64,000 bases of DNA. It comes from Candidatus Aceula meridiana (lineage in GTDB: Bacteria; Omnitrophota; Gorgyraeia; Zapsychrales; Aceulaceae). Shown one piece after another: positions 1 through 64,000 of the stretch. The notes below the pieces were generated by a model that saw only the letters and a program-made list of their open reading frames with translations, did no database searches and was not told the DNA's origin. A program made the position numbers and the translations under genes. The stretch covers positions 4,650 through 68,649 of the forward strand of contig JAVCDE010000031.1 of NCBI GenBank assembly GCA_030765185.1. The letters run 5' to 3'. Each line of letters begins with the position of its first letter. Positions within the stretch are counted from its first letter, which is position 1.

Positions 1-1
1 T

Positions 2-220
2 TATAATGAAAAAGACCGTCAAAAAGGATATCTTCTTTCCAAAAACCGTCAAGGAGAAAAAGTCAAACTCGGTCTCTTAGCTATTTCTATAGGAATCGTC
101 TCAAGCCGCAATCAAGAGATTAAACACGTTGCCCAAGTGGCAGAAATTGGGGCCGACCTTAAAAAATACGCTAAAAGTATTGAAGGCAGTTCTTTTGTAA
201 GGGATCAACGGCAGGATTAA
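2..220 (+). CDS. Possible 3' end of a CDS that starts upstream of the window (72 codons, no stop until TAA at 218-220). Product unknown.
   Basis: Open frame 2 runs from the window edge to TAA with balanced amino-acid composition in AT-rich DNA. There is no start in the window. It converges on the Flp-like gene. It conflicts with the listed antisense ORF 101..379, which looks spurious. Confidence 0.25.
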   Translation, partial: YNEKDRQKGYLLSKNRQGEKVKLGLLAISIGIVSSRNQEIKHVAQVAEIGADLKKYAKSIEGSSFVRDQRQD

Positions 221-233
221 AAATTTCTGTCGC

Positions 234-461
234 TTAATCATCAATAGGTGCATCGCCGGTATCAAAATCCGGCGGCTCACCCATAAGATGATTTTGAACT
301 TCTGTAAAATAGGCATTCGTTGCTTGCCGTGCTCGTCCGCTTTCCTCATCAAAAAATGAACGAAAAACAAAGAAGGCAATCAAAGCACATATCGTTAAAA
401 GCAAAAGGTATTCAATCGCAGCTTGACCTTTAGAGAAAATCCTTTTAGATGTTTTTTTCAT
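234..461 (-). CDS. Flp/Fap-family type IVb prepilin-like protein (75 aa).
   Basis: The N-terminus KGQAAIEYLLLLTICALIAFFV matches the Flp prepilin motif G-xxxx-EY followed by a hydrophobic helix. An AGGAGGG Shine-Dalgarno sequence sits 6 nt upstream. The ATG overlaps the rpe stop (ATGA). Confidence 0.6.
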   Translation of the reverse strand: MKKTSKRIFSKGQAAIEYLLLLTICALIAFFVFRSFFDEESGRARQATNAYFTEVQNHLMGEPPDFDTGDAPIDD

Positions 462-1174
462 TCTATCCCTCCTAAACTTTTTAAATACTGGATTGTCTCT
501 TTAGGCTTATCAGACCCAAAAAAATAGCTTGCTGTTGCTAAAATATTCGCCCCGGCTTTAACGGCCTCAGGCGCCGTTAGCTGATTAATGCCCCCATCAA
601 CGGCAATATCTTTATCAAAGATATCTCGTAATTGCTGAATCTTAGGAAGAGCAACAGGCATAAATTTCTGCTTCGCAAATCCAGGATTTACAGACATGAT
701 CAAAACGCCGTCTAGATCATTTAAAAGCGGCTCGATGCACAAAGGGCTCCCTGGGTTTAAAACCATGACAACATTTTTTCCGTTGTCTTTAATCCGCTTG
801 ATATCTTTTACAGATTTTGTGACATCAATCACTTCGACTTTTCGCGTATAGCCATCAGCTTCCTTGCTTAGATATCCCTCTTTAGCGTAGCATTCAGCAT
901 GCAAAGAAATAATATCTGCTCCTGCTTTCAAAAAAGGGTCGATAAACATGCTCGGCCTCTCGATCATTAAGTGCACTTCGATCGGAAGTTTTGTAATTGG
1001 ACGAAGAGCTTCTACCATTAAAGGTCCAATAGTAATATTAGGAACAAAATGGCCATCCATGACATCGATATGGAACATATCAACGCCCGCTTCTTCGCAC
1101 TTGAGAATTTCTTTTTCTAAATTTGTGAAATCAGCGCAAAGAATGCTTACGCTCACCTTAACAGCTCTTGCCAT
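458..1174 (-). CDS. rpe: Ribulose-phosphate 3-epimerase.
   Basis: HIDVMDGHFVPNITIGP and the TIM-barrel Rpe signature are present in a 238-aa protein. Confidence 0.9.
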   Translation of the reverse strand: MARAVKVSVSILCADFTNLEKEILKCEEAGVDMFHIDVMDGHFVPNITIGPLMVEALRPITKLPIEVHLMIERPSMFIDPFLKAGADIISLHAECYAKEGYLSKEADGYTRKVEVIDVTKSVKDIKRIKDNGKNVVMVLNPGSPLCIEPLLNDLDGVLIMSVNPGFAKQKFMPVALPKIQQLRDIFDKDIAVDGGINQLTAPEAVKAGANILATASYFFGSDKPKETIQYLKSLGGIE

Positions 1175-1442
1175 AACATCTCCTCTTTTTATTCTAAGTG
1201 AATAAACATTCCTAAAAATTTAGTATACTGCATTTTCCGAACTCTTCCAACGAAAAAAATCATGGAGCCCCCGGCTAAAGCCGTGTCCCCTTCTAATAAC
1301 CCTCCTTCACTCGAAAACTTTCACTTGAAAGCTTCGCAGGGTTATCCATCCAAGAAAAGGCGAACATCCTCCGAAGCAAAAACAATTTCTTATATTTTAT
1401 TCGCATTCATCCACTCCGCCTTAGCTGGGGTGGCTGAATAGC

Positions 1443-1474
1443 AAAACCCTATGAGAATACCCTCACAGGGTTTT
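1443..1474 (-). terminator. Rho-independent terminator downstream of tRNA-Leu.
   Basis: Minus-strand RNA reads CCCUGUGAG-GGUAUU-CUCAUAGGG (9-bp stem with one G-U pair) followed by UUUU. Confidence 0.5.
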
Positions 1475-1480
1475 ATAAAC

Positions 1481-1566
1481 TGGTGCGCGGGAGAGGACTT
1501 GAACCTCCATGGCCTTGCAGCCACATGCCCCTCGAACATGCGTGTCTACCATTCCACCACCCGCGC
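1481..1566 (-). tRNA. tRNA-Leu (type II, long variable arm), probable anticodon GAG.
   Basis: The 86-nt cloverleaf has a GCGCGGG/CCCGCGC acceptor stem, a GGTAGA D-loop resembling E. coli tRNA-Leu, a 15-nt variable arm, GGTTCAAGTCC T-arm and encoded CCA. The anticodon loop parse is UCGAGGG; position 33 is C, so the anticodon is not certain. Confidence 0.8.
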
Positions 1567-1618
1567 AAAAGTTACATTATTATAACGACTCTTTTTAAAA
1601 TTGCAATTGGATTCCGGC

Positions 1619-3235
1619 TCAAGGCTGTGCGTATATTTCTCTTGGCTGAGGAATAAATTGCGCCATGTCGATGATGAGGGTTGGTTCTCTAAAATCTGCC
1701 TGTGTCTTTTTTTCTTTGCCAGAAATAATTCTTATCTTGTACACGTATTTCTTTTCTTTATCATGAAGATCTTCGAAAAGATAGGTAAGCTCTTTTTTTT
1801 GATGGTCTACGAGAATATGATAAATCCTTAGCTTTCCTTTTAGAAACTCTCTTAAAGCACAAGACACAATGCCCCAATCATTATGAGCAAAAAAAGTCGT
1901 AAGATTGCCGTATTCATCTGTGTCCGTCCGAAAATTCTTCGAATCGGGCCGAATAATATAAATTCCCTTATAACTGTTCATTGGCTTTTTTCGCATCGCG
2001 CTCAAGAAGAATTCTGTCTCTTGAACGCTTAAATTAACACGATAAGTTAAAACAGTCTGATAAGCTTGCACCATACCGTAAAGGCCTAAAATTAACAAAA
2101 GAACAAAAAAAGCATCTCTTTTCTTTAAAAAAGAAACCGCATCGGTTCCTCTCTTTAAAGACCATGCTAAAGCAAAAACAACTAAAGCCCCCAAAGCAAA
2201 GTAGCAACGGTAAAAAGACACATTGTTTTCGATGACCAGATTGGGCAAGGAACAAAGAAAAAATATTGCCCCTAAAGCGGCGGCCTTAAAAACAAAACGC
2301 CCTGCGGAAATCCTCTCCTTGTCTTGATGCTTCCTTACCACGGCAAAACATAAACCTAATGCGACAACGAAAATAACGATCCCGGCGTAAAGATTTGTTC
2401 CAAAAATATTCCAAAGATTTAGTGCATTAAAAACAGGTTCTTGAAAATACCATACTATTTTTCCAATAATATCCTTGGTCGTCCCAAAAGGATTGTACCC
2501 GTATAAGTTGTATTGCGTAAAAAATCCCTTTGAAATCTGCAGAATAATACGATAAACAATCAAAGCGACGAAACCAACAAAAAACATATTAATAATTTCC
2601 TGCTTCGCACCTTCGAAAGACTCTCGTTTTGAAAATAAAATAACAAATCCCACCAAAGCCCAATAAAACATAGCCGCGGATTGATAAATCGATAGCGAGC
2701 AGAGCATCAAAAAGACAGCAAGGAAAAAATACCTGTTGAGAATTCTTTGAGAAAGCTTTCCGACTACAGGAATTTTATAAGCTAAAATAGCTGCCCCTAT
2801 GGCCACTAATATACCAAATGGCTGAAACGCCATTCCAGCTTGACAAACAGGTATCTGAAAAGGTGGCAGAGTCAAAATAATTAACGCAAGAAGATTGGCC
2901 TCTAAAAACTTTAAAAAATGTTTTCGCATCCAAAGAGTCATCAGCAAGCCACACCCGCTCAGCTGCAAAATGCTAATAAAGCGAACCAATTTTAAATCAT
3001 CAATGCAATTGATTAGCCAGCTGATTGCCATAAAAAGGCCTGCACCGATAAACCGTCCAATCGCGATATTGAACAATGTTCCCGGGGGACCGATGCGAAC
3101 CTGCGTCTGCAAAAAATAAATAACATCGTCGTGGTAAAAATAGTAGGAGCTAATCGTCGGCCAATAAACGACGGAAAGAAGGACGAGGAATCCTAAAAAG
3201 ATAAGAAAGCCTTGAAGAACTTTTGTTTTAGCCAT
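1619..3235 (-). CDS. Polytopic integral membrane protein with ~12 TM segments and a ~150-aa soluble C-terminal domain. Possibly a GT-C-type glycosyltransferase (ArnT/PMT-like).
   Basis: There are many hydrophobic helices. An acidic FYHDD motif follows TM1 directly, as in the first extracytoplasmic loop of GT-C enzymes. No family-level signature was verified. Confidence 0.4.
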   Translation of the reverse strand: MAKTKVLQGFLIFLGFLVLLSVVYWPTISSYYFYHDDVIYFLQTQVRIGPPGTLFNIAIGRFIGAGLFMAISWLINCIDDLKLVRFISILQLSGCGLLMTLWMRKHFLKFLEANLLALIILTLPPFQIPVCQAGMAFQPFGILVAIGAAILAYKIPVVGKLSQRILNRYFFLAVFLMLCSLSIYQSAAMFYWALVGFVILFSKRESFEGAKQEIINMFFVGFVALIVYRIILQISKGFFTQYNLYGYNPFGTTKDIIGKIVWYFQEPVFNALNLWNIFGTNLYAGIVIFVVALGLCFAVVRKHQDKERISAGRFVFKAAALGAIFFLCSLPNLVIENNVSFYRCYFALGALVVFALAWSLKRGTDAVSFLKKRDAFFVLLLILGLYGMVQAYQTVLTYRVNLSVQETEFFLSAMRKKPMNSYKGIYIIRPDSKNFRTDTDEYGNLTTFFAHNDWGIVSCALREFLKGKLRIYHILVDHQKKELTYLFEDLHDKEKKYVYKIRIISGKEKKTQADFREPTLIIDMAQFIPQPREIYAQP

Positions 3236-3246
3236 AAGGACTGTTT

Positions 3247-4860
3247 TTATTTATCAGCTACAGCAGCCAAAGACGCTGCAATAAATTGCTGAAATAGCGG
3301 ATGAGCGCGATCTGGCTTAGATTTAAATTCCGGATGAAATTGACAAGCAACAAACCAAGGATGATTTTTAAGTTCTAAAATCTCAACAAGATTCTTCTTG
3401 ATGTTGAGTCCGGAAAAAACAACGCCTTTTTTCTCAAATATCTTTCGATATTCATTATTAAACTCATAACGATGGCGATGTCGCTCAGAAATGTTTTCTT
3501 TTTTATAGGCCTGCAGACTTTTTGTTTTTTTCTGCAATTTACAAGGATAAGCACCAAGGCGCATCGTTGCGCCCATATTCTTTACTTTTTTCTGTTCCTC
3601 CAAAAGATTGATAACAGGATATTTTGTGGATTTCTCAAATTCAGTCGAATTTGCATTCTTTAACCCGCAAATATTACGCGCAAACTCAATGGTCGCAATC
3701 TGCATACCTAAGCAAATACCAAGAAATGGGATATTGTTTTCACGGGCAAACTGAACTGCTTTAATCTTTCCCTCTATTCCCCTTGTCCCAAAACCTCCAG
3801 GAATAAGAATTCCATTTGTATCTTTTAAATATTTCTTAGCACCAAACTTTTCAATATCCTCAGAATCAATTTTATTAATAATAACACGTGTATTATTGGC
3901 GATGCCGCCATGAACAAGCGCTTCGTAAATAGACTTATAAGCGTCTGGAAGTGTAATATATTTCCCAACGACAGAAATGCTTACTTCCTTGGCAGGATTC
4001 TTAAGGCGCTTAATAACAAAGTCTTCCCATCTCTTCAGATCACCATCTGGCCTCTTGATATTCAGTTTACGCAAAATCAAATTATCAAGATTTTGCTTCT
4101 TAAAAGCAACAGGTACTTCGTAAATGTATTTAACATCAATAGCCTCAAAAACAGCCTCTCTATCAACGCTACAAAAAAGAGCAATCTTTTCTTTCTGTTC
4201 TTTCGTCATATGCTTTTCTGTTCGGCACAAAAGAATATCCGGTGTGATTCCGATCTCACGCAAACGCCCAACACTATGTTGCGTAGGCTTTGTCTTATGC
4301 TCCCCGGCGGAACGAATATAAGGAAGCAGGGTAACATGGACATTCAAACAATAATTTGCCCCCATCTCCCATTTCATCTGACGAATAGCCTCTAAAAACG
4401 GCAAACTTTCAATATCGCCGACCGTTCCACCAATCTCGACGATCGTGACATCTACATCTTGATCTTTGGCAACCTTCTTAATACCGTCTTTAATCTCATT
4501 AGTAATGTGAGGAATAATTTGGACTGTTTTTCCTAAATAATCTCCACGCCTTTCTTTAGTAATAACCGAATAATAAACCTTTCCGGTTGTAATATTGCTA
4601 TCTTTTCCAACTTTTGTATTTGTAAAACGTTCATAGTGACCAAGATCAAGATCTGTTTCAGCCCCGTCGTCAGTAACATAGACCTCCCCATGCTGAAAAG
4701 GGCTCATGGTTCCAGGGTCAACGTTAAGATAAGGATCACATTTAATAGAAGCAGTCGAAAGGCCGCGCGCCTCAAGCATTTTTCCGATGGAGGCAGCAGC
4801 GATTCCCTTCCCTAGGCTCGAGACAACCCCTCCTGTCACAAAAATAAATTTACTCATCAA
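3247..4860 (-). CDS. pyrG: CTP synthase (glutamine-hydrolysing).
   Basis: The N-terminus [20 protein letters not shown] and the C-terminal GATase domain (GICLGMQ) are present. Confidence 0.95.
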
Positions 4861-4943
4861 TAGCCTCCTGTTGTTTTCTTAAAACTTTTCATATTATAAT
4901 CAAAATTTTATCTATATTCATCAAAAAAACTTTTAAAAGGATC

Positions 4944-6314
4944 CTACTCCAAAAGAAACTTACTCTGATTCTTCGGGATTTCTTCTGGATATTTTCCATC
5001 AAAACACGCATGACAAAAATGTCTGGGCTCTTTCATCACATCCAACATCCCTTCAAGGCTTAAATATTTTAATGAGTCTACTCTAATAAATTTAGCAATT
5101 TCTTCAATGCTTTTATTCGATGCGATCAACTCTTTTTTGCTCGGAAAATCAATTCCATAAAAACAAGGAAATGTAATTGGTGGGCATGTAACGCGAAAAT
5201 GAATTTCTTTAGCGCCTGCCTTGCGAAGCTCTTCCACGCGGCTTCGGCTTGTTGTCCCGCGGACAATAGAATCTTCGACAACAATAATCTTTTTCCCTTT
5301 TAAAACATCACGAATAGGATTTAATTTAATGCGGACTCTCGACTCTCTTAAAAACTGGCTTGGCTGAATAAAAGTGCGTCCTACATAATGGTTTCGAATC
5401 ATGCCAATTTCTAAAGGAATCCCTGAAGCCTCAGCATAGCCTAAGGCCGCATAGTTGCCTGAATCAGGAATAGCCATTACAAAATCAGCCTCGGCAGGAT
5501 GTTCTTTAGCAAGCCGCTTGCCTAAGCGTTTTCTCGTCAGATAGACATTATCCTCAAAAATATGGCTGTCTGGACGGGCAAAATAAATATTTTCAAAAAC
5601 ACATTGCGACTTCTTATCTCTTCTTTCATCCGTAAAGAAAAACGATTCAACCTTGCCATCTTTAATAAAAACAATTTCTCCTGGCTCAACTTCTCGAACA
5701 AATTCTGCTCCTGCCAAATCAAACGCACATGTTTCGCTGGCTAAAAGATAAGCACCGTCTTTTTTCCCTAAACAAAGTGGACGAAAACCATAAGCATCCC
5801 GCGCGCCAACAAGTAAATCCTCAATTAGAAAAATCACAGAAAAAGCGCCTTTTAGCTGTTTAAGCGCTGAGGCCATCCATTGCTTCATGTCCCCATTCTT
5901 TGTCTTTGCCAGAAGATGAACAATAATTTCAGAATCCATCGTTGTTTGAAAAATGGATCCTTCTTCTTCCAATCTTTTATGGAGTTCCTCGGTGTTTGTA
6001 AGGTTTCCATTATGAGCAATGGCAATCGACCGCCCTTTATGAGTCGCTAAAAATGGTTGGGTATTCTTTAGATTGCTTGATCCCGTCGTTGAATAACGTG
6101 TATGCCCTACCGCAAAATTTCCCTTTAGATCTTCAACAACTTTCTGACTAAAGAAATCAGCAACAAGCCCAATAGATTTCTCTTTATGGATTCCCTTGCC
6201 GTCAAAAGAAACAATTCCACAAGATTCTTCCCCCCGATGCTGAAGAGCATAAAGACTTAAGAAAACAACCTGCGCTGCCTCACTATGATTAGAAACGCCT
6301 ACGATGCCGCACAT
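4944..6314 (-). CDS. purF: Amidophosphoribosyltransferase.
   Basis: MCGIVGV Ntn-hydrolase N-terminus, a PRTase domain and C-terminal Cys ligands are present. The start overlaps carB by 16 nt. Confidence 0.95.
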
Positions 6315-9300
6315 TGCTTTTCCCTTTCTTTGTAGTAATCTTGCAAAGACTTCGTCACAAACCCTTTTTCTTTGCTTGTTTCAATCCCGTTAATAGCCGC
6401 CCACGCCCCCTGAAGAGTTGTAATGCAAGGAATGTCGTATACGGTTGCCGCAGAACGAATAGATCTCATATCCGACTGGCTTCGTTCACCGGACGGCGTA
6501 TTAATAATCAGCCGTAACTCATTCTTTTTAATCATAGCTAGAAGATTGTTTTTGCCGTCACCGACTTTATCTACAATTGCTACTTTAACACCGTTAGCTT
6601 TTAGTGCCCGCGCCGTTCCTTTTGTTGAGAAAATCGTAAAGCCCATATCGGAAAGCTTTTTTGCTAAAAAAGCAATATTACGCTTATCCGTGTCATTAAC
6701 ACTTAAAAAAAGTTTTCCTTCTTGAGGTAATGATTGATTTGCGCACATCTGTGCTTTTGCAAAAGCCGCACCAAAGGTAACATCAATACCCATGACCTCT
6801 CCTGTGGATTTCATCTCTGGGCCCAACACAATATCCACGCCAGAAAAACGCGAAAAAGGCAAAACCGATTCTTTAACTGAAATATGCTCGAGAGTCTCAG
6901 GATCCACAAATTGAAAATCAGCAACTTTCTTTCCTGCCATAATCTTTGATGCAATTTTTGCTAGTGGTGTTCCAGTGGCTTTGCTCACAAAAGGAACCGT
7001 GCGCGAAGCACGGGGGTTAACTTCTAAAACATAAATCTGCTCACCTTTAACAGCAAACTGAATATTTAAAAGCCCGACAACCTTTAAGCCCTTAGCAATC
7101 TTACACGTATGCTTTTTAATCTGGCTAAGAAGATTTTGACTTAATGTGTGCGGTGGCAAAACACAGGCCGAATCTCCAGAGTGAATTCCTGCATTCTCAA
7201 TGTGTTCCATCATGCCGGCAACAAATGTATTTTCCCCATCAGAAATAGCGTCAACATCAACCTCAATGGCATCTTCAATAAATTTATCAATCAAAATCGG
7301 ATGACCCTGCGAAACATCTTTGGCCTCTTCAATAAATTCAAGTAACGCTTTTTTGTTATAAACAATTTTCATCGCGCGTCCGCCTAAAACATAAGAAGGC
7401 CTGGCTAAAACAGGATAGCCAATTCTTGTCGCGACTTGAACAGCCTCTTCAACAGAATTTGCTGATCCATTTTTAGGCTGAATAATGTCTAGCTGAGTAA
7501 TAAAATTTGAAAACTTTTCCCGATTTTCTGCCAGGTCGATAGATTCCACGCTCGTGCCAATAATAGGAACTCCGGCATCGTTTAAGCGACGTGCCAAATT
7601 TAGCGGCGTTTGACCACCAAACTGAACAATAACACCGTCAGGTTTTTCCGACTCTATAATATTCATAACATCTTCAAATGTCAGCGGTTCAAAATATAAT
7701 TTGTCTGAAGTGTCATAATCTGTTGAAACCGTTTCAGGATTTGAATTAATCATAATCGTCTCGCACCCTAATTCTTTAAGCGCAAACGAAGCGTGGCAAC
7801 AGCAATAATCGAACTCAATACCTTGGCCAATACGATTTGGGCCTCCGCCTAAAATCATAATTTTTCTTTTAGGAGCGTCATCATCTGTTTTCTTAACAGC
7901 GTTACCCTCATCTTCTTGTTCATAAGTTGAATAATAATACGGTGTATAGGCTTCAAATTCTGCGGCACACGTATCAACAAGCTTAAAGACGGCTTTAATT
8001 CCCGCCTCTTTGCGCAAATTGCGCACACTCAGCTCATCTGTTTTCATAATTTCAGAAAGTTGCGCATCAGAAAATCCAAATTGCTTAGCCTGCCTTAAAG
8101 CTTCCACTGAAAGTGTTTTACTTTGTTTAAATTCTTTAATTAAGGCATTCTCAAAATCTACAATCTCTTTAATATTGGCAACAAACCAAGGGTCAACTCT
8201 AGAAAGTTCATAAATCTCGTCAACGCTCATTCCTTTTTGAAGCGCGTATTTGATATAAAAAATACGCGAAGCGTTAGGAACCTGCAGCCTCATCTTGATT
8301 TTTTCATCCGAAATAGTGTTGTAATCTAATTTATTATCTAGTCCACTATGGCCAATTTCCAATCCACGTAAACCCTTTTGCAGCGATTCTTTGAATGTGC
8401 GCCCAATCGCCATAGTTTCTCCAACAGACTTCATGGAAACGCCTAAGGTGTCTCCGGCTTCTGGAAATTTCTCGAAAGTAAAACGTGGTATTTTGGTCAC
8501 ACAATAATCAATGGTAGGCTCAAATGAAGCTGGAGTTTCTTTGGTAATGTCATTTCGAATTTCATCTAAAGAATATCCGACAGCAAGCTTTGCGGCGAAT
8601 TTTGCAATAGGAAATCCTGTTGCTTTGCTCGCCAAAGCAGAACTGCGCGAAACACGCGGATTAACTTCAATGACAACAATGCGCCCGGTATTCGGATGCA
8701 CAGCAAACTGAACATTACAACCACCTGTCTCGACGCCAATTTCACGAATAAGCTTAAGCGTCTGATTCCGCATTTCTTGATATTCTTTATCGCTTAACGT
8801 CTGTGCCGGAGCTACAGTAATGCTATCTCCTGTATGCACTCCCATAGGATCAATATTTTCAATAGAGCAAATAATTACAACATTATCTTTGCAATCGCGC
8901 ATGACTTCTAGCTCATACTCTTTCCAACCAGCAATAGATTCCTCGATAAGGATTTCATTGATCATGCTGCTTTCAATGCCTAAAAATGCCAAACGCTCAA
9001 AATCTTCCTCGCTATAAACAATAGCCCCACCCGTACCACCTAAAGTATAGCTCGGACGGATAATCATCGGAAAATCTATTTTTTTAGCAACTTCCCTTGC
9101 CTCTTCCATGTTATGAGCAAAAGCGCTTTCAGGAACGTCTAGCCCAACCTTTAAAACAGCTTGCTTAAAACATTCACGGTCCTCAGCTTTTTTAATAACC
9201 TCATATCCAGCTCCAATAAGCTCAACATTGTATTTTTCTAAAATGCCTTGCTCGGAAACTTTCATCGCAAGATTTAGGCCTGTTTGTCCTCCTAAGGTTG

Positions 9301-9568
9301 GCAAAAGCGCATCCGGCCTTTCTTTTGCGATAACGCGCTCAACAAATTCTGGAGTCAGTGGCTCGATATACGTCGCATCCGCGATTTCTGGGTCAGTCAT
9401 AATCGTCGCGGGATTAGAATTAATCAAAACAACTTGATATCCTTCTTCCTTAAGCGCCTTGCACGCCTGCGTGCCAGAATAATCAAACTCGCATGCCTGG
9501 CCAATAATAATCGGACCCGAACCAATCAACAAAATTTTCTTAATATCGTTACGTCGTGGCATTTGCAC
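6299..9568 (-). CDS. carB: Carbamoyl-phosphate synthase large subunit.
   Basis: 1089 aa with duplicated ATP-grasp halves and an MGS-like C-terminal domain. Confidence 0.95.
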
Positions 9569-10646
9569 CTTTCATCATATTTATAAATGTGTGAAACAAA
9601 TACCGTGCATCATGCGGCCCAGGCGATGCCTCAGGATGATACTGAACACAAAACAAGGGATATTTCTTATGGATTAATCCCTCAACAGTCTGGTCGTTAA
9701 GGTTGACATGCGTAACTTCAACTTCCCCTTTTGGCAAACTATCTGTATCTACGCAAAATCCATGATTTTGTGAAGTAATCGCAATCTTATCTTCAGCAAG
9801 ATCTTTGACAGGATGATTTGCGCCTCTGTGGCCAAATTTTAATTTATAAGTTTTTCCACCTAAAGCTAAGCCTAAAATTTGATGGCCAAGACAAATACCA
9901 AAAATTGGTATTTGTCCTATAAAATTCTTTACAGTCTCAGCAACATAAGGCACAGCAGCCGGATCACCCGGGCCATTAGACACAAAAAGTCCATCAGGAT
10001 TAATCGCGCTAATTTCTTGAATCGTCGCTGTTGCAGGAAAAACATGAACCTCACAACCCATTTTAGTTAAAATACGTAAAATATTATATTTAATGCCGCA
10101 ATCAATCGCCGCAACCTTAAAAGCTGAACTTGTGCCTTCCTCCCAGATATATTTTTCTTTTGTAGTCACTTCCTTAACCCAGTCAGCACCTTCCATGCTG
10201 GGAACAGCTCTAAGCTTTTTGGCTAAGCTTTCAGGGTCAAAATCCTCTGTAGAAATCATGCCTTTCATTGCCCCTTGCAAACGTAGATGTCGCGTCAAGG
10301 CGCGCGTATCCACACTCTCAATAGCAACAATATTGTTTTCGTTTAGATAATCGGTAAGACTTTTAGTGGCGCGGAAATTAGATACTCGACGGGCAAATTC
10401 TTTAACAATAAACCCTTTTACATGAATTTTGTTTGACTCAACATCTTCCTTGTTGACGCCATAGTTGCCAATCAAAGGATAAGTCATCGTAACAATTTGA
10501 CCGGCATAAGATGGGTCGGTGAGAATTTCTTGATAGCCGGTCATGGAAGTATTAAAAACAACTTCACCAGCACTTTCCCCTGAGGAAAAAATGGATCGTC
10601 CTTCAAAAATCGTGCCATCTTGAAGATATACAACTGCTTTTTTCAT
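9549..10646 (-). CDS. carA: Carbamoyl-phosphate synthase small subunit (glutamine amidotransferase).
   Basis: CPSase small-chain N-domain plus a GATase1 domain with GICLGHQ. It overlaps carB by 20 nt. Confidence 0.95.
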
Positions 10647-10763
10647 GAAAATTCTTTAGAAAATATTTTAAAAAGTTTGGCTGTGAAAACCAGCAACACT
10701 ATACCATTAACCGCATAGACGTCAAGAAAATATTAATTAGTATCTATATAAATAAGCTAAATT

Positions 10764-12224
10764 TTATTTATTTAAGTATCCATGGACTTCTTGGGCTGCA
10801 TTGCGTCCCTCATGGATAGCCCAAACCACTAAAGATTGTCCTCTTCGCATATCTCCTGCCGCAAAAACACCCTTGATGCTCGTCATATAATCAGCTGTTT
10901 TAACGTTTCCGCGCTCATCTAAGCCTACCCCAAGGCCCTCTAAAAGGCCTTTCTTAACGGGACTGACAAATCCCATTGCCAGAAATATTCTATCTGCTTC
11001 TAAGGTAAATTCAGATTTAGGAACCTCTTTCATAGGACTACGCCCTGTTTTCGAATCTTTTTCACCAAATTCTAAACGAACACCATGAAGCTTTGTAAGC
11101 TTTCCGTTTTTACCGCTCAGATTCTTTGTCAAAATTCCATAATGCTGTTCAACGCCTTCTTCCTGCGAGGTAGATGTTCTCTTGATAAAAGCCCAATGAG
11201 GCCAAGGGTTGTCTTGGGCGCGCTCTTTTGGCAGCTCAGGAAGAAGTTCGAGCTGTTTAACAGAAGCCGCCCCTTGCCTATTAGCCGTACCAACACAATC
11301 AGCGCCTGTATCTCCTCCACCTAAAACAATAACCCGCTGACCCTTAACATCAATGCGCGCTTCGTCATTAATAGTCTCCCCTCGATTAACTCTGTTTTGC
11401 TGAGTTAAGAAGTCCATAGCAAAATGAACGCCGCTAAGTTCTCGGCCAGGAACATCTAAATCGCGTGGTTTTTCAGAGCCGCCTGCCAAAACAACAGCAT
11501 CAAATTTCTTTAACAACTCATCAGTTGCCATATCAATACCGACATTCGTTTTTATTTTAAACTGAACTCCCTCTTTTTCCATAATCTCAACGCGGCGAAT
11601 AATAACTCGTTTCTCAAGCTTAAAATCTGGAATTCCTAAAGCCAAAAGCCCTCCGATAACTTCGTTCTTTTCAAAAACAACTACCTGATGGCCTTTTTTG
11701 TTTAGCTGGTCAGCGCAAGCTAAACCAGACGGGCCAGAGCCAACAACAGCTACTTTTTTGCCTGTCCTTCGTTTCGGCGGGCGAGGAGTAATCCACCCTT
11801 TGCTATAAGCCTTTTCAATAATTGAAACTTCAATATTTTTAATCGTGACCGCTGGATCTGTGATACCTAAAGTGCAAGAATTTTCACATGGGGCCGGGCA
11901 CAGGCGTCCTGTAAATTCTGGAAAATTATTTGTCTTTTGCAATCGCTCAATAGCCTCTTGCCAACGATTTTGATAAACAAGGTCATTCCAATCTGGAATA
12001 ATGTTTCCGATAGGGCATCCCCACTGACAAAATGGGATACCACAATCCATGCAACGGGCCCCTTGTCTGCGCAAGAGCTCTTCACCGGGCACCTCATAAA
12101 ACTCCTTCCAGTGCTTGAGACGATCCTCAACGCTCTGCCTATGAAATTCTTCCCGATTATATTCTAGGAAACCTTTAATCTGACCCATTTTCAATTTCCT
12201 CTTCTTGAACTTGTTTTTCAACAA
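10764..12224 (-). CDS. gltD: Glutamate synthase (NADPH) small subunit. The real start is probably the internal [10 protein letters not shown] at ~12188.
   Basis: [10 protein letters not shown] Fe-S motif, FAD/NAD Rossmann motifs GSGPSGL and GGGDTGAD. The listed N-terminus would overlap gltB by 50 nt, and an in-frame ATG with a conserved GltD start sits 36 nt downstream. Confidence 0.85.
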
Positions 12225-15200
12225 TTCCTTTGGCCTCTTCTAAAACACGACGATAATCATGCGGATAAACTTTTACAAATTGCGAAACAGTCGTCTCCCA
12301 GTTGTCCAAAATTCCCTTAGCAACCGTGCTTTGTGTCTGCGTAAAATGTTTTTCAATGAGTTTCTTTAGCTCGGCGATATCTGCAGTATCGTCAGCATCA
12401 ACCAAATCCACCATGCCAAGATTACATTGATTCTTAAACTCTTTGTTTTTATCCCAAATGTAAGCCAAACCACCGCTCATCCCAGCTGCAAAATTGCGTC
12501 CCGTAGGTCCTAAAACAACAACGCGCCCACCTGTCATATATTCACATCCATGATCACCGATACCCTCGACAACGGCATGAACGCCGCTATTACGTACACA
12601 AAAACGCTCACCGGCAATTCCACGAATAAAAACTTCGCCTTTAATTGCTCCGTAAAGAATGACGTTGCCCACAATAATATTTTCTTCAGGAACAAACGTT
12701 GCTGCCTTCGGAGGCACGACAACAATTCTTCCACCGGAGAGGCCTTTGCCCATATAATCATTACTATCGCCTTCTAATCGGAATGTAACACCGTTAGCTA
12801 GAAAAGCACCAAAACTCTGACCAGCTGATCCTTTAAAATTAATTTTAATGGTATCTTCAGGCAAACCCGCCAACCCATAACGCTTAGCAATTTCATGACT
12901 TAGAGTTGTTCCGACGGTACGATTTGTATTCTGAATCGGTAAATCAAGCTTCACCGGCTGCTTTTTCTCTAACGCTTTTGATGCGAGTTTGATAATCTCT
13001 CTATCTAAAGCCTTCTCAAGGCCATGGGTTTGTGTATTACAATGAAAAGTTTTTACCTCTTTAGGAACTTGCGGTTTATATAAAACGTTTGTTAGATCAA
13101 TACCTTTTAATTTCCAATGACCAATGACCTCTTGTGTTTCTAATAAATCAACGCGGCCAATCATCTCGTTAAATGTTTTAATCCCAATCTCAGCCATAAT
13201 CTCGCGGCATTCTTGTGCAACAAACATAAAATAATTCACAACATGTTCTGGTTTTCCGGTGAAATTCTTTCGAAGCTCTGGATCTTGCGTGGCAATCCCT
13301 ACTGAGCAAGCGTTCAAATGGCATTTGCGAAGCATCACACATCCCATTGTTACAAGAGCAATTGTTGCAAAGCCAAACTCATCAGCGCCGAGCATTGCCA
13401 TAATCGCAACATCACGCCCAGTCCGCAGCTGGCTATCTGCCTGAACGCGGATACGCCCTCTTAAATCATTCATGACCAAGACCTGCTGTGTTTCAGCAAT
13501 TCCTAATTCTAAAGGAAGTCCGGCATTCTTAATCGATGTTTGCGGTGACGCACCGGTTCCTCCACCATAACCGCTAATCAAAAGATGATCAGCTTTTCCC
13601 TTCGAAACCCCTGCTGCGACAGTTCCGACACCGACCTCTGAAACAAGCTTAACGCTAACATCAGCACTGGGATTGGCGTTCTTTAGATCATGGATTAATT
13701 GCGCCAAGTCTTCAATAGAGTAAATATCATGATGTGGTGGCGGAGAAATTAACCCTACACCCTTAGTCGTATATCGGGTATTTGCAATTTCTTGGCTAAC
13801 TTTATGCCCAGGAAGCTGTCCTCCTTCACCGGGTTTAGCACCTTGCGCCATTTTAATTTGTAGCTGGTCAGCATTCGTTAAATATTCAATCGTAACGCCA
13901 AAGCGTCCTTGCGCAACTTGCTTAATACGGCTGCATCTAGAATCACCATTAGGCAGCGGTTTAAAACGCTCCGGATTTTCGCCACCTTCGCCGGTATTCG
14001 AAAATGCTTTTAAACGATTCATGGCGATGGCCATTGTTTCGTGTGCCTCTTTAGAAATCGAACCGTAACTCATAGCGCCTGTGGCAAAACGCTTAACAAT
14101 TTCGCTTACTGGCTCTACTTCTTTTATGGGGATCGAATTTCCTTTCTTAAATTTTAAAAGCCCACGAATCGTTGCTAAATTTGTCTCCTGACTGTTAATA
14201 AGGTCTGCAAACTTCTTGTAAAAATCGTATTTATCGTTTTTGACAGCATAATGAAGTGAAGCAATTGCATCAGGATTAAGCTGATGATGCTCTCCGCCTT
14301 TACGCCAGGCATAATGCCCGCCATCTTCTAAAAAATTATCCGGAAGATCATCCTCTGGATATGCAGCGTCATGGCGCAAAAACATTTCTTTGACAACAGT
14401 TTCAACGTCAACTCCCCCGATTCGAGATGGTGTCGCCGTAAAATATTTATCAATAAGCTCTTGACCTAAACCTACAGCCTCAAAAATCTGGGCTCCGCAA
14501 TAAGATTGCGTTGTTGAAATTCCCATTTTTGATGTAATTTTAAAAAGTCCTTTACGTGTGGACTTTAAGAAATTCTCCAAAAGAATCTCAAGCGTCAAAT
14601 CCTCAGGATAGCGTCCTTTATTAAATTCGTTCTCAATGGTTTCAAGAGCAAGGTATGGATTAATTGCATTCGCTCCGTATCCGATAAGAGTTGCAAAGTG
14701 ATGCATTTCTCGCGCTTCACCCGTTTCAAGAACGATGCTTGCCTTCGTACGCGTTCCTTGTTTCACAAGATGATGATGAAGCGCCGCACAAGCTAAAAGA
14801 GACGGACTGGATACGTGACTCTTATTCACGCCTCGGTCTGAAAGAATAATTATTGTGTGTTTGTGTTTAATCGCCTTATCTGCTTGGGCAAAAAGTTTTT
14901 CTAATTCCTTCTCGATTGACTGAGGCCCTCTATCCTTTTTTAAAAGTATTGATAGCGTAACACTGCTCAAGCCCTTCTTGTTTAGCTGACGAATCTTTTC
15001 TAAATCCTCGTTGAGTAAAATCGGTCTCTTAAGTTTTAAACGTCGAATATGCTCAGGCGTTTCTTTCAAAAGGTCTCCCTCAGCCCCTAGAAGTACATCT
15101 TCGGCCATAATAATTTCTTCACGAATCGCATCTACCGGAGGGTTTGTAACTTGAGCGAAAAGCTGTTTAAAGTAAGTAAATAAAAGACGTGGCTTTCGAG

Positions 15201-16731
15201 ATAGTACGGCCAAAGGCGTGTCCTCCCCCATAGACCCTGTTGCTTCTTTACCATCGGTAACCATGGGATAAAGAACAATTTTTAAATCTTCTAAGGTATA
15301 ACCAAAAACCTTTTGGCGCTCAAGCAATGTTTTTTCATCTAGTCCTTTTGCTTGCCAAGGCTTTGGCAATGTTTCAATATCAACAGATTGTTCTTGAATC
15401 CACTTTTGATAAGGATTCTTACTTGTGTATGATTTCTTAATTTCCTCATCATCAATAATTCGTCCTTCTTGCGTATCCACTAAAAACATCCGTCCAGGCT
15501 GTAGGCGTCCTTTCATCAACACATTTGCGGGTTCAATAGGCAAAACTCCTGCTTCCGAGGCCATAATAACCATATTGTCTTTTGTCACAAGATAACGTGA
15601 AGGACGAAGCCCATTTCTATCTAAAATAGCTCCGATATAACGTCCATCTGAAAAAGCAATCGATGCAGGTCCATCCCACGGTTCCATCAAAGCAGAATGA
15701 TATTCATAAAAAGCTTTCTTCTCTTCGCTCATACCTTCATGTCCGCTCCATGCCTCAGGAATCATCATCATAATGGCATGTGGCAGAGAGCGTCCGCACA
15801 ACATCAACATCTCTAAAACATTGTCAAATGTAGCTGAATCGCTGGCGTGAGGCGTGATGATAGGAAGAATTTTCTTTGTGTCTTTACCAAAAAGCTCGCT
15901 ATAAAATTGCATTTCCCGAGCATGCATCCAGTTGATATTGCCGCGAAGAGTATTAATCTCCCCGTTATGAACCATCATGCGATAAGGATGTGCTAAAGCC
16001 CATGTTGGAAATGTATTTGTACTATAGCGCGAATGTACCATCGCGAGACAGGAAGTCATGGCGGGGTCGTTTAAATCTTTGTAAAAAACACTAACCTGCT
16101 CCGCCATCAATTGGCCTTTATAAACAATGGTTTTTGAAGAAAGGCTGCAGATATAAAAATAATTCTTTTGAAGAATTTCGGACTCACGCATTTTAACTTC
16201 CATGCGTTTTCGGATCACATAAAGCTTGCGTTCAAAATCTTGATTGTCTCTTACTTGCTTACCCTTACCAATAAAAACTTGCTTAAACTCCGGCTCAACC
16301 GAACAAGCGATTTTTCCAATCTTGCTGCTGTCCGTTGGGACCTTTCGCCACCCTAAAAGAATTTGTCCTTCCTCTTTGATAATTTCTTCAAGCCATTCTT
16401 CGCAAATCTTCTGACTTTTTCCATCCGTCGGTAAAAAAACGATTCCAGCTCCATAAGCCCCTTCTTCAGGCAAATCGATATTAAAACTTGCACTTTCTTT
16501 ACGAAAAAATTCATCAGGAATTTGAATCAAAAGCCCTGCACCATCTCCCGTTAAAGGATCAGATCCTGTGGCGCCGCGGTGGGTGAGATTTTCTAAAATC
16601 TTAAGGCCGTCTTGAATAATTTTGTGAGACCTGTTGCCTTTGATGTTTGCGATAAACCCAATACCGCAACTATCTTTCTCAAAGGCAGGGTCATAGAGGC
16701 CCTGTTTCTTAGGATAAAGGAGATCTTTCAT
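12175..16731 (-). CDS. gltB: Glutamate synthase large subunit.
   Basis: 1518 aa with an N-terminal CGIGFIAN amidotransferase, a central domain, an FMN domain and a C-terminal GXGXG domain. Confidence 0.9.
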   Translation of the reverse strand: MKDLLYPKKQGLYDPAFEKDSCGIGFIANIKGNRSHKIIQDGLKILENLTHRGATGSDPLTGDGAGLLIQIPDEFFRKESASFNIDLPEEGAYGAGIVFLPTDGKSQKICEEWLEEIIKEEGQILLGWRKVPTDSSKIGKIACSVEPEFKQVFIGKGKQVRDNQDFERKLYVIRKRMEVKMRESEILQKNYFYICSLSSKTIVYKGQLMAEQVSVFYKDLNDPAMTSCLAMVHSRYSTNTFPTWALAHPYRMMVHNGEINTLRGNINWMHAREMQFYSELFGKDTKKILPIITPHASDSATFDNVLEMLMLCGRSLPHAIMMMIPEAWSGHEGMSEEKKAFYEYHSALMEPWDGPASIAFSDGRYIGAILDRNGLRPSRYLVTKDNMVIMASEAGVLPIEPANVLMKGRLQPGRMFLVDTQEGRIIDDEEIKKSYTSKNPYQKWIQEQSVDIETLPKPWQAKGLDEKTLLERQKVFGYTLEDLKIVLYPMVTDGKEATGSMGEDTPLAVLSRKPRLLFTYFKQLFAQVTNPPVDAIREEIIMAEDVLLGAEGDLLKETPEHIRRLKLKRPILLNEDLEKIRQLNKKGLSSVTLSILLKKDRGPQSIEKELEKLFAQADKAIKHKHTIIILSDRGVNKSHVSSPSLLACAALHHHLVKQGTRTKASIVLETGEAREMHHFATLIGYGANAINPYLALETIENEFNKGRYPEDLTLEILLENFLKSTRKGLFKITSKMGISTTQSYCGAQIFEAVGLGQELIDKYFTATPSRIGGVDVETVVKEMFLRHDAAYPEDDLPDNFLEDGGHYAWRKGGEHHQLNPDAIASLHYAVKNDKYDFYKKFADLINSQETNLATIRGLLKFKKGNSIPIKEVEPVSEIVKRFATGAMSYGSISKEAHETMAIAMNRLKAFSNTGEGGENPERFKPLPNGDSRCSRIKQVAQGRFGVTIEYLTNADQLQIKMAQGAKPGEGGQLPGHKVSQEIANTRYTTKGVGLISPPPHHDIYSIEDLAQLIHDLKNANPSADVSVKLVSEVGVGTVAAGVSKGKADHLLISGYGGGTGASPQTSIKNAGLPLELGIAETQQVLVMNDLRGRIRVQADSQLRTGRDVAIMAMLGADEFGFATIALVTMGCVMLRKCHLNACSVGIATQDPELRKNFTGKPEHVVNYFMFVAQECREIMAEIGIKTFNEMIGRVDLLETQEVIGHWKLKGIDLTNVLYKPQVPKEVKTFHCNTQTHGLEKALDREIIKLASKALEKKQPVKLDLPIQNTNRTVGTTLSHEIAKRYGLAGLPEDTIKINFKGSAGQSFGAFLANGVTFRLEGDSNDYMGKGLSGGRIVVVPPKAATFVPEENIIVGNVILYGAIKGEVFIRGIAGERFCVRNSGVHAVVEGIGDHGCEYMTGGRVVVLGPTGRNFAAGMSGGLAYIWDKNKEFKNQCNLGMVDLVDADDTADIAELKKLIEKHFTQTQSTVAKGILDNWETTVSQFVKVYPHDYRRVLEEAKGIVEKQVQEEEIENGSD

Positions 16732-16958
16732 AATTTGAATTTATTGACTTTGATCTTGAGCTTTTTGATCTTAGAATGTATCGTGTTGCGATTAATTCCT
16801 AAGGTCTTTGCAGCTAAAATTTTATTGCCGCCGGCAAGTTCTAGCGCCCTTTCGATGATAATGCGTTCAACGTCATCGATAATATAGCGATAAATTTCGC
16901 CTCGCTTAGCCTCGATAAAGTCCTGCTTGACTTTTTGTTCGATAATTTTTCTATTCAT
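16728..16958 (-). CDS. Small Fis-family helix-turn-helix DNA-binding protein (76 aa).
   Basis: The C-terminus ILAAKTLGINRNTIHSKIKKL is a Fis/NtrC-type HTH. The stop overlaps the gltB start (ATGA). Confidence 0.55.
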   Translation of the reverse strand: MNRKIIEQKVKQDFIEAKRGEIYRYIIDDVERIIIERALELAGGNKILAAKTLGINRNTIHSKIKKLKIKVNKFKL

Positions 16959-17000
16959 TGTATTATTTTTTCTTCCCTTAGCAATCTTTAAATGAAAATT

Positions 17001-18692
17001 TTACTTCTCGCGATATTTATTAGTAATTGGCAGCCGTCTGTCTTTGCCAAAGGCTTTAGGGCTAATCTTAATCCCTAAAGGAGCCTGACGCCTTTTATAT
17101 TCCATATGGTCAACTAAGTCGACTGTTTTTTTAACGAGCGAACGGGCTTTCTTATCCTTTAAGAATTTCCCAATGGCCTGATCACCCTCAACATAGGCTG
17201 CTAAAATAGCATCCAAGACGTCATAGGCCGGCAAGCTATCCTGATCTTTTTGATTCTTCTTTAATTCTGCCGTAGGAGCCCTCTTGATAATGCTTTGAGG
17301 AATCACTGCCTTTTTTCCTTTTTTATTCCGAAACTCTACTAATTTGTAAACTCTAGTTTTAGGAATGTCTTTAATAACCGCGAATCCTCCTGCCATGTCT
17401 CCGTAGAGGGTACAATACCCAACCGCTGTCTCACTTTTGTTTCCTGTTGTCAGAACGAGATGCCCATGCTTATTGGAAATAGCCATTAAGATATTTCCCC
17501 GGATGCGCGCCTGTAAATTCTGTTCCGCGACATCTGAAGGCGTTTTGCCAAAAATTGTCTTTAAAATTTTTAAATACTCAGCAAAAATACTCTTAATGGA
17601 AAGTTCCATAAACTCAATGCCAAGGTTTTGAGCCAATCTCTTAGCGTCCTTTTTGGTTCCAGAAGATGTGTATGGGCTCGGCATGGAAACACCAAGAACG
17701 TTTTTAGCACCTAAGGCATCACGAGCGATGGCAGCCACAAGAGCAGAATCAATTCCGCCACTGATTCCGATAACAGCCTTTTTAAAACCATTTTTATAAA
17801 GATAATCTCGCGTCCCTAAAACAAGAGCTTGATAGATTTCCTCTTCTGTTTTTAAATGTTTGTGAACACGGCCTTTGATAAAAATTCCTGCTTTGGTCTT
17901 GAAGTTCTTTTCAACTCTGATTTTCTCAACACCTTTTCCTTTAGAAGCCTTTGGGGAAACAGCAATATCTGCCACAATTAAATCTTCTTCAAATTGTTTT
18001 CCTGTAGCAAATGTCTTTCCCTTCGGGTCAACAAAAAAGCTTCCTCCGTCGAAAATAAGCTCATCTTGTCCCCCAACCAGATTGCAATAACAAACTGTTG
18101 CTTTAAGTTTTTTAGCGCATGCGGATAAAACTTTTTCTCGTTGCTTCATTTTTCCTAGATGATAAGGTGAAGCTGATAAATTTAAAAGAATCTGCGCTCC
18201 GGCCTTAGCCTGCAGCATACACGGCCCATTATCTGACCAAATATCTTCGCAGATACTAATGCCTAAGCTTATGCCGTCACAAGAAAAAATCTTTACTTTC
18301 TCTCCTTTTTGAAAATAACGCTTTTCATCAAAGACGCCATAATTAGGAAGATTGTTTTTTCGATAAACACTCTTAAGCTTTCCATTCGCGATAACAGCTG
18401 CTGCATTGAAAAGGCTTTTTTGTGAATCGCGGTCAACAAATCCTATGACCACTGTAATATTCTTAGTATGAGGCGTTACGGTTTTTAGTGTCGCCAGATT
18501 GTCGTCAATAAAGTGCTTTTTTAAAAGAAGATCTTCCGGAGGATATCCTGTAATGCTTAATTCTGGAAAAACAACAACATCAGAGCTCATCGCGCGGGCT
18601 TTTTGAATAGCCGAAACAATCTTTTCGGCATTGCCGTTAAGATCGCCGACCGTTGTGTTAATTTGAGCTAAAGCAATGCGGATATTTTTCAT
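17001..18692 (-). CDS. nadE: Glutamine-dependent NAD+ synthetase (N-terminal CN-hydrolase domain plus NAD synthetase domain).
   Basis: 563 aa with a nitrilase-like N-domain and a PP-loop SGGIDS motif. Confidence 0.9.
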   Translation of the reverse strand: MKNIRIALAQINTTVGDLNGNAEKIVSAIQKARAMSSDVVVFPELSITGYPPEDLLLKKHFIDDNLATLKTVTPHTKNITVVIGFVDRDSQKSLFNAAAVIANGKLKSVYRKNNLPNYGVFDEKRYFQKGEKVKIFSCDGISLGISICEDIWSDNGPCMLQAKAGAQILLNLSASPYHLGKMKQREKVLSACAKKLKATVCYCNLVGGQDELIFDGGSFFVDPKGKTFATGKQFEEDLIVADIAVSPKASKGKGVEKIRVEKNFKTKAGIFIKGRVHKHLKTEEEIYQALVLGTRDYLYKNGFKKAVIGISGGIDSALVAAIARDALGAKNVLGVSMPSPYTSSGTKKDAKRLAQNLGIEFMELSIKSIFAEYLKILKTIFGKTPSDVAEQNLQARIRGNILMAISNKHGHLVLTTGNKSETAVGYCTLYGDMAGGFAVIKDIPKTRVYKLVEFRNKKGKKAVIPQSIIKRAPTAELKKNQKDQDSLPAYDVLDAILAAYVEGDQAIGKFLKDKKARSLVKKTVDLVDHMEYKRRQAPLGIKISPKAFGKDRRLPITNKYREK

Positions 18693-18728
18693 TTTTGCTT
18701 ATTTCTTAGGCATAAATTGTTAAATTTT

Positions 18729-19436
18729 TTATTGGGACTCTTTGACAATATCTAAAAAATTGTTATAAAGGATGTCAGCTGCTGTATTAAATTTTGTCTT
18801 CATTTTATCATAATCGCCCAAGATGTCTTGCGCTTTTTGATCTTGCTCGGCATCCTCTATTTTCCAATATTCTTTAATCCAGCTTTCAATAATATCCCGC
18901 TTTACCTCTACGTGGAACTGTAGGCCATAAGCATTTTTTCCTACCCGAAATGCTTGGTGATGGCATCTTTCTGACTGGGCTAGATGTCTTGCTTGTTTCG
19001 GAATATTAAAAGCATCTTCATGCCACTGAAAGACCTTTAAATTCGGCTCCAACCCCTTAAAAAGCGGGTCACAGGTACCCTCCTCAGTTAGTGCAACATC
19101 ATAAAAACCAACTTCTTTTTCAGGCGCCTTCGTGACTTTGGCATCGCAAGCCTTGGCCAAAAGCTGAGATCCGAGACAGATCCCCATAAAAGGGATTTCA
19201 GCTTCAATAACCTTTTGAATAAAAAGATTTTCGTCGGCCAAAAAAGGATGCTTTTGTTCTTCATAAACATTCATTGGCCCGCCTAAAACAACTACAGACT
19301 CAATGTCTTCAAGTGAGGCCGGGAGACTTTCACCGGCTTCGAGATCAATTATTCTTGTCTTAAAGCCGGCGTTTTTAAAAAAGTCACCCATTGTTCCTGG
19401 GCCTTCAATGGCAATCTGCTTTAAAAAAACAATCAC
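18729..19436 (-). CDS. Class I glutamine amidotransferase (stand-alone GATase1, GuaA-N-like).
   Basis: GICLGSQLL catalytic Cys motif and downstream His region in a 235-aa protein. Confidence 0.7.
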   Translation of the reverse strand: MIVFLKQIAIEGPGTMGDFFKNAGFKTRIIDLEAGESLPASLEDIESVVVLGGPMNVYEEQKHPFLADENLFIQKVIEAEIPFMGICLGSQLLAKACDAKVTKAPEKEVGFYDVALTEEGTCDPLFKGLEPNLKVFQWHEDAFNIPKQARHLAQSERCHHQAFRVGKNAYGLQFHVEVKRDIIESWIKEYWKIEDAEQDQKAQDILGDYDKMKTKFNTAADILYNNFLDIVKESQ

Positions 19437-19449
19437 TCTTGCTCCTTAT

Positions 19450-21555
19450 TTAAAGCATAAAAAGCATCTCAGCATAAGAAGGAAGCGGCCAAAGATCTGC
19501 CGGAACTAATCCTTCTAAAACATCGATAGGTTTACGAAGCGCTACCATCGCAGCTTTTGTTTTTAAAGGATCGCCTTTTTTAATTGCGCCTTCAAGCTTG
19601 TCGGTTAGCTCTAGAGACTCTTCAAGCTTTGCCGTAATCTCTTTTAAAAGCTTGCGAGAAGCTTTAGATTTTGTTTTGTTCACTGCTTCGACCGACTTAA
19701 TTGTATCAGCCAACTCATTTTGATATGTCACAACAGCCGGTAAAATTATGGTCTTGGCCATATCTGCAGTTAAAGATGCTTCATAATTAATAATTGTTTC
19801 ATACGTTTCAAGATAGACGTCATGACGAGAAACAAGCTCTTTCTTAGTCAAAACACTATACTTCTCAAAAAGATTAACAACCTCAGGTTTTGTGACTTCG
19901 CCTAAAGCCTCAACAGTGTTCTTAAGATTTGGAAGTCCTCTCTTTTGGGCTTCCTTAACCCAAGCCTCTGTATAGTTGTCGCCATTATAAATGACTCTCT
20001 TATGCTTCTTGATAATATCCTGAAGAAGTTTTTGAACAGCTTTATTAAAAGCATCTTTTGATTTTCCTGCCTTTTCAAGTGTTGTGCAAACTTCATCTAA
20101 GCTTTCAGCCACAATTGTATTTAAAACAATATTTGCTCCCGCTAAACTCGCGTTAGAACCAACAGCGCGAAATTCAAACTTAGCGCCTGTAAAAGCAAAA
20201 GGAGAAGTTCTGTTTCTATCTGTAGCATCTCTTGGTAGTTTTGGCAAAGAGTCAACGCCGATTTCTAGAACGCCACCTTTTTTAGATGTCTTTGCTCCAC
20301 CTTTTTCAATCTGCTCGATAATGTCCGTCAGCTGTTCACCTAAAAAGATAGAAATAATCGCCGGCGGTGCTTCATGAGAACCTAATCGATGATCGTTTCC
20401 TGCTGAAGCAATCGAAGCCCGCAACATACCGGCATGCGTATCCACGGCTTTGATAATTGCAGCCAAAACAACCAAAAACTTGGCATTATCATGGGGGTTA
20501 TCTCCCGGAGCAAGCCAGTTTTTACCATCTGGTCCTACAACAGACCAGTTGTTATGCTTACCCGAACCATTAACACCTGCAAAAGGTTTTTCATGGAGAA
20601 GGCATGTGAGTCCGTGCTTTTCAGCGACTTTTTGCATAACCTCCATGCAAAGCATATTATGATCTACGGCCAAATTAAGGCTTTCAAAAACAGGAGCTAG
20701 CTCAAATTGAGCCGGAGCAACTTCGTTATGCTGAGTTTTAGCAGGAATGCCTAAGCGCCACATCTCTTTGTTAAGGTCTTCCATAAACCCAATAACGCGG
20801 TTTTTGATGGCTCCGAAATAATGGTCGGCCATCTGTTGATGCTTTGCAGGCTCTTTTCCAAAAAGCGTTCGGCCTGTTTGAATAAGGTCGATTCTTTGAA
20901 GATAAAGATCCCTGTCAATCAAGAAATATTCTTGCTCACCGCCTAATGTTGCATAGGCTTGTTTTCCTTTCGAGCTAATGCCGAAAATTTCTGCCAAACG
21001 GCAAACTTGTTTTGACAAAGCTTTCATGGAGCGCAAAAGAGGTGTTTTCTTGTCCAACGCATCCCCATGCCATCCAATAAAATAAGTTGGAATGCAAAGT
21101 GTCGCTCCATTTGGGCCTTCTTTAATAAAGGCGGGACTAGTCGGATCCCATCCCGTGTAACCACGAGCTTCAAATGTAGGACGTAAGCCACCCGACGGAA
21201 AACTTGATGCGTCAGGTTCACCTTGAGTTAATTCTTTTCCGGAAAACTTAATAACCACGCCACCTTCATCATCCGGAGAAATGAACGCATCGTGTTTTTC
21301 AGCGGTCAACCCAGTCAAAGGTTGAAACCAGTGTGTGAAGTGAGTGGCTCCCTTGGAAACAGCCCAAGTTTTCATCGCATCAGCGACTTCGTCAGCGATG
21401 TTCGGGTCTAACAGGCCCCCCATTGTAATTGTTTTGCTTAAAGATTTATAAGCTTTTTCCGATAAGTAATTACGCATAACCTTTAAGCTAAACACGTTTT
21501 CCCCATAGAAGTCCCCAATCGTTTCTATGGCTTGACTTTTTGATGTTTTTTTCAC
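19450..21555 (-). CDS. glnN: Glutamine synthetase type III.
   Basis: ~700 aa is the size typical of GSIII, and GS catalytic-domain motifs are present. The start is GTG, preceded by AAGGAGGAG. Confidence 0.85.
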   Translation of the reverse strand: MKKTSKSQAIETIGDFYGENVFSLKVMRNYLSEKAYKSLSKTITMGGLLDPNIADEVADAMKTWAVSKGATHFTHWFQPLTGLTAEKHDAFISPDDEGGVVIKFSGKELTQGEPDASSFPSGGLRPTFEARGYTGWDPTSPAFIKEGPNGATLCIPTYFIGWHGDALDKKTPLLRSMKALSKQVCRLAEIFGISSKGKQAYATLGGEQEYFLIDRDLYLQRIDLIQTGRTLFGKEPAKHQQMADHYFGAIKNRVIGFMEDLNKEMWRLGIPAKTQHNEVAPAQFELAPVFESLNLAVDHNMLCMEVMQKVAEKHGLTCLLHEKPFAGVNGSGKHNNWSVVGPDGKNWLAPGDNPHDNAKFLVVLAAIIKAVDTHAGMLRASIASAGNDHRLGSHEAPPAIISIFLGEQLTDIIEQIEKGGAKTSKKGGVLEIGVDSLPKLPRDATDRNRTSPFAFTGAKFEFRAVGSNASLAGANIVLNTIVAESLDEVCTTLEKAGKSKDAFNKAVQKLLQDIIKKHKRVIYNGDNYTEAWVKEAQKRGLPNLKNTVEALGEVTKPEVVNLFEKYSVLTKKELVSRHDVYLETYETIINYEASLTADMAKTIILPAVVTYQNELADTIKSVEAVNKTKSKASRKLLKEITAKLEESLELTDKLEGAIKKGDPLKTKAAMVALRKPIDVLEGLVPADLWPLPSYAEMLFML

Positions 21556-21571
21556 GAACTCCTCCTTTTTT

Positions 21572-21599
21572 CCGCCGAGGGCGGATCCGCCCTCGGTGG
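21572..21599 (-). promoter_or_regulatory. Perfect 22-bp GC-rich palindrome (CCGAGGGCGGATCCGCCCTCGG) between glnK and glnN. It is a stem-loop without a U-tract.
   Basis: The inverted repeat with a central GGATCC was read directly. On the minus strand it is followed by AAAAAAGGAGGAG and the glnN start. A possible transcript processing/stability or attenuation element. Confidence 0.4.
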
Positions 21600-21628
21600 C
21601 ACATTAATTAAACATCTTGCCTTTTTCT

Positions 21629-21970
21629 CTACCCTATAGCCTCGATTCCTTCTTCTTCAGTCCGAATGCGGATGCAGCGCGGCAAATCTAAAACAAAAAT
21701 CTTTCCATCCCCGATATTTCCTGATTTGGCGCCCTTGATAATCGCTTTAATCGTCGGCTCAACAAAATCTTTGTTGACTCCAATCTCAAGACGAACCTTT
21801 TTCAAAAGGTTTACCTCGTGGACAACACCTCGATACGTCTCGCTATAGCCTCTTTGCTGGCCACATCCTAAGACATTTGTGACTGTCATTTTGTGAACAC
21901 CTGCCTCAAAGAGTGCTTTCTTAACATCCGGAAGCTTGTGAGGCTGAATCATTGCTATAATCAGTTTCAT
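21629..21970 (-). CDS. glnK: Nitrogen regulatory protein P-II.
   Basis: 112 aa starting [13 protein letters not shown], with a T-loop containing the uridylylation-site Tyr context RGYSETYRG. Confidence 0.9.
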
Positions 21971-22041
21971 ATTCTCTCTCCTTTAAATGAGCGTATAATT
22001 TACGTGACCGCAAGAAGCGTAAATTATTTACGCGAATTTAT

Positions 22042-22063
22042 CCCGCACATAAAATGTGTCGGG
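22042..22063 (-). repeat. Bulged GC hairpin motif, copy 1 (CCCGCACAT-aaa-ATGTGTCGGG), 11 nt after the amt stop.
   Basis: It is one of three copies (24159, 60480) sharing the flank GCRARKTTAYCCCGC...GTCGGGA. All have a one-base bulge, and the inner stem shows compensatory changes. Confidence 0.5.
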
Positions 22064-22076
22064 ACGGTCTATGTTC

Positions 22077-23423
22077 TTATTCGGTTGTAAAAACCTGGAA
22101 CCCTTTGTAAGATTCCATTCCATGCAAACTAATGTCAAGCCCCTTAAGTTCTTCTTCACGAGTAACCCTTAGGCCTTTGGTAATTTTTGCAATAACCGTA
22201 AAAATAATAAACATCATAGCCGCAACAAACGCAACGGCAGCCAACAGGCCAGCCGCTTGAATACCAAGCTGTTTAAATCCTCCGCCATGCAAAAGCCCAT
22301 CGTTAGCAAGGCCCAATGCTTTGTGGCCAAAAATCCCAACAGCCAAAGTTCCCCAAGAACCGTTCATTAAGTGAACCGGCACAGCGCCAACAGGGTCATC
22401 AACGCCGACCTTGTCTAAAAAAATCGTTCCAAGAACAACAATAATCCCAGCGATAGCTCCTATAATCAGCGCTTCGCTTGGCATAATAAATCTACAAGGT
22501 GCTGTAACAGCAACTAATCCAGCCAAAGCGCCATTCATTGTCATAGTTAAATCTGGCTTACCAAACAATTTCCAAGCAAAAAACATAGCAACTAATCCCC
22601 CTGAAACAGCAGATAAATTTGTTGTCATGGCCACGTGAGCAATAGCACTTCCATCGCCAACACTTAAGGTCGATCCTGGATTGAAACCAAACCAAGCAAA
22701 CCAAAGAATAAGCGCTCCCAAGGAAGCCAAGGGCATGGAATGGCCTTCGACCGCGTTCGCTGAGCCATCTTTGTTAAACTTTCCGATGCGGGGCCCAAGC
22801 ATCATGGTTCCAACAAGAGCTGCTGTTCCACCAACCGCATGAACAACAGTCGATCCTGCAAAATCAGCAAACCCAAGATTGGCTAACCATCCACCGCCCC
22901 AAATCCAATGTCCGACGATAGGATAAACTGTAGCTGAAATTAAAAATGAATACATCAAATAAGCTTGAAATTTCATGCGTTCGGCAACACCACCGGCAAC
23001 GATTGTGGCTGCCGCACCACAAAAAACAGCATGAAAAAACCACTCTGCATATAAAGGAATATGAGCGCCGGGTTCGATGTTATTTAAAAACCACCCGCTG
23101 AAGCCCATAAAACCATTTCCGACGCCAAACATAATAGCATACCCAAAAATAAAGAACCCAACGGATGCCATACAAAAATCTAAAAAGTTGCACATCAAAA
23201 CGTTGCACGTATTCTTTGTCCGAATAAGCCCTGCTTCAAGCATGCCGAATCCTGCCTGCATAATAAAAACCATAAAAGCAGCAATCATAACCCAAAGGGT
23301 ATCAACACCGACTTTTGACGCAAACACTACTTCTTCCTGCGCGTATACTACTGCTGGGCAAACCAAAAGAAAAGCCAGGATAAGGGCTTTTTTTCTTAAG
23401 ATGTTTTTCAAAAATGTCATCAT
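22077..23423 (-). CDS. amt: Ammonium transporter (Amt family) with signal peptide.
   Basis: 448 aa, 11 TM segments, Amt signature regions, and a glnK partner downstream. Confidence 0.9.
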   Translation of the reverse strand: MMTFLKNILRKKALILAFLLVCPAVVYAQEEVVFASKVGVDTLWVMIAAFMVFIMQAGFGMLEAGLIRTKNTCNVLMCNFLDFCMASVGFFIFGYAIMFGVGNGFMGFSGWFLNNIEPGAHIPLYAEWFFHAVFCGAAATIVAGGVAERMKFQAYLMYSFLISATVYPIVGHWIWGGGWLANLGFADFAGSTVVHAVGGTAALVGTMMLGPRIGKFNKDGSANAVEGHSMPLASLGALILWFAWFGFNPGSTLSVGDGSAIAHVAMTTNLSAVSGGLVAMFFAWKLFGKPDLTMTMNGALAGLVAVTAPCRFIMPSEALIIGAIAGIIVVLGTIFLDKVGVDDPVGAVPVHLMNGSWGTLAVGIFGHKALGLANDGLLHGGGFKQLGIQAAGLLAAVAFVAAMMFIIFTVIAKITKGLRVTREEELKGLDISLHGMESYKGFQVFTTE

Positions 23424-23462
23424 TTTCTCCTTTTTGTTATATCCTTTTTCTTTTTAGCCTCT

Positions 23463-23510
23463 AAAACAAAAAAGAGGTCTAAACAGTCACCGCTGACCAT
23501 TTTGGACCTC
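23463..23510 (-). terminator. Leader intrinsic terminator/attenuator upstream of amt.
   Basis: Minus-strand RNA reads GAGGUC-(26-nt loop with inner GUCA-GCGG-UGAC hairpin)-GACCUC followed by UUUUUUGUUUU. It lies between the predicted promoter and the amt start. Confidence 0.45.
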
Positions 23511-23624
23511 ATTGCCCAGAAATCGCGTGGTTATAAAAAATCCCCAAAAAACTACCGCCGAGAAGACGTAATTTCTTGAGGACTTCATTGTCCAACAGTA
23601 GACGCCATTGCCTACTTTTTAAGC

Positions 23625-23652
23625 AGTATACAATAAAAAAATTTTTTGTCAA
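23625..23652 (-). promoter_or_regulatory. Sigma70-like promoter for amt (TTGACA-16-TATACT).
   Basis: Hexamers read on the minus strand: -35 at 23647-23652 and -10 at 23625-23630, with a 16-nt spacer. Confidence 0.45.
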
Positions 23653-23693
23653 TACCCCTTTTTCAACAAAATTCCTTTTTTTGTTTTGGCTAG

Positions 23694-23722
23694 GAAGGGC
23701 GGCTTTTTAAAAGCCGCCCTTC
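23694..23722 (-). terminator. GC-rich hairpin GAAGGGCGGC-loop-GCCGCCCTTC downstream of the upstream glnK (probable terminator; atypical U-tract).
   Basis: Perfect 10-bp inverted repeat 3 nt after the glnK stop. The T-run lies on the other flank. Confidence 0.4.
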
Positions 23723-23742
23723 TTTCTTCTTTTAAAAAACCC

Positions 23743-24084
23743 TTACCCTATCGCTTTGTTTCCAGTCTCACCCGTACGGATCCGAATGCACTGAGGCAAA
23801 TCTAAAACGAAAATTTTTCCGTCTCCAATGTTGCCAGTTTTAGCACCTTTGGCAATCGCCTTAATAGTCAGGTCAACAAACTCTTCATTCACCGCAATTT
23901 CAAGTCTCACTTTCTTTAAAAGATTGACCTGATGAACAACGCCACGGTAAGTTTCGCTAAACCCTTTTTGTTGTCCACATCCCAAAACATTAGTCACTGT
24001 CATTTTATGAACATCCGCCGCAAACAATGCTTTTTTGACATCAGGCAACTTATGCGGTTGAATCATCGCAATAATCAATTTCAT
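23743..24084 (-). CDS. glnK: Nitrogen regulatory protein P-II (second copy, ~85% identical to the first).
   Basis: 112 aa starting [13 protein letters not shown]. Confidence 0.9.
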
Positions 24085-24158
24085 AATCTTCCTCCTCCTT
24101 TAAATGAGCGTATAATTTAAGCGACTGCAAAAAGCGTAAATTATCTACGCGAAGTTAT

Positions 24159-24180
24159 CCCGCACATAAAACGTGTCGGG
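24159..24180 (-). repeat. Bulged GC hairpin motif, copy 2 (CCCGCACAT-aaa-ACGTGTCGGG).
   Basis: It occupies the same position after the second amt stop. The ~100-bp amt-glnK intergenic segment is ~88% identical to the first. Confidence 0.5.
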
Positions 24181-24192
24181 ATAGTCTATATT

Positions 24193-25584
24193 TTATTCGG
24201 TTGAAAAGATCTGGAATCCCGCATAAGCTTCCATCCCATGCTCTTCAATATCAAGACCCCGAAGCTCTTCATTCCCGCTGACGCGAAGACCAATCGTTTT
24301 CTTAATAATATAAAACAAAGCAAACCCTGTTATTAAACACCAGACAAAAACAGCCCCTACGCCTGCTAGCTGAGCTAACAACAATTTAGCCCCGCCTCCA
24401 AAAAAGAGGCCGTTTCCTGTTGTCCCCGGAGCAAAAATGTCTTGAGCAAAAAGCCCTACAGAAATAGTTCCCCAGGCACCGCAAACACCATGAACAGAAA
24501 CAGCACCAACAGGATCATCGATGCGAAGAACCTTATCTACAAAAACAACCGCAAAAACAACTAAAACTCCAGCAACAGATCCAATAATAACCGCGCTTCC
24601 GGCAGAAACAAAAGCACACGGCGCTGTAATGCCGACTAATCCAGCTAAGGCCCCATTAAGCGCCATCGAAAGGTCTGGCTTTCCAAAAAGTTTCCACGAA
24701 ACCAGCATGGCAGCACAAGCTCCGGCTGCTGCAGCCAAATTAGTTGTTACAGCAATATGGCCGATATCTAAAACTGCTCCCATTGTACTTCCAGGATTAA
24801 ACCCAAACCATCCAAACCAAAGGATAAAAACACCTAAAGCAGCTAAAGGAAGGTTGTGTCCCGGAATAGCATTTGAGCTTCCGTCCGGATTATATTTTCC
24901 GATCCTAGGCCCAAGCATAATAGCGCCCGTTAAAGCAACCCAAGCACCGGTAGAGTGGACAACCGTAGAACCTGCAAAATCCCAAAATCCAAGATTAGCA
25001 AGCCAGCCACCGCCCCAAATCCAATGACCAACAACCGGATAAATAAGGGCTGTCACCACAACGCTAAACGCAAGGTATCCTATAAACTTCGTACGTTCGG
25101 CCATAGCTCCAGAGACAATGGTCGCTGCCGTAGCCGCAAAAACAAGCTGGAAAAAATATTTTGCTTCTAACGGAATAGTTGACCAAGCTAAAGAATCAAA
25201 CGTTCCTCCTAAATCTTTAAGAAAGAACCCGCTTGTTCCAAAGAGCGCATTTCCTGCGCCAAACATAATTCCGAATCCGATAGCCCAATAGATAATCGTT
25301 CCTACAGAAAAATCCATCAGATTTTTCATCAAGATATTACAAGCATTCTTAGCCCTAGTAAACCCTGTCTCAACAAGGGCAAATCCGGCCTGCATAAGCA
25401 TAACCAAGAAAGCCGCAAGAATGGTCCAAACAGTATCCAGGATCACTTTGTTTTCTTGAATAAGCTCCGCATTGTCAGCTATGCTCGATGCGTCTTGCGC
25501 AAACACCGGGCCTGCAAGCCCTAAACACCCAATAACAAAAAGTGCCAGAGCCTTAGGCCATATTCTTTTTAATTCTTTAAACAT
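24193..25584 (-). CDS. amt: Ammonium transporter (Amt family), second, more divergent copy.
   Basis: 463 aa with a signal peptide and Amt TM topology. Confidence 0.9.
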   Translation of the reverse strand: MFKELKRIWPKALALFVIGCLGLAGPVFAQDASSIADNAELIQENKVILDTVWTILAAFLVMLMQAGFALVETGFTRAKNACNILMKNLMDFSVGTIIYWAIGFGIMFGAGNALFGTSGFFLKDLGGTFDSLAWSTIPLEAKYFFQLVFAATAATIVSGAMAERTKFIGYLAFSVVVTALIYPVVGHWIWGGGWLANLGFWDFAGSTVVHSTGAWVALTGAIMLGPRIGKYNPDGSSNAIPGHNLPLAALGVFILWFGWFGFNPGSTMGAVLDIGHIAVTTNLAAAAGACAAMLVSWKLFGKPDLSMALNGALAGLVGITAPCAFVSAGSAVIIGSVAGVLVVFAVVFVDKVLRIDDPVGAVSVHGVCGAWGTISVGLFAQDIFAPGTTGNGLFFGGGAKLLLAQLAGVGAVFVWCLITGFALFYIIKKTIGLRVSGNEELRGLDIEEHGMEAYAGFQIFSTE

Positions 25585-25612
25585 TTTCTCCCCCTTTCTT
25601 TTTAAGTAAGCT

Positions 25613-26410
25613 TTAAAACTCAGCGCTAAAGCCTACGCCCCAAAAAAATTCATTTTCATGAGCCCCGTCACCTTCATCTTTAACATCCCCAAATGGCATG
25701 CTATAGTTGATGCTGGGAGCCATGCTTAAAAACTTTGTAAGAGGAATCGTTACTCCTCCACTTAAAGCAACATCTCCGCCTTCTCCCTTAATAAAGAGCT
25801 TGCGGTTATAACCAACATGTCCGCCTAAATCTAAGGTAATCCCATAAGAAGGAACAAGGTCAAGACTGTGGCTTAAATCCAGAACTAAGTAATCTCCCTT
25901 ACCTCCGCCTTGGCTTTCCCGGCTATAATCATGGTACCATGTAAGCGACGGCGCTAAAAAAGTATCATAGGAAAAACCTAAAACAGCCTCTTTGCTGAAA
26001 GTTCCTGCATCAGGAAAATCATAATAAACATGGCCAACGGTAACGCTGAAGGTTTCTAAATCTTTATCAAAAAGATTGAGATTCTCAAAGTCGTATGTAT
26101 ACGTCAGCGATGTATCCATTTCAGAAGAAGCCCTACCATCGGCTGCATCAATATCAAAATTTGACCAGACACCTAACTCAAAGCCATAAGCACCAATGGT
26201 GAAACCAGGCTGTATAACAAAATCGTTATCAAGCTTCATTCCGCGCCAAATGTATTTTGAATAAAGGTCTGTGGTAGCACTAATATCAACATTGATATTC
26301 TTTTCCCCTAAGAAATTTCCAATAACCGTTTTTGGCTCTTCTTGAGCCATAGAAATCCCTGCCGTTAAAACAAACATTGTTCCTACAACTGCTGTGAAAA
26401 ATCTTCTCAT
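25613..26410 (-). CDS. Putative outer-membrane beta-barrel protein (porin-like), first gene of the amt-glnK unit.
   Basis: Signal peptide ending AQEE, alternating amphipathic strands, and a C-terminal aromatic residue (SAEF). A 28-bp gap separates it from amt. Confidence 0.5.
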   Translation of the reverse strand: MRRFFTAVVGTMFVLTAGISMAQEEPKTVIGNFLGEKNINVDISATTDLYSKYIWRGMKLDNDFVIQPGFTIGAYGFELGVWSNFDIDAADGRASSEMDTSLTYTYDFENLNLFDKDLETFSVTVGHVYYDFPDAGTFSKEAVLGFSYDTFLAPSLTWYHDYSRESQGGGKGDYLVLDLSHSLDLVPSYGITLDLGGHVGYNRKLFIKGEGGDVALSGGVTIPLTKFLSMAPSINYSMPFGDVKDEGDGAHENEFFWGVGFSAEF

Positions 26411-26469
26411 CTCAACTTCTCCTCTTTTAATTGTTTAACATCTTTTTCTTTACCAAAAAGAAAAGCCCC

Positions 26470-26640
26470 CTTCTTAAAAAGTCATCAACGACTTTAAAAA
26501 GAGGACTTCTTCGCCCACCTTAGGGACCCTTAAACCACAAAAACCCGACGGATCAATCATTGATCGGTCGAGCCTCTTTGCCCAGAAAATAAAAAACCTC
26601 TTAACCCTTCACCGGATTAAGAGGACTTCTTCGCCCATCT
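26470..26640 (-). promoter_or_regulatory. Leader with three consecutive terminator-like hairpins (26587-26624, 26535-26570, 26473-26495) and two copies of the direct repeat GGGCGAAGAAGUCCUCUU. Candidate ANTAR-responsive attenuators.
   Basis: T1 is an 11-bp stem with a GGUGAA loop followed by UUUUUUAUUUU. T2 is AAAGUC-GUUGAU-GACUUU plus a U-run. The middle hairpin is CGACCGAUC..GAUCCGUCG plus GGUUUUUGUGG. Each direct repeat can form GGGC-GAAGAA-GUCC overlapping the terminator base. Confidence 0.5.
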
Positions 26641-26649
26641 GTTACTTTA

Positions 26650-26677
26650 AATATACAACATTTTAGAAATTTGTCAA
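26650..26677 (-). promoter_or_regulatory. Sigma70-like promoter (TTGACA-16-TATATT) directly after the GAF-ANTAR stop, reading into the attenuator leader.
   Basis: -35 at 26672-26677 and -10 at 26650-26655 on the minus strand. Confidence 0.45.
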
Positions 26678-26687
26678 GGGCCTTTTT

Positions 26688-27929
26688 TTACTTTCTTTGA
26701 AAATCAGACATTAAAAGAATTGACTCAGCAACTTCTTTCATCGTCTTGCATGAATCCATACTTTTTTTATGAATCATTTTATAGGCCTGATTTTCATCCA
26801 AGCTATTCATGCGCATCAAAATGCCCTTAGCTCGTTCCACAAGTTTACGCGTTTCAAGGGCTTCTTTGGCCTTAACTGTCTCATCGACAAGCTTTGTGTT
26901 TTCAACCGCAATAGCAGCCTGATTTGAGACCATTTGAAGAACATTTATCTCCTCTTGTGAAAAGCTATGTGGCTTTTTAGTATAAATATTAATAACGCCA
27001 ACAATGCGGTCCTTAACAATCATTGGCACTGAAAGCATAGAGCTTAAGCCCTCTTTTATGGCCAAATCCCGATAAGCATATTTTTCCTCTATCCTAACAT
27101 CGAAATACATTTTAGCCTTGCGTGCTTTTACAGCTTCACCGCTTAAACTTTTTTCTACCTTGATGTCAGATTTTTTCTTATAATCTTGACTTAAAGATTG
27201 TGTCGCTTTAATAGAAAGCTCATTTTTCTTTTCATCTAAAAGCATAATCGAGCAAATCTTGGAATCCAGCATCTCAGCTGTCACGACCACAATAAGATTT
27301 AAAATCTCATCCAAATAGCTCTCAGAAGTAATCGACTGACTCACTTTAATGAGTTTATCAAACTGGTTTGCCTTTTTTTTCGTTTCCTCATAGAGCCTGG
27401 CGTTTTCGATAACACCGCTGACTTGCTTTGAAATGGTTGTCAAAAGATTAATTGTCGCATTGGGAGTCGAATGTACTTTTTTATACTGAATATTGATAAC
27501 GCCGCTTGTCCTTCCCTTATATATAATCGGGACAGACACAAAAGCTTCATATCTGTCTTCAGGCAAGACATCGAACCCTTTAAAACGCTTATCTTTATAA
27601 GCGTTTTGCTTAATATTGACAACTTTGCTTTCTTTGGCAACCCAACCAGTAATGCCCTCTCCGGCTCGCAGGCTAATTTTCCCAAGTTCTTGTTTGTGAG
27701 GAATTTTTGAAGCCAAAAGGATTAAATTTTTTCGGCTCTCATCAAAAAGATAAATAAAAACGGAGTCTGCTTTAGTAGCTACGCTAACAATATTAACAAC
27801 TTCCTTTAAAATCGGGGCAAGGTCTAAGTCTGAAGAAACAAGATCGACAATTTTTCGTAAAATCTCCACTTCTTGGGCTTGACTACGCAATTTAGCGGAT
27901 GTCTTTGTTTTTACAACTTGCTTAGGCAT
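26688..27929 (-). CDS. GAF-GAF-ANTAR RNA-binding antitermination regulator.
   Basis: Two ~150-aa GAF-like repeats. The C-terminus LVERAKGILMRMNSLDENQAYKMIHKKSMDSCKTMKEVAESIL matches the ANTAR domain (AmiR/NasR/EutV family). Confidence 0.75.
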   Translation of the reverse strand: MPKQVVKTKTSAKLRSQAQEVEILRKIVDLVSSDLDLAPILKEVVNIVSVATKADSVFIYLFDESRKNLILLASKIPHKQELGKISLRAGEGITGWVAKESKVVNIKQNAYKDKRFKGFDVLPEDRYEAFVSVPIIYKGRTSGVINIQYKKVHSTPNATINLLTTISKQVSGVIENARLYEETKKKANQFDKLIKVSQSITSESYLDEILNLIVVVTAEMLDSKICSIMLLDEKKNELSIKATQSLSQDYKKKSDIKVEKSLSGEAVKARKAKMYFDVRIEEKYAYRDLAIKEGLSSMLSVPMIVKDRIVGVINIYTKKPHSFSQEEINVLQMVSNQAAIAVENTKLVDETVKAKEALETRKLVERAKGILMRMNSLDENQAYKMIHKKSMDSCKTMKEVAESILLMSDFQRK

Positions 27930-28027
27930 GTCTTCTCCTTAATAAATATAGAGTGTATTCTATCATAAAATTTTAGGGAATAAAAATTTTTCTTCCCGCT
28001 CATTGCTTTTAGAGGTACAATGTTTTT

Positions 28028-28411
28028 ATGACATTCAAAGACGGTAAAAAAGAAATTCTCGTTATTGACGATGACCCGGTTCAAATTAAGCTTTTAGAAA
28101 AACGCCTACCGGAGAACGGATACGCTGTTCTAACGGCTACCAAAGCCGCTGAAGGGCTTCAAATGGCTATCGATAAACACCCTGACCTCATTGTTCTAGA
28201 TGTCATGATGCCTATCATCAACGGCTACAACCTTTGCCAACTTTTAAAAGCTGAAGAAAAACACAAAAATATCCCTGTGATTATGCTAACCTCACGTGAT
28301 AAAGAAAAGGATATTAAAATCGGCCATAATGTCGGTGCTGATGCTTACCTGATCAAACCCGTAGATGTGCCTATTTTGCTTCAGAAAATCGAAGAACTTC
28401 TAAGAAACTAA
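28028..28411 (+). CDS. Single-domain response regulator (CheY-like receiver).
   Basis: ILVIDDD...LIVLDVMMP...K motif set. Transcribed divergently from the ANTAR regulator. Confidence 0.85.
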   Translation: MTFKDGKKEILVIDDDPVQIKLLEKRLPENGYAVLTATKAAEGLQMAIDKHPDLIVLDVMMPIINGYNLCQLLKAEEKHKNIPVIMLTSRDKEKDIKIGHNVGADAYLIKPVDVPILLQKIEELLRN

Positions 28412-28434
28412 CGCTTCCCCCTTCAAGAACGAAA

Positions 28435-28917
28435 CTACTGAAAAACTTTTGCAATCCAAGAACCAACATAGTATGTCGCAATGACAACGACAGCCGCAAC
28501 AATAAGGTGCTCTAAAATCGCATGAACCGTCGAGGAGCCATCTTTTCTGGCAATATAGCAACTAAAAGAAGCAATAGCTAAAAATCCCGCGATTACGCTT
28601 AATCCCACAGCCATAGCAGTCGGTAAAAAAATCACAGGAAAAATAAAAAGCGAAGAAACAACAAGTTTTACAATAAACGTTGCTATCGTTGCCTCCCAGA
28701 TTTCGCGTGGAGTATGCTTTGCTTCTGCTTCTTCGGAGATATGAATTCCCAAAGCATCTGAAAGCGCATCCGCGATAGCAATGGTTAAGATGCCCCCAAT
28801 AACAACCGCCTTTGACCGTGTTCCTGCATAAAGCCCAACAATAAGCCCCAATGTTGTAATAATCCCTGAGGTTAGGCCAAAGCTAATTCCTGTTTCAAAA
28901 GAATGTTTGATTTTCAT
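28435..28917 (-). CDS. Small polytopic membrane protein, possibly VIT1/CCC1 family.
   Basis: Four to five TM helices. SFGLTSGIITTLGLIVG resembles the VIT-family glycine-rich helix. Weak assignment. Confidence 0.4.
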   Translation of the reverse strand: MKIKHSFETGISFGLTSGIITTLGLIVGLYAGTRSKAVVIGGILTIAIADALSDALGIHISEEAEAKHTPREIWEATIATFIVKLVVSSLFIFPVIFLPTAMAVGLSVIAGFLAIASFSCYIARKDGSSTVHAILEHLIVAAVVVIATYYVGSWIAKVFQ

Positions 28918-29444
28918 TTTCTATCAAAAAATGGGTTCTTCGATGTGGCACTTAACGGAATGGCATAAGCGACTTTGACCCCTTCGCCTAAAAGCCCTAA
29001 TTCCATGGCCGCAACCCCAGCGCTATAAATAACGCGGTTATCTAATCGGTTATCCGCTGCCACGCTGACGGCAGACCCAATAGCAATTCCTAAGTCTCCT
29101 GTATTAAAAACACACGGAATATTTTCTTCCTTGCCTTTTTCTTCACAATTCTTAAATCCACACATCCCGCACTTCTTAAGTCCTAAAGGCTTTATCTTGG
29201 TTCCTAGCAAAACCATGACCGGCGCATTTAAAATACTTTGAGAATCTCGCAAAAAAACACCGGCTTCATTTTGTTTTCCGATCTCTAGCATTTTTGCGGA
29301 GATCTTCTTAATATCATTTTCTTCGGCTAAGCAAAATGCAAACGTGTCAGCTCCTCTTCCTTTCGGAGCAGTCCGCGCGGCAATGATCATTCTTTTAGCA
29401 ATTTCTTTTAAGCTTTCATTCTTTATTTTATCTTCTGAAATCAT
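28914..29444 (-). CDS. Hypothetical protein with a CGMCGFKNC cysteine motif (possible metal/Fe-S binding), translationally coupled to the membrane protein.
   Basis: 176-aa ORF with a 4-nt overlap with the downstream gene. No confident family match. Confidence 0.4.
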   Translation of the reverse strand: MISEDKIKNESLKEIAKRMIIAARTAPKGRGADTFAFCLAEENDIKKISAKMLEIGKQNEAGVFLRDSQSILNAPVMVLLGTKIKPLGLKKCGMCGFKNCEEKGKEENIPCVFNTGDLGIAIGSAVSVAADNRLDNRVIYSAGVAAMELGLLGEGVKVAYAIPLSATSKNPFFDRK

Positions 29445-29578
29445 AAGACCCCCCGCTTGATGAAATCCCTCGTCCCTTTATTCCTCGGGATGATTAAGAC
29501 CGATAGAAAAAACCTCGCCCTTAATCAATTGCTTTTATCGTATCATAAGAAAAAACTCTTTTCTACCGAAAAGAGTGC

Positions 29579-30706
29579 GTGTACAATAAATCCGTTATGG
29601 ATAAGACCAACATTACAATTATTGGTGCAGGCGTCTGCGGACTGGCAACAAGCTATCTTGTTTCTAAAGAACAAAAAGATATTCTTGTCGTTGAAAAGAA
29701 TGACGCCTTTGGGCGCGAAACCTCTTCGCGCAACTCCGAAGTTATTCACGCCGGCATTTATTATCCTCCGGATTCTTTAAAAGCCGAAACATGCATCCGT
29801 GGCAAAGCCCTCCTTTATCAGCTTTGCAAAGAAAATAACATCACCCACAAACAGCTAGGAAAAATTCTTGTTGCCATCGATGATGAAGAATTTGAAAAGA
29901 TTAAAGAAATCAAAAATAATGCAGAAAAAAACGGCATTAAAAATCTTCGATTCTTAGACAATGGTGAACTTAAAAGCCTTGAGCCAAATATCAATGCAAA
30001 AGAAGCCCTCCTATGCCCGGACACCGGGATTATCGACTCCCATCAATTAATGAAATTCTTCCAGGATGAATCCAAAAAGAAAAATGTTGAATTTGCTTAT
30101 AATATCGAAGTTGTCGAAATTAAACAGGAGGAGTCAGGCTACACCGTTACCGTTAAAGAACCAGAAGGCGAACTTTTTTCGTTTCAGACAAAATATATTA
30201 TTAATGCTGCCGGGTTTGACTCTGATAAAGTTGCCCAAATGGTTGGCATTGATATTAAAAAGAATAATTATAAAATTCACTACAGTAAAGGACAATACTT
30301 CCGTATCAGTAACCCAAAAAAATTTGTAATTAATCACCTCATTTATCCGCCTCCAAGCAAAACCGATTTAGGAATTCATATTACACCGGATTTAGCAGGC
30401 GGCCTAAGACTTGGGCCTGACGCTCACTATGTTGCTGAAGTCGACTACCAAATCAATGAAAAGGATAAAGGAACTTTCCAAAAATCTGTTTCGCGATTTC
30501 TAAAAAATTTAAAAGAAGAAAATCTTACCCCCGACACCGTCGGTATCCGCGCGAAGCTTCAGGCGCCGGGTGAAGACTTTAGAGATTTTGTTATTAACGA
30601 GGAAAGCGATAAAGGGCTTAAGGGATTTATTAATATTTTAGGGATTGAATCGCCGGGCCTGACCGCCTGCCTGGCAATTGCAGAAAAGGTTAAAAAACTT
30701 CTATAA
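29579..30706 (+). CDS. FAD-dependent oxidoreductase (L-2-hydroxyglutarate oxidase/LhgO-like).
   Basis: N-terminal ITIIGAGVCGLA dinucleotide-binding motif, ~375 aa. Confidence 0.7.
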   Translation: MYNKSVMDKTNITIIGAGVCGLATSYLVSKEQKDILVVEKNDAFGRETSSRNSEVIHAGIYYPPDSLKAETCIRGKALLYQLCKENNITHKQLGKILVAIDDEEFEKIKEIKNNAEKNGIKNLRFLDNGELKSLEPNINAKEALLCPDTGIIDSHQLMKFFQDESKKKNVEFAYNIEVVEIKQEESGYTVTVKEPEGELFSFQTKYIINAAGFDSDKVAQMVGIDIKKNNYKIHYSKGQYFRISNPKKFVINHLIYPPPSKTDLGIHITPDLAGGLRLGPDAHYVAEVDYQINEKDKGTFQKSVSRFLKNLKEENLTPDTVGIRAKLQAPGEDFRDFVINEESDKGLKGFINILGIESPGLTACLAIAEKVKKLL

Positions 30707-31867
30707 GCGTTCGATCGCTACGCTGACCGCCCCACCGGAACCAAAACATACCACAACTAAACCTATTTTTTTCTTTTTATCTTCAAGCGCCGAAAGAAGC
30801 GTTGTAAGCATTCTTGCTCCGGTTGATCCTAATGGATGTCCCAGGGCAATATCGCCACCGTAAATGTTCATTTTCTCATCAGGAATATTTAAAACTTGCT
30901 TTGTAAAAATTGCCTGACTTGCAAAAGACTCGCCAACCTCAAAAAGATCAATATCTTCTTTTTTAAGCTTACATTTTAAAAGGCATTCTTTAGCTGCCAA
31001 AACCGCCCCTTCAAAACATAACTCAGGTGCAAGCGCCACGGAGGCATATCCTAGAATTTTTGCTTTAGGTTTTAAATTATACTTTTTAACAGCATTCTCC
31101 GATGCCAAAATAACAGCAGCAGCACCATCTGCCGGCGCTGAGGCATTGCCTGCCGTCACGGTTCCGTTCTCCAAAAAAGCACCGGGAAGCCTTTCCATTC
31201 GCTCTAAGCTGATATTTTTACGCGGCCTCTCATCTTTATCGAATATCTTGCCGTCAGATAATTTTATTAAAATAATTTCTTTTGTAAACTTACCGCTTTG
31301 CTGAGCAGCAAGAGCCTTTTTGTGGCTTTCAACAGAAAATTTATCTTGGTCCTCACGTGAAATATTATTTTTCTTAGCTAGCTCTTCAGCTAAATGACCC
31401 ATATGTTTATCGCTTATGGCACACCAAAGACCGTCTTGAATAAGGCTATCAATAGGCTCTTTTCCTTCTTCTTTAATAATTTTAGGACAATGTGATGCGC
31501 TTTCACTGCCGCCGGCAATAATAATATCTAAGCCGTCGGCAATCATAGCCTGAGACGCCATAATGATAGACTGCAGTCCAGAACCACAAACACTGTTTAC
31601 CAGAAATGCAGGCGTTGTTACAGGTAAACCAGAGCCTATGACAGCCTCCCTTGCCAAATTCTGTCCTGATCCGGCAGAAACCGTGTTGCCTAGAATAATT
31701 TCATCGATATTGTTTTTAAGTTGAAGGTGACGAGCTGCTAATTCTTTAAGAACAACAGAAACTATCTCGCTTGCAGAAAAACTTTTAAGACTTTTAAATG
31801 TACTTCCGATGGGAGTCCGGACAGCGTCGATAATATAAATTTCTTGAGGAAATCGGGTTGAAACCAT
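30701..31867 (-). CDS. Acetyl-CoA C-acetyltransferase (thiolase).
   Basis: NSVCGSGLQSI active-site Cys region and a C-terminal GSGGAV motif. Confidence 0.85.
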   Translation of the reverse strand: MVSTRFPQEIYIIDAVRTPIGSTFKSLKSFSASEIVSVVLKELAARHLQLKNNIDEIILGNTVSAGSGQNLAREAVIGSGLPVTTPAFLVNSVCGSGLQSIIMASQAMIADGLDIIIAGGSESASHCPKIIKEEGKEPIDSLIQDGLWCAISDKHMGHLAEELAKKNNISREDQDKFSVESHKKALAAQQSGKFTKEIILIKLSDGKIFDKDERPRKNISLERMERLPGAFLENGTVTAGNASAPADGAAAVILASENAVKKYNLKPKAKILGYASVALAPELCFEGAVLAAKECLLKCKLKKEDIDLFEVGESFASQAIFTKQVLNIPDEKMNIYGGDIALGHPLGSTGARMLTTLLSALEDKKKKIGLVVVCFGSGGAVSVAIERL

Positions 31868-31870
31868 ATT

Positions 31871-34285
31871 TTATAAAGAAATGGTAGTAGCTTGTCCAAT
31901 GGTTAATTTTTGCGTTTTTCCTCGGATATCAATTAAAATTGCCGAATCGCTCTGCAAGGGCAGCCGTTGCAAAAGAGTTGCTTTAACAATGACTTTTTCT
32001 TTTTGAATTTCAACCGTAAACCAGATACTGCGATAGCGGACGCGAAACTTAATCCTCTTCCATTCTTTTGGAAGTTTCGGGTTAAGCGAAATTTTATCAT
32101 CTTGAATGCTAAGGCCTGCGACCCATCTTAAAAAAAGGTCAATCGTACCACCCATGACCCCGCAGTGAATACCCTCTTGCGTTGTCCCGCCCTGGGTGTC
32201 ATAAATATCGCTTCGCATGGCTTGCATAAAGAATTCCATAGCCAAATCTTCATAGCCGACGCGTTCAGCCAAATAGGCGTGAACAATGCGGCTTAGCGTC
32301 GATCCGTGTGAAGTGCGCTTCATGTAATAATCATAATTCTTTCTAAAAAGATCCTCGCTAAACGGATACCCTAAGGTCTCAAAAGTTTTCTTAATCTCTC
32401 CATCGTTTAAAGTGTAAAACATCATCAGGGTATCAGCTTGTTTTGCGACTTTATACTCATCCGGCGAAAGTCCCTCAGATTTTAAAATACGGTCAATGCG
32501 ATGAATATTGTCATATTTCGCTCGGTACTCGTCCCAATCCAACTCCTTTAAATCCATATAACCCTCAAATTGATGAATAATGCCGTCATCGCCCATGGGA
32601 ACAGTTATCTTTTTGCTGATATCTTTCCAACGGTCTACTTCTTTTTCATCTACTCCAATTTTCAAAAGAAGTGCGTGCCTTTTTTCATCCGGCATGTGCC
32701 CCAAAAGCGTGAGAGCTTTTTCCATAATCCATGCAACTAAAACGTTCGTATAAGCATTGTTTTTAACTCCGCCTTTTTCCGCCCCTGGGAGTTTCTCGTG
32801 AAATTCATCCGGACCCATAACTCCTTCGATGTCATAGCGCCCTGTCTTTTCGTTAATCCGGCTAATGCTAGACCAAAAATGTGCAATTTCTAAAAACATC
32901 TCGGCCCCATAACGGTCTAGAAAATCATTGTCTCCCGATGTATAAACATAGGTCCACACATTATAAGCAATCGCAATAGAAACATGGCGCTGGGAAGAAC
33001 TGTAGTCCGGGCCCCACTTCCCGGATAGCGGGTTAAGATGCACCACTTGCGTTGTCTCGTTACCGGCAGATGCGCTTTGCCAAGGGAACATTGCCCCCCG
33101 GTAGCCATGCTCCCGGGCGTATTCTTTAGCGGCAGATAAACGCCTGTACCGATACATTAAAAGTGCGCGGGTAATCTCCGGGGCGCGCAACGTATAAAAA
33201 GGATAGGCATAAAGCTCATCCCAAAAAATATGTCCACGGTAGGCCTCGCCATGCAACCCTCGAGCAGGCAGGCCGGCATCAATTTCTTCGTTGTAACTTG
33301 AGGCTACCTGCAAAAGATGAAATGTGTGAAGACGTAAAACTAACTGGGCAAAATCATCGCCATCAATTTCAATATCAAAATCCTGCCACAAAGCTTTCCA
33401 CCTTGCCACATGCGGCTTGTAAATTGCTTCAAAATTTTCTATCCTTGCCAAAGACTCTTGCGCAATTTGGCAATTATCCACAACGCCTTGGTCACGGGAC
33501 GTGTACAAGCTCATCACCTTATCAACGGTATATTTCTTTCCTTGCTCAACCTCAAGAGTAAGTTCTTTTAAAATTCTTTCCTTCCCATGAGTTAAAACCC
33601 GCATTGAAGGTTCAATTCTTTGGTTATTGCAATAAACAAGCGTTCTTACAGCTTCGGTAATTTGAATTTTTGATTGGTTTGTTTGCATCTTCAAGAAAAT
33701 TCCATCCTTGCCAAAACAGCCGAATGTCACCGGCTCAAGATGCTTAGAATTAAGCTGCTTGTAGCGTTCGACGCCAGCGTTAATAATAAGTCCGTCTATG
33801 CCGTTTCGAATAGTTATTTTTCCGCTATAATTTTCGGGGGTGATCGTGCATCGCAATGCCCCAAAGTGAGGATTCGCCATGCTCACAATGCGGTGGTTTT
33901 CCATCAAGGTAATGCGTCCTTGGCTATCTTGCCAGCGTACACGTCTTGAAAGAACTCCCTTTTTCATGTTAAGTTCAACTTTCCAGGAAAGAATTTTGGT
34001 TTTAAGACGGTCAAACCATGGGCCACCATTTACGCGGATGTTGAGCATAAGCCAATTAGGACAATTTACAAAATCTTCGTTAGCAACTCCCCGGCCTGCT
34101 ATCTCGGTAATAAGCTCGTTATAAACTCCGGCGACATAAGTGCCCGGATAATGGACTTTGGTCGCTACGTTTTCAGGGGCAGCCCCGCGGGTGCCGAAAT
34201 AACCGTTACCAAGAGTACAAAGGGCTTCGCGCAGGTTTTCTTCCTCAGGGACAAATTTATCGTAAATAAGCTTCCAGGTATTCAT
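31871..34285 (-). CDS. GH65 family glycoside phosphorylase (maltose/trehalose/kojibiose phosphorylase-like).
   Basis: 804 aa. Pairing with beta-phosphoglucomutase is the hallmark of GH65 phosphorylases. Confidence 0.85.
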   Translation of the reverse strand: MNTWKLIYDKFVPEEENLREALCTLGNGYFGTRGAAPENVATKVHYPGTYVAGVYNELITEIAGRGVANEDFVNCPNWLMLNIRVNGGPWFDRLKTKILSWKVELNMKKGVLSRRVRWQDSQGRITLMENHRIVSMANPHFGALRCTITPENYSGKITIRNGIDGLIINAGVERYKQLNSKHLEPVTFGCFGKDGIFLKMQTNQSKIQITEAVRTLVYCNNQRIEPSMRVLTHGKERILKELTLEVEQGKKYTVDKVMSLYTSRDQGVVDNCQIAQESLARIENFEAIYKPHVARWKALWQDFDIEIDGDDFAQLVLRLHTFHLLQVASSYNEEIDAGLPARGLHGEAYRGHIFWDELYAYPFYTLRAPEITRALLMYRYRRLSAAKEYAREHGYRGAMFPWQSASAGNETTQVVHLNPLSGKWGPDYSSSQRHVSIAIAYNVWTYVYTSGDNDFLDRYGAEMFLEIAHFWSSISRINEKTGRYDIEGVMGPDEFHEKLPGAEKGGVKNNAYTNVLVAWIMEKALTLLGHMPDEKRHALLLKIGVDEKEVDRWKDISKKITVPMGDDGIIHQFEGYMDLKELDWDEYRAKYDNIHRIDRILKSEGLSPDEYKVAKQADTLMMFYTLNDGEIKKTFETLGYPFSEDLFRKNYDYYMKRTSHGSTLSRIVHAYLAERVGYEDLAMEFFMQAMRSDIYDTQGGTTQEGIHCGVMGGTIDLFLRWVAGLSIQDDKISLNPKLPKEWKRIKFRVRYRSIWFTVEIQKEKVIVKATLLQRLPLQSDSAILIDIRGKTQKLTIGQATTISL

Positions 34286-34291
34286 AAAATT

Positions 34292-35044
34292 TTATTTTTC
34301 CATCCACTGGTTAACTGTTTGGGCGGTGACGCCTTCAAAACTATTGATAACCACATCAGCGCCGTTTTCTTTAAGGTCTTTATCATTACCTTCACGGGCC
34401 ACGCCAATAACTAAGGCAAACTTGCCATTCTTACCGGCTTGAACGCCCGAGACAGCATCTTCAATAACAACAGCCCTGTCAGGAGTGCAACCGACATTTT
34501 TGCAGGCCGTTGTGAAAATATCCCCCTCTGGCTTTCCCTTAAGCCCTAATTCGGCCGAAACAACGCCGTCAACGCATGTTTCAAAAAAATCTTCAAGCCC
34601 GGTTTTCTGTAAAATCAATCGAGCATTCTTACTCGATGAAGCCATCCCGATATGAACGCCATTGGCTTTAAGGTCTTTGACAAAAGCAACAGCCGGCTCA
34701 AACACTTGAGCCCCTTTTTCTTCTAAAATTTTTTTAAATTTAAAATTTTTCTTGTTGCCAAGGCCGCAGACCGTTTCTTGGTCCGGAGAATCTTTGGGGT
34801 CGCCAAAGTCGATATTAATATTACGGGACTCTAAAAAGCTTTGAACGCCTTTATACCGAGGTTTTCCATCAACATAAGGAAGGTAATCATTTTCGTGAGT
34901 AAATTCTTTGAAAAGTTCGCTGTCTCTTTGCTCGCGCAGCTTAAGATATTCATCAAACATTTTCTTCCAAGAAGCCGCATGAACAAGAGCAGTTTTTGTA
35001 ATAACGCCATCAAGGTCAAAAATTATAGCATCATAATTCTTCAT
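34292..35044 (-). CDS. pgmB: Beta-phosphoglucomutase (HAD superfamily).
   Basis: IIFDLDGVITKT motif I and HAD motifs. Confidence 0.85.
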   Translation of the reverse strand: MKNYDAIIFDLDGVITKTALVHAASWKKMFDEYLKLREQRDSELFKEFTHENDYLPYVDGKPRYKGVQSFLESRNINIDFGDPKDSPDQETVCGLGNKKNFKFKKILEEKGAQVFEPAVAFVKDLKANGVHIGMASSSKNARLILQKTGLEDFFETCVDGVVSAELGLKGKPEGDIFTTACKNVGCTPDRAVVIEDAVSGVQAGKNGKFALVIGVAREGNDKDLKENGADVVINSFEGVTAQTVNQWMEK

Positions 35045-35077
35045 AATTTCCCCTTTTATTAGTAACTATATTAATCT

Positions 35078-35221
35078 CGGATTTTGTATTAACAAAATCC
35101 ACCCGCAGGGCCGCAGCGTCGCAACCTGTTGCGACTTGAGGGATTACCCTCGCCGAAGGCGTTTTGCATTTGGATGTTCTTGCTCCGCTTTTTTAAAACA
35201 AGAAAACATTCAAATGCAAAA
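35078..35221 (-). ncRNA. Candidate structured RNA or structured 5'UTR (~145 nt) between the lipoprotein gene and pgmB.
   Basis: Minus-strand RNA forms consecutive hairpins: a ~21-bp imperfect stem (UUUUGCAUUUGAAUGUUUUCUUG...CAAGAACAUCCAAAUGCAAAA), C(UUCG)G, AGGG-UAAU-CCCU, GUCGCAA-CAGG-UUGCGAC and GGAUUUUGU-UAAU-ACAAAAUCC. Strand and function are not established. Confidence 0.3.
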
Positions 35222-35327
35222 TTCGGGTTAATATATAATAGATTTTAAATGCTTGAGACTGAAGATATTATACGCAAATTGTCGTCTGTTGGCAAGGCAT
35301 TATCGCAGGTGGACTCAAAAAGAGAGG

Positions 35328-35879
35328 CTATTCCTCATCTACAAAGAGGGCATTAAGCTTTTGAAGGGTTTGAGGGCCTATTTTACCATCGACCTTGAGG
35401 TTGTTGGCTTCTTGAAAGGCTTTTACGGCTTCTTTGGTCTTCGGGCCTGTTTTGCCGTCAAGTTTGCCAGGATCAAAGCCTTGAGAAGATAATACTTCTT
35501 GAACAGTTAAAAGGTCAACTTCTCCTCTTTTAACAAGTCCTGTTTCCGTAAACACATTAAGTTCTCGCCATGTCGTTTTGCCCGCAAAGCGGCTGACCTT
35601 AAGGCCCTTAGCCTCTTGAAAGCCAGCTAAAGCATCACGCACTTTAGGCCCTAGCTTTCCGTCACTTTTTCCGCAACTAAACCCATGAATCCTCAAAAGC
35701 TTTTGAAGAAGTTCAACTTTCTCGTTATACTCATTAGGAATAACCTCTCCTAAAAGCGCCTTTTCCTGTGCGCCCTCTTTTTGTAAAATGCCATAAACAA
35801 AATCGCATCCGCTAAAACATACTAGCGAAAAAAAGCAAAATGATAATACAGCAAATAAGCAGAAGGTTGTTTTTTTCAT
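35328..35879 (-). CDS. Lipoprotein with two peptidoglycan-binding (PG_binding_1-like) repeats.
   Basis: Lipobox FSGC, and two ~55-aa repeats ...GFxxGKxDGKxGPKTxxAxxxFQ.... Confidence 0.65.
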   Translation of the reverse strand: MKKTTFCLFAVLSFCFFSLVCFSGCDFVYGILQKEGAQEKALLGEVIPNEYNEKVELLQKLLRIHGFSCGKSDGKLGPKVRDALAGFQEAKGLKVSRFAGKTTWRELNVFTETGLVKRGEVDLLTVQEVLSSQGFDPGKLDGKTGPKTKEAVKAFQEANNLKVDGKIGPQTLQKLNALFVDEE

Positions 35880-35947
35880 AATAGAAATAGCAAAGGCTCT
35901 TACAAAACCGGTAAGAGCCTTTCAAAAAACAATAAAATAAAAATATC

Positions 35948-36313
35948 TTAAGCCGTTAATTCCCGGATAGATTCTAAAATATATTTAAAATCGACTGTTT
36001 TAACTGTAAAGTCATCCGCTCCAACCTCTCTGGCACGACGGGCATCGACCGCCTCTAATTTTCCGGTATAAAGAATAATCTTAGAGAAATTATCGGTATC
36101 TTTGATTCTTTGGCACAATTCAAAACCATTTCCGTCAGGCAGCATAACATCCAAAATAATAACATCAGGCTTCTCTTGTTCAAAAAGCTTAAATCCCTCT
36201 TCGGCTAAAGAAGCTGAAACAACATTAAAGCCAGCGGCTTCTAAATTAGCTGTAAGAATTTTTTGAATATCCTCTTCATCTTCAATAATCAATATTTTCT
36301 TTTTTTCTCCCAT
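35948..36313 (-). CDS. Single-domain response regulator (receiver only).
   Basis: ILIIEDEED...VIILDVMLPDGNG. Confidence 0.8.
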   Translation of the reverse strand: MGEKKKILIIEDEEDIQKILTANLEAAGFNVVSASLAEEGFKLFEQEKPDVIILDVMLPDGNGFELCQRIKDTDNFSKIILYTGKLEAVDARRAREVGADDFTVKTVDFKYILESIRELTA

Positions 36314-36339
36314 TAGAATCTCCTCAAATTATAAAAATT

Positions 36340-36702
36340 TTAAAACTCTTTAATTTTCTCTAAAAGAGCATCATAGTCAAACGGCTTAAAAACATAGCCA
36401 TTTGCATTGACCTGTTCAACTCGTTCTTGAAAACCCTCAGATGGCGTACTGGCCGTTATAAACAACACCGGGATAGGTTTTAAATTCTCGTCAGCTTTAA
36501 TCTGAGAACAAATTTCATACCCATTTAATCCGGGCAATGTAATATCCAAAAGAACCAAGTCAAACTTTTCGGCTCGTACAATCTCCATAGCTTGATGGCC
36601 TTCTGAAGCTGTTTTAACTTCAAATCCATCTTTTTGCAAGCGAAAAATAATAACCTTTAGAATATCAGGTTCGTCGTCGACAACTAAAATTTTCTTAACC
36701 AT
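36340..36702 (-). CDS. Single-domain response regulator (receiver only).
   Basis: ILVVDDEPD...LVLLDITLPGLNG. Confidence 0.8.
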   Translation of the reverse strand: MVKKILVVDDEPDILKVIIFRLQKDGFEVKTASEGHQAMEIVRAEKFDLVLLDITLPGLNGYEICSQIKADENLKPIPVLFITASTPSEGFQERVEQVNANGYVFKPFDYDALLEKIKEF

Positions 36703-36717
36703 GGCGTTCCTCCTATT

Positions 36718-39700
36718 TTACGCTTCCTTTTTGCGTCTCTCTTCAATAGGCAAAATGAAAGAAAAAATGCTTCCTTCACCCTCTTTTGATTCAACCCAAA
36801 TTTTTCCGCCATGCTCTTCAACGATTTTTTTTGAAATGGCAAGGCCAAGGCCTGTTGACCCGGTTTTTCTTTCTTTTCCTTTTTTAAGCTGGCTGAATGT
36901 TTGAAATAATTTTGAAAAATCTTCTTCTTTGATACCGTCGCCTTGGTCAATCACGGAAACCTTGATCGTATTGCCTTCTTGACGTGCTTGAAGGGTGACA
37001 GGTTTCCCACTCGCATATTTAACCGCGTTACTTACAAGATTTGTAACAACCTGCGTAATGCGGTCATGATCAAAACCCACTTGAGGAAGATTTTCTTGAA
37101 TATCAGCTTTTAGCTCCACGTTTTCTTTTTTGGCAACTTTATCCATGGTCATAACAACTTCTTTAATCATAGGCGCAATGTCCTGATTTGCAAATTCAAA
37201 AGTCATCTGGCTTGTGTCCAATTTCTGAAAATCTAAAACATCATTAATAAGCCTCGCTAACCGTTCAACATTTCGCTTGGCAACATCTAAAAATTCTGCT
37301 TGTTCTTTATTCAGCTCCCCGGTAACGCCATCAGCAACAATAGAAATTCCTTCTTTAATAGCCGTTAACGGCGTGCGCAGTTCATGAGAGACAACAGAGA
37401 TAAATTCGCTTTTCATGCGCATGGCGTCTTTGGCTTTTTCTTCGGCCTCTTTGCGTGCCGTAATATCTTCTTTGACCGCAATATAATTAGTTGTTTTTCC
37501 GCTCTCATTGCGGATTGGAGAAATAGAAGCAAGTTCCCAATAGAGGTCGCCGTTTTTCTTTTTATTACAAAACTCTCCTCGCCACTCTTTGGCTTGTGTA
37601 ATCGTGTCCCACATATCTTTATAAAACTCTGGAGGCTGTTTATCCGATTTTAATACGCGGGGATTTTGCCCTAAGGCTTCTTCAAAGGTGTATCCGGTCA
37701 ATTGGCAAAATTTTGGATTCACGTACTCAATATTGCCATCAGGATCTGTGATAACAACTGTAGCCGGGCTTTGCTCAATAGCACTTGAAAGTTTTATTAG
37801 CTCGGCCTCGACTTCTTTTCTTTTTGTAATATTTTCCATTAAGCCAATGTTTGAAACGATGATCCCTTGTCCATCAAAATGAAGGACCCCTCTGTCATGA
37901 AACCAAAAATATTGGCCGTTCTTGTGGCGGAAGCGGTATTCAACATCAAAATTGCGTTTTTCGCTAATCGCTTTTTCTAGCTCCTCTTTGACTCTATCGA
38001 CGTCTTCAGGGTGACATTTTTCAAACCATTCGCCAGAACTATTCCCCATTTCATTCAAAGTATAGCCAATAACTTCTTGAAAATTTCCCATCCAGAGAAT
38101 CCTATCCTCAGAAAAATAGTGTTCGTAAACAATCTGACTAACAGCGCTAACCAGTGCTTCGTTTTTGCTCAAGGCCCGGGAAACAAACTCTTCAGCCTGT
38201 CGTCGCGCAGTAACATCCTCAAAGCTTTCAATCCCCTCAACAATGTTTCCGTTTGCGTCTTTTAAAACATCGGCGTTCTTTGAAATTATACGAATTTCCC
38301 CGTCTTTTCTTTTAATCTTACATTCTCGGCCTACAATAGGCTTCTGTATATTCTCATCGAAAAGCCCGCAAGAATCTTTGCAGGGATGATCGGCAAAAAG
38401 CGAACATTTCTTGCCGAGAACCTCTTCAGATTGATACCCGGTAAGTTCTTCAGCCTTTTTGTTCCACTGGGTAACTTTTTGGTCTTTATCAACAATAAAA
38501 ATCGCGCTTGGTGAAAGCTCAAAAACCCTTTCGGCAGATTCTTTCGACGTAACAATTTGCTGCTGTGATTCTTCTATTTTCTTTGTTTTAACCGCTAACT
38601 CTTCATAAAGAGCTTTAATCGCTTCGTTGGTTCTTTCCAGTCCCCAGGCTTTTTCTTTTAGCGCATCTTGGGCTTCCTTGAGCACTTTTTCTGCCCGTTT
38701 ATTCTCTGTGATATCACGGCCAAAAATAGAAGCGCCAATAATTTTTTTATTTTCTCCCCGAATCGGTGAAATGTTTAAAGAAACATCTATCATCTGCCCG
38801 TCTTTGCGTCGGCGAACAGTTTCATAGCTCTCAACAGACTCGCCATTTCTTGTTTTTTCTAAGAAATCTTCTGTCTCGTTTCGCTTATCTTCGGGAATGA
38901 TGATGTCAATGCGCTTACCTTTCACTTCTTTTTCTTTATAGCCATATATTTTTTCCGCTCCTCTGTTCCAGTTTAAAATGCGTCCGTCAAGCGTTTTTCC
39001 GATAATGGCGTCTTCCGACGAAGCAACAATCGCCGCCAAACGCCTTGCGTTTTCAGAAGATTTTTGAGTCATATAAATGATTACAATAAAAATCAAAATT
39101 AAAAGCTCTAAAAATAGCGTTAGCACAATGCCTAGCCATCGATAAATTATGACACGATCAGCCGAAGCTAAAAAAAGAATAGACCATTGATCCTCACTAA
39201 CAACGCTTTGATTGACAAAAAACTTTTTCCCATGAAAAACTATCTCGCTCTTATCCAAAATCTTTTGAATCCCCATAGACTTAAACGGTCCAGGACCAAA
39301 TTGTTGCGAGGAAGCAATTCTTTTTTGTATATCATCGTTTATCGGCCAAAGAGACTTTAAAACCCACTTAGGATGGCTTGATAGAAAAATAATTCCATCC
39401 GGGCTGACAAGATAGCAATGAGAAAACTTCACAAAGTCCTGCGCAAGAACATCTAGATCTCTTTTAATAACAGCAACACCGATGATTTCCTTTACTGAAT
39501 TCTTAACAGGATGGGAAACATAATATCCTCTTTTGCGGGAAGTAACCCCGTAAGCAAAATAACGGCCGGTTTTTCCTTCGATAGATTGCTGAAAATACGG
39601 CCTAAATTGATAATTTTTGCCAACAAAGCTATCAGGCTGATTACGATTTGAGGAAGCAATGGCTTCGCCTTTTAAATTAAGAATATAACAAATAGAGCTT

Positions 39701-40026
39701 GGTAGTGTCTCGGCATAACGGTCTAAAGCAATATTAATTTCTACTAAATCCTGCGCGTCGGGCAACTCAGCAATCTTTAATAGCCGAGGAGACCCAGACA
39801 ACAGCTTGCTAACACGCTCTGTGACGACTAAAATACGTTTCACGCTGCTTCCTAGGGCATGAAGATTCGCCTCTCCTTCGTCAAAAACTTCTTCTCTCGC
39901 ATACTCCGTCATTTTGGAGGTGACAAACCAGCCAGAGAAAAAAATGGCTATTACCGTAATAACATAAAAAATAACAAAGCGATTCGAAAGATATCCTTTT
40001 GTATGTGAAAAATTATTTTTTTTCAT
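36718..40026 (-). CDS. Multi-PAS sensor histidine kinase with an N-terminal periplasmic (Cache-like) domain.
   Basis: Two TM segments flank a ~270-aa extracytoplasmic domain, followed by about four PAS repeats, a HisKA H-box (SHELRTPL) and HATPase_c. Confidence 0.85.
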   Translation of the reverse strand: MKKNNFSHTKGYLSNRFVIFYVITVIAIFFSGWFVTSKMTEYAREEVFDEGEANLHALGSSVKRILVVTERVSKLLSGSPRLLKIAELPDAQDLVEINIALDRYAETLPSSICYILNLKGEAIASSNRNQPDSFVGKNYQFRPYFQQSIEGKTGRYFAYGVTSRKRGYYVSHPVKNSVKEIIGVAVIKRDLDVLAQDFVKFSHCYLVSPDGIIFLSSHPKWVLKSLWPINDDIQKRIASSQQFGPGPFKSMGIQKILDKSEIVFHGKKFFVNQSVVSEDQWSILFLASADRVIIYRWLGIVLTLFLELLILIFIVIIYMTQKSSENARRLAAIVASSEDAIIGKTLDGRILNWNRGAEKIYGYKEKEVKGKRIDIIIPEDKRNETEDFLEKTRNGESVESYETVRRRKDGQMIDVSLNISPIRGENKKIIGASIFGRDITENKRAEKVLKEAQDALKEKAWGLERTNEAIKALYEELAVKTKKIEESQQQIVTSKESAERVFELSPSAIFIVDKDQKVTQWNKKAEELTGYQSEEVLGKKCSLFADHPCKDSCGLFDENIQKPIVGRECKIKRKDGEIRIISKNADVLKDANGNIVEGIESFEDVTARRQAEEFVSRALSKNEALVSAVSQIVYEHYFSEDRILWMGNFQEVIGYTLNEMGNSSGEWFEKCHPEDVDRVKEELEKAISEKRNFDVEYRFRHKNGQYFWFHDRGVLHFDGQGIIVSNIGLMENITKRKEVEAELIKLSSAIEQSPATVVITDPDGNIEYVNPKFCQLTGYTFEEALGQNPRVLKSDKQPPEFYKDMWDTITQAKEWRGEFCNKKKNGDLYWELASISPIRNESGKTTNYIAVKEDITARKEAEEKAKDAMRMKSEFISVVSHELRTPLTAIKEGISIVADGVTGELNKEQAEFLDVAKRNVERLARLINDVLDFQKLDTSQMTFEFANQDIAPMIKEVVMTMDKVAKKENVELKADIQENLPQVGFDHDRITQVVTNLVSNAVKYASGKPVTLQARQEGNTIKVSVIDQGDGIKEEDFSKLFQTFSQLKKGKERKTGSTGLGLAISKKIVEEHGGKIWVESKEGEGSIFSFILPIEERRKKEA

Positions 40027-40604
40027 TTTTTAAAACTTTCTATGTAGGTTGCCTTCTTTTTTGACTTTCTTTCAACAAAAGGCGGCCCGCTTTTAAAATT
40101 CATACAAAGCCCTTTAAGGCCGTGTTCTTGCGGATTAGGGCAACAGACTTTCTTAACGCTACCGTCTTGCTGTAGCAAATAGCCACGCCCGCTAACCGGG
40201 CAAATTATTTTCTTGTGCAAAAATTTCTGAGTGTAAAGCTCGTCAAGATCTTCCGGGAATTTTTTATTTTCCGCATAATAAAGATCGATGGCCTTGCGGA
40301 TGTTCCAAAGCTTAAAGGCACATTCATTAACTTTATAATCAGTATTTTTAACGCCACCGGCAATCCAATAGTCCGGCTTATAAAATATTCGGCTTTCTTC
40401 AAGAAGAATAAAAATAAGCCGTAGACTTAACCCTGTAACGAGGAGAAAGCCTAAAAAAATAAAGGCCTGGCGGCCTTTTGTCATAACTTCTTTTTTGTTT
40501 TCTTCTTTCTGAATTCTTTTTTGTTCCTCAGACTCTTTTTGATCGTACTCTCCAAGGATGTCGTTTAGAGTTTCCTTTTTCTGAGGGTCTTGGGGGTCTA
40601 CCAT
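40023..40604 (-). CDS. Bitopic membrane protein with a charged N-tail and a Cys-rich periplasmic domain. There is a weak pseudopilin-like motif (AIDLYYAENKKFPEDLDEL).
   Basis: One TM helix and five Cys in the C-terminal 90 aa. No prepilin peptidase site. Translationally coupled to the kinase and the ATPase. Confidence 0.35.
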   Translation of the reverse strand: MVDPQDPQKKETLNDILGEYDQKESEEQKRIQKEENKKEVMTKGRQAFIFLGFLLVTGLSLRLIFILLEESRIFYKPDYWIAGGVKNTDYKVNECAFKLWNIRKAIDLYYAENKKFPEDLDELYTQKFLHKKIICPVSGRGYLLQQDGSVKKVCCPNPQEHGLKGLCMNFKSGPPFVERKSKKKATYIESFKK

Positions 40605-40608
40605 AAAA

Positions 40609-42816
40609 TTATTTCTTTCTTAAAAGCATTCTAACTCTTGCCAAAAGTTTATCACGATCAAACGGTTTATTGACGTAATCATCAGCGCCGGCGTCTAGGC
40701 CTTCAATTTCACTTGTTTTATCAGACTTGGCTGTGAGCATCACAATTGGGATAGACGCTGTCTCTAGGTGAGAACGTATCTTTTTTGTTGCCGTAACGCC
40801 ATCCATCTTGGGCATCATTACATCCATAATAATCAAGCTAGGTTTATCGCGGTAGGCCTTTTTAACGCCCTCTTCTCCGTCTTCTGCTTCAATAACATTA
40901 TATCCACAACTTTCAAAGCAGACTGTTAAGATGGTACGGATATCGGGTTCATCGTCTACAATAAGAACGGTATGCCGCTTGTTAACAGCCTTTCGTAATT
41001 CATTAGCAACCTCATTAACTTCTCTCGGGGAAGATTCCAAAGATGTCTTTTCGCCATCAGACCCTTTTGTTCCTTGATAGCTTTCTTTAGGCTGAATGTC
41101 AAAATCTATCTCCTGAATGCCGCAGACTCTTTCAACTTCCTCAATGGTCGTAACACCGCTTCTTGCTTTTTCACCACCTGCCTCAGCTAATGTACGAAAC
41201 CTTGATTCTCGGGCAGCTTTCATGATTTCATCTTCAGAGGCCTTTTCCGAAATAAGCTTCTTTACTTTTTCGCTTACCTTTAGTATCTCAAAAATTGCTG
41301 TCCTGTTTAAAAATCCTGTATAATTGCACGTCTCGCATCCAGCCCCTTTATAAAGTTTTTCAAGTTTATACCTTTGAATAAAAATCCCAAATTTCTCATG
41401 CATTTGCCTGACTTCTTGCGCGTCAGTAATTTCTTGCCGGCAGCCAGGACAAATAATGCGCACTAACCTCTGCGCCACAATCATGGCCAAAGAAGAGCCA
41501 ATGAGATACGGTTCTAGGCCTAAATCTAAAAGACGGATAACCGTGCTCACAGCGTTATTAGTATGCAGTGTTGAAAAAACTAAGTGGCCTGTCAAAGACG
41601 CCCGGAAGGCAATTTCAGCGGTTTCTAAATCACGAATTTCTCCGACTAAAATAACGTTCGGATCCTGGCGTAAAATGCTTTTTAACCCGCTTGCAAAAGT
41701 AACATTCTTTGCCGGATTAACAGGAATCTGGTTAATCCCTTCTGTCAAATATTCAATCGGGTCTTCAATGGTAACAATATTTTTTGTTTCGCTTTTAATA
41801 AATCCTAGCGCAGCATAAAGTGTAGATGTTTTTCCGGAGCCGGTCGGCCCTGTAACAAGCACCATCCCTTGAGGCTTTTGAATAGCCTCTTTAAAAGCTG
41901 ATAAGTCTCCTGGTTCCATGCCTAATTGTTCAATATATTTCTTTTCTTGGCTTTTGTCTAAAAGACGAATAACAATTTTTTCACCATGAAAAGTAGGAAT
42001 AATGGAAATACGTAAGTCAACTTTTCTTTCATGAATCAGAATAGAACAACGCCCGTCTTGGGGTGAGCGGGTTTCAGAAATATCTAAATCCGATAAAATC
42101 TTGATGCGCACGACCAAAGACGAATGCATCTTAACCGGAATTTTCATAATATTTTTCAGGTATCCATCAATGCGGTAGCGCACTTCAACAAAATCTTCAT
42201 AAGGCTCGATATGGATATCACTAGCGCGGGACTTAACAGCGTCGCTTAAAATAAGGTTAGCCAGCTTAACAACAGGCGAACGGTCCCCTTTAAGAACATC
42301 AGCATCTAAAAAACTTTGATCTTCTTTGCCTTCTTTGACAAGCTCAACCTTGGTATCGTCGACGATATTTTTCATAAGGTCATAGATGGAATCATCAACC
42401 AAATAATATTTATCAATACATTCAGCGATGTCGTTTTTTTTAGCTAAAACAGGGGTAACGCCCATCCCTGCAATCGCAGACAAATCATCTAAGACCGTAA
42501 CATCTTGGGGGTTACTCATCGCTAAAACAAGTTTGCCCTCTTGAACGCGCAAAGGAAATGCGCCATAGCGCTTAGCCTTGTCATATTGAACAAGCTTCAA
42601 TGCTTGGGAATCAATTTTTTCATTATCCAAAGATATCGCGGGTAGGTTAAAAACTTTTGAAGCGACACGCAGAAGGTCCTCTTCTTTTAGAAAATCCATC
42701 TCAACTAAAAGTTCATGAATGGGCTTTTGAGCCCCAATTTGCTTAGCCTCAGCATCTTGGAGATTGTCGAATGTGATTAATTTTTCTTTTAAAAGGGCTT
42801 CAATAAGTGTCGTCAT
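40609..42816 (-). CDS. GspE/PilB-family secretion ATPase fused to a C-terminal response-regulator receiver domain.
   Basis: T2SSE N-domain, Walker A GPTGSGKT, tetracysteine CPGC...CETC, then a ~120-aa receiver (LIVDDEPD...IIMDVMMPKMDG...K). Confidence 0.8.
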   Translation of the reverse strand: MTTLIEALLKEKLITFDNLQDAEAKQIGAQKPIHELLVEMDFLKEEDLLRVASKVFNLPAISLDNEKIDSQALKLVQYDKAKRYGAFPLRVQEGKLVLAMSNPQDVTVLDDLSAIAGMGVTPVLAKKNDIAECIDKYYLVDDSIYDLMKNIVDDTKVELVKEGKEDQSFLDADVLKGDRSPVVKLANLILSDAVKSRASDIHIEPYEDFVEVRYRIDGYLKNIMKIPVKMHSSLVVRIKILSDLDISETRSPQDGRCSILIHERKVDLRISIIPTFHGEKIVIRLLDKSQEKKYIEQLGMEPGDLSAFKEAIQKPQGMVLVTGPTGSGKTSTLYAALGFIKSETKNIVTIEDPIEYLTEGINQIPVNPAKNVTFASGLKSILRQDPNVILVGEIRDLETAEIAFRASLTGHLVFSTLHTNNAVSTVIRLLDLGLEPYLIGSSLAMIVAQRLVRIICPGCRQEITDAQEVRQMHEKFGIFIQRYKLEKLYKGAGCETCNYTGFLNRTAIFEILKVSEKVKKLISEKASEDEIMKAARESRFRTLAEAGGEKARSGVTTIEEVERVCGIQEIDFDIQPKESYQGTKGSDGEKTSLESSPREVNEVANELRKAVNKRHTVLIVDDEPDIRTILTVCFESCGYNVIEAEDGEEGVKKAYRDKPSLIIMDVMMPKMDGVTATKKIRSHLETASIPIVMLTAKSDKTSEIEGLDAGADDYVNKPFDRDKLLARVRMLLRKK

Positions 42817-42821
42817 AAATT

Positions 42822-43211
42822 CTATTCGGCTAAAATGTCTTTTATTTTTTCAATCAAAGCTTGAATTTCATAAGGTTTCTCAAAATAAGCAGAAACCCCT
42901 TGCTGGCTTATTGTTTCTTTTAGCACCTTGTCCTGCGCTGCTGTTGAAATAATTATAGGAATATCCTTAGTGTGTGCAGAAAGTCTTAAATTCTTCAAAG
43001 CGGTAACCCCGCCGCCCCCGGGAAGCCTCAAGTCTAAAATAATGATATCCGGTCTTTTATCGTGGGCAACTTGCGTTGCCTGAAAAGTGTCTAAAGCCGA
43101 CATTACCTCAAAATTATACTCCTGAAGCCTTCTTTCCAGAATTTGTAAAAAATCTAAATCATCTTCAACAATAAGTACTTTATGCATACACATCTTCCCC
43201 GTTTGCCCCAT
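42822..43211 (-). CDS. Single-domain response regulator. The true start is probably the internal ATG at ~43187-43193.
   Basis: VLIVEDD...IIILDLRLPGGGG. The listed N-terminus overlaps the predicted -10. Confidence 0.75.
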   Translation of the reverse strand: MGQTGKMCMHKVLIVEDDLDFLQILERRLQEYNFEVMSALDTFQATQVAHDKRPDIIILDLRLPGGGGVTALKNLRLSAHTKDIPIIISTAAQDKVLKETISQQGVSAYFEKPYEIQALIEKIKDILAE

Positions 43212-43237
43212 TTTACCTCGAAAACTAGGGTTTGCAA
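43210..43237 (-). promoter_or_regulatory. Sigma70-like promoter TTGCAA-16-TAAAAT for the signalling operon.
   Basis: Hexamers read on the minus strand 57 bp downstream of the malQ stop. Confidence 0.35.
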
Positions 43238-43268
43238 AACGTTATATTAAGAATATCTATATTAATAC

Positions 43269-44762
43269 TTAACGATGAGTACTTTTGCAAAGAGAGGCTA
43301 GGCTGCTTTCAAGCTCTGGGGTAAGCTGTGAGTCAAGAACTCTCCATTGCCAATTGTTCTGCATGGTTGATGGCGTGTTCATGCGGTGGGCAGCATCAAG
43401 ACCTAAGGCATCCTGCAGAGGAAAAATAGCCGTGTCTGCCACGGACTTCATTGCAAGGGTAACCATCTGCCAGTGAATTTGTTCAGGCTGTGCGGTCTCG
43501 CCCAAACATTCTTCAATCCGCGTCTTCATCTCTTCGGAAACTTCCTGCTTAAACCAGCCTTGGGTTGTGTTGTTATCATGTGTGCCGGTATAAACCAAAC
43601 AATTCTTAATGTAATTCTGCGGTAAATAAGGATTGTCCTCTTTGCCGTCAAAAGCAAAAGCCAGAATTTTCATGCCGGGAAAATCATATTTCTTGATAAT
43701 TTCTTTAACGCCATCAGTTATAACACCTAAATCTTCGGCAATAATCGGAAATGTCTTAAAATGCGCTATCAGCTCCTCAAAGAAATCTTCCACCGGAACT
43801 TTAACCCACTGCCCCTTAATGGCGGTCTTCTCTCCCTGCGGAACCTCCCAAAAAGCCACAAACCCGCGAAAGTGGTCAATTCGCACAATGTCAAAAAAAT
43901 TAAAATTCTGAGCTAGGCGCTCTTTCCACCATTGATAGCGCTCCTTTTTAAGAGCATCCCACCGATAAACCGGATTGCCCCAGAGCTGACCGGTTTCACT
44001 AAAATAATCAGGAGGAACTCCTGCCATCCCCAAAGGGTTTCCTGCCTTATCAATTTTAAAAATATGCTGATGCGTCCAAACATCGGCACTGTCATGCTGA
44101 ACATAAAAAGGTAAATCTCCAATAATCTGGATGCCCTTGTTATTGCAATATTGCTTTAATGTAAACCATTGTTTCAGAAATAAGAATTGAAAGAATTTTT
44201 CACGCAAAATAACATCATCCAATTCTTGGCGGCATTTCTCTAAAGCCTGCTGATCGCGATTGCGAATTTCTTCAGGCCAATTCACCCAAGATGCCCCTGC
44301 AAAATGCTTCTTAAGAGCTGCGAACACCGCGTAATCCTCAAGCCAGAATTTATTCTTCTCTTGAAATGTTTTAAAGTCTGCATCCCTAAGAATATTCTTT
44401 TTAGAATTGGCAAACGCTTTATGCAAAAGCGCTGTCTTGTGAAGAGCAGCTTTGTGATAATCAACTCGCCCCTCTGAGAACTTAGGTAAATTTTCAAGAT
44501 CACTTTTCTGTAAAAAACCATCTTTTAGCAAAATTTCGGGACTGATAAATAGCGTGTTGCCGGCAAAGGCTGAGCAACTGCTGTAAGGAGAACTGGCAAG
44601 GGCTAAGTCCGTCAGATTAAGAGGAAGAATTTGCCAATATTTCTGACCGCTCTTTTTTAAAAAATCAGCAAACCGATAAGCACCTTTGCCAAAATCCCCT
44701 ATTCCGTAGGGGGAAGGCAAGGACGTGATATGCAAAAGGATTCCGCTTGCACGTTTTTTCAT
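43269..44762 (-). CDS. malQ: 4-alpha-glucanotransferase (amylomaltase, GH77).
   Basis: The N-terminus RASGILLHITSLPSPYGIGDFG is a classical MalQ start. Confidence 0.85.
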   Translation of the reverse strand: MKKRASGILLHITSLPSPYGIGDFGKGAYRFADFLKKSGQKYWQILPLNLTDLALASSPYSSCSAFAGNTLFISPEILLKDGFLQKSDLENLPKFSEGRVDYHKAALHKTALLHKAFANSKKNILRDADFKTFQEKNKFWLEDYAVFAALKKHFAGASWVNWPEEIRNRDQQALEKCRQELDDVILREKFFQFLFLKQWFTLKQYCNNKGIQIIGDLPFYVQHDSADVWTHQHIFKIDKAGNPLGMAGVPPDYFSETGQLWGNPVYRWDALKKERYQWWKERLAQNFNFFDIVRIDHFRGFVAFWEVPQGEKTAIKGQWVKVPVEDFFEELIAHFKTFPIIAEDLGVITDGVKEIIKKYDFPGMKILAFAFDGKEDNPYLPQNYIKNCLVYTGTHDNNTTQGWFKQEVSEEMKTRIEECLGETAQPEQIHWQMVTLAMKSVADTAIFPLQDALGLDAAHRMNTPSTMQNNWQWRVLDSQLTPELESSLASLCKSTHR

Positions 44763-47236
44763 TTTTCTCCTATTCCAACTCTAAGAAAATCAGCCAAAAG
44801 GCCAAAAGCCGCAACCCACCTTTGACAACGGCTATCCCCTTGCTCAGACTTTGCTTTTCTTTCGTTGAAAAATTGTTTTTTAAGTTCGAAACAAATATTT
44901 TGCGCACGCCACAAATCTAAACTAAAACCTAAGTAATCTAAATTCTCTAAAAGAGCGGCCACCGTTTCCATAAGGATAACGTCCTCAGGATTTTCTCTTA
45001 AAGCGCCCATCAAATGGTCGATTCTTTTTTCGGTTGCAAAACAAATTGTTTCTTTGTCTCGCGAAAACGACCATCGTTTAAGCTCCCAAATTAAAAGACG
45101 AATTTGCTTCATGTCAAGGGGGTGCTTCTCGATCTCATCGCACAAATCGCGATTGAGAACAAATTCAACCACGGTCGAGAGTGCCTTAGGAAGCGTGACA
45201 TGTAGTTCTTTTTGAACCTGCATCAAAGGATAATGCTTGTCATAAATCTGGCGGAAGGAACCTTCAATTTCTTCCATTGTTGTTTTTAAAACTTCGTTTA
45301 AGATTTTTTGCTGTTCATTTCTAAAAAGATCTTGGATAGAATAGTTTTGCGGCCCAAAATATCTTTCAATCAGCCTCGTTGTCTCGGGGATACGCTTTGC
45401 AACAAAAGCCTCTAAAATTTCTTTTTCAGCCTGCTCATAGGTCCCCTCTTTCATCTGATCAACACCTCTGATGATATTATGATTCCCCAAGTGCATCCCG
45501 ACGAAAAACACAGGGGTTTTATCTAGCGTGATGTCAGAGCGCACCCATCCTTTACCAATAGAAAGCTTAAGCCTGTCTTTTTCTTGCTTACGATAAGTTT
45601 CAGTTCTTACCGTATAGCAATAAATCCTATTCTCCTGAGGATATTCTTCGAAAAGAGAAGAAACAGCATAATGAGCTCCAACTCTTAAAAGGCCAACGGC
45701 AGAAGGCTTCACAGCCGTTCGATAAATATATTCTCCGTCTTTGTATTCGGGAACATTACTTTTTGCTTTCTTCAGCTGTTCTGAAAATTTCTGATCAAAA
45801 TTAGTCCCGTCAATAAATTCTATAAGTTGAATAACGCGCGCAGCATATTTTAGAATTTGAGTCGGCTCAATCCCTGAAATTTCATCAAAAAACCATCCGC
45901 AGCTTGTATACATCAACATGCTGTTCCGCTGCATCTCTAAAAGTTTTAAAAATTTAATCTTATTAGCCTCAGGAACCTGCGAAAGATGATTCTCCTTAAA
46001 AAAACGCTCAATTGTTTCAGTATTTCGATTTAAAACAACATCGATATAGCAGTCTCTGACAGCCCAAATGTCCTTGGCATACAAAGGCATTTCTTTTTCG
46101 TAGGTTTTGTTTGCTTGCTCAGACAACCAATCAAGGCTTTGACGCAAGGGCTTGCGCCACTTCTGATTCCATTTAGGGTTTATTCCAATTTTGCATCCGC
46201 AGTCGCTTCGCCAGCGCTCAACGCCATGCGAACAACTCCAAGACGTATTTTCAAGAATCTCAACTTCTTCATTCGGAGGAAATTTCTCCAAATATTCGCC
46301 GTAAATCGTTACCGTAGCTAATTCGTTAGATTCAATATGTCGAAGGCAATAAGCAAGAGCCATGTCTGCAAATTTATGATGATGTCCGTATGTTTCACCG
46401 TCTGTAGCGATATGTATCATCTGAGCATCTTTTAATTTCGGATCAAACGCATCCACAAGCCTTTTAGCAAAAAAAGCGCCATCCTTCAGAAGTCTTTCAA
46501 ATGCAACAGCTTGGGATATTGGCCCATCGTAAAAGAAAAGAGAAATGCTTCTGCCTGAGGGCAAGCGGCACAAGTACGGTCTTTTAGGGTCAATTTTTTG
46601 CCCTGAAACATCAATCCACTTTTTATCAGAAAACTTTTTGACCCTCTTCGCTTGATGCGGGGCGAGAACAGTAAACTTAATTCCATGTTCGGCCATGATA
46701 TCAAGGCTCTCAAGGTCAACGGCAGTCTCGGCAAGCCACATGCCTTCTGGTCTTCGTTTAAAACGATATTCGAAATCTTTAATGCCCCAAATAATTTGCG
46801 TGCGCTTATCCTGGGCGTTCGCCAAAGGCATAATCATGTGGTTATAAACCTGCGCGATGGCAGCGCCATGTCCTGAAAAATTTTTTTGGCTAAGCCTGTC
46901 AGCTTCTAAAATCGCTTGATAGGCTTGTGTGTCGTGGGTCTCCATCCAAGAAAGAAGCGTTGGCCCAAAATTAAAACTTATCTTAGAGTAATTATTAACG
47001 ATATCGACAATTTTTTTGTCCCCGCCTAAAATGCGGGCAGCTGCATTACGCGAATAGCATTCGTGCGATATGCGCTCATTCCAATCGTGATAAGGATAGG
47101 CACTGTCCTGAAGCTCAATGGCCTCAAGCCAAGGGTTTTCTCGAGGAGGCTGGTAAAAATGTCCGTGGATGCAGATGTAGCGGTCCAAAAAATCTCCTTT
47201 ATATAAAACGACTCTGATTAAGAGTTGATAAGCCAA
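44759..47236 (-). CDS. GH57 family alpha-glucan-active enzyme (alpha-amylase/branching-enzyme-like) with a C-terminal extension.
   Basis: The N-terminus HGHFYQPPRENPW is typical of GH57. 825 aa. Confidence 0.7.
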   Translation of the reverse strand: MAYQLLIRVVLYKGDFLDRYICIHGHFYQPPRENPWLEAIELQDSAYPYHDWNERISHECYSRNAAARILGGDKKIVDIVNNYSKISFNFGPTLLSWMETHDTQAYQAILEADRLSQKNFSGHGAAIAQVYNHMIMPLANAQDKRTQIIWGIKDFEYRFKRRPEGMWLAETAVDLESLDIMAEHGIKFTVLAPHQAKRVKKFSDKKWIDVSGQKIDPKRPYLCRLPSGRSISLFFYDGPISQAVAFERLLKDGAFFAKRLVDAFDPKLKDAQMIHIATDGETYGHHHKFADMALAYCLRHIESNELATVTIYGEYLEKFPPNEEVEILENTSWSCSHGVERWRSDCGCKIGINPKWNQKWRKPLRQSLDWLSEQANKTYEKEMPLYAKDIWAVRDCYIDVVLNRNTETIERFFKENHLSQVPEANKIKFLKLLEMQRNSMLMYTSCGWFFDEISGIEPTQILKYAARVIQLIEFIDGTNFDQKFSEQLKKAKSNVPEYKDGEYIYRTAVKPSAVGLLRVGAHYAVSSLFEEYPQENRIYCYTVRTETYRKQEKDRLKLSIGKGWVRSDITLDKTPVFFVGMHLGNHNIIRGVDQMKEGTYEQAEKEILEAFVAKRIPETTRLIERYFGPQNYSIQDLFRNEQQKILNEVLKTTMEEIEGSFRQIYDKHYPLMQVQKELHVTLPKALSTVVEFVLNRDLCDEIEKHPLDMKQIRLLIWELKRWSFSRDKETICFATEKRIDHLMGALRENPEDVILMETVAALLENLDYLGFSLDLWRAQNICFELKKQFFNERKAKSEQGDSRCQRWVAAFGLLADFLRVGIGEK

Positions 47237-47299
47237 ACGACCACTTCGTTATCTTTGAATTATCTCTAGATTGAGTGGTCGTTAAAAAAATAAAAAATT

Positions 47300-47617
47300 T
47301 TATTTTTTAGCCTTGGCTATTTTCTTGGCTTTTTTTCTTTCTGTGCTTAGGCTTGGTTGAAAAACATTACGATAATAGTTTCGTTCCGGTTCAACCAAAG
47401 AAACAAAATCTTGTTTTTTACGCGAAATATAATTAATTTTATCTTCGCGGGCTAACCATCCTAAAGCTTGAAAAACAACCTCGCCTTTTTCTTTAACAAG
47501 CTTGGCAAGGTCTGTTACCTTAACTTCTTCTTTTTCGCCTAAAACCTGCCAGGTTTTTCCTGCGGCTTCAATAATTTTTCCTTTCATCTCTTCCTCCTTA
47601 TTAAAATTTCTCTCCAT
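47300..47617 (-). CDS. Small hypothetical protein, possibly winged-helix.
   Basis: The ORF is there, but no family was recognised. Confidence 0.35.
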   Translation of the reverse strand: MERNFNKEEEMKGKIIEAAGKTWQVLGEKEEVKVTDLAKLVKEKGEVVFQALGWLAREDKINYISRKKQDFVSLVEPERNYYRNVFQPSLSTERKKAKKIAKAKK

Positions 47618-47703
47618 GCTTGCGATTTCATTGAGACACTATTTTTATATCAAAAACCTGTTTTCGTCAAGTAAATTTGTTGTGCCAAAACTTTTTAAAA
47701 GCC

Positions 47704-49629
47704 TTAAGTCTTCTTGAAAAATAAAACGCCTAAGGGTGGCAAAGTCAAAGACAAAGATTGCGCAAAACCATGGGCTCCAATATGTTCTGTCTCTTTCCCG
47801 CCCATGTTTCCTTGTCCGCTCCCCCCGTAGCTTTTTGAATCGCTGTTAACTAATTCCTTCCAATGCCCTTCATCCGGGACACCAACGCGGTAACCGTTAC
47901 GTGTCTGCGGCGTAAAATTGCAAACAACAACAATTTTTTCTTCCGGCTTTTCGTTATGGCGCATAAAGCTGATGACTCCCTGCTGCCAATCGCTTCCGTC
48001 GATCCACTGTAAACCACGCGGCTCAAAATCGTGCGCGTATAAAGCTTTTTCCTCACGATAAACATGATTTAAATCTTTCATCCATTGATGCAGTCCTTGA
48101 TGCGGCGCATATTGCAGAAGATGCCATTCAAGGCTCTGGTCGTGATTCCATTCTGCCCATTGACCAAGCTCAGCGCCCATAAACAATAATTTTTTCCCGG
48201 GATGAGCAAACATGTATCCCAACAATAGACGCATATTTGCAAATTTTTGCCAATCATCTCCCGGCATTTTTTCTAAAAGAGAGCCTTTGCCATGCACAAC
48301 CTCGTCGTGAGAAAGAGAAAGAACAAAATTCTCTGTAAACGTGTAAAGAAAACTAAATGTTAAATCGCTATGATGGTATTTTCGGTAAATTGGATTCTTA
48401 GAAAAATACACAAGGGTGTCATGCATCCATCCCATATTCCACTTCATGCCAAACCCCAAGCCGCCTTCATAAAGTGGACGTGAAACACCTTGCCAGGCTG
48501 TCGACTCCTCTGCAATCATCTGAACGTCAGAAAACTCTTTATACACAACACTGTTTAGTATTTTTAAAAATTCAATCGACTCGAGATTTTCCCGTCCACC
48601 AAAACGATTGGGAATCCATTGCCCGGCTTCTCTTGAATAATCCAAGTAAAGCATCGAAGCTACTGCATCGACTCGAATTCCGTCGATATGATACTTATCA
48701 AACCAAAAAAGTGCGCTTGAAATTAAGAATGCTTTAACTTCATTGCGGCCATGGTCAAAGATATAACTTTTCCAGTCAGGATGAAATCCTTTTTTCGGAT
48801 CAGCATGCTCATAAAGATGCGTTCCGTCAAACTTAAAAAGTCCATGAACATCCGACGGAAAATGTGAAGGCACCCAATCTAAAATAACTCCAATATTATT
48901 TTGATGAAGACGGTCAATAAGATACATAAAATCTTGCGGGCTTCCATAGCGCGAAGTTGGCGAAAAATAGCCAACAGTCTGATATCCCCAAGATCCATAA
49001 AAAGGATGTTCCGTAATAGGAAGAAGCTCCACGTGTGTATATCCCATTTCCTTAACATAATCAACAAGCTGATCAGCCAACTCCGAATATGTTAAAGAAC
49101 GATTAGAGTCTTCTGGAACACGCCGCCAAGATCCAAGGTGCACCTCGTAAATCGACATTGGCGACTGAAGGCTGTTTCTTGTATGCCTCTCCTCCATCCA
49201 CTTAGAATCTTTCCATGGATACTCTGTATCCCAAACAATGGAAGCAGTCTTAGGTGGGATTTCATTATAAAATGCAAAAGGATCTTTTTTGTCTTCCCGA
49301 TAACCGTTTTCTTTAGATTCAACATAATATTTATAAGCTGTGCCTTTGCCAATGCCGGGAATAAAACCTTCCCAGATTCCTGAAGAATCCCAGCGAACGC
49401 CCAAAGGATGCGAGCCCTTATTCCACCCGTTGAAGTCTCCCATCACGCAAACACGCTCAGCATTTGGAGCCCAGACAGCAAAAGAGACTCCTTCTTTCCC
49501 ATCAACTGTCATGGGGCAGGAGCCTAGTTTATCATAAAGCCGGAAATGAGTTCCCTCTTTAAAAAGGTAGGAATCTTGATCTGTAAATCGAGTAACGCCG
49601 TGGACGATGTTGCCGTTATTGAATTTCAT
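47704..49629 (-). CDS. glgB: 1,4-alpha-glucan branching enzyme (GH13).
   Basis: CBM48 plus GH13 catalytic motifs (GFRVDAV-like [14 protein letters not shown]). Confidence 0.9.
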
Positions 49630-49779
49630 TTTTAATCTTTTTCTATAAAAATTTTTTTATCTTCAATGTTTTCAACAAATTACGTTCCAAGACAAAAGTC
49701 AAAGATTGTAATTATTTTACATAAAAGACAAGAAATAGCAACAAGATTCTTTGCCATAGAAAGTTCAAAAGATTAACTG

Positions 49780-50694
49780 TTAGAATGAATATACCACTGA
49801 AGAGATAAAGCGCAAATCGTTCTTTTTTGTGTTGTTTCCAGGACGATTATTAAATTCATCAACAACGCTCAGCTTAAGGGACCAATAGTCATCAAGCGGG
49901 CTTGTGAGAGCGGCTTCCCCCTTTACACGATAGGCTTCGGGCTCGCCTACAGGGAAATACATCGTGATATCGTTTGAAATTCTAGTTTTTCCAATAAGAC
50001 GCTTTTCTAAAAACAGTCTCGGAATGAAAATGCCCTCGCTAGTCGATTCTGTGCGGTCTCGATAATCCGTATATTCATATCCAGCGCCAAGCTCTGTCAT
50101 GAACTTAAAATCTTCAGCATCTGAAAACCAATATCCAACACCAGTTGAAGGAACAAGCCGGTAATCAATATTAGAAAAGCGATCATGGTCAGCCTCAAAT
50201 TTATAAAAATTATACCATTTTAAATTATCACTAAAACTAAAAGCATAACGCGCCATGCCGCTATATCTCTGACTGTCCATCTTCTCATCTGTTGAAGAAT
50301 ATAGACTCTCAGCCTTTAAAGTAAATTCATTGCGCTCCGTTTTACGTTTCGTTTCAAAAGATGCAGAAAGCTGAGACTTCTCAGTATTGCCGGTTGAAAG
50401 GCTGTATCCTGCAGAAAATTCACGCGTCCAAAGCTTTGATGCAGCTTCTTGAATTTCTGCTACCTGTTCTGGCTCAGAATTCTGTTTTTCCTTTTCATCC
50501 TCATTGAGGAATTCTCTTCTAATCGTAACAATACCTAAGGCTTGTGTCTCGACGGTAACTGTGTCATCCTCTTGCGCAAGAATAGTCCCTGTAATTTTGT
50601 CATTGTTCTTAAAATAAATTTCTTCAGCGGAAACTTTTGAAGAAACAGCCACACAAAAACAAAATAATAAAAATACTATTCCCTTCTTCGTCAA
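49780..50694 (-). CDS. Putative outer-membrane beta-barrel protein (DUF481-like).
   Basis: Signal peptide and a C-terminal SVVYSF aromatic terminus. Confidence 0.45.
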   Translation of the reverse strand: MTKKGIVFLLFCFCVAVSSKVSAEEIYFKNNDKITGTILAQEDDTVTVETQALGIVTIRREFLNEDEKEKQNSEPEQVAEIQEAASKLWTREFSAGYSLSTGNTEKSQLSASFETKRKTERNEFTLKAESLYSSTDEKMDSQRYSGMARYAFSFSDNLKWYNFYKFEADHDRFSNIDYRLVPSTGVGYWFSDAEDFKFMTELGAGYEYTDYRDRTESTSEGIFIPRLFLEKRLIGKTRISNDITMYFPVGEPEAYRVKGEAALTSPLDDYWSLKLSVVDEFNNRPGNNTKKNDLRFISSVVYSF

Positions 50695-51269
50695 TCTATT
50701 TCTCCGGCTAATTGTTCAACTTCTTTAAGCATGTCTTTTCTCTCTTGATCACTTACACTCGCTACAGAATTAAAATATTTTTGTTTTAAAAACGCCATAC
50801 CGCAAAAATCCGCAAGACTCTGGCCTATAGTAAAATCCATAGCTTTAAAAGCTCCTGTTTTTTCACTAACATCTTTAGGCGCATTCAAGGTGCAGATGAC
50901 CAAAACCTTCTTCTCCGGCAGCAAGCCTTCCATCTTTTCTGTATAAGCAAATCCGACACTAAAAACACGGTCAATGTAACCCCGCGCAATAGCCGGTAGA
51001 CTGTTCCACCATACCGGAAAAACAAAAGTAACAACATCTGCCCAGCGTACGTGGTCTTGCTCGACCTTAACGTCGTCAAGAACGCCGCCTTTTTCTAAGA
51101 CTTCAAAATCTTTTGCACTTAAAACAGGATCAAAGCCTATCGCATAAAGGTCGCGCACGCGCACCTCGTGCCCTTTTTGCTCCAAGGCATCTTTTAGCGT
51201 TTCTCTGATAGCGCAATTAAAACTTTTTGAATTTGGATGACTATAAATAATTAAATGGTTCATCGTCAT
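50691..51269 (-). CDS. Flavodoxin-like NAD(P)H-dependent FMN oxidoreductase (NQO/MdaB-like).
   Basis: N-terminus LIIYSHPNSKSFNCA, flavodoxin_2 fold. 4-nt overlap with the downstream gene. Confidence 0.7.
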   Translation of the reverse strand: MTMNHLIIYSHPNSKSFNCAIRETLKDALEQKGHEVRVRDLYAIGFDPVLSAKDFEVLEKGGVLDDVKVEQDHVRWADVVTFVFPVWWNSLPAIARGYIDRVFSVGFAYTEKMEGLLPEKKVLVICTLNAPKDVSEKTGAFKAMDFTIGQSLADFCGMAFLKQKYFNSVASVSDQERKDMLKEVEQLAGEID

Positions 51270-51375
51270 TCTTTCTTTAAAAAGTGTTATGTAGGATTAT
51301 GTCCCACTTAAGAAATAAAAGATTGTCTACAAAAAATCTTTTTACCTTTAGCTTCTCAAAATTAAAATTTCCTTC

Positions 51376-51410
51376 TAAAAAACAATAGGGCCGGTCTTTA
51401 AACCGGTCCT
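51376..51410 (-). terminator. Probable intrinsic terminator after tRNA-Gln.
   Basis: GGACCGG-UUUAAAG-CCGGCCC (one mismatch) followed by UAUUGUUUUUU on the minus strand. Confidence 0.35.
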
Positions 51411-51421
51411 TATTAAATCAG

Positions 51422-51493
51422 CTGCCCCGTCTGGACTCGAACCAGAATTACTTGATCCAGAGACAAGCGTGCTACCAATTGCACCACAGGGCA
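51422..51493 (-). tRNA. tRNA-Gln (anticodon CUG).
   Basis: U1-A72 first pair and G73 discriminator, typical of bacterial tRNA-Gln. Anticodon loop CUCUGGA, T-loop GGTTCGAGTCC. CCA is not encoded. Confidence 0.8.
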
Positions 51494-51572
51494 ATATCCC
51501 CACCCTTTTTGGATAAGATTGCTATATTGTTTGAATTTTCTAAAAAAAGGGTGTTATTTTTTAACAATAAAA

Positions 51573-51728
51573 CTACCAAAGAACATCTTTAACCCACTGG
51601 TCTGCTTTCTTAACGGCTCTCGTAAGCCCACAACCTGTTTTTTTAACGTTTTCCGTAAGCCCAGAACATCCAGAAACAGAAACTAACAAGCAGGCAAGAA
51701 CGAATAAAGACAGTAGTGTGCGCTTCAT
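51573..51728 (-). CDS. Small putative lipoprotein (51 aa, lipobox LVSVSGC) with an internal GC(S/G)GLT...VKK repeat. Entericidin-like size.
   Basis: Unlisted short ORF read manually. It has a signal peptide plus lipobox, and lies between tRNA-Gln and gltX. Confidence 0.35.
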   Translation of the reverse strand: MKRTLLSLFVLACLLVSVSGCSGLTENVKKTGCGLTRAVKKADQWVKDVLW

Positions 51729-51747
51729 GAAATCTCCCTTTTTTAAA

Positions 51748-53016
51748 CTAGCTAATTTGTTTAAGTCGGCAAACTGTTTTTTCTTTTCCTAAGGCTTCCA
51801 TTGTTTCAAAAAGGCCAGGTCCAATAGTTTTTCCGGTTAGAGCAACCCGCACCGGATGAACAAGGTCAGCCGCCTTTATGTCTAGCTCTTTAACCAAATC
51901 ACGAAAACCTTTTTCAGCTTCCTGAGCTGTAAAAGGATCGACGTTGCTAAGCTTTTTACTTAAAAGATGAAACCTTTTAACCGATTCCGCATTAAAAAAC
52001 TGTTTTTTGTTTTCGTCGCTAACGTCAATATTTTCAAGAAAAGCAAAATCCGCCCAATCTAAGAAGTCCGCCAAGGTCGCAAGGCGCCCCTTAAACAAGC
52101 TTACAACGTTTTCTAGTCTTTTTCTATCAAATTCCTCGCTAAGATATCCTTTTTCTAAAAGGAAAGGAATAAGCAGCTCCGTGATACTCTCTGTCGAAGC
52201 CTGCTTGATGTGCTGGCTATTAACCCATCTGAGCTTATCCATTGAAAAAACAGCCGAAGTTTTGTTAACCTTTTTAATCGAAAAACTCTCAACTGCTTTT
52301 TCAAGATTAACAATTTCTTTATTAGGGCCCGGAGACCATCCTAAAAGCATCAAATAATTAACAACCCCTTGAGCTAGAAATCCATCTTTGCGATAATCGC
52401 TAACCGCGACAGCCCCTGTTCTTTTCGAAAGCCTTCCTCCATCTTCTCCCATAATAAGCGGCAAATGCGCAAACTTTGGCGGCTTAAACCCTAAGGCTTC
52501 ATAAATAATAACTTGCTTCGGACTATTCGAAATATGGTCTTCCCCTCGGACGACATGGGTAATCTCCATTAAGGCATCGTCAACAACGCAGGCAAAGCTG
52601 TAGGTAGGCGATCCGTCTGATTTCATTAAAACTTGATCTTTAAGTGTCGCAGTATCAAAAATAATTTCATCGCGAATCAAATCATAAATTTTAATTTGTT
52701 TCTGCGGCATCTTTAGAATAACTGCTTCACCCTCTTTATAGGCTTTTTTTTCGGTAAGAAGTTTTTCAGCGTATTCTCTATAAATATCAAAGCGTTCACT
52801 TTGTAAATAAATCTCATCCCATGAAAGGCCAAGCCATTTCATGCTATCTAAAATTTCATCTAAGAATTTTTTCTTGGAGCGTTCGAGGTCGGTGTCTTCA
52901 ACACGCAGGACAAATTGGCCCTTTTGCGCTTTGGCATACATCCAATTAAAAAGCGCTGTACGGGCTCCGCCGATGTGTAGGTATCCCGTCGGACTAGGGG
53001 CGAATCTAACTTTCAT
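51748..53016 (-). CDS. gltX: Glutamyl-tRNA synthetase (short form, 422 aa). Possibly non-discriminating.
   Basis: FAPSPTGYLHIGGARTAL HIGH-region and a KMSKS-like LSKR motif. Confidence 0.85.
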   Translation of the reverse strand: MKVRFAPSPTGYLHIGGARTALFNWMYAKAQKGQFVLRVEDTDLERSKKKFLDEILDSMKWLGLSWDEIYLQSERFDIYREYAEKLLTEKKAYKEGEAVILKMPQKQIKIYDLIRDEIIFDTATLKDQVLMKSDGSPTYSFACVVDDALMEITHVVRGEDHISNSPKQVIIYEALGFKPPKFAHLPLIMGEDGGRLSKRTGAVAVSDYRKDGFLAQGVVNYLMLLGWSPGPNKEIVNLEKAVESFSIKKVNKTSAVFSMDKLRWVNSQHIKQASTESITELLIPFLLEKGYLSEEFDRKRLENVVSLFKGRLATLADFLDWADFAFLENIDVSDENKKQFFNAESVKRFHLLSKKLSNVDPFTAQEAEKGFRDLVKELDIKAADLVHPVRVALTGKTIGPGLFETMEALGKEKTVCRLKQIS

Positions 53017-53063
53017 ATTTTTTTAAATTTAAGAGGTTGTAAAGCAAGCTTGTTAGATATCTT

Positions 53064-53459
53064 TCAAGGAGTCTGGGGTGTTTCTTTATAACCCTCTTTA
53101 ATCAACTGGCGCACCGCTTCGGTGATACGCTTTTGATCCTGTGGCGAAATACTAGAAAATTCAATACCCGTATCATAGACAACTTCTTTAGGTTGTTTCT
53201 TGGATTGAGTTTTCACAGACCAAACAACTTTTCCTTTACCCTTGATATTCTTTTCCATGTCTAAAAGGTCTAACTCTAAATCCGTTTCAGCAAAAAGCTT
53301 AATGTGTCGCTTAAAAATAATACAAAGGCCTCCAGTTCCAATATTTTCTGTATGTGTTAAAACAGCGTCTATGTCTTGTCCTTCTTGACGAACAGTCACC
53401 AAGCAAGGATAATTAACGCGTGGGAATTGCCTTCTTTCTAACCCCTTCCAATCTACCAT
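53064..53459 (-). CDS. PilZ-domain protein (putative c-di-GMP receptor).
   Basis: RRQFPR (RxxxR) and NIGTGG (D/NxSxxG-like) motifs. Confidence 0.5.
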   Translation of the reverse strand: MVDWKGLERRQFPRVNYPCLVTVRQEGQDIDAVLTHTENIGTGGLCIIFKRHIKLFAETDLELDLLDMEKNIKGKGKVVWSVKTQSKKQPKEVVYDTGIEFSSISPQDQKRITEAVRQLIKEGYKETPQTP

Positions 53460-54239
53460 CTATAGCCTCCTTTGAATTCTTGTAATCTGGCTTGCCGTCC
53501 CTGTTTCATCAACAGTAATTACAGCACCACTTAAAGCAACATCGCCTTCTGCAACTTCAAACTTAGATGGCATGCTTGTTAAAAACCGTTGAATAATCTT
53601 TTCTTTATTTTGACCGATTACAGAATCAAACGGACCGGTCATTCCTAAATCAGTAAGATACGCAGTCCCTTTAGGCAAAATGCGCTCATCTGCTGTTTGC
53701 ACATGCGTATGTGTCCCAACAACAGCGGACACCTTCCCATCAGCAAAATGCCCTAGAGCAATTTTCTCGCTCGTTGCTTCGGCATGCATATCAACAATAA
53801 TAATGTTAGTGTGCTTCCTGGCCTGCTCTACCAATTGGTCTAGTGCTTTAAAAGGGCAATTAACATTATACCGTATAAAGACACGGCCTAAAAGATTTAT
53901 GATAGCTATTTTCTGGCCGTTGACTGTTTGCGTCAAACAAAGGCCCTGCCCCGGAGTTCCTTCAGGAAAGTTCGCAGGCCTCAAAAGTTTCGGATTGTCC
54001 TGTAGCGATTCTAAAAGTTCTTTTTTATCCCAGACATGATCCCCAGAAGTAAGAATATCGCAGCCGAAGCATAGCAGCTCTTCAGCTAATCGCGGAGTAA
54101 CTCCGGCGCCTGCGGCTGCATTTTCAGCATTGGCCACAACAAAATTAATTTTAAACTCCTCCTTAATTTTTGGAAGAAGCTCTTCAACGGCTTTGCGGCC
54201 GGGCTTACCGACGATATCTCCGATACATAAAATGTTCAT
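53460..54239 (-). CDS. ymdB: YmdB-like TIGR00282 metallophosphoesterase.
   Basis: N-terminus MNILCIGDIVGKPGR, and conserved linkage downstream of rny. Confidence 0.85.
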   Translation of the reverse strand: MNILCIGDIVGKPGRKAVEELLPKIKEEFKINFVVANAENAAAGAGVTPRLAEELLCFGCDILTSGDHVWDKKELLESLQDNPKLLRPANFPEGTPGQGLCLTQTVNGQKIAIINLLGRVFIRYNVNCPFKALDQLVEQARKHTNIIIVDMHAEATSEKIALGHFADGKVSAVVGTHTHVQTADERILPKGTAYLTDLGMTGPFDSVIGQNKEKIIQRFLTSMPSKFEVAEGDVALSGAVITVDETGTASQITRIQRRL

Positions 54240-54254
54240 AGTTTATCTGCTCGT

Positions 54255-55823
54255 CTATTTGGCATATTCTACGGCGCGTGTTTCACGAATGACAAGCACC
54301 TTTATCTGACCAGGATATTCCATGCTTCCTTCAATCTTTTTGCGAATATCTCGGGCTAGCACTAAAGAGGCCTCGTCTCCGACTTTGTTAGGTCTAACCA
54401 TTATGCGGACTTCTCGTCCGGCCTGAAGCGCATACGCTTTATCAATGCCTTTAAAAGAAGTCGCAATATTTTCTAAAGTCTCAATACGCTTAATATACGT
54501 TTCCATAGTTTCAGCACGTGCGCCAGGGCGAGCTGCGCTAATCGCATCAGCAGCTGCAACCAGAATTCCATAAATCGTCATCTCTGTTTCTTCGTGATGG
54601 CATTCAATGGCTTTAACAACTTCAGGAGCCTCTCCGAATTTACGAGCAATCTCTGCACCAATAATCGCATGAGGGCCTTCGACTTCAGAGCCGGCAACTT
54701 TTCCAATGTCATGTAAAAGGCCTGCACGTCGAGCTGTTTTAAAATCAAAATTAAGCTGTGATGCCATAATCCCCATCAAAGATGCTACTTCTTTAGAATG
54801 GCGAAGCGCATTTTGGCCAAAACTTGTACGATATTTTAACCGGCCAACAAGCTTAACCAATTCAGGGTGCATGGTATGAATTCCTAAATCAAAAATAGCT
54901 TGTTCGCCTTCTTCTTTAATCTTGGAATCAATTTCTTTCTTTACCTTCTCGACAACTTCTTCAATGCGTCCCGGATGAATACGCCCATCCTGGATAAGAC
55001 GCTCCAAAGAAATCTTGGCAATCTCCCGGCGCATCATATCAAACCCTGAAATCGTAACCGCTTCAGGGGTATCATCAATGATGATATCAACACCCGTTGC
55101 CATCTCAAAGGCGCGAATGTTGCGCCCTTCACGGCCGATAATACGTCCTTTCATTTCGTCTGACGGAAGATGAACAACGCTAATCGTCGTATCTCCGGCA
55201 TGGTCAGAAGCACAGCGATGAATTGCCGCTGAAATAATTTCTTTGGCTTTTTTATCAGCATCTTCTTTGAGCTGTTCTTCCATTTCACGAATGCGTCCTG
55301 CTTTTTCTCCAAGAATCTCATCGTCAATACGCGACAAGAGAAGGCTCTTAGCCTCTTCTGAGGTCATAGATGATATCTTTTGCAGCCTTTGCTTTTCTTC
55401 TTCAACAAGCTTTTGCAAGCTCTCTTTTTGTTTGCCGATATCTTCTTCTTTTTCATGAAGAGCATTGACGCGCCCTTCAACATCTTTTTCTTTCTTCTCT
55501 AAAAGGTCAACGCGCTTATCAAGATTTTCTTCTTTTTGTAAAATACGTTTTTCAGCAGCCGAGATCTCTTCTCGCCTTTCCTGAGTCTCCTTCTCAAATT
55601 TCTCGCGAAGATGAATTAACATATCACGGGATTTAATCTCCGCTTCTTTCATGGTGTTTTCAACTGAACGCTCAGTTTTTTCAATGAGCTCTTTTGCTTT
55701 TTGTTTGGCCCTGTGCAATCTTTTGCCAGAAAAAAACCGGCTTAAAAGATAGCCTGATAAAACAAGAAAAACACCTAAAATAGGATATCCAACGGTATAT
55801 AACAAAATATTTGATTTTTCCAT
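54255..55823 (-). CDS. rny: Ribonuclease Y.
   Basis: N-terminal TM helix, coiled coil, KH domain and HD domain (HDIGK). Confidence 0.9.
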
Positions 55824-56072
55824 GGTGTAAACTCCCCTTCTATGGTTATTGACCTTTGTCCCTTAAAAATTAAGGAAGTCAACATTAGGTCTTTTTTCTA
55901 GAAAACAAAGGTCGCTATACTAGCTCTCCAAAAATAACCAAGGCTGCCTTCCCTAAATCTGCCTAAAAAGGGCAAGTCTTGACTTCTTTTGCTTTCTGCC
56001 TAAGAAAAAGACCAATAAAACAAGCCACATAAAAATGCTTGTTGCTTAAAGTGTTACTTTTTTTAATTTTTC

Positions 56073-56636
56073 CTAATTCCTAATGATAAAGGAAACAGAA
56101 ACGTCATGGTTCTCGACGCAAGGCAGGCAATCAACGACTTGGAAATCAAACGCCAAACCAATCTTTGGCGTGTTTTGAGGCAATGTTTTTAAAAAGCGGT
56201 CATAATAGCCTTCACCACGGCCCAATCGGTTACCCTTTTTATCAAAGGCAACCCCCGGCACAATAACTAAATCAATCGCACAAAGGTCACCTTTTTGCGC
56301 AGGATCTTCTTTAGGTTGTTTAATGCCGTATGGTCCATCAATTAAGCTCGTTTCTAAATTTGTAATCAGTGAAGGTATTATTTCTTTTTTTTCTTTTACC
56401 GTAATAGGTAATGCTATTTTTTTTCCAAGATTTTGTGCCTGCTTGATCATCTCAAGCGTTTCAACTTCTCCATCAAAAGCGCTGTAAAACATAATTATTT
56501 TGGCAGCGCGAAATTCCGGTGTTTTAAAAAGCGCAGCTTGAATAAGCTCGCTTTTTTTAAGCCTGATATCCTCCTTTTGGTTTCTTATCAGCTCCAAAAG
56601 CCTTTGCCGTAAGGCTTTTTTTGGATTATCTTTCAT
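56073..56636 (-). CDS. 5-formyltetrahydrofolate cyclo-ligase.
   Basis: PGVAFDKKGNRLGRGEGYYDR signature. Confidence 0.85.
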   Translation of the reverse strand: MKDNPKKALRQRLLELIRNQKEDIRLKKSELIQAALFKTPEFRAAKIIMFYSAFDGEVETLEMIKQAQNLGKKIALPITVKEKKEIIPSLITNLETSLIDGPYGIKQPKEDPAQKGDLCAIDLVIVPGVAFDKKGNRLGRGEGYYDRFLKTLPQNTPKIGLAFDFQVVDCLPCVENHDVSVSFIIRN

Positions 56637-56744
56637 AATAACACATCGTTTTCACTAAAACTTCAACCCTAAGATTGCGCTAACAAAAAAATGCGGTCTG
56701 GGCTGAGGGAGCATTTTACCATTTTTCGCTAAGATAGACAACCT

Positions 56745-56904
56745 AAAAATAAAACCCCGCGATTGCCGTTGGGGTTAGGTAACATGAACCGTATTTGTCA
56801 AGTGGGTGCTTCTCTAAAAAGCCCAAAGGCATTTTAGAAGGCAAGCTCCCGTATATACTGTGTTGGTTCAGTATAACTTGACCCTCAACGCACAACGCAG
56901 GGTT
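56745..56904 (-). ncRNA. Candidate small RNA (~160 nt) bounded by an extended -10 promoter and an intrinsic terminator. It is a 6S RNA (ssrS) candidate by synteny with the MTHFS gene.
   Basis: Minus-strand TGGTATAAT (rc of 56911-56919) lies right after the pheT stop. The terminator AACCCC-(12 nt)-GGGGUU plus UUAUUUUU ends at ~56745. The 5' ACAUUUAACC pairs with the 3' GGUUCAUGU as a closing stem. There is an internal 7-bp stem GUCAAGU/ACUUGAC with two nested hairpins and an asymmetric internal loop. Confidence 0.35.
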
Positions 56905-56957
56905 AAATGTATTATACCACAAGCGTCAACGCCTTAAAGCCTTAAACGTTCCTAAAA

Positions 56958-58985
56958 TTAACGCTTAATCGCATCAAGATCTGAAATAATTTTCTGGCAA
57001 ATCACCTGGTGGGCTTTTTCAACCTCTTGCTCTGTAAGAGTTCTCGTCCCAGATTGATAGGTCAAAGAAATAGTTATGCCGCGGCACCCTACAGGAACTT
57101 TTTCACCTAAATATTGCTCAACAAAAGAAACTTCCTTTAGCAAAGGCTCTTTTAAAAAATCAATAACGTCACAAACTTTTTGAAATGTGGAGTACTCTTT
57201 TACAGCTAAGCTAATATCTCTTACAACAGACGGGTAATCAGAAACTTTTTGGAATCGGCAAAGTTTTTGTTCTTTTTGATAAAGCGTCTCAATGTCTACC
57301 TCTGCATAAAAAACATCCTGATGTTTAATATCCCAACGCTCTAAAATATCGCTAGAAACCTTTCCTAAAAATCCAGATTTTTTTCCACCAATAAAAACAG
57401 CAGCTGACTGCCCAAAGACAAACGAAGCCTTCTTATCAAGCGAGTAATTTACATTTGTAATTTTAAGACGCTTTAAAACGCCATCTAAGGATCCCTTAAT
57501 ATCATAGAAATCAATCTTTTCTTTTAAACTACGCCAGTCCGCGTTTCTTTTCCCTGTCATGGCAACAATCAAAACATCTTTTTCTCCCGACGAAAAATAA
57601 TTCTTTCCAATCTCAAAAATCTTTAAATCCTTTTGCCCTTTTTTAAAATTTGTGGCAACAATGTTTAAAAAGCTTGGTAACGCAGACGGTCTTAAAATTT
57701 GCTGGTCTTCAGTTAAAGGATTTTGATTAATCACGCCTTGAGAAATATTTTGTTTAGTGTTCTCTAATGCTTTCAGACCTACCATCGTATACGATATAAC
57801 TTCGCTTAACCCTAAGCCTGTTGCTGCTTGTCTTAATTTTTCTTTAAAAATCCATCTCTTGCTTGTAGGAACATTTTCAGCTTTAATCTGAGCTAGCCGC
57901 ATCGGCAAATTATCATAGCCGATAATGCGGGCAATCTCTTCGGTTACATCCACGCCTATTTGAATGTCCTTTCGAAAAGACGGCGCGGTAACGAGCAAAG
58001 AATCCTTGCCACTTGATGAAACTTTAAACTCGAGCTTTGTTAAAATATTTTTAATGCGCGTTAAGGGAATGTTAGCGCCTAAAAAATTCTCAATCTGAGA
58101 CTTGCTAATCTTGATTTTCTTTTGTTTTTTATTTGCCTTAGCAGGATAAACATCTTTACGCGCATCTGCCTTGCCAAGCGCGAGCTCTTGAATAAGGTTG
58201 AGTGCCCGCCAGGCGGCTTGTTCTACCATATCAATATCTACGCCTCGTTCAAATCGGTAAGATGAGTCGCTTCTTAAGGCTAGTTTGCGAGACGCCCTGC
58301 GGATTAAAACAGGGTCAAAATAAGCACTTTCAAGCAAAATATTCTTAGTTTTTGAGGTAACTTCGGTTTTCTTGCCACCCATAACCCCTGCAATAGCTAC
58401 AGGCCTCTTAGCATCAGCAATAATAAGAATAGATGGGTCGAGCTCATATTCTACTTCGTCAATTGCAACAATCTTCTCTCCTTTTTTAGCGCGCCGCACA
58501 ATAATCTTTCCACCTTCAAGCTTGTCATAATCAAAAGCATGCATCGGTTGACCGGTTTCCATCAGACAAAAATTTGTAATGTCTACAATGTTATTAATGG
58601 GACGCAAGCCAAGGGCGCTTAACTTTTTTTGTAAAAAAGAGGGTGATTGTGCGATTTTGACATCTGTCAAAATCGCACCAATATACCTTCCGCAATCTTT
58701 TTTGTTCTCAATAGAAATCGCGCACTTACTTTTACTAAACTTAATTCTTTTAATTTTTGGTTTTTTAAAAGGCTTATTTAAAATCGCAGATATTTCTCTT
58801 GCCATACCAATCATGTTAAGACAATCCGGTCGGTTGGGTGTAATCTCGAGCTCAAAAACAATATCGCCCCCGACGAGCTCTTCTTTCTCAACCTCAGAAC
58901 CAGACAGAGTGAGTTTATGCGCTAACGCCGCTGGCGTTAGCGCGAAACTGACATAATCTTTTAACCAGCTTAAGGATATTCTCAT
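56958..58985 (-). CDS. pheT: Phenylalanine--tRNA ligase beta subunit (short form).
   Basis: MRISLSWLKDYV start, with B3/4, B5 and class II core-like domains. Confidence 0.85.
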   Translation of the reverse strand: MRISLSWLKDYVSFALTPAALAHKLTLSGSEVEKEELVGGDIVFELEITPNRPDCLNMIGMAREISAILNKPFKKPKIKRIKFSKSKCAISIENKKDCGRYIGAILTDVKIAQSPSFLQKKLSALGLRPINNIVDITNFCLMETGQPMHAFDYDKLEGGKIIVRRAKKGEKIVAIDEVEYELDPSILIIADAKRPVAIAGVMGGKKTEVTSKTKNILLESAYFDPVLIRRASRKLALRSDSSYRFERGVDIDMVEQAAWRALNLIQELALGKADARKDVYPAKANKKQKKIKISKSQIENFLGANIPLTRIKNILTKLEFKVSSSGKDSLLVTAPSFRKDIQIGVDVTEEIARIIGYDNLPMRLAQIKAENVPTSKRWIFKEKLRQAATGLGLSEVISYTMVGLKALENTKQNISQGVINQNPLTEDQQILRPSALPSFLNIVATNFKKGQKDLKIFEIGKNYFSSGEKDVLIVAMTGKRNADWRSLKEKIDFYDIKGSLDGVLKRLKITNVNYSLDKKASFVFGQSAAVFIGGKKSGFLGKVSSDILERWDIKHQDVFYAEVDIETLYQKEQKLCRFQKVSDYPSVVRDISLAVKEYSTFQKVCDVIDFLKEPLLKEVSFVEQYLGEKVPVGCRGITISLTYQSGTRTLTEQEVEKAHQVICQKIISDLDAIKR

Positions 58986-59119
58986 GCTTTTCTACCTCTT
59001 CAAAACGAACCATTTTTTTTCAACGAAAACAATAAGGATGAACTTGTTTGCTTACTCAACGGCAGGATCTTCTTGAGTAATTCCTGTTCCTCCTCCATTA
59101 GGAATTGCTCCTTTTCCTT

Positions 59120-60412
59120 TTATAGCTCCTGCTGAGGGCTACCAGCACAAGACTGGCTCCAGTCACCATGGACTTGGAACCAGTACCAAGTGGTGCCTCC
59201 ATCTGTGGTAGAGCAAATTCTCAAGGTAGACGCGTTAACGCTTCCACCGCCAAAGCAACTATAATTCACAAATGGGGTAAACTTCATCGTTCCAGCCAAT
59301 GCTGCTGTACAAACTCCCGGGTTTTCGCTTCCAACTTTAATAGCACCATTAACATCTAAAGACACTACAGGGGTACTTCTGTTAATTCCGACGCGTCCTT
59401 TATGAGCAGCGTCATCTCCTCCAACTTGCAACGCTGCCGAAGACTGATCTGTCGGAATTCCTGTCCGTATCCCGAGCTTACCACCAATAGTGGCTGTAGC
59501 ATAAAGGTCTCCAGTAACTTCAAGATTGTCAGGACGCGATGCCCCATTGTAGAAAGAATTGTACCCCGGGATAGTAACATTCCCATCGCTGCTAACTAAA
59601 ACGCCTTCGTTTCCGCCATCTCCGGATAAATATCCTCCGTTTAATGCAATGTTTCCACTCTCCATCTCAACATCTCCTCGAAAATAAGCTGCAGATCCAG
59701 TGGCGTCTCCTGTGGTTGCAAAAAGGCCAATATTGCCAGCAGGCAAAGAAGTCCCCCTATCGGTTGCCGCGGCAACAAAAGCAGGCAAGCCATTAAGCCC
59801 TGAACCAACAAACGCAGAAGGATATTTCCCTCCAACCGGGATAAGCTCAATTCCTGTCGGGTTGACTTCAAAAAGAGAGTCAGGATCTAATTTTTTAATC
59901 CCGACACTTCCATTAACATAAAGATTAACATTTGATAAATCGTCATTAGGAATAGTGCCACCGATTCCTACAGGATTTCCAAAAAAATTCTGAACACCTG
60001 CGGATCTTTCTTCATAAATACCAAAACCGGGATCACTCGCAGGAAATCCTATAGGAGTGCTTGCTGAAAGATAAAGAGCTCCGTCTCCGATTCCAGAAGG
60101 ATCTATTACTGCGCTCCCTCCTTGTGCAACCTGCATAGCCCAGCTATCGTTTGTGGCCCCTGTAAAATAAAACTTAGATAAGACTCCAGACATAGCGTTA
60201 TCCTCTTTTACATAAAGCTTGCGGACTTTATTTAAATCAACAGTATCATCTGTCCCGACACCAAGCTTTTCCATAACCCTCATATCTTGATACTTTCCAA
60301 AAGGTGCCGGGTAATAAGTTGTTAGAGTTACAGATCCCTGAGCAAAGACTAGCGTTGCGCTAGCTACGCCGGCAAAAACGAACAGTCCTAAAGAAATTAA
60401 TGTTTTTTTCAT
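59120..60412 (-). CDS. Secreted glycine-rich, beta-rich hypothetical protein (possible surface/fibre-like protein) inserted between pheS and pheT.
   Basis: Signal peptide (ASATLVFAQG), >20% Gly with irregular G-x-G repeats, Cys pairs at the C-terminus, and no TM segment. Confidence 0.5.
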   Translation of the reverse strand: MKKTLISLGLFVFAGVASATLVFAQGSVTLTTYYPAPFGKYQDMRVMEKLGVGTDDTVDLNKVRKLYVKEDNAMSGVLSKFYFTGATNDSWAMQVAQGGSAVIDPSGIGDGALYLSASTPIGFPASDPGFGIYEERSAGVQNFFGNPVGIGGTIPNDDLSNVNLYVNGSVGIKKLDPDSLFEVNPTGIELIPVGGKYPSAFVGSGLNGLPAFVAAATDRGTSLPAGNIGLFATTGDATGSAAYFRGDVEMESGNIALNGGYLSGDGGNEGVLVSSDGNVTIPGYNSFYNGASRPDNLEVTGDLYATATIGGKLGIRTGIPTDQSSAALQVGGDDAAHKGRVGINRSTPVVSLDVNGAIKVGSENPGVCTAALAGTMKFTPFVNYSCFGGGSVNASTLRICSTTDGGTTWYWFQVHGDWSQSCAGSPQQEL

Positions 60413-60479
60413 CTTTTCCTCCTAAATGAGCGCATGATTTATGGCCGCGTTAGCAAAATAAATCCTCTGCGCAAGTTTA

Positions 60480-60502
60480 CCCCGCGCACGAAGTGCGTCG
60501 GG
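60480..60502 (-). repeat. Bulged GC hairpin motif, copy 3 (CCCGCGCAC-gaa-GTGCGTCGGG), downstream of pheS.
   Basis: Same architecture and flanks as the copies at 22042 and 24159. The inner stem CGCAC/GUGCG versus CACAU/AUGUG is compensatory. Confidence 0.5.
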
Positions 60503-60515
60503 ATTTCCTTAGTTA

Positions 60516-61562
60516 TTAAAATTGCTTAAGAAATCTTATATCGTTTTCAAAAAACAGCCGGATATCATGAATACCGTGTTTAAGCATGGCAATGCGTTCA
60601 ACGCCCATGCCAAAAGCTAGTCCTTCATACTTACCCTTAGGATATTTAACAGCTTCAAAAACTTTTGGATGTACCATTCCACAACCTAAAATCTCAAGCC
60701 ACCCTTTTCGTCCGCAAGTCGAGCATCCTTTTCCACCGCAGATATAGCAGGAAATATCCACCTCTGCTGATGGTTCAGTAAAAGGGAAAAAATGTGGACG
60801 AAAACGCATTTTGATATTCTCCCCAAAAAATCTTTTGCAAAAAGCCGTTAGCAACCCTTTAAGATCTGCAAACTTTATATCTTCATCAACCAAAAGCCCT
60901 TCAATCTGATGGAACATAAATGAATGGCTAGCATCGACAGCGTCGGGGCGATACACTTTTCCGGGGCTTACAACAGCCAAAGGGGGTTTATGGTTTTGCA
61001 TGACGCGAATTTGAGCAGGCGATGTCTGGCTGCGTAAAAGTAAATTTCTATCTTTGGCGCCTGGGTCTTTTTGTTCCAAATAAAATGTGTCAAACGCATC
61101 ACGAGAGGGATGGTCTATCGGAATATTAAGAGCTGTAAAATTATTAAATTCAGTTTCAATTTCAGGTCCTTCAAAAATCGCAAATCCTAATTTTTCAAAA
61201 ATCGCGCAAATGTCTCTTGTCGTCTGCGATAAAATGTGCGCATGTCCTAATTCTTGAAAAACACCCGGGATTGTAACATCAACAGCGTCGAGGCCTGCCT
61301 TCTTTTTTGTCTGCATCGTTTGGAGTTCTTGCTTTTTAGATGCAATCGCCTCTGTGACTTGAGAGCGCAAGTCGTTAGCGCCTTTTCCAATCAGAGGTTT
61401 TTCTTGTGGAGAGGCCTGCGTTAAACTACCATAAATTTCTGCAACCAAGCCCTTTTTACCAAGATATTTTATGCGAAAACTTTCTAAAACCTGCAAATTT
61501 TCAGCCGAAGCGATTTCTTGCTGAGACGTTGTGATAAGTTGTTCAAAATTCCAAGAGGTCAT
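60516..61562 (-). CDS. pheS: Phenylalanine--tRNA ligase alpha subunit.
   Basis: FHQIEGL motif 2 and class II aaRS motifs. Confidence 0.9.
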   Translation of the reverse strand: MTSWNFEQLITTSQQEIASAENLQVLESFRIKYLGKKGLVAEIYGSLTQASPQEKPLIGKGANDLRSQVTEAIASKKQELQTMQTKKKAGLDAVDVTIPGVFQELGHAHILSQTTRDICAIFEKLGFAIFEGPEIETEFNNFTALNIPIDHPSRDAFDTFYLEQKDPGAKDRNLLLRSQTSPAQIRVMQNHKPPLAVVSPGKVYRPDAVDASHSFMFHQIEGLLVDEDIKFADLKGLLTAFCKRFFGENIKMRFRPHFFPFTEPSAEVDISCYICGGKGCSTCGRKGWLEILGCGMVHPKVFEAVKYPKGKYEGLAFGMGVERIAMLKHGIHDIRLFFENDIRFLKQF

Positions 61563-61632
61563 AATAATATTCTTAAATGTTAATTTGTTTTATTACTATA
61601 CTACAAAAAATAGATTTATAAAAAGATAAATA

Positions 61633-63087
61633 TTATTTACGCCAAGTCGCCGGTAAAAATAAAATCAAAATCGAATAAAGCTCTAAGCGGCCGGCAAGCA
61701 TTAAAAACGTCAAAATCCATTTGCTGGGGAGGGAAAACCACGCATAGCTTTGTGTAGCTCCTACCATGCCTAAACCAGGGCCGATGTTTGCTAAAGACGC
61801 AATTGAGGCGGATGAGGCAGTAGCAAAATCGCAGCCATCGATAGCCGCCAAGGCAAGGGCACCAAAAACAAAAAGAAAAATAAAAATCACCACATAAGAC
61901 AAGACCCCTAAAACGATCTTCGGCGGAACAGGGTCTTCGTCAACTTTTATCGGAATAACCGAATTTGGAAAAATAGCATGCACGATTGATTTTATGGCAA
62001 CTTTAATCGTTATAAAAATTCGGATGACTTTGATGCCTCCCCCTGTGGAGCCAGCGCACCCTCCGATAAACATCGCAACCACCAAGGCAATACGCAAGAC
62101 ATTCGGCCAGAGGTCAAAATCTGCCGTGACATATCCTGTCGTAGTCATAATCGAAACAACCTGAAAAGCAGCTGTGCGCACGGGAATGGTTGCATCAACT
62201 TGCATTTTTAAAACAAAGGTCGTAACCGCAATAAGGCTTAACAAAATTAAAAAATACCAACGAAATTCTTCGCTTCTTAAAAAAGCTTTTGCTTTTCCTT
62301 TTAATGCTTGATAATGCAAAATAAAATTCGTTCCGGCTAAGAACATAAAGACAATAACAACCCATTGAACGTAAGGAGAAAATGCGCCGATGCTTTCGGT
62401 TCTCGTCGAAAACCCTCCTGTGGCCATGGTCCCAAAAGTATGACAAAGCGAATCAAACCACGAAAGCCCCCCCACTTTTAAAAGCAACGTTTCTAAAAGG
62501 GATAATGTAAAATAAACGCCCCATAATGCTTTCGCTGTTTCTTTAACACGAGGCTGAACACGCTCAGCAGTCGGCCCAGGCGCTTCAGCTTTATAAAGTC
62601 GGAAAGCCCCCTGCCCTAAAATCGGCAAAAGCGCCAAATACAAAACAATGATTCCCATGCCGCCGAGCCAATGCGTTAAGCTTCTCCAAAACAAAAGCCC
62701 AAGGGGAAGCCCTTCAATGTTTGTAATAATCGTTGCCCCCGTCGTGGTAAAACCACTCGCTGTCTCAAAAATGGCATCTGTAAAAGAGGCAACTGAACCG
62801 GATAGAAAAAAAGGCAACGCCCCGAACAAAGACAATACAATCCATGAAAGCCCAACAACAGCCAAACCATCTTTGGCGTTTAAATGTTCGATGTCATCAG
62901 GAGAAATTGGAAGTATCCTGCGAAAAATAATCGAAACCAAAAAACCGAGCGAAATAGTAATGACAAAAGCAAAAAATTCGACGCTATAGCCTGCGCCGTA
63001 ATATGCCCACCCTAAGGGGATAAACATCATAAAGCTCACAACCAAGAGGATGCGAGCAATAATGCTTAAAACAATTTTTTTATGCAT
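61633..63087 (-). CDS. trkH: Trk/Ktr-type potassium transporter membrane subunit.
   Basis: 484 aa with repeated M1-P-M2 units and GxG selectivity-like motifs (TTTGYG-like TTGAT). Confidence 0.9.
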   Translation of the reverse strand: MHKKIVLSIIARILLVVSFMMFIPLGWAYYGAGYSVEFFAFVITISLGFLVSIIFRRILPISPDDIEHLNAKDGLAVVGLSWIVLSLFGALPFFLSGSVASFTDAIFETASGFTTTGATIITNIEGLPLGLLFWRSLTHWLGGMGIIVLYLALLPILGQGAFRLYKAEAPGPTAERVQPRVKETAKALWGVYFTLSLLETLLLKVGGLSWFDSLCHTFGTMATGGFSTRTESIGAFSPYVQWVVIVFMFLAGTNFILHYQALKGKAKAFLRSEEFRWYFLILLSLIAVTTFVLKMQVDATIPVRTAAFQVVSIMTTTGYVTADFDLWPNVLRIALVVAMFIGGCAGSTGGGIKVIRIFITIKVAIKSIVHAIFPNSVIPIKVDEDPVPPKIVLGVLSYVVIFIFLFVFGALALAAIDGCDFATASSASIASLANIGPGLGMVGATQSYAWFSLPSKWILTFLMLAGRLELYSILILFLPATWRK

Positions 63088-63102
63088 AATGGATTTTTAT
63101 GT

Positions 63103-64000
63103 TTAAAGAAACTTTTTTCGAGTAAAAAGCTTTTGAATTTTTGGCACACAATCTTCATGACAGAAAACAATGGTTTCCTCTCCTGCGTTGATTTTTGTGT
63201 TGCCGTCGGCTAAAAAAGCCTCATTCTCGCGGAAAACCGCTCCCACAATACAATTTTGAGGAAATTTTATGTCTTTTAAAGAAGCTCTGGTAATTGGCGA
63301 ATCTCTCTCAGGCACAAGCTCAAGGGCTTCGGCGTTGCATCCAACGATCTTAATAACCGCGTTAACCCCACGTCCACGGACAAGACGTAAAATTTGATCA
63401 ACAGCTAAAAACCGCGGATTGATCATAAGGTCGATATCTAAAGAATCTTTAATCGCTAAGAAATCAGGCTGCTGAGTTACAATAATTGTTTTCTTAGCGC
63501 CCATACGCTTCGCTAACACAGCACAAACTAAATTGGAATGATCACTTGCCGAGGCTGAAATAAAAACATCCGCCACTTCTACTCCGCATTCTTTTAAAAT
63601 CTCTGCCTCCGAGGGAGAACCGTTAAAAACCCTGACATTATTAAGGCGCCCGGCAAGACTATTTGCAATGTTTTCGTTTTCTTCTAAAATAACAACTTCC
63701 TTTGCATAGCCTAATAGGTCTCGGGCAATTCTTTCTCCCATAATTGTTGCGCCATAAATAATAACTTTCTCAGGGCGCCTCACGTCAGGGTCAACAAATG
63801 CTAAAAATTCTCCCAATGAATTCGTTGGCAAAAGAACATAAATACGGTCTTTTTCTTCTACAATGGTGTTTCCTTTAGGAATAATGACTTCTGCCTCTCG
63901 TTTAATTGCGATAATTAAAAAAGGCCAAGGAGAATATTCATCTTTTAAATCTCCTACGCGCATATGCCTCAAAGGGGATTTCTCAGAAATAACGAAAGAA
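63103..64000 (-). CDS. trkA: Potassium uptake protein TrkA (RCK_N/RCK_C). The 5' end is truncated by the window edge.
   Basis: KVIIYGATIMGERIARDL Rossmann motif. The frame stays open to position 64000, and the listed start is TTG. Confidence 0.85.
   Translation of the reverse strand, partial: SFVISEKSPLRHMRVGDLKDEYSPWPFLIIAIKREAEVIIPKGNTIVEEKDRIYVLLPTNSLGEFLAFVDPDVRRPEKVIIYGATIMGERIARDLLGYAKEVVILEENENIANSLAGRLNNVRVFNGSPSEAEILKECGVEVADVFISASASDHSNLVCAVLAKRMGAKKTIIVTQQPDFLAIKDSLDIDLMINPRFLAVDQILRLVRGRGVNAVIKIVGCNAEALELVPERDSPITRASLKDIKFPQNCIVGAVFRENEAFLADGNTKINAGEETIVFCHEDCVPKIQKLFTRKKFL

What the first reader, a model, noticed from the sequence alone, without database searches (positions are those of the whole stretch)
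36340..43237. Operon combining a multi-PAS sensor kinase, three receiver-only regulators, a Cys-rich bitopic protein and a GspE/PilB ATPase carrying a C-terminal receiver domain.
The genes at 42822, 40609, 40023, 36718 and 36340 are separated by gaps of 0-25 bp or overlap, downstream of a TTGCAA-16-TAAAAT promoter. A further receiver gene at 35948 and a peptidoglycan-binding lipoprotein gene at 35328 follow. The ATPase has a complete T2SSE N-domain, Walker A motif and the tetracysteine zinc motif, followed by a full receiver domain with conserved phospho-acceptor context. That puts a secretion or pilus motor under direct phosphorylation control. No GspF-like platform, prepilin peptidase or secretin gene is adjacent. 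The Cys-rich partner has only a weak pseudopilin-like motif. This points to an uncharacterised phospho-regulated ATPase module rather than a canonical T2SS or T4P.
Basis: partly seen in the sequence, partly recalled or inferred. Interest (0 to 1): 0.7.

Follow-up and report, generated by a model that had tools for sequence, protein, structure and literature searches.

The report
Receiver-fused PilB pilus motor cassette
An uncultured Omnitrophota bacterium encodes a type IV pilus assembly ATPase (PilB) fused to a two-component receiver domain and placed inside a sensor-kinase operon; this conserved but unstudied arrangement would let an outside signal switch a pilus motor directly by phosphorylation.

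The parts
43210..43237 (-). Promoter-like site TTGCAA-16-TAAAAT upstream of the first receiver gene
   Evidence: Read and listed (9 of 12 consensus positions). This is weak: the region has 30 such sites against 18 expected by chance, and the promoter consensus of Omnitrophota is unknown.
42822..43211 (-). Stand-alone receiver (REC-up). The likely true start is the ATG at 43187, giving 121 aa.
   Evidence: Response_reg 2e-22. D/D/S-T/K align with CheY. Orthologues sit directly upstream of PilB-REC in L001, L004 and L005 at 41-51% identity. A receiver-only gene sits directly upstream in 8 of 11 loci.
40609..42816 (-). PilB-REC: type IV pilus assembly-type ATPase with a C-terminal receiver (735 aa)
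   Evidence: Pfam MshEN + T2SSE + Response_reg. NCBIfam PilB TIGR02538 scores 611 bits over aa 4-564. The best PDB sequence matches are Geobacter PilB 5zfr/5tsg. At least 120 clusters share the same architecture. The family is monophyletic.
42394..42816 (-). MshEN (N1) domain of PilB-REC with degenerate c-di-GMP motifs
   Evidence: Pfam MshEN covers aa 56-141. The RLGxxLLxxGLLxxxxLxxxLxxQ motif is found in 0 of 120 family members, with R and G replaced in both copies.
41128..42285 (-). T2SSE ATPase core (N2 + CTD) with Walker A, Asp box, Walker B, His box and tetracysteine
   Evidence: Pfam T2SSE covers aa 178-563. Invariant columns G323-T330, E351/D352/E355, G392/E393/R395/D396, H411/H418 and C456/C459/C494/C497.
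40981..41127 (-). Variable, low-complexity linker of about 50 aa between ATPase and receiver
   Evidence: This is the only poorly aligned, length-variable block in alignment A1.
40612..40980 (-). C-terminal OmpR/PhoB-type receiver domain of PilB-REC; phospho-acceptor D665
   Evidence: Response_reg 3e-32. D621, D622, E623, D665, T695, Y714 and K717-P718 are invariant in 20 relatives. The best solved relative is the B. subtilis PhoP receiver 1mvo. It aligns to CheY.
40023..40604 (-). Bitopic protein: conserved cytoplasmic N-terminus, one transmembrane helix, periplasmic pseudopilin-fold domain with conserved Cys
36718..40026 (-). Membrane sensor histidine kinase: TM, periplasmic dCache-like domain, TM, 4x PAS, HisKA, HATPase_c (1102 aa); no receiver domain
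   Evidence: Pfam. Its start overlaps the upstream stop by 4 nt. Orthologous kinases sit in the same position in L001 and L002.
36340..36702 (-). Stand-alone receiver (REC-d1)
   Evidence: Response_reg 6e-29. Catalytic residues are intact. Orthologues occur in L001, L002, L005 and L006 at 44-62% identity.
35948..36313 (-). Stand-alone receiver (REC-d2), last gene of the operon
   Evidence: Response_reg 1e-25. Catalytic residues are intact, with K followed by T rather than P. Orthologues occur in L001 and L002 at 63-69% identity.
35892..35922 (-). Terminator-like hairpin (12-bp stem plus T-rich tail) closing the operon
35328..35879 (-). Neighbouring protein with two PG_binding_1 domains and an N-terminal hydrophobic signal-like segment ending in a Cys; link to the module uncertain
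Evidence: PG_binding_1 5e-30. It is syntenic only in the close relatives L001-L003, is not seen in the held part of L094, and lies beyond the hairpin.

Best explanation
This is a two-component signalling operon whose output is a motor protein rather than a transcription factor. The membrane kinase (periplasmic dCache-like domain, four cytoplasmic PAS domains) senses one or more signals and autophosphorylates on the HisKA histidine. It then passes the phosphoryl group to receiver domains. One of these is fused by a flexible linker of about 50 residues to the C-terminus of a full-length PilB-type hexameric assembly ATPase. Phosphorylation of D665 in this OmpR/PhoB-type receiver changes the ATPase's activity, oligomeric state or recruitment to the membrane platform. 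The most plausible routes are receiver dimerisation between neighbouring subunits or release of an inhibitory contact. This gates assembly of a type IV filament (pilus or pseudopilus). The two or three stand-alone receivers compete for the same phosphoryl groups and act as sinks or modulators, as PilH and PixH do. The bitopic pseudopilin-fold protein encoded right after the ATPase probably couples the ATPase to the periplasmic filament side. The platform protein, secretin and most pilins are supplied from elsewhere in the genome. Shown: gene order, domain content, intact catalytic residues, conservation, monophyly, linkage to kinase, receiver and pilin-like genes, and the pseudopilin fold. Inferred: who phosphorylates whom, what phosphorylation does to the ATPase, which filament is built, and the role of the bitopic protein.
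For: The architecture and motifs are intact. At least 120 clusters carry the same three domains at 50-100% identity, nearly all named Omnitrophota. The family forms a single clade: the largest distance from the window protein to any of the 40 sampled fused members is 0.44, against at least 0.57 to the 84 canonical PilB proteins. In 11 loci (window, L094, L001, L002/3, L004, L005, L006, L087, L088, L089, L093) a HisKA/HATPase_c kinase lies within about three genes. A receiver-only gene lies directly upstream in 8 of them. The 10 loci with Pfam annotation show no T2SSF, PilM, PilT or secretin gene. The receivers fall into conserved orthology groups: upstream, d1, d2 and fused. No DNA-binding output is encoded in the window operon. 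A prepilin gene with the N_methyl motif (27.3 bits, above the 21.2 cutoff) and the pseudopilin-fold protein sit inside the cassette in relatives. The pseudopilin fold of the window protein is shown. The MshEN c-di-GMP motif is absent in 0 of 120 members, so the receiver is the only evident regulatory input. Precedent for receivers acting on PilB in trans: phosphorylated PixG binds PilB1, with PixH as a phosphate sink (PMC11181946). Independent REC fusions to PilB-like ATPases occur in Actinobacteria (L044, L057).
Against: There is no experimental data of any kind, and all members come from uncultured organisms. No platform, secretin or peptidase gene is linked in any locus, so the machine it serves is unknown. 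The score for the PilB equivalog model is below its cutoff (611 vs 675.65). A second PilB+PilC locus is reported in the same species (Williams 2021 supplement), so this paralogue may not drive the main pilus. Four receivers share one kinase, so the fused one need not be the preferred substrate. The kinase differs in the closest relative (L094), which argues against a fixed kinase-ATPase pairing. The long flexible linker gives no structural clue to how the receiver acts on the ring.
Confidence: 0.6

Rival explanations
1. PilB-REC, the bitopic pseudopilin-fold protein and the adjacent prepilin form a separate, signal-gated pseudopilus or secretion module of their own. This module is distinct from the organism's main type IV pilus and borrows at most a platform protein.
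For: The bitopic gene follows PilB-REC in 7 of 7 loci, and a prepilin gene follows in 5 of them. The fused family is a distinct clade about 40% identical to canonical PilB. A canonical PilB+PilC locus exists elsewhere in the species. Canonical secretin-PilB-PilC-prepilin clusters without REC fusion exist in other Omnitrophota (L019, L007, L015).
Against: Only 4 of 11 full-length cassettes carry the bitopic gene, and the window and L094 lack the prepilin. No T2SSF platform is ever linked, and no type IV filament system is known to work without one (established knowledge).
Confidence: 0.2
2. The protein is mainly a signalling component, and filament assembly is not its job. Either the receiver acts as a phosphate sink or scaffold, or the ATPase drives some other process, for example one tied to the neighbouring glycogen genes.
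For: Glycogen genes lie directly upstream in the window, L094, L001, L002/3 and L087, and in L002 the GH77 stop overlaps the PilB-REC start. No machinery genes are linked.
Against: The glycogen linkage is absent in L004, L005, L006, L088, L089 and L093. Every ATPase, zinc-site and N-domain feature of a working PilB is invariant. Pilin-type genes are embedded in the cassette in relatives.
Confidence: 0.1
3. The fusion is an artefact: an assembly chimera or a frameshift joining pilB to a downstream receiver gene.
For: None found.
Against: The same single ORF occurs in at least 120 clusters from NCBI, JGI, ENA and Logan assemblies, on contigs up to 418 kb. The ORF runs uninterrupted for 735 codons. 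The protein is 100% identical to a GenBank MAG protein.
Confidence: 0.01

Closest known systems
PilB, the type IVa pilus extension ATPase (Geobacter metallireducens 5TSG/5ZFR, Myxococcus xanthus 3JC8)
   Same: Residues 4-565 align end to end (E about 1e-136). It has the MshEN/N1 domain, N2 domain, CTD, Walker A and B, Asp and His boxes and the tetracysteine zinc site.
   Different: It carries an extra linker of about 50 aa plus a receiver domain at the C-terminus. It is not encoded next to pilC, pilT or pilM. It forms its own clade about 40% identical to canonical PilB. It scores below the NCBIfam PilB equivalog cutoff.
Receiver proteins that act on PilB in trans: Synechocystis Tax1 PixG/PixH and P. 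aeruginosa Pil-Chp PilG/PilH
   Same: A kinase phosphorylates several receivers. One targets the extension ATPase and another acts as a sink (PMC11181946). Here too several receiver-only proteins accompany the ATPase.
   Different: Those systems use CheA-type kinases, chemoreceptors and separate regulator proteins (PixG acts through a PATAN domain). Here the kinase is a classical HisKA sensor kinase and one receiver is covalently fused to the ATPase.
MshE/PilB regulation by c-di-GMP through the MshEN domain (PMC5013675)
   Same: It has the same N-terminal MshEN fold family. The concept is the same: a small-molecule signal acts directly on the assembly ATPase.
   Different: Both 24-residue c-di-GMP motifs are degenerate in all 120 family members examined. 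Input appears to have moved to phosphorylation of a C-terminal receiver.
NtrC/NtrC1/DctD-type response regulators (receiver controlling assembly of a ring ATPase); comparison from general knowledge, not tested here
   Same: A receiver is fused to an oligomeric P-loop ATPase whose ring assembly or activity can be gated by phosphorylation.
   Different: The ATPase superfamily differs (AAA+ sigma-54 activator vs the PilB/GspE secretion ATPase). The domain order is reversed and there is no DNA-binding domain.
GspG/EpsG major pseudopilin (V. cholerae 4LW9), compared with the 193-aa bitopic protein
   Different: It has no class III signal peptide or N-methylation motif. It has a conserved cytoplasmic extension of about 45 aa (LxxIxxDYxxxE) before the membrane helix. 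It gives no T2SSG or N_methyl Pfam hit. It is therefore unlikely to be cleaved and polymerised like a pilin.

Membership tests
PilB/GspE secretion ATPase superfamily (Pfam T2SSE PF00437) | Match to the family model above its cutoff | tested here: met
   444.9 bits vs cutoff 24.9, aa 178-563
PilB/GspE secretion ATPase superfamily (Pfam T2SSE PF00437) | Walker A, Asp box, Walker B and His box | tested here: met
   GPTGSGKT 323-330, E351/D352/E355, G392/E393/R395/D396 and H411/H418 are invariant in 20 relatives
PilB/GspE secretion ATPase superfamily (Pfam T2SSE PF00437) | Tetracysteine zinc-binding motif in the CTD | tested here: met
   C456, C459, C494 and C497 are invariant
Type IV-A pilus assembly ATPase PilB (NCBIfam TIGR02538 equivalog) | Score at or above the curated equivalog cutoff | tested here: not met
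   611.4 bits vs cutoff 675.65, although the match is full length (4-564 of 2-561/564)
Type IV-A pilus assembly ATPase PilB (NCBIfam TIGR02538 equivalog) | Encoded with pilC/pilT/pilM-Q or other pilus machinery genes | tested here: not met
   None in the 64-kb window and none in the 10 Pfam-annotated related loci
Type IV-A pilus assembly ATPase PilB (NCBIfam TIGR02538 equivalog) | Drives pilin polymerisation through PilC | not testable with these tools
   Needs genetics or biochemistry
Type II secretion ATPase GspE (NCBIfam TIGR02533) | Score at or above the curated cutoff | tested here: not met
   552 bits vs cutoff 630.25
Two-component receiver domain (Pfam Response_reg PF00072) | Acidic pocket, phospho-acceptor Asp, Thr/Ser, Lys and aromatic switch residue | tested here: met
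   D621, D622, E623, D665, T695, Y714 and K717 are invariant in the family. They align with CheY D13, D57, T87 and K109, as do the stand-alone receivers.
Two-component receiver domain (Pfam Response_reg PF00072) | Is phosphorylated by a cognate histidine kinase | not testable with these tools
   Only genetic linkage to a HisKA kinase was shown: 11 of 11 loci
OmpR/PhoB-family response regulator | Receiver plus C-terminal winged-helix DNA-binding domain | tested here: not met
   The receiver is closest to PhoP/PhoB/RpaB receivers, but there is no Trans_reg_C domain and the protein ends at the receiver
c-di-GMP-binding MshEN domain (Wang et al. 2016) | Two RLGxxLLxxGLLxxxxLxxxLxxQ motifs separated by 5 residues | tested here: not met
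   0 of 120 family members match a strict or loosened motif; the Arg and Gly positions are replaced in both copies
Type IV pilin / pseudopilin (for the 193-aa protein) | Class III signal peptide with N-methylation motif (G/A-F-T-L-I/V-E) | tested here: not met
   No N_methyl hit. The region before the membrane helix is not conserved as a cleavage site.
Type IV pilin / pseudopilin (for the 193-aa protein) | Alpha-beta pilin fold of the globular domain | tested here: met

The most novel reading that the evidence does not exclude
PilB-REC, the non-cleavable pseudopilin-fold membrane protein and (in relatives) a dedicated prepilin make up a previously unrecognised, phosphorylation-triggered type IV filament module of Omnitrophota. 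In it a fused receiver takes the regulatory place that c-di-GMP binding has in MshE-type ATPases. The bitopic protein is a new kind of adaptor that links the cytoplasmic motor to the periplasmic filament. Sensor kinases are swapped freely to tune when these mostly ultra-small, possibly host-dependent cells deploy the filament.
Probability: 0.2. Interest if true: 0.75.

Novelty: new variant of a known kind. Interest (0 to 1): 0.55.

Why it matters
How signalling proteins switch the PilB motor on and off is still argued over in the model systems (Pil-Chp, Frz, cyanobacterial Tax), where the regulators act in trans and transiently. A natural, conserved covalent fusion of a receiver to PilB acts as a Rosetta-stone case. 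It says that direct receiver-to-ATPase control is a selected solution. It also offers a single polypeptide in which the effect of phosphorylation on a PilB hexamer could be measured and imaged. For Omnitrophota, type IV pili are the proposed means of attachment to host cells (PMC10066038). A widespread sensor-gated pilus ATPase would therefore be a candidate switch for that lifestyle. The associated bitopic family of about 180 aa is an unannotated protein family with a clear genomic partner.

Tried and rejected
It returned mostly canonical PilB at 38-43% identity instead of close relatives. It was still useful as an outgroup set and for canonical Omnitrophota clusters, but it could not show which genomes hold both paralogues. 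(2) Metagenome scans with the bitopic-family alignments failed twice for lack of a conserved stretch. The third attempt gave one locus. (3) The word-indexed homologue search found only 2 relatives of the bitopic protein, which wrongly suggested an orphan. The exhaustive HMMER search found 81. (4) The first AF2 model from 2 sequences was poor (pLDDT 66), and its Foldseek search against the PDB was not significant. It was replaced by the 36-sequence model. (5) The afdb50 fold library was unavailable. (6) Pfam on all 36 family members and a PDB profile search gave nothing for the bitopic family. (7) I considered that loss of the c-di-GMP motif is specific to the fused clade. I rejected this as a strong argument, because most of the 84 canonical PilB sampled also lack it. 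(8) I considered a functional tie to glycogen metabolism. The synteny is lineage-restricted (4-5 of 11 loci), so I treat it as unproven. (9) I considered that the PG-binding protein belongs to the operon. A terminator-like hairpin and narrow synteny argue against it. (10) I compared the 112-aa Cys-rich ORF in L005 with the bitopic protein; they are unrelated. (11) Literature searches for the fusion under several names returned nothing relevant.

Full report
**What is in the window.** The 64-kb window is about 40% G+C and almost all genes lie on the minus strand. The protein at 40609-42816 is 100% identical to a GenBank protein of a Candidatus Aceula meridiana MAG (Omnitrophota). That species was described from Ace Lake, Antarctica (PMC8542988).

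In transcription order they are:
- REC, 42822-43211
- a 735-aa ATPase, 40609-42816
- a 193-aa protein, 40023-40604
- a 1102-aa kinase, 36718-40026
- REC, 36340-36702
- REC, 35948-36313
- a PG_binding_1 protein, 35328-35879

The spacings are 5, 4, -4, 15, 26 and 68 nt. A 12-bp-stem, T-tailed hairpin lies at 35922-35892, right after the last REC. I therefore take the operon to end there and the PG-binding gene to be a separate unit.

The proposed promoter TTGCAA-16-TAAAAT is really there. It is only a 9-of-12 match in a region where such matches are common (30 found vs 18 expected). Its -10 hexamer overlaps the annotated ATG. The first REC therefore more likely starts at the ATG at 43187, which is preceded by GGGGAAG. 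That start gives 121 aa, the length of its orthologues.

**Domains and motifs.** Pfam finds MshEN, T2SSE (2e-133) and Response_reg (3e-32) in the 735-aa protein. It finds four PAS domains, HisKA and HATPase_c in the kinase, plus a sub-threshold dCache_1 hit between two hydrophobic segments. It finds Response_reg alone in the three small proteins.

The ATPase part matches the NCBIfam PilB model over its whole length but below the equivalog cutoff (611 vs 675.65). It also falls below the GspE cutoff. Its best solved relatives are Geobacter and Myxococcus PilB, aligned over residues 4-565.

In an alignment of 20 family members at 52-69% identity to the window protein, several features are invariant:
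- Walker A, the Asp box, Walker B, the His box and the four zinc-site cysteines
- the receiver residues D621, D622, E623, D665, T695, Y714 and K717-P718

The receiver is closest to PhoP/PhoB-type receivers. An alignment with E. coli CheY puts D13, D57, T87 and K109 in register in the fused receiver and in every stand-alone receiver of the window.

**The fusion is real and forms a family.** The 120 best database clusters all carry the same three Pfam domains. They are 50-100% identical over the full length and come from four independent data sources, on contigs up to 418 kb. Nearly all named ones are Omnitrophota. One is labelled Firestonebacteria and one Elusimicrobia.

I built a neighbour-joining tree of the ATPase part alone, with 40 fused proteins and 84 canonical PilB proteins from a species-level genome scan. 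The fused proteins form one clade with no intruders. Two Actinobacteria proteins have other arrangements: MshEN-T2SSE-zinc ribbon-REC in L044 and MshEN x3-REC-T2SSE in L057. Both fall outside that clade. Receiver fusion to PilB-like ATPases has therefore arisen more than once.

**Neighbourhoods.** I examined 11 loci with several kilobases of flank:
- the window
- L094 (88% identical ATPase)
- L001 (Aceula lacicola)
- L002/L003
- L004, L005 and L006
- L087, L088 and L089
- L093

Three patterns hold:
- Every locus has a HisKA/HATPase_c kinase within about three genes.
- Eight loci have a receiver-only gene directly upstream, and most have one to three more downstream.
- None of the 10 loci with Pfam annotation has a T2SSF platform, PilM, PilT or secretin gene.

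The small receivers fall into orthology groups that track position: upstream, first downstream and second downstream. The fused receiver is its own group.

The kinase is not constant. The closest relative, L094, has a Phosphonate-bd/PAS protein plus a dCache_3-HAMP kinase in place of the window's dCache/4xPAS kinase. The stable core is REC, PilB-REC and some sensor kinase, while the input is exchangeable.

The window operon encodes no DNA-binding output. One relative, L087, does have a small REC-HTH_8 gene.

**Where the rest of the machinery is.** No platform, prepilin, peptidase or secretin gene exists anywhere in the 64 kb. The window otherwise holds nitrogen assimilation, pyrimidine, glycogen/trehalose, tRNA synthetase and RNase Y genes. 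A six-frame motif search finds no prepilin leader.

Other Omnitrophota genomes carry ordinary clusters:
- secretin-PilB-PilC-three prepilins (L019)
- REC-PilB-PilC-pilin-REC (L007)
- PilB-PilB-PilC (L015)

Their unfused ATPases are 40-42% identical to PilB-REC.

The supplementary table of Williams et al. 2021 lists an F-type ATPase cluster for the A. meridiana MAG on another contig. [quoted passage not shown] No ATP synthase genes occur in this window, so that is a second locus. Seymour et al. 2023 report type IVa pilus clusters in most Omnitrophota, often next to such ATPases (PMC10066038). PilB-REC is thus best seen as an extra, differently regulated paralogue.

**The Cys-rich protein.** It has no Pfam or NCBIfam hit. 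The word-indexed search found only one relative. An exhaustive HMMER search of 1.84 billion representatives found 81 relatives, 40 of them below 1e-10, and almost all 175-190 aa long.

The alignment of 36 members shows, in order:
- a conserved cytoplasmic N-terminal motif (LxxIxxDYxxxE)
- a charged stretch
- one membrane helix
- a periplasmic domain with invariant W100, P117, C135, C155 and P175, and the pattern EC..LWxIRxAxDxYYA..KxFP...CPxSG..Y...CPNPxxHG...GPPxIER

There is no class III signal peptide. The protein is a pseudopilin-fold domain held in the membrane by an uncleaved anchor with a conserved cytoplasmic tail.

Its gene directly follows PilB-REC in all 7 loci where I could look: the window, L094, L088, L090, L091, L092 and L093. 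In 5 of them a gene with a real prepilin leader follows, with the N_methyl motif above its cutoff. Only 4 of the 11 full cassettes have the bitopic gene, so it is an accessory of part of the family.

**Regulatory input.** The published c-di-GMP-binding signature of MshEN (two RLGxxLLxxGLLxxxxLxxxLxxQ motifs; PMC5013675) is absent from all 120 family members, with the Arg and Gly positions replaced. Most canonical PilB proteins sampled also lack it. This does not set the family apart, but it leaves the receiver as the only visible input.

**Mechanism proposed.** The kinase senses a signal, autophosphorylates and transfers the phosphoryl group to the receivers. Phosphorylation of D665 on the tethered OmpR/PhoB-type receiver alters the activity, assembly or recruitment of the PilB hexamer. 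The free receivers compete as sinks or modulators. The bitopic protein links the motor and the periplasmic filament side. Platform and secretin are supplied from elsewhere.

The closest working analogues are two. One is the receivers that act on PilB in trans: phosphorylated PixG binding PilB1, with PixH as a sink (PMC11181946). The other, from general knowledge, is the NtrC-type receivers that gate assembly of a ring ATPase.

Everything beyond gene order, domains, conservation and fold is inference.

**Rivals.**
- A self-contained pseudopilus module (0.2) is favoured by the embedded pilin-type genes. It is weakened by the absence of any platform gene and by the patchy presence of those genes.
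- A non-filament signalling role, perhaps tied to the glycogen genes that lie upstream in the window, L094, L001, L002/3 and L087, is possible but not favoured (0.1). That synteny is lineage-limited and all motor features are conserved.
- An artefact is excluded.

**Novelty.** Databases hold these proteins under generic names such as 'type II/IV secretion system protein' and 'response regulator'. Searches of 8 million full texts for the fusion under several names found nothing. The MshEN paper mentions REC-MshEN regulators but not this architecture.

I rate this a new variant of a known kind. The components and logic are familiar, but the wiring is undescribed and widespread in a poorly known phylum, and it comes with a new accessory protein family. 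Interest is 0.55.

Noticed in passing
window 43269-49629 (GH77 MalQ, GH57/DUF3536, GlgB); also L094, L001, L002/L003, L087: Glycogen-metabolism genes lie directly upstream of the PilB-REC cassette in several lineages. In L002 the GH77 stop codon overlaps the PilB-REC start by 4 nt, and in the window only 57 nt separate MalQ from the first REC. Co-transcription or co-regulation of carbon storage with this module is possible.
   Followed up: partly
L094 9617-13265 versus window 36718-40026: The closest relative (PilB-REC 88% identical) has a different sensor: a Phosphonate-bd/PAS protein plus a dCache_3-HAMP kinase instead of the dCache/4xPAS kinase. Sensor kinases seem to be swapped within an otherwise constant cassette.
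   Followed up: partly
L044 1828-4284 (Mycobacteriales MAG); L057 1727-5002 (Rubrobacter MAG): Independent receiver fusions to PilB-like ATPases have other layouts: MshEN-T2SSE-double zinc ribbon-REC and MshEN x3-REC-T2SSE. Both fall outside the Omnitrophota clade.
   Followed up: partly
L007 10515-14878 (Omnitrophota MAG): A canonical cluster reads REC - unfused PilB - PilC - prepilin - REC. A receiver-only gene directly upstream of an unfused PilB looks like the split version of the fused arrangement.
   Followed up: partly
proteins P0050, P0057, P0063 (alignment A1 columns 1-48): Some family members, including the one labelled Firestonebacteria, carry an extra N-terminal segment of about 45 aa with two CxxC pairs, which looks like a zinc ribbon, ahead of the MshEN domain.
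   Followed up: no
window 38371-38508 (kinase aa 507-552): The second PAS region of the kinase contains a Cys-rich stretch (KKCSLFADHPCKDSCGLF...GRECK) and hits Pfam Diguanyl_cycl_sensor (PF24820). It may be a cofactor- or redox-sensing site.
   Followed up: no
window 53064-53459: A stand-alone PilZ-domain protein (131 aa) is encoded next to YmdB and RNase Y. c-di-GMP signalling is thus present in the genome, even though the PilB-REC MshEN motifs are degenerate.
   Followed up: no
window 26688-28411; also L002 20647-22175: A GAF-GAF-ANTAR protein and a divergently oriented receiver-only gene form a conserved pair a few kilobases downstream of the cassette. This is probably an RNA-level antitermination two-component output.
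   Followed up: no
window 21629-25584: There are two tandem amtB-glnB (ammonium transporter plus P-II) pairs. They sit beside type III glutamine synthetase, glutamate synthase, NAD synthase and carbamoyl-phosphate synthase genes, forming a large nitrogen-assimilation block.
   Followed up: no
window 59120-60412: A 430-aa ORF between the two phenylalanyl-tRNA synthetase subunit genes has no Pfam hit at E<1e-4.
   Followed up: no
L005 13722-14060: A 112-aa Cys-rich ORF with no membrane segment and no Pfam family lies between the PAS protein and the dCache kinase of another PilB-REC cassette. It is unrelated to the bitopic family.
   Followed up: partly

What the first reader, a model, noticed from the sequence alone, without database searches (positions are those of the whole stretch)
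56637..56957. Promoter- and terminator-bounded sRNA candidate immediately upstream of the 5-formyl-THF cyclo-ligase gene, the position held by 6S RNA in E. coli.
In E. coli, ssrS (6S RNA) is co-transcribed with and directly precedes ygfA, the 5-formyltetrahydrofolate cyclo-ligase gene. Here the 320-bp gap between pheT and that gene contains a minus-strand extended -10 (TGGTATAAT). About 160 nt downstream of it is a hairpin plus UUAUUUUU terminator. Within that span the 5' end (ACAUUUAACC) pairs with sequence just before the terminator (GGUUCAUGU). There is an asymmetric internal loop, an internal 7-bp helix, and nested hairpins. This is consistent with a stable structured RNA, although it is not an obvious canonical 6S rod.
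Basis: partly seen in the sequence, partly recalled or inferred. Interest (0 to 1): 0.6.

Follow-up and report, generated by a model that had tools for sequence, protein, structure and literature searches.

The report
Ordinary 6S RNA gene (ssrS)
The candidate small RNA between pheT and the 5-formyl-THF cyclo-ligase gene is a standard 6S RNA, the widespread bacterial RNA that binds RNA polymerase by mimicking an open promoter; it is a correct but routine annotation in a probable Omnitrophota genome.

Summary
The Rfam 6S/SsrS model (RF00013) matches window 56750-56906 (minus strand) end to end at 75.6 bits, against a curated threshold of 46.4 (E 4e-13). E. coli's own ssrS scores 139.8. Homologues were recovered from Omnitrophota-type genomes and metagenomes. 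In 71 distinct sequences, 91.7% of cells in the 6S rod form pairs, and 30 of 49 pairs show compensatory changes. No shuffle reached these values, and slid-register controls gave 41-48%. The parts are canonical: a closing stem, a 14/13-nt central bubble flanked by invariant C-G/C-G and G-C/G-C pairs, and an apical hairpin arm. GGUUCA pairs with UGAACC, not with the 5' end. The "terminator hairpin" is the 3' strand of the closing stem followed by a U tract. The extended -10 box and the U tract are both conserved in relatives (59 and 58 of 72). Gene order in relatives is pheT-6S-(rarA...)-ygfA-rny-ymdB. The window simply lacks the inserted genes, so its order looks like E. coli's ssrS-ygfA. Function (RNA polymerase sequestration, release by product-RNA synthesis) is inferred from family membership. 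Interest is low: this is an already known kind of RNA.

The parts
56911..56919 (-). Extended -10 promoter element TGGTATAAT; there is no good -35 at 16-18 nt spacing.
   Evidence: Read from the sequence; exact motif match. TGnTAnnnT lies upstream of 59 of 72 homologues, usually 26-35 nt before CCCUGC. It is only 8 nt before CCCUGC here and in L161. Promoter function is inferred.
56750..56906 (-). 6S RNA gene (ssrS), as bounded by the Rfam RF00013 match. The likely transcript is about 56904 (predicted start, 7 nt after the -10) to about 56745-56750 (within the U tract), roughly 155-160 nt.
   Evidence: RF00013 75.6 bits against GA 46.4, model positions 1-187 of 187. Own model R1 scores 142 bits on the minus strand and 47 on the plus strand. 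MFE z = -5.8. Transcript ends are inferred, not measured.
56881..56904 (-). 5' strand of the closing stem (AACCCUGCGUUGUGCGUUGAGGGU).
   Evidence: Rfam alignment. Helices 1-2 are 94% paired with 9 compensatory pairs in 71 sequences. Coordinates.
56865..56870 (-). 5' strand of helix P2 (UGAACC), the helix next to the bubble on the closing-stem side. It ends in two invariant C-G pairs.
   Evidence: Paired in 54 of 54 cells in the 9 homologues found independently of any DNA pattern, with A-U to G-U variation.
56851..56864 (-). 5' strand of the central bubble (AACACAGUAUAUAC). The predicted product-RNA template start is C at 56862, by alignment with E. coli U44.
   Evidence: Unpaired in the consensus structure. 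The AACAC start is conserved in most of 72 homologues. Alignment of the window and E. coli to the same Rfam model. The start site is inferred.
56804..56850 (-). Apical (internal) arm, beginning with two invariant G-C pairs (GG/CC) and ending in a hairpin.
   Evidence: Helices 5-6 have 16 of 18 pairs with compensatory changes in 71 sequences. Coordinates.
56791..56803 (-). 3' strand of the central bubble (ACUUGACAAAUAC). It lacks the AACC motif that most relatives carry here.
   Evidence: No hairpin forms in the 3' bubble strand of the window RNA in the product-RNA-mimic fold, unlike 50 of 72 homologues.
56785..56790 (-). 3' strand of helix P2 (GGUUCA).
56753..56775 (-). 3' strand of the closing stem (ACCCCAACGGCAAUCGCGGGGUU).
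   Evidence: The local hairpin alone gives -8.9 kcal/mol, z = -0.54.
56745..56754 (-). U tract UUUUAUUUUU directly after the closing stem; the likely 3'-end or termination signal.
   Evidence: Sequence. At least 6 U in the 10 nt after the stem in 58 of 72 homologues. Termination is inferred.
56713..56741 (-). Second promoter-like site (TTGTCT, 17 nt, TGgTAAAAT) between the 6S gene and the cyclo-ligase gene.
   Evidence: Consensus scan only: 1 site found against 3.5 expected in the region, so weak evidence.
56073..56636 (-). 5-formyltetrahydrofolate cyclo-ligase gene (ygfA/fau), the downstream neighbour.
   Evidence: PF01812 E 1e-45; TIGR02727 161 bits against a cut-off of 84.9.
56958..58985 (-). 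pheT, the upstream neighbour and the conserved anchor of 6S in this lineage.
   Evidence: TIGR00472 630 bits. pheT directly precedes 6S in most related loci.

Best explanation
Window 56750-56906 (minus strand) is the ssrS gene for a canonical 6S RNA of a probable Candidatus Omnitrophota bacterium.

Shown here:
- It matches the curated 6S covariance model end to end.
- It has the family's rod architecture: closing stem, central bubble of 14 and 13 unpaired nt bounded by two invariant G-C pairs on each side, and an apical arm.
- That structure is maintained by compensatory substitutions across more than 70 homologues.
- It sits in a conserved same-strand neighbourhood, pheT-6S-...-ygfA-rny-ymdB.

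Inferred from sequence and conservation:
- Transcription starts at about A56904 from an extended -10 promoter (TGGTATAAT).
- The RNA ends in the U tract that follows the G+C-rich base of the closing stem. The primary transcript of about 155-160 nt would then be close to the mature RNA.
- Some read-through into the cyclo-ligase gene is possible, and that gene may also have its own promoter.

Inferred from established knowledge of the 6S family (E. coli, B. subtilis):
- The RNA binds the housekeeping sigma-70-type RNA polymerase holoenzyme as an open-promoter mimic and sequesters it when growth slows.
- It is released when the polymerase uses the 5' bubble strand as a template for a short product RNA (pRNA). 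By alignment with E. coli U44 this would start at C56862 and read 5'-GUUGGUUCAG.... The pRNA unzips helix P2 and refolds the RNA.
For: - RF00013 match: 75.6 bits against GA 46.4, E 4e-13, model 1-187 of 187, the only 6S hit in 64 kb. E. coli ssrS scores 139.8 on the same model.
- Fold: z = -5.8.
- Nine homologues were found through the neighbouring protein gene plus Rfam or the R1 model. They give 44 pairs, 90.7% paired, 21 pairs with compensatory changes, 0 of 500 shuffles as good, and slid controls of 41-48%.
- 71 distinct homologues give 91.7% paired, 30 of 49 pairs and 444 cells with double changes, and a covariation score of 0.350 against 0.131 for shuffles and at most 0.091 for slid registers.
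- Bubble-flanking pairs are invariant: CC/GG and GG/CC. This is the feature quoted for 6S in PMC4064990.
- Strand: the minus strand scores 142 bits and the plus strand 47 with R1.
- Promoter and U tract are conserved in 59 and 58 of 72 homologues.
- Synteny.
- Mechanistic background: PMC8876501 and PMC4227106.
Against: - There is no expression, end-mapping or RNA polymerase-binding data for this RNA or for any Omnitrophota 6S.
- The thermodynamic MFE of the window RNA is not the canonical fold. It contains a 7-bp hairpin in the 5' strand and no helix P2; the canonical fold is 1 kcal/mol higher.
- With the product-RNA template strand blocked, the window RNA forms no hairpin in its 3' bubble strand, unlike 50 of 72 homologues. 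The release step is therefore less clear here.
- In the large alignment the blocks CCCUGC, UGARCCA and GGUUCA are invariant by construction of the search pattern, so only the other helices give independent covariation there.
- The TGNTATAAT motif by itself is not enriched in the window.
Confidence: 0.95

Rival explanations
1. The structured region is not a free-standing regulatory RNA. It is only a cis-acting 5' leader of the cyclo-ligase mRNA, for example a stabiliser or attenuator.
For: It lies 113 nt upstream of the cyclo-ligase start on the same strand. In E. coli, ssrS and ygfA are co-transcribed (reference list entry Chae et al. 2011, seen). Read-through of the U tract cannot be excluded.
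Against: The same RNA is conserved in 72 related loci where the next gene is rarA, an MTHFR_C-domain gene or rny, not ygfA, so it is not tied to that mRNA. It matches the trans-acting 6S family model. A U tract follows it in 58 of 72 homologues.
Confidence: 0.03
2. It is a 6S-like paralogue with non-canonical behaviour, comparable to B. subtilis 6S-2 or to Ms1-type RNAs that bind core polymerase. A second, canonical 6S would then lie elsewhere in the genome.
For: Only 64 kb of the genome is visible. The window RNA lacks the hairpin potential in the 3' bubble strand that most relatives have, and its MFE is an alternative fold.
Against: It occupies the same pheT-linked locus as the other homologues, so it is their orthologue. 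No other RNA family matched the region on this strand at E below 1. It has a full-length match and all the structural hallmarks of 6S.
Confidence: 0.04
3. The region encodes the 59-aa ORF at 56743-56922 (minus strand, TTG start), and the RNA structure is incidental.
For: An uninterrupted frame spans the region in the window.
Against: The ORF has no Pfam hit. The corresponding reading offset carries 1-5 stop codons in all 8 genome-derived homologues, and no offset is open in more than one of them. Its TTG start lies upstream of the -10 box. Substitutions follow base-pairing, not codon logic.
Confidence: 0.01

Closest known systems
E. coli 6S RNA (ssrS, b2911), Rfam RF00013
   Same: - Same family model and same rod architecture, with shared motifs CUGA(G/A)CC, CCCAC(C/U)UG and GGUUCA.
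- It lies directly upstream of, and on the same strand as, the 5-formyl-THF cyclo-ligase gene.
- Most relatives of the window RNA can form an E. coli-type hairpin between the 3' bubble strand and the freed 3' strand of P2 (concept from PMC8876501).
   Different: - It is shorter (157 against 183 nt) and has a shorter apical arm; it scores 75.6 against 139.8 bits.
- The upstream neighbour is pheT, not zapA.
- The 3' end is followed by a U tract, whereas E. coli ssrS is reported to use Rho-dependent termination and nuclease processing (title of Chae et al. 2011; otherwise my own knowledge).
- The window RNA itself lacks the hairpin potential in the 3' bubble strand.
- The predicted product RNA would start with G, not A.
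Aquifex aeolicus 6S RNA and B. subtilis 6S-1 RNA
   Same: - A. aeolicus 6S is listed next to pheT, as here (PMC4227106).
- Product RNAs that start with G are proposed for the Aquificaceae (A. aeolicus's family) in PMC4227106; for B. subtilis 6S-1 RNA, G initiation rests on my own knowledge.
- Release in these RNAs does not depend on an extended hairpin in the 3' bubble strand (PMC8876501). That may be the better analogy for the window RNA.
   Different: No convincing 'central bubble collapse helix' was found in the window RNA in constrained folding. There is no experimental data for this lineage.
6S genes of Omnitrophota-type MAGs and metagenome contigs (L003, L010, L016, L020, L161 and others)
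   Same: They are orthologues: 84-161 bits with model R1 for the rarA-type loci, pheT directly upstream, an extended -10 promoter and a U tract after the closing stem.
   Different: - In nearly all of them rarA (with or without other genes, MTHFR_C and NifU) lies between 6S and ygfA, or 6S directly precedes rny. None of 74 metagenome loci has 6S directly before ygfA.
- Their -10 box is usually 26-35 nt from the stem, implying a 5' leader. The distance is 8 nt in the window and in L161.

Membership tests
6S / SsrS RNA (Rfam RF00013) | Scores at or above the curated gathering threshold of the family covariance model over its full length. | tested here: met
   75.6 bits against 46.4, model positions 1-187 of 187, E 4e-13.
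6S / SsrS RNA (Rfam RF00013) | Rod-shaped secondary structure of closing stem, large central bubble and apical stem-loop, maintained in evolution. | tested here: met
   RNAalifold consensus on 6 and on 9 sequences. 90.7-91.7% of cells are paired, 21 of 44 and 30 of 49 pairs have compensatory changes, and both controls are far lower.
6S / SsrS RNA (Rfam RF00013) | Two conserved G-C pairs bordering the central bubble on each side (as quoted from Barrick et al. 2005 in PMC4064990). | tested here: met
   C-G/C-G at the end of P2 and G-C/G-C at the start of the apical arm are invariant in 9 of 9 independently found homologues.
6S / SsrS RNA (Rfam RF00013) | Size of roughly 150-200 nt and expression as a discrete abundant transcript. 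| not testable with these tools
   The predicted length of about 157 nt fits. No transcript data are available.
6S / SsrS RNA (Rfam RF00013) | Binds the housekeeping sigma-70/sigma-A RNA polymerase holoenzyme. | not testable with these tools
   Inferred from family membership only.
6S / SsrS RNA (Rfam RF00013) | Serves as a template for product-RNA synthesis from the 5' bubble strand, which refolds the RNA (3'-bubble hairpin or central bubble collapse helix) and releases the polymerase. | tested here: inconclusive
   The site homologous to E. coli U44 is C56862, within a conserved AACAC. The constrained fold gives a hairpin in the 3' bubble strand in 50 of 72 homologues but not in the window RNA. 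These are in silico results only.
6S / SsrS RNA (Rfam RF00013) | Linkage to ygfA (supportive, not defining; reported as conserved in gamma-proteobacteria and many other bacteria). | tested here: met
   The window has 6S 113 nt upstream of the cyclo-ligase gene. E. coli has the same order, as do L060 and L068. In Omnitrophota relatives other genes are inserted between them.
Intrinsic (Rho-independent) terminator | A short G+C-rich hairpin (loop 3-8 nt) followed immediately by a U run. | tested here: inconclusive
   A U run is present and conserved. The scan reports no terminator here, and the local hairpin is no better than shuffles (z = -0.54). The stem preceding the U run is the base of the whole 6S rod.

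The most novel reading that the evidence does not exclude
In this Omnitrophota lineage the 6S rod may itself act as the terminator hairpin, with the G+C-rich base of the closing stem followed by a U tract. In the window variant the promoter abuts the stem, so the primary transcript would already be the mature 6S RNA with no nuclease processing. The RNA would sit between two nearly isoenergetic folds (canonical open bubble, or a 5'-strand hairpin without P2). Having lost the hairpin potential in its 3' bubble strand, it would be released from the polymerase by a route different from that of its relatives.
Probability: 0.3. Interest if true: 0.25.

Novelty: already known. Interest (0 to 1): 0.12.

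Why it matters
It matters mainly for annotation. The 321-bp 'intergenic' gap holds a real, conserved RNA gene, and the 59-aa ORF over it should not be called. It also documents that the largely uncultured Omnitrophota carry a standard 6S RNA, in a stable pheT-6S...ygfA-rny-ymdB neighbourhood with its own extended -10 promoter and U-tract end. No paper in the searched library mentions 6S RNA together with this phylum. This adds no new biology beyond the known 6S paradigm.

Tried and rejected
- Coding potential of the 59-aa ORF: rejected.
- Other RNA families: with permissive thresholds, the only other match was Hrs1 on the opposite strand at 19 bits against a gathering score of 56.4, which is noise.
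- Plus-strand reading of the RNA: rejected (47 against 142 bits).
- Sigma-70 scan with a -35 requirement: it did not report the 6S promoter, because there is no good -35. It reported only a weak site downstream of the 6S gene.
- Looking up the source contig by exact protein match gave only a 672-bp ENA contig, which was uninformative.
- Barrick et al. 2005 (PMC1370762) is not held in the library. Its criteria were taken second-hand from PMC4064990.
- MAFFT-based 'consensus enforced' energies were distorted by misaligned apical hairpins and were not used.
- The closest ygfA relatives (L001, L002) have too little upstream DNA to show their 6S gene.

Full report
**What is at the coordinates.** The interval 56637-56957 is the gap between two minus-strand genes.
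- Upstream is pheT (56958-58985; TIGR00472 630 bits).
- Downstream is a 5-formyltetrahydrofolate cyclo-ligase gene (56073-56636; PF01812 E 1e-45; TIGR02727 161 bits against a cut-off of 84.9).
- Further downstream on the same strand are RNase Y (54255-55823) and a YmdB-family phosphoesterase (53460-54239).

**Family assignment.**
- A scan of the whole 64-kb window against Rfam 15 at curated thresholds gave two hits. One is a tRNA. The other is RF00013 (6S/SsrS RNA) at 56750-56906 on the minus strand: 75.6 bits against a gathering score of 46.4, E 4e-13, covering model positions 1-187 of 187.
- A permissive rescan of the gap found nothing else credible. The only other match was Hrs1 on the opposite strand at 19 bits against a threshold of 56.
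- E. coli MG1655's own ssrS scores 139.8 bits on the same model.
- The 157-nt RNA folds at -61.5 kcal/mol. Shuffles average -38.1, giving z = -5.8.

**Relatives and organism.**
- A search of one genome per species with the cyclo-ligase protein returned mostly Candidatus Omnitrophota MAGs, at no more than 57% identity. The window therefore probably comes from that phylum.
- Rfam and a model built here (R1) found 6S in L003, L004, L010, L016, L017, L020, L031, L038 and L034.
- A DNA-pattern scan of metagenome contigs added about 70 more.

**Structure and covariation.**
- RNAalifold on 6 and on 9 sequences predicts the classical 6S rod.
- In window coordinates the parts are:
  - closing stem: 56881-56904 with 56753-56775
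  - helix P2: UGAACC at 56865-56870 with GGUUCA at 56785-56790
  - central bubble: 14 nt at 56851-56864 and 13 nt at 56791-56803
  - apical arm: 56804-56850
- The bubble is bordered by two invariant C-G pairs on one side and two invariant G-C pairs on the other. PMC4064990 quotes this feature, from Barrick et al. 2005, as typical of 6S.
- On the nine homologues found independently of any DNA pattern, 90.7% of cells pair and 21 of 44 pairs carry compensatory changes. No shuffle out of 500 reaches any measure, and sliding the partners by 1-3 columns drops pairing to 41-48%.
- On 71 distinct sequences, 91.7% of cells pair, and 30 of 49 pairs and 444 cells have double changes. The covariation score is 0.350, against 0.131 for shuffles and at most 0.091 for slid registers.
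- One caveat applies to the large set. The blocks CCCUGC, UGARCCA and GGUUCA were fixed by the search pattern, and the alignment was fitted to the model. The independent signal comes from helices 2, 3, 5 and 6 and from the nine-sequence set.

- Right: there is a discrete structured RNA in the 6S position, with TGGTATAAT at 56919-56911 and a U tract about 155-160 nt downstream.
- Wrong: the helices.
In relatives the second A of AACC is U, which gives U-U in 8 of 9.
  - The 6S pairings hold instead: UGAACC/GGUUCA in 54 of 54 cells and AACCCUGC/GCGGGGUU in 71 of 72. One position switches A-U to U-A between the window and its relatives.
  - The 'terminator hairpin' scores -8.9 kcal/mol with z = -0.54, and the terminator scan does not call it. 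Its 3' arm is the 3' strand of the closing stem.
  - The 'internal 7-bp helix' is probably UAUACUG/CAGUAUA. It appears in the single-sequence MFE and competes with P2. The canonical fold is only 1 kcal/mol higher.

**Transcription signals (inferred).**
- TGNTATAAT is not enriched in the window as a whole: 4 matches against 2.4 expected.
- However, 59 of 72 homologues carry TGnTAnnnT (mostly TGnTATACT) upstream of the RNA, often with a good -35.
- In most homologues the -10 ends 26-35 nt before CCCUGC, which implies a short 5' leader. In the window and in L161 the distance is 8 nt. This puts the predicted start at about A56904, the first paired base of the closing stem.
- 58 of 72 homologues have at least 6 U in the 10 nt after the closing stem; the window has UUUUAUUUUU.
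- The simplest reading is that the G+C-rich base of the rod plus the U tract ends the transcript.
- A weak promoter-like site (TTGTCT, 17 nt, TGgTAAAAT; 56741-56713) lies between the 6S gene and the cyclo-ligase gene.

**Gene neighbourhood.**
- E. coli has zapA-ssrS-fau(ygfA).
- L068 (a Coxiella endosymbiont) has 6S directly before ygfA. L060 (a Deltaproteobacteria MAG) has 6S-ygfA-rny-ymdB, as in the window.
- In the Omnitrophota-type loci the backbone is pheT-6S-[rarA/MgsA]-[...]-[MTHFR_C domain gene-NifU]-ygfA-rny-ymdB, all on one strand.
- A divergent subgroup has 6S directly before rny and lacks both the extended -10 and the U tract.
- None of the 74 metagenome loci has 6S directly before ygfA. 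The window looks like E. coli only because the intervening genes are absent.
- pheT is the more stable anchor, and A. aeolicus 6S is also listed next to pheT (PMC4227106).

**How it most likely works.**
- By membership in the 6S family, the RNA should bind the housekeeping sigma-70-type holoenzyme as an open-promoter mimic. It should be released when the enzyme transcribes a short product RNA from the 5' bubble strand, unwinding P2 (PMC8876501; PMC4227106).
- Aligning the window and E. coli to the same model places E. coli's start site U44 opposite C56862, within a conserved AACAC. The predicted product RNA is 5'-GUUGGUUCAG....
- Blocking that template strand in silico makes 50 of 72 homologues form an E. 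coli-type hairpin between the 3' bubble strand and the freed GGUUCA strand. The window RNA does not, because its 3' bubble strand lacks the AACC motif.
- None of this is shown experimentally.

**Alternatives.**
- The 59-aa ORF over the RNA has no family hit and is interrupted by stop codons in all eight genome-derived homologues.
- A purely cis-acting leader role is unlikely, because the same RNA precedes different genes in relatives.
- A second 6S copy elsewhere in the genome cannot be excluded from 64 kb.

**Verdict.** This is a correctly spotted, standard 6S RNA gene. It is detectable with the family's own model well above threshold. It is already known in kind and of low interest beyond annotation. 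No paper in the searched library mentions 6S RNA together with Omnitrophota.

Noticed in passing
window 56958-58985 (-) and 59120-60412 (-): pheT is only 675 aa and matches the bacterial pheT model from profile position 158 onward, so the N-terminal part of about 150 aa seems absent. The next gene upstream (430 aa), where pheS is often found, has no Pfam or NCBIfam hit.
   Followed up: no
window 56713-56741 (-): A promoter-like site (TTGTCT, 17 nt, TGgTAAAAT) lies between the 6S 3' end and the cyclo-ligase start codon. The downstream gene may have its own promoter in addition to any read-through.
   Followed up: no
L083-L162 and L003-L038 (related loci): The conserved same-strand backbone is pheT-6S-[rarA]-[...]-[MTHFR_C domain gene-NifU]-ygfA-rny-ymdB. 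The genes between 6S and ygfA vary by lineage. A divergent subgroup (L105, L108, L113, L114, L117, L119, L121, L125, L133, L143, L144, L154, L156) has 6S directly before rny. The nine of these included in the count (score at least 60 bits) lack both the extended -10 box and the U tract; the other four were not checked.
   Followed up: partly
72 homologues (alignment A4), including window 56750-56906: In 32 of 72 homologues, including the window, the predicted MFE lacks helix P2 and instead has hairpins within the bubble strands. The arms of the 5'-strand hairpin differ in sequence between homologues (UAUACUG/CAGUAUA, AUUGGUG/CACCAAU, UUGUUG/CAACAA). This hints at a selected alternative conformation.
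   Followed up: partly
window 56911-56919 and L161: Only the window and L161 have the extended -10 box 8 nt from the closing stem. In the other homologues that have the motif it lies 17-42 nt away (mostly 26-35 nt), implying a 5' leader that is either retained or processed.
   Followed up: partly
L060 2018-2105 (-): A TPP riboswitch lies on the opposite strand just upstream of the 6S gene in a Deltaproteobacteria MAG whose 6S-ygfA-rny-ymdB order matches the window.
   Followed up: no
window 51422-51493 (-): A tRNA gene (Rfam tRNA, 60 bits) is the only other Rfam hit in the window.
   Followed up: no
L001 20-1186 (+): In the closest cyclo-ligase relative, a 388-aa ORF with no Pfam hit lies directly upstream of ygfA with only about 80 bp between them, so there is no room for a 6S gene there. 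tblastn with the window's 430-aa ORF as query found no match in L001.
   Followed up: no
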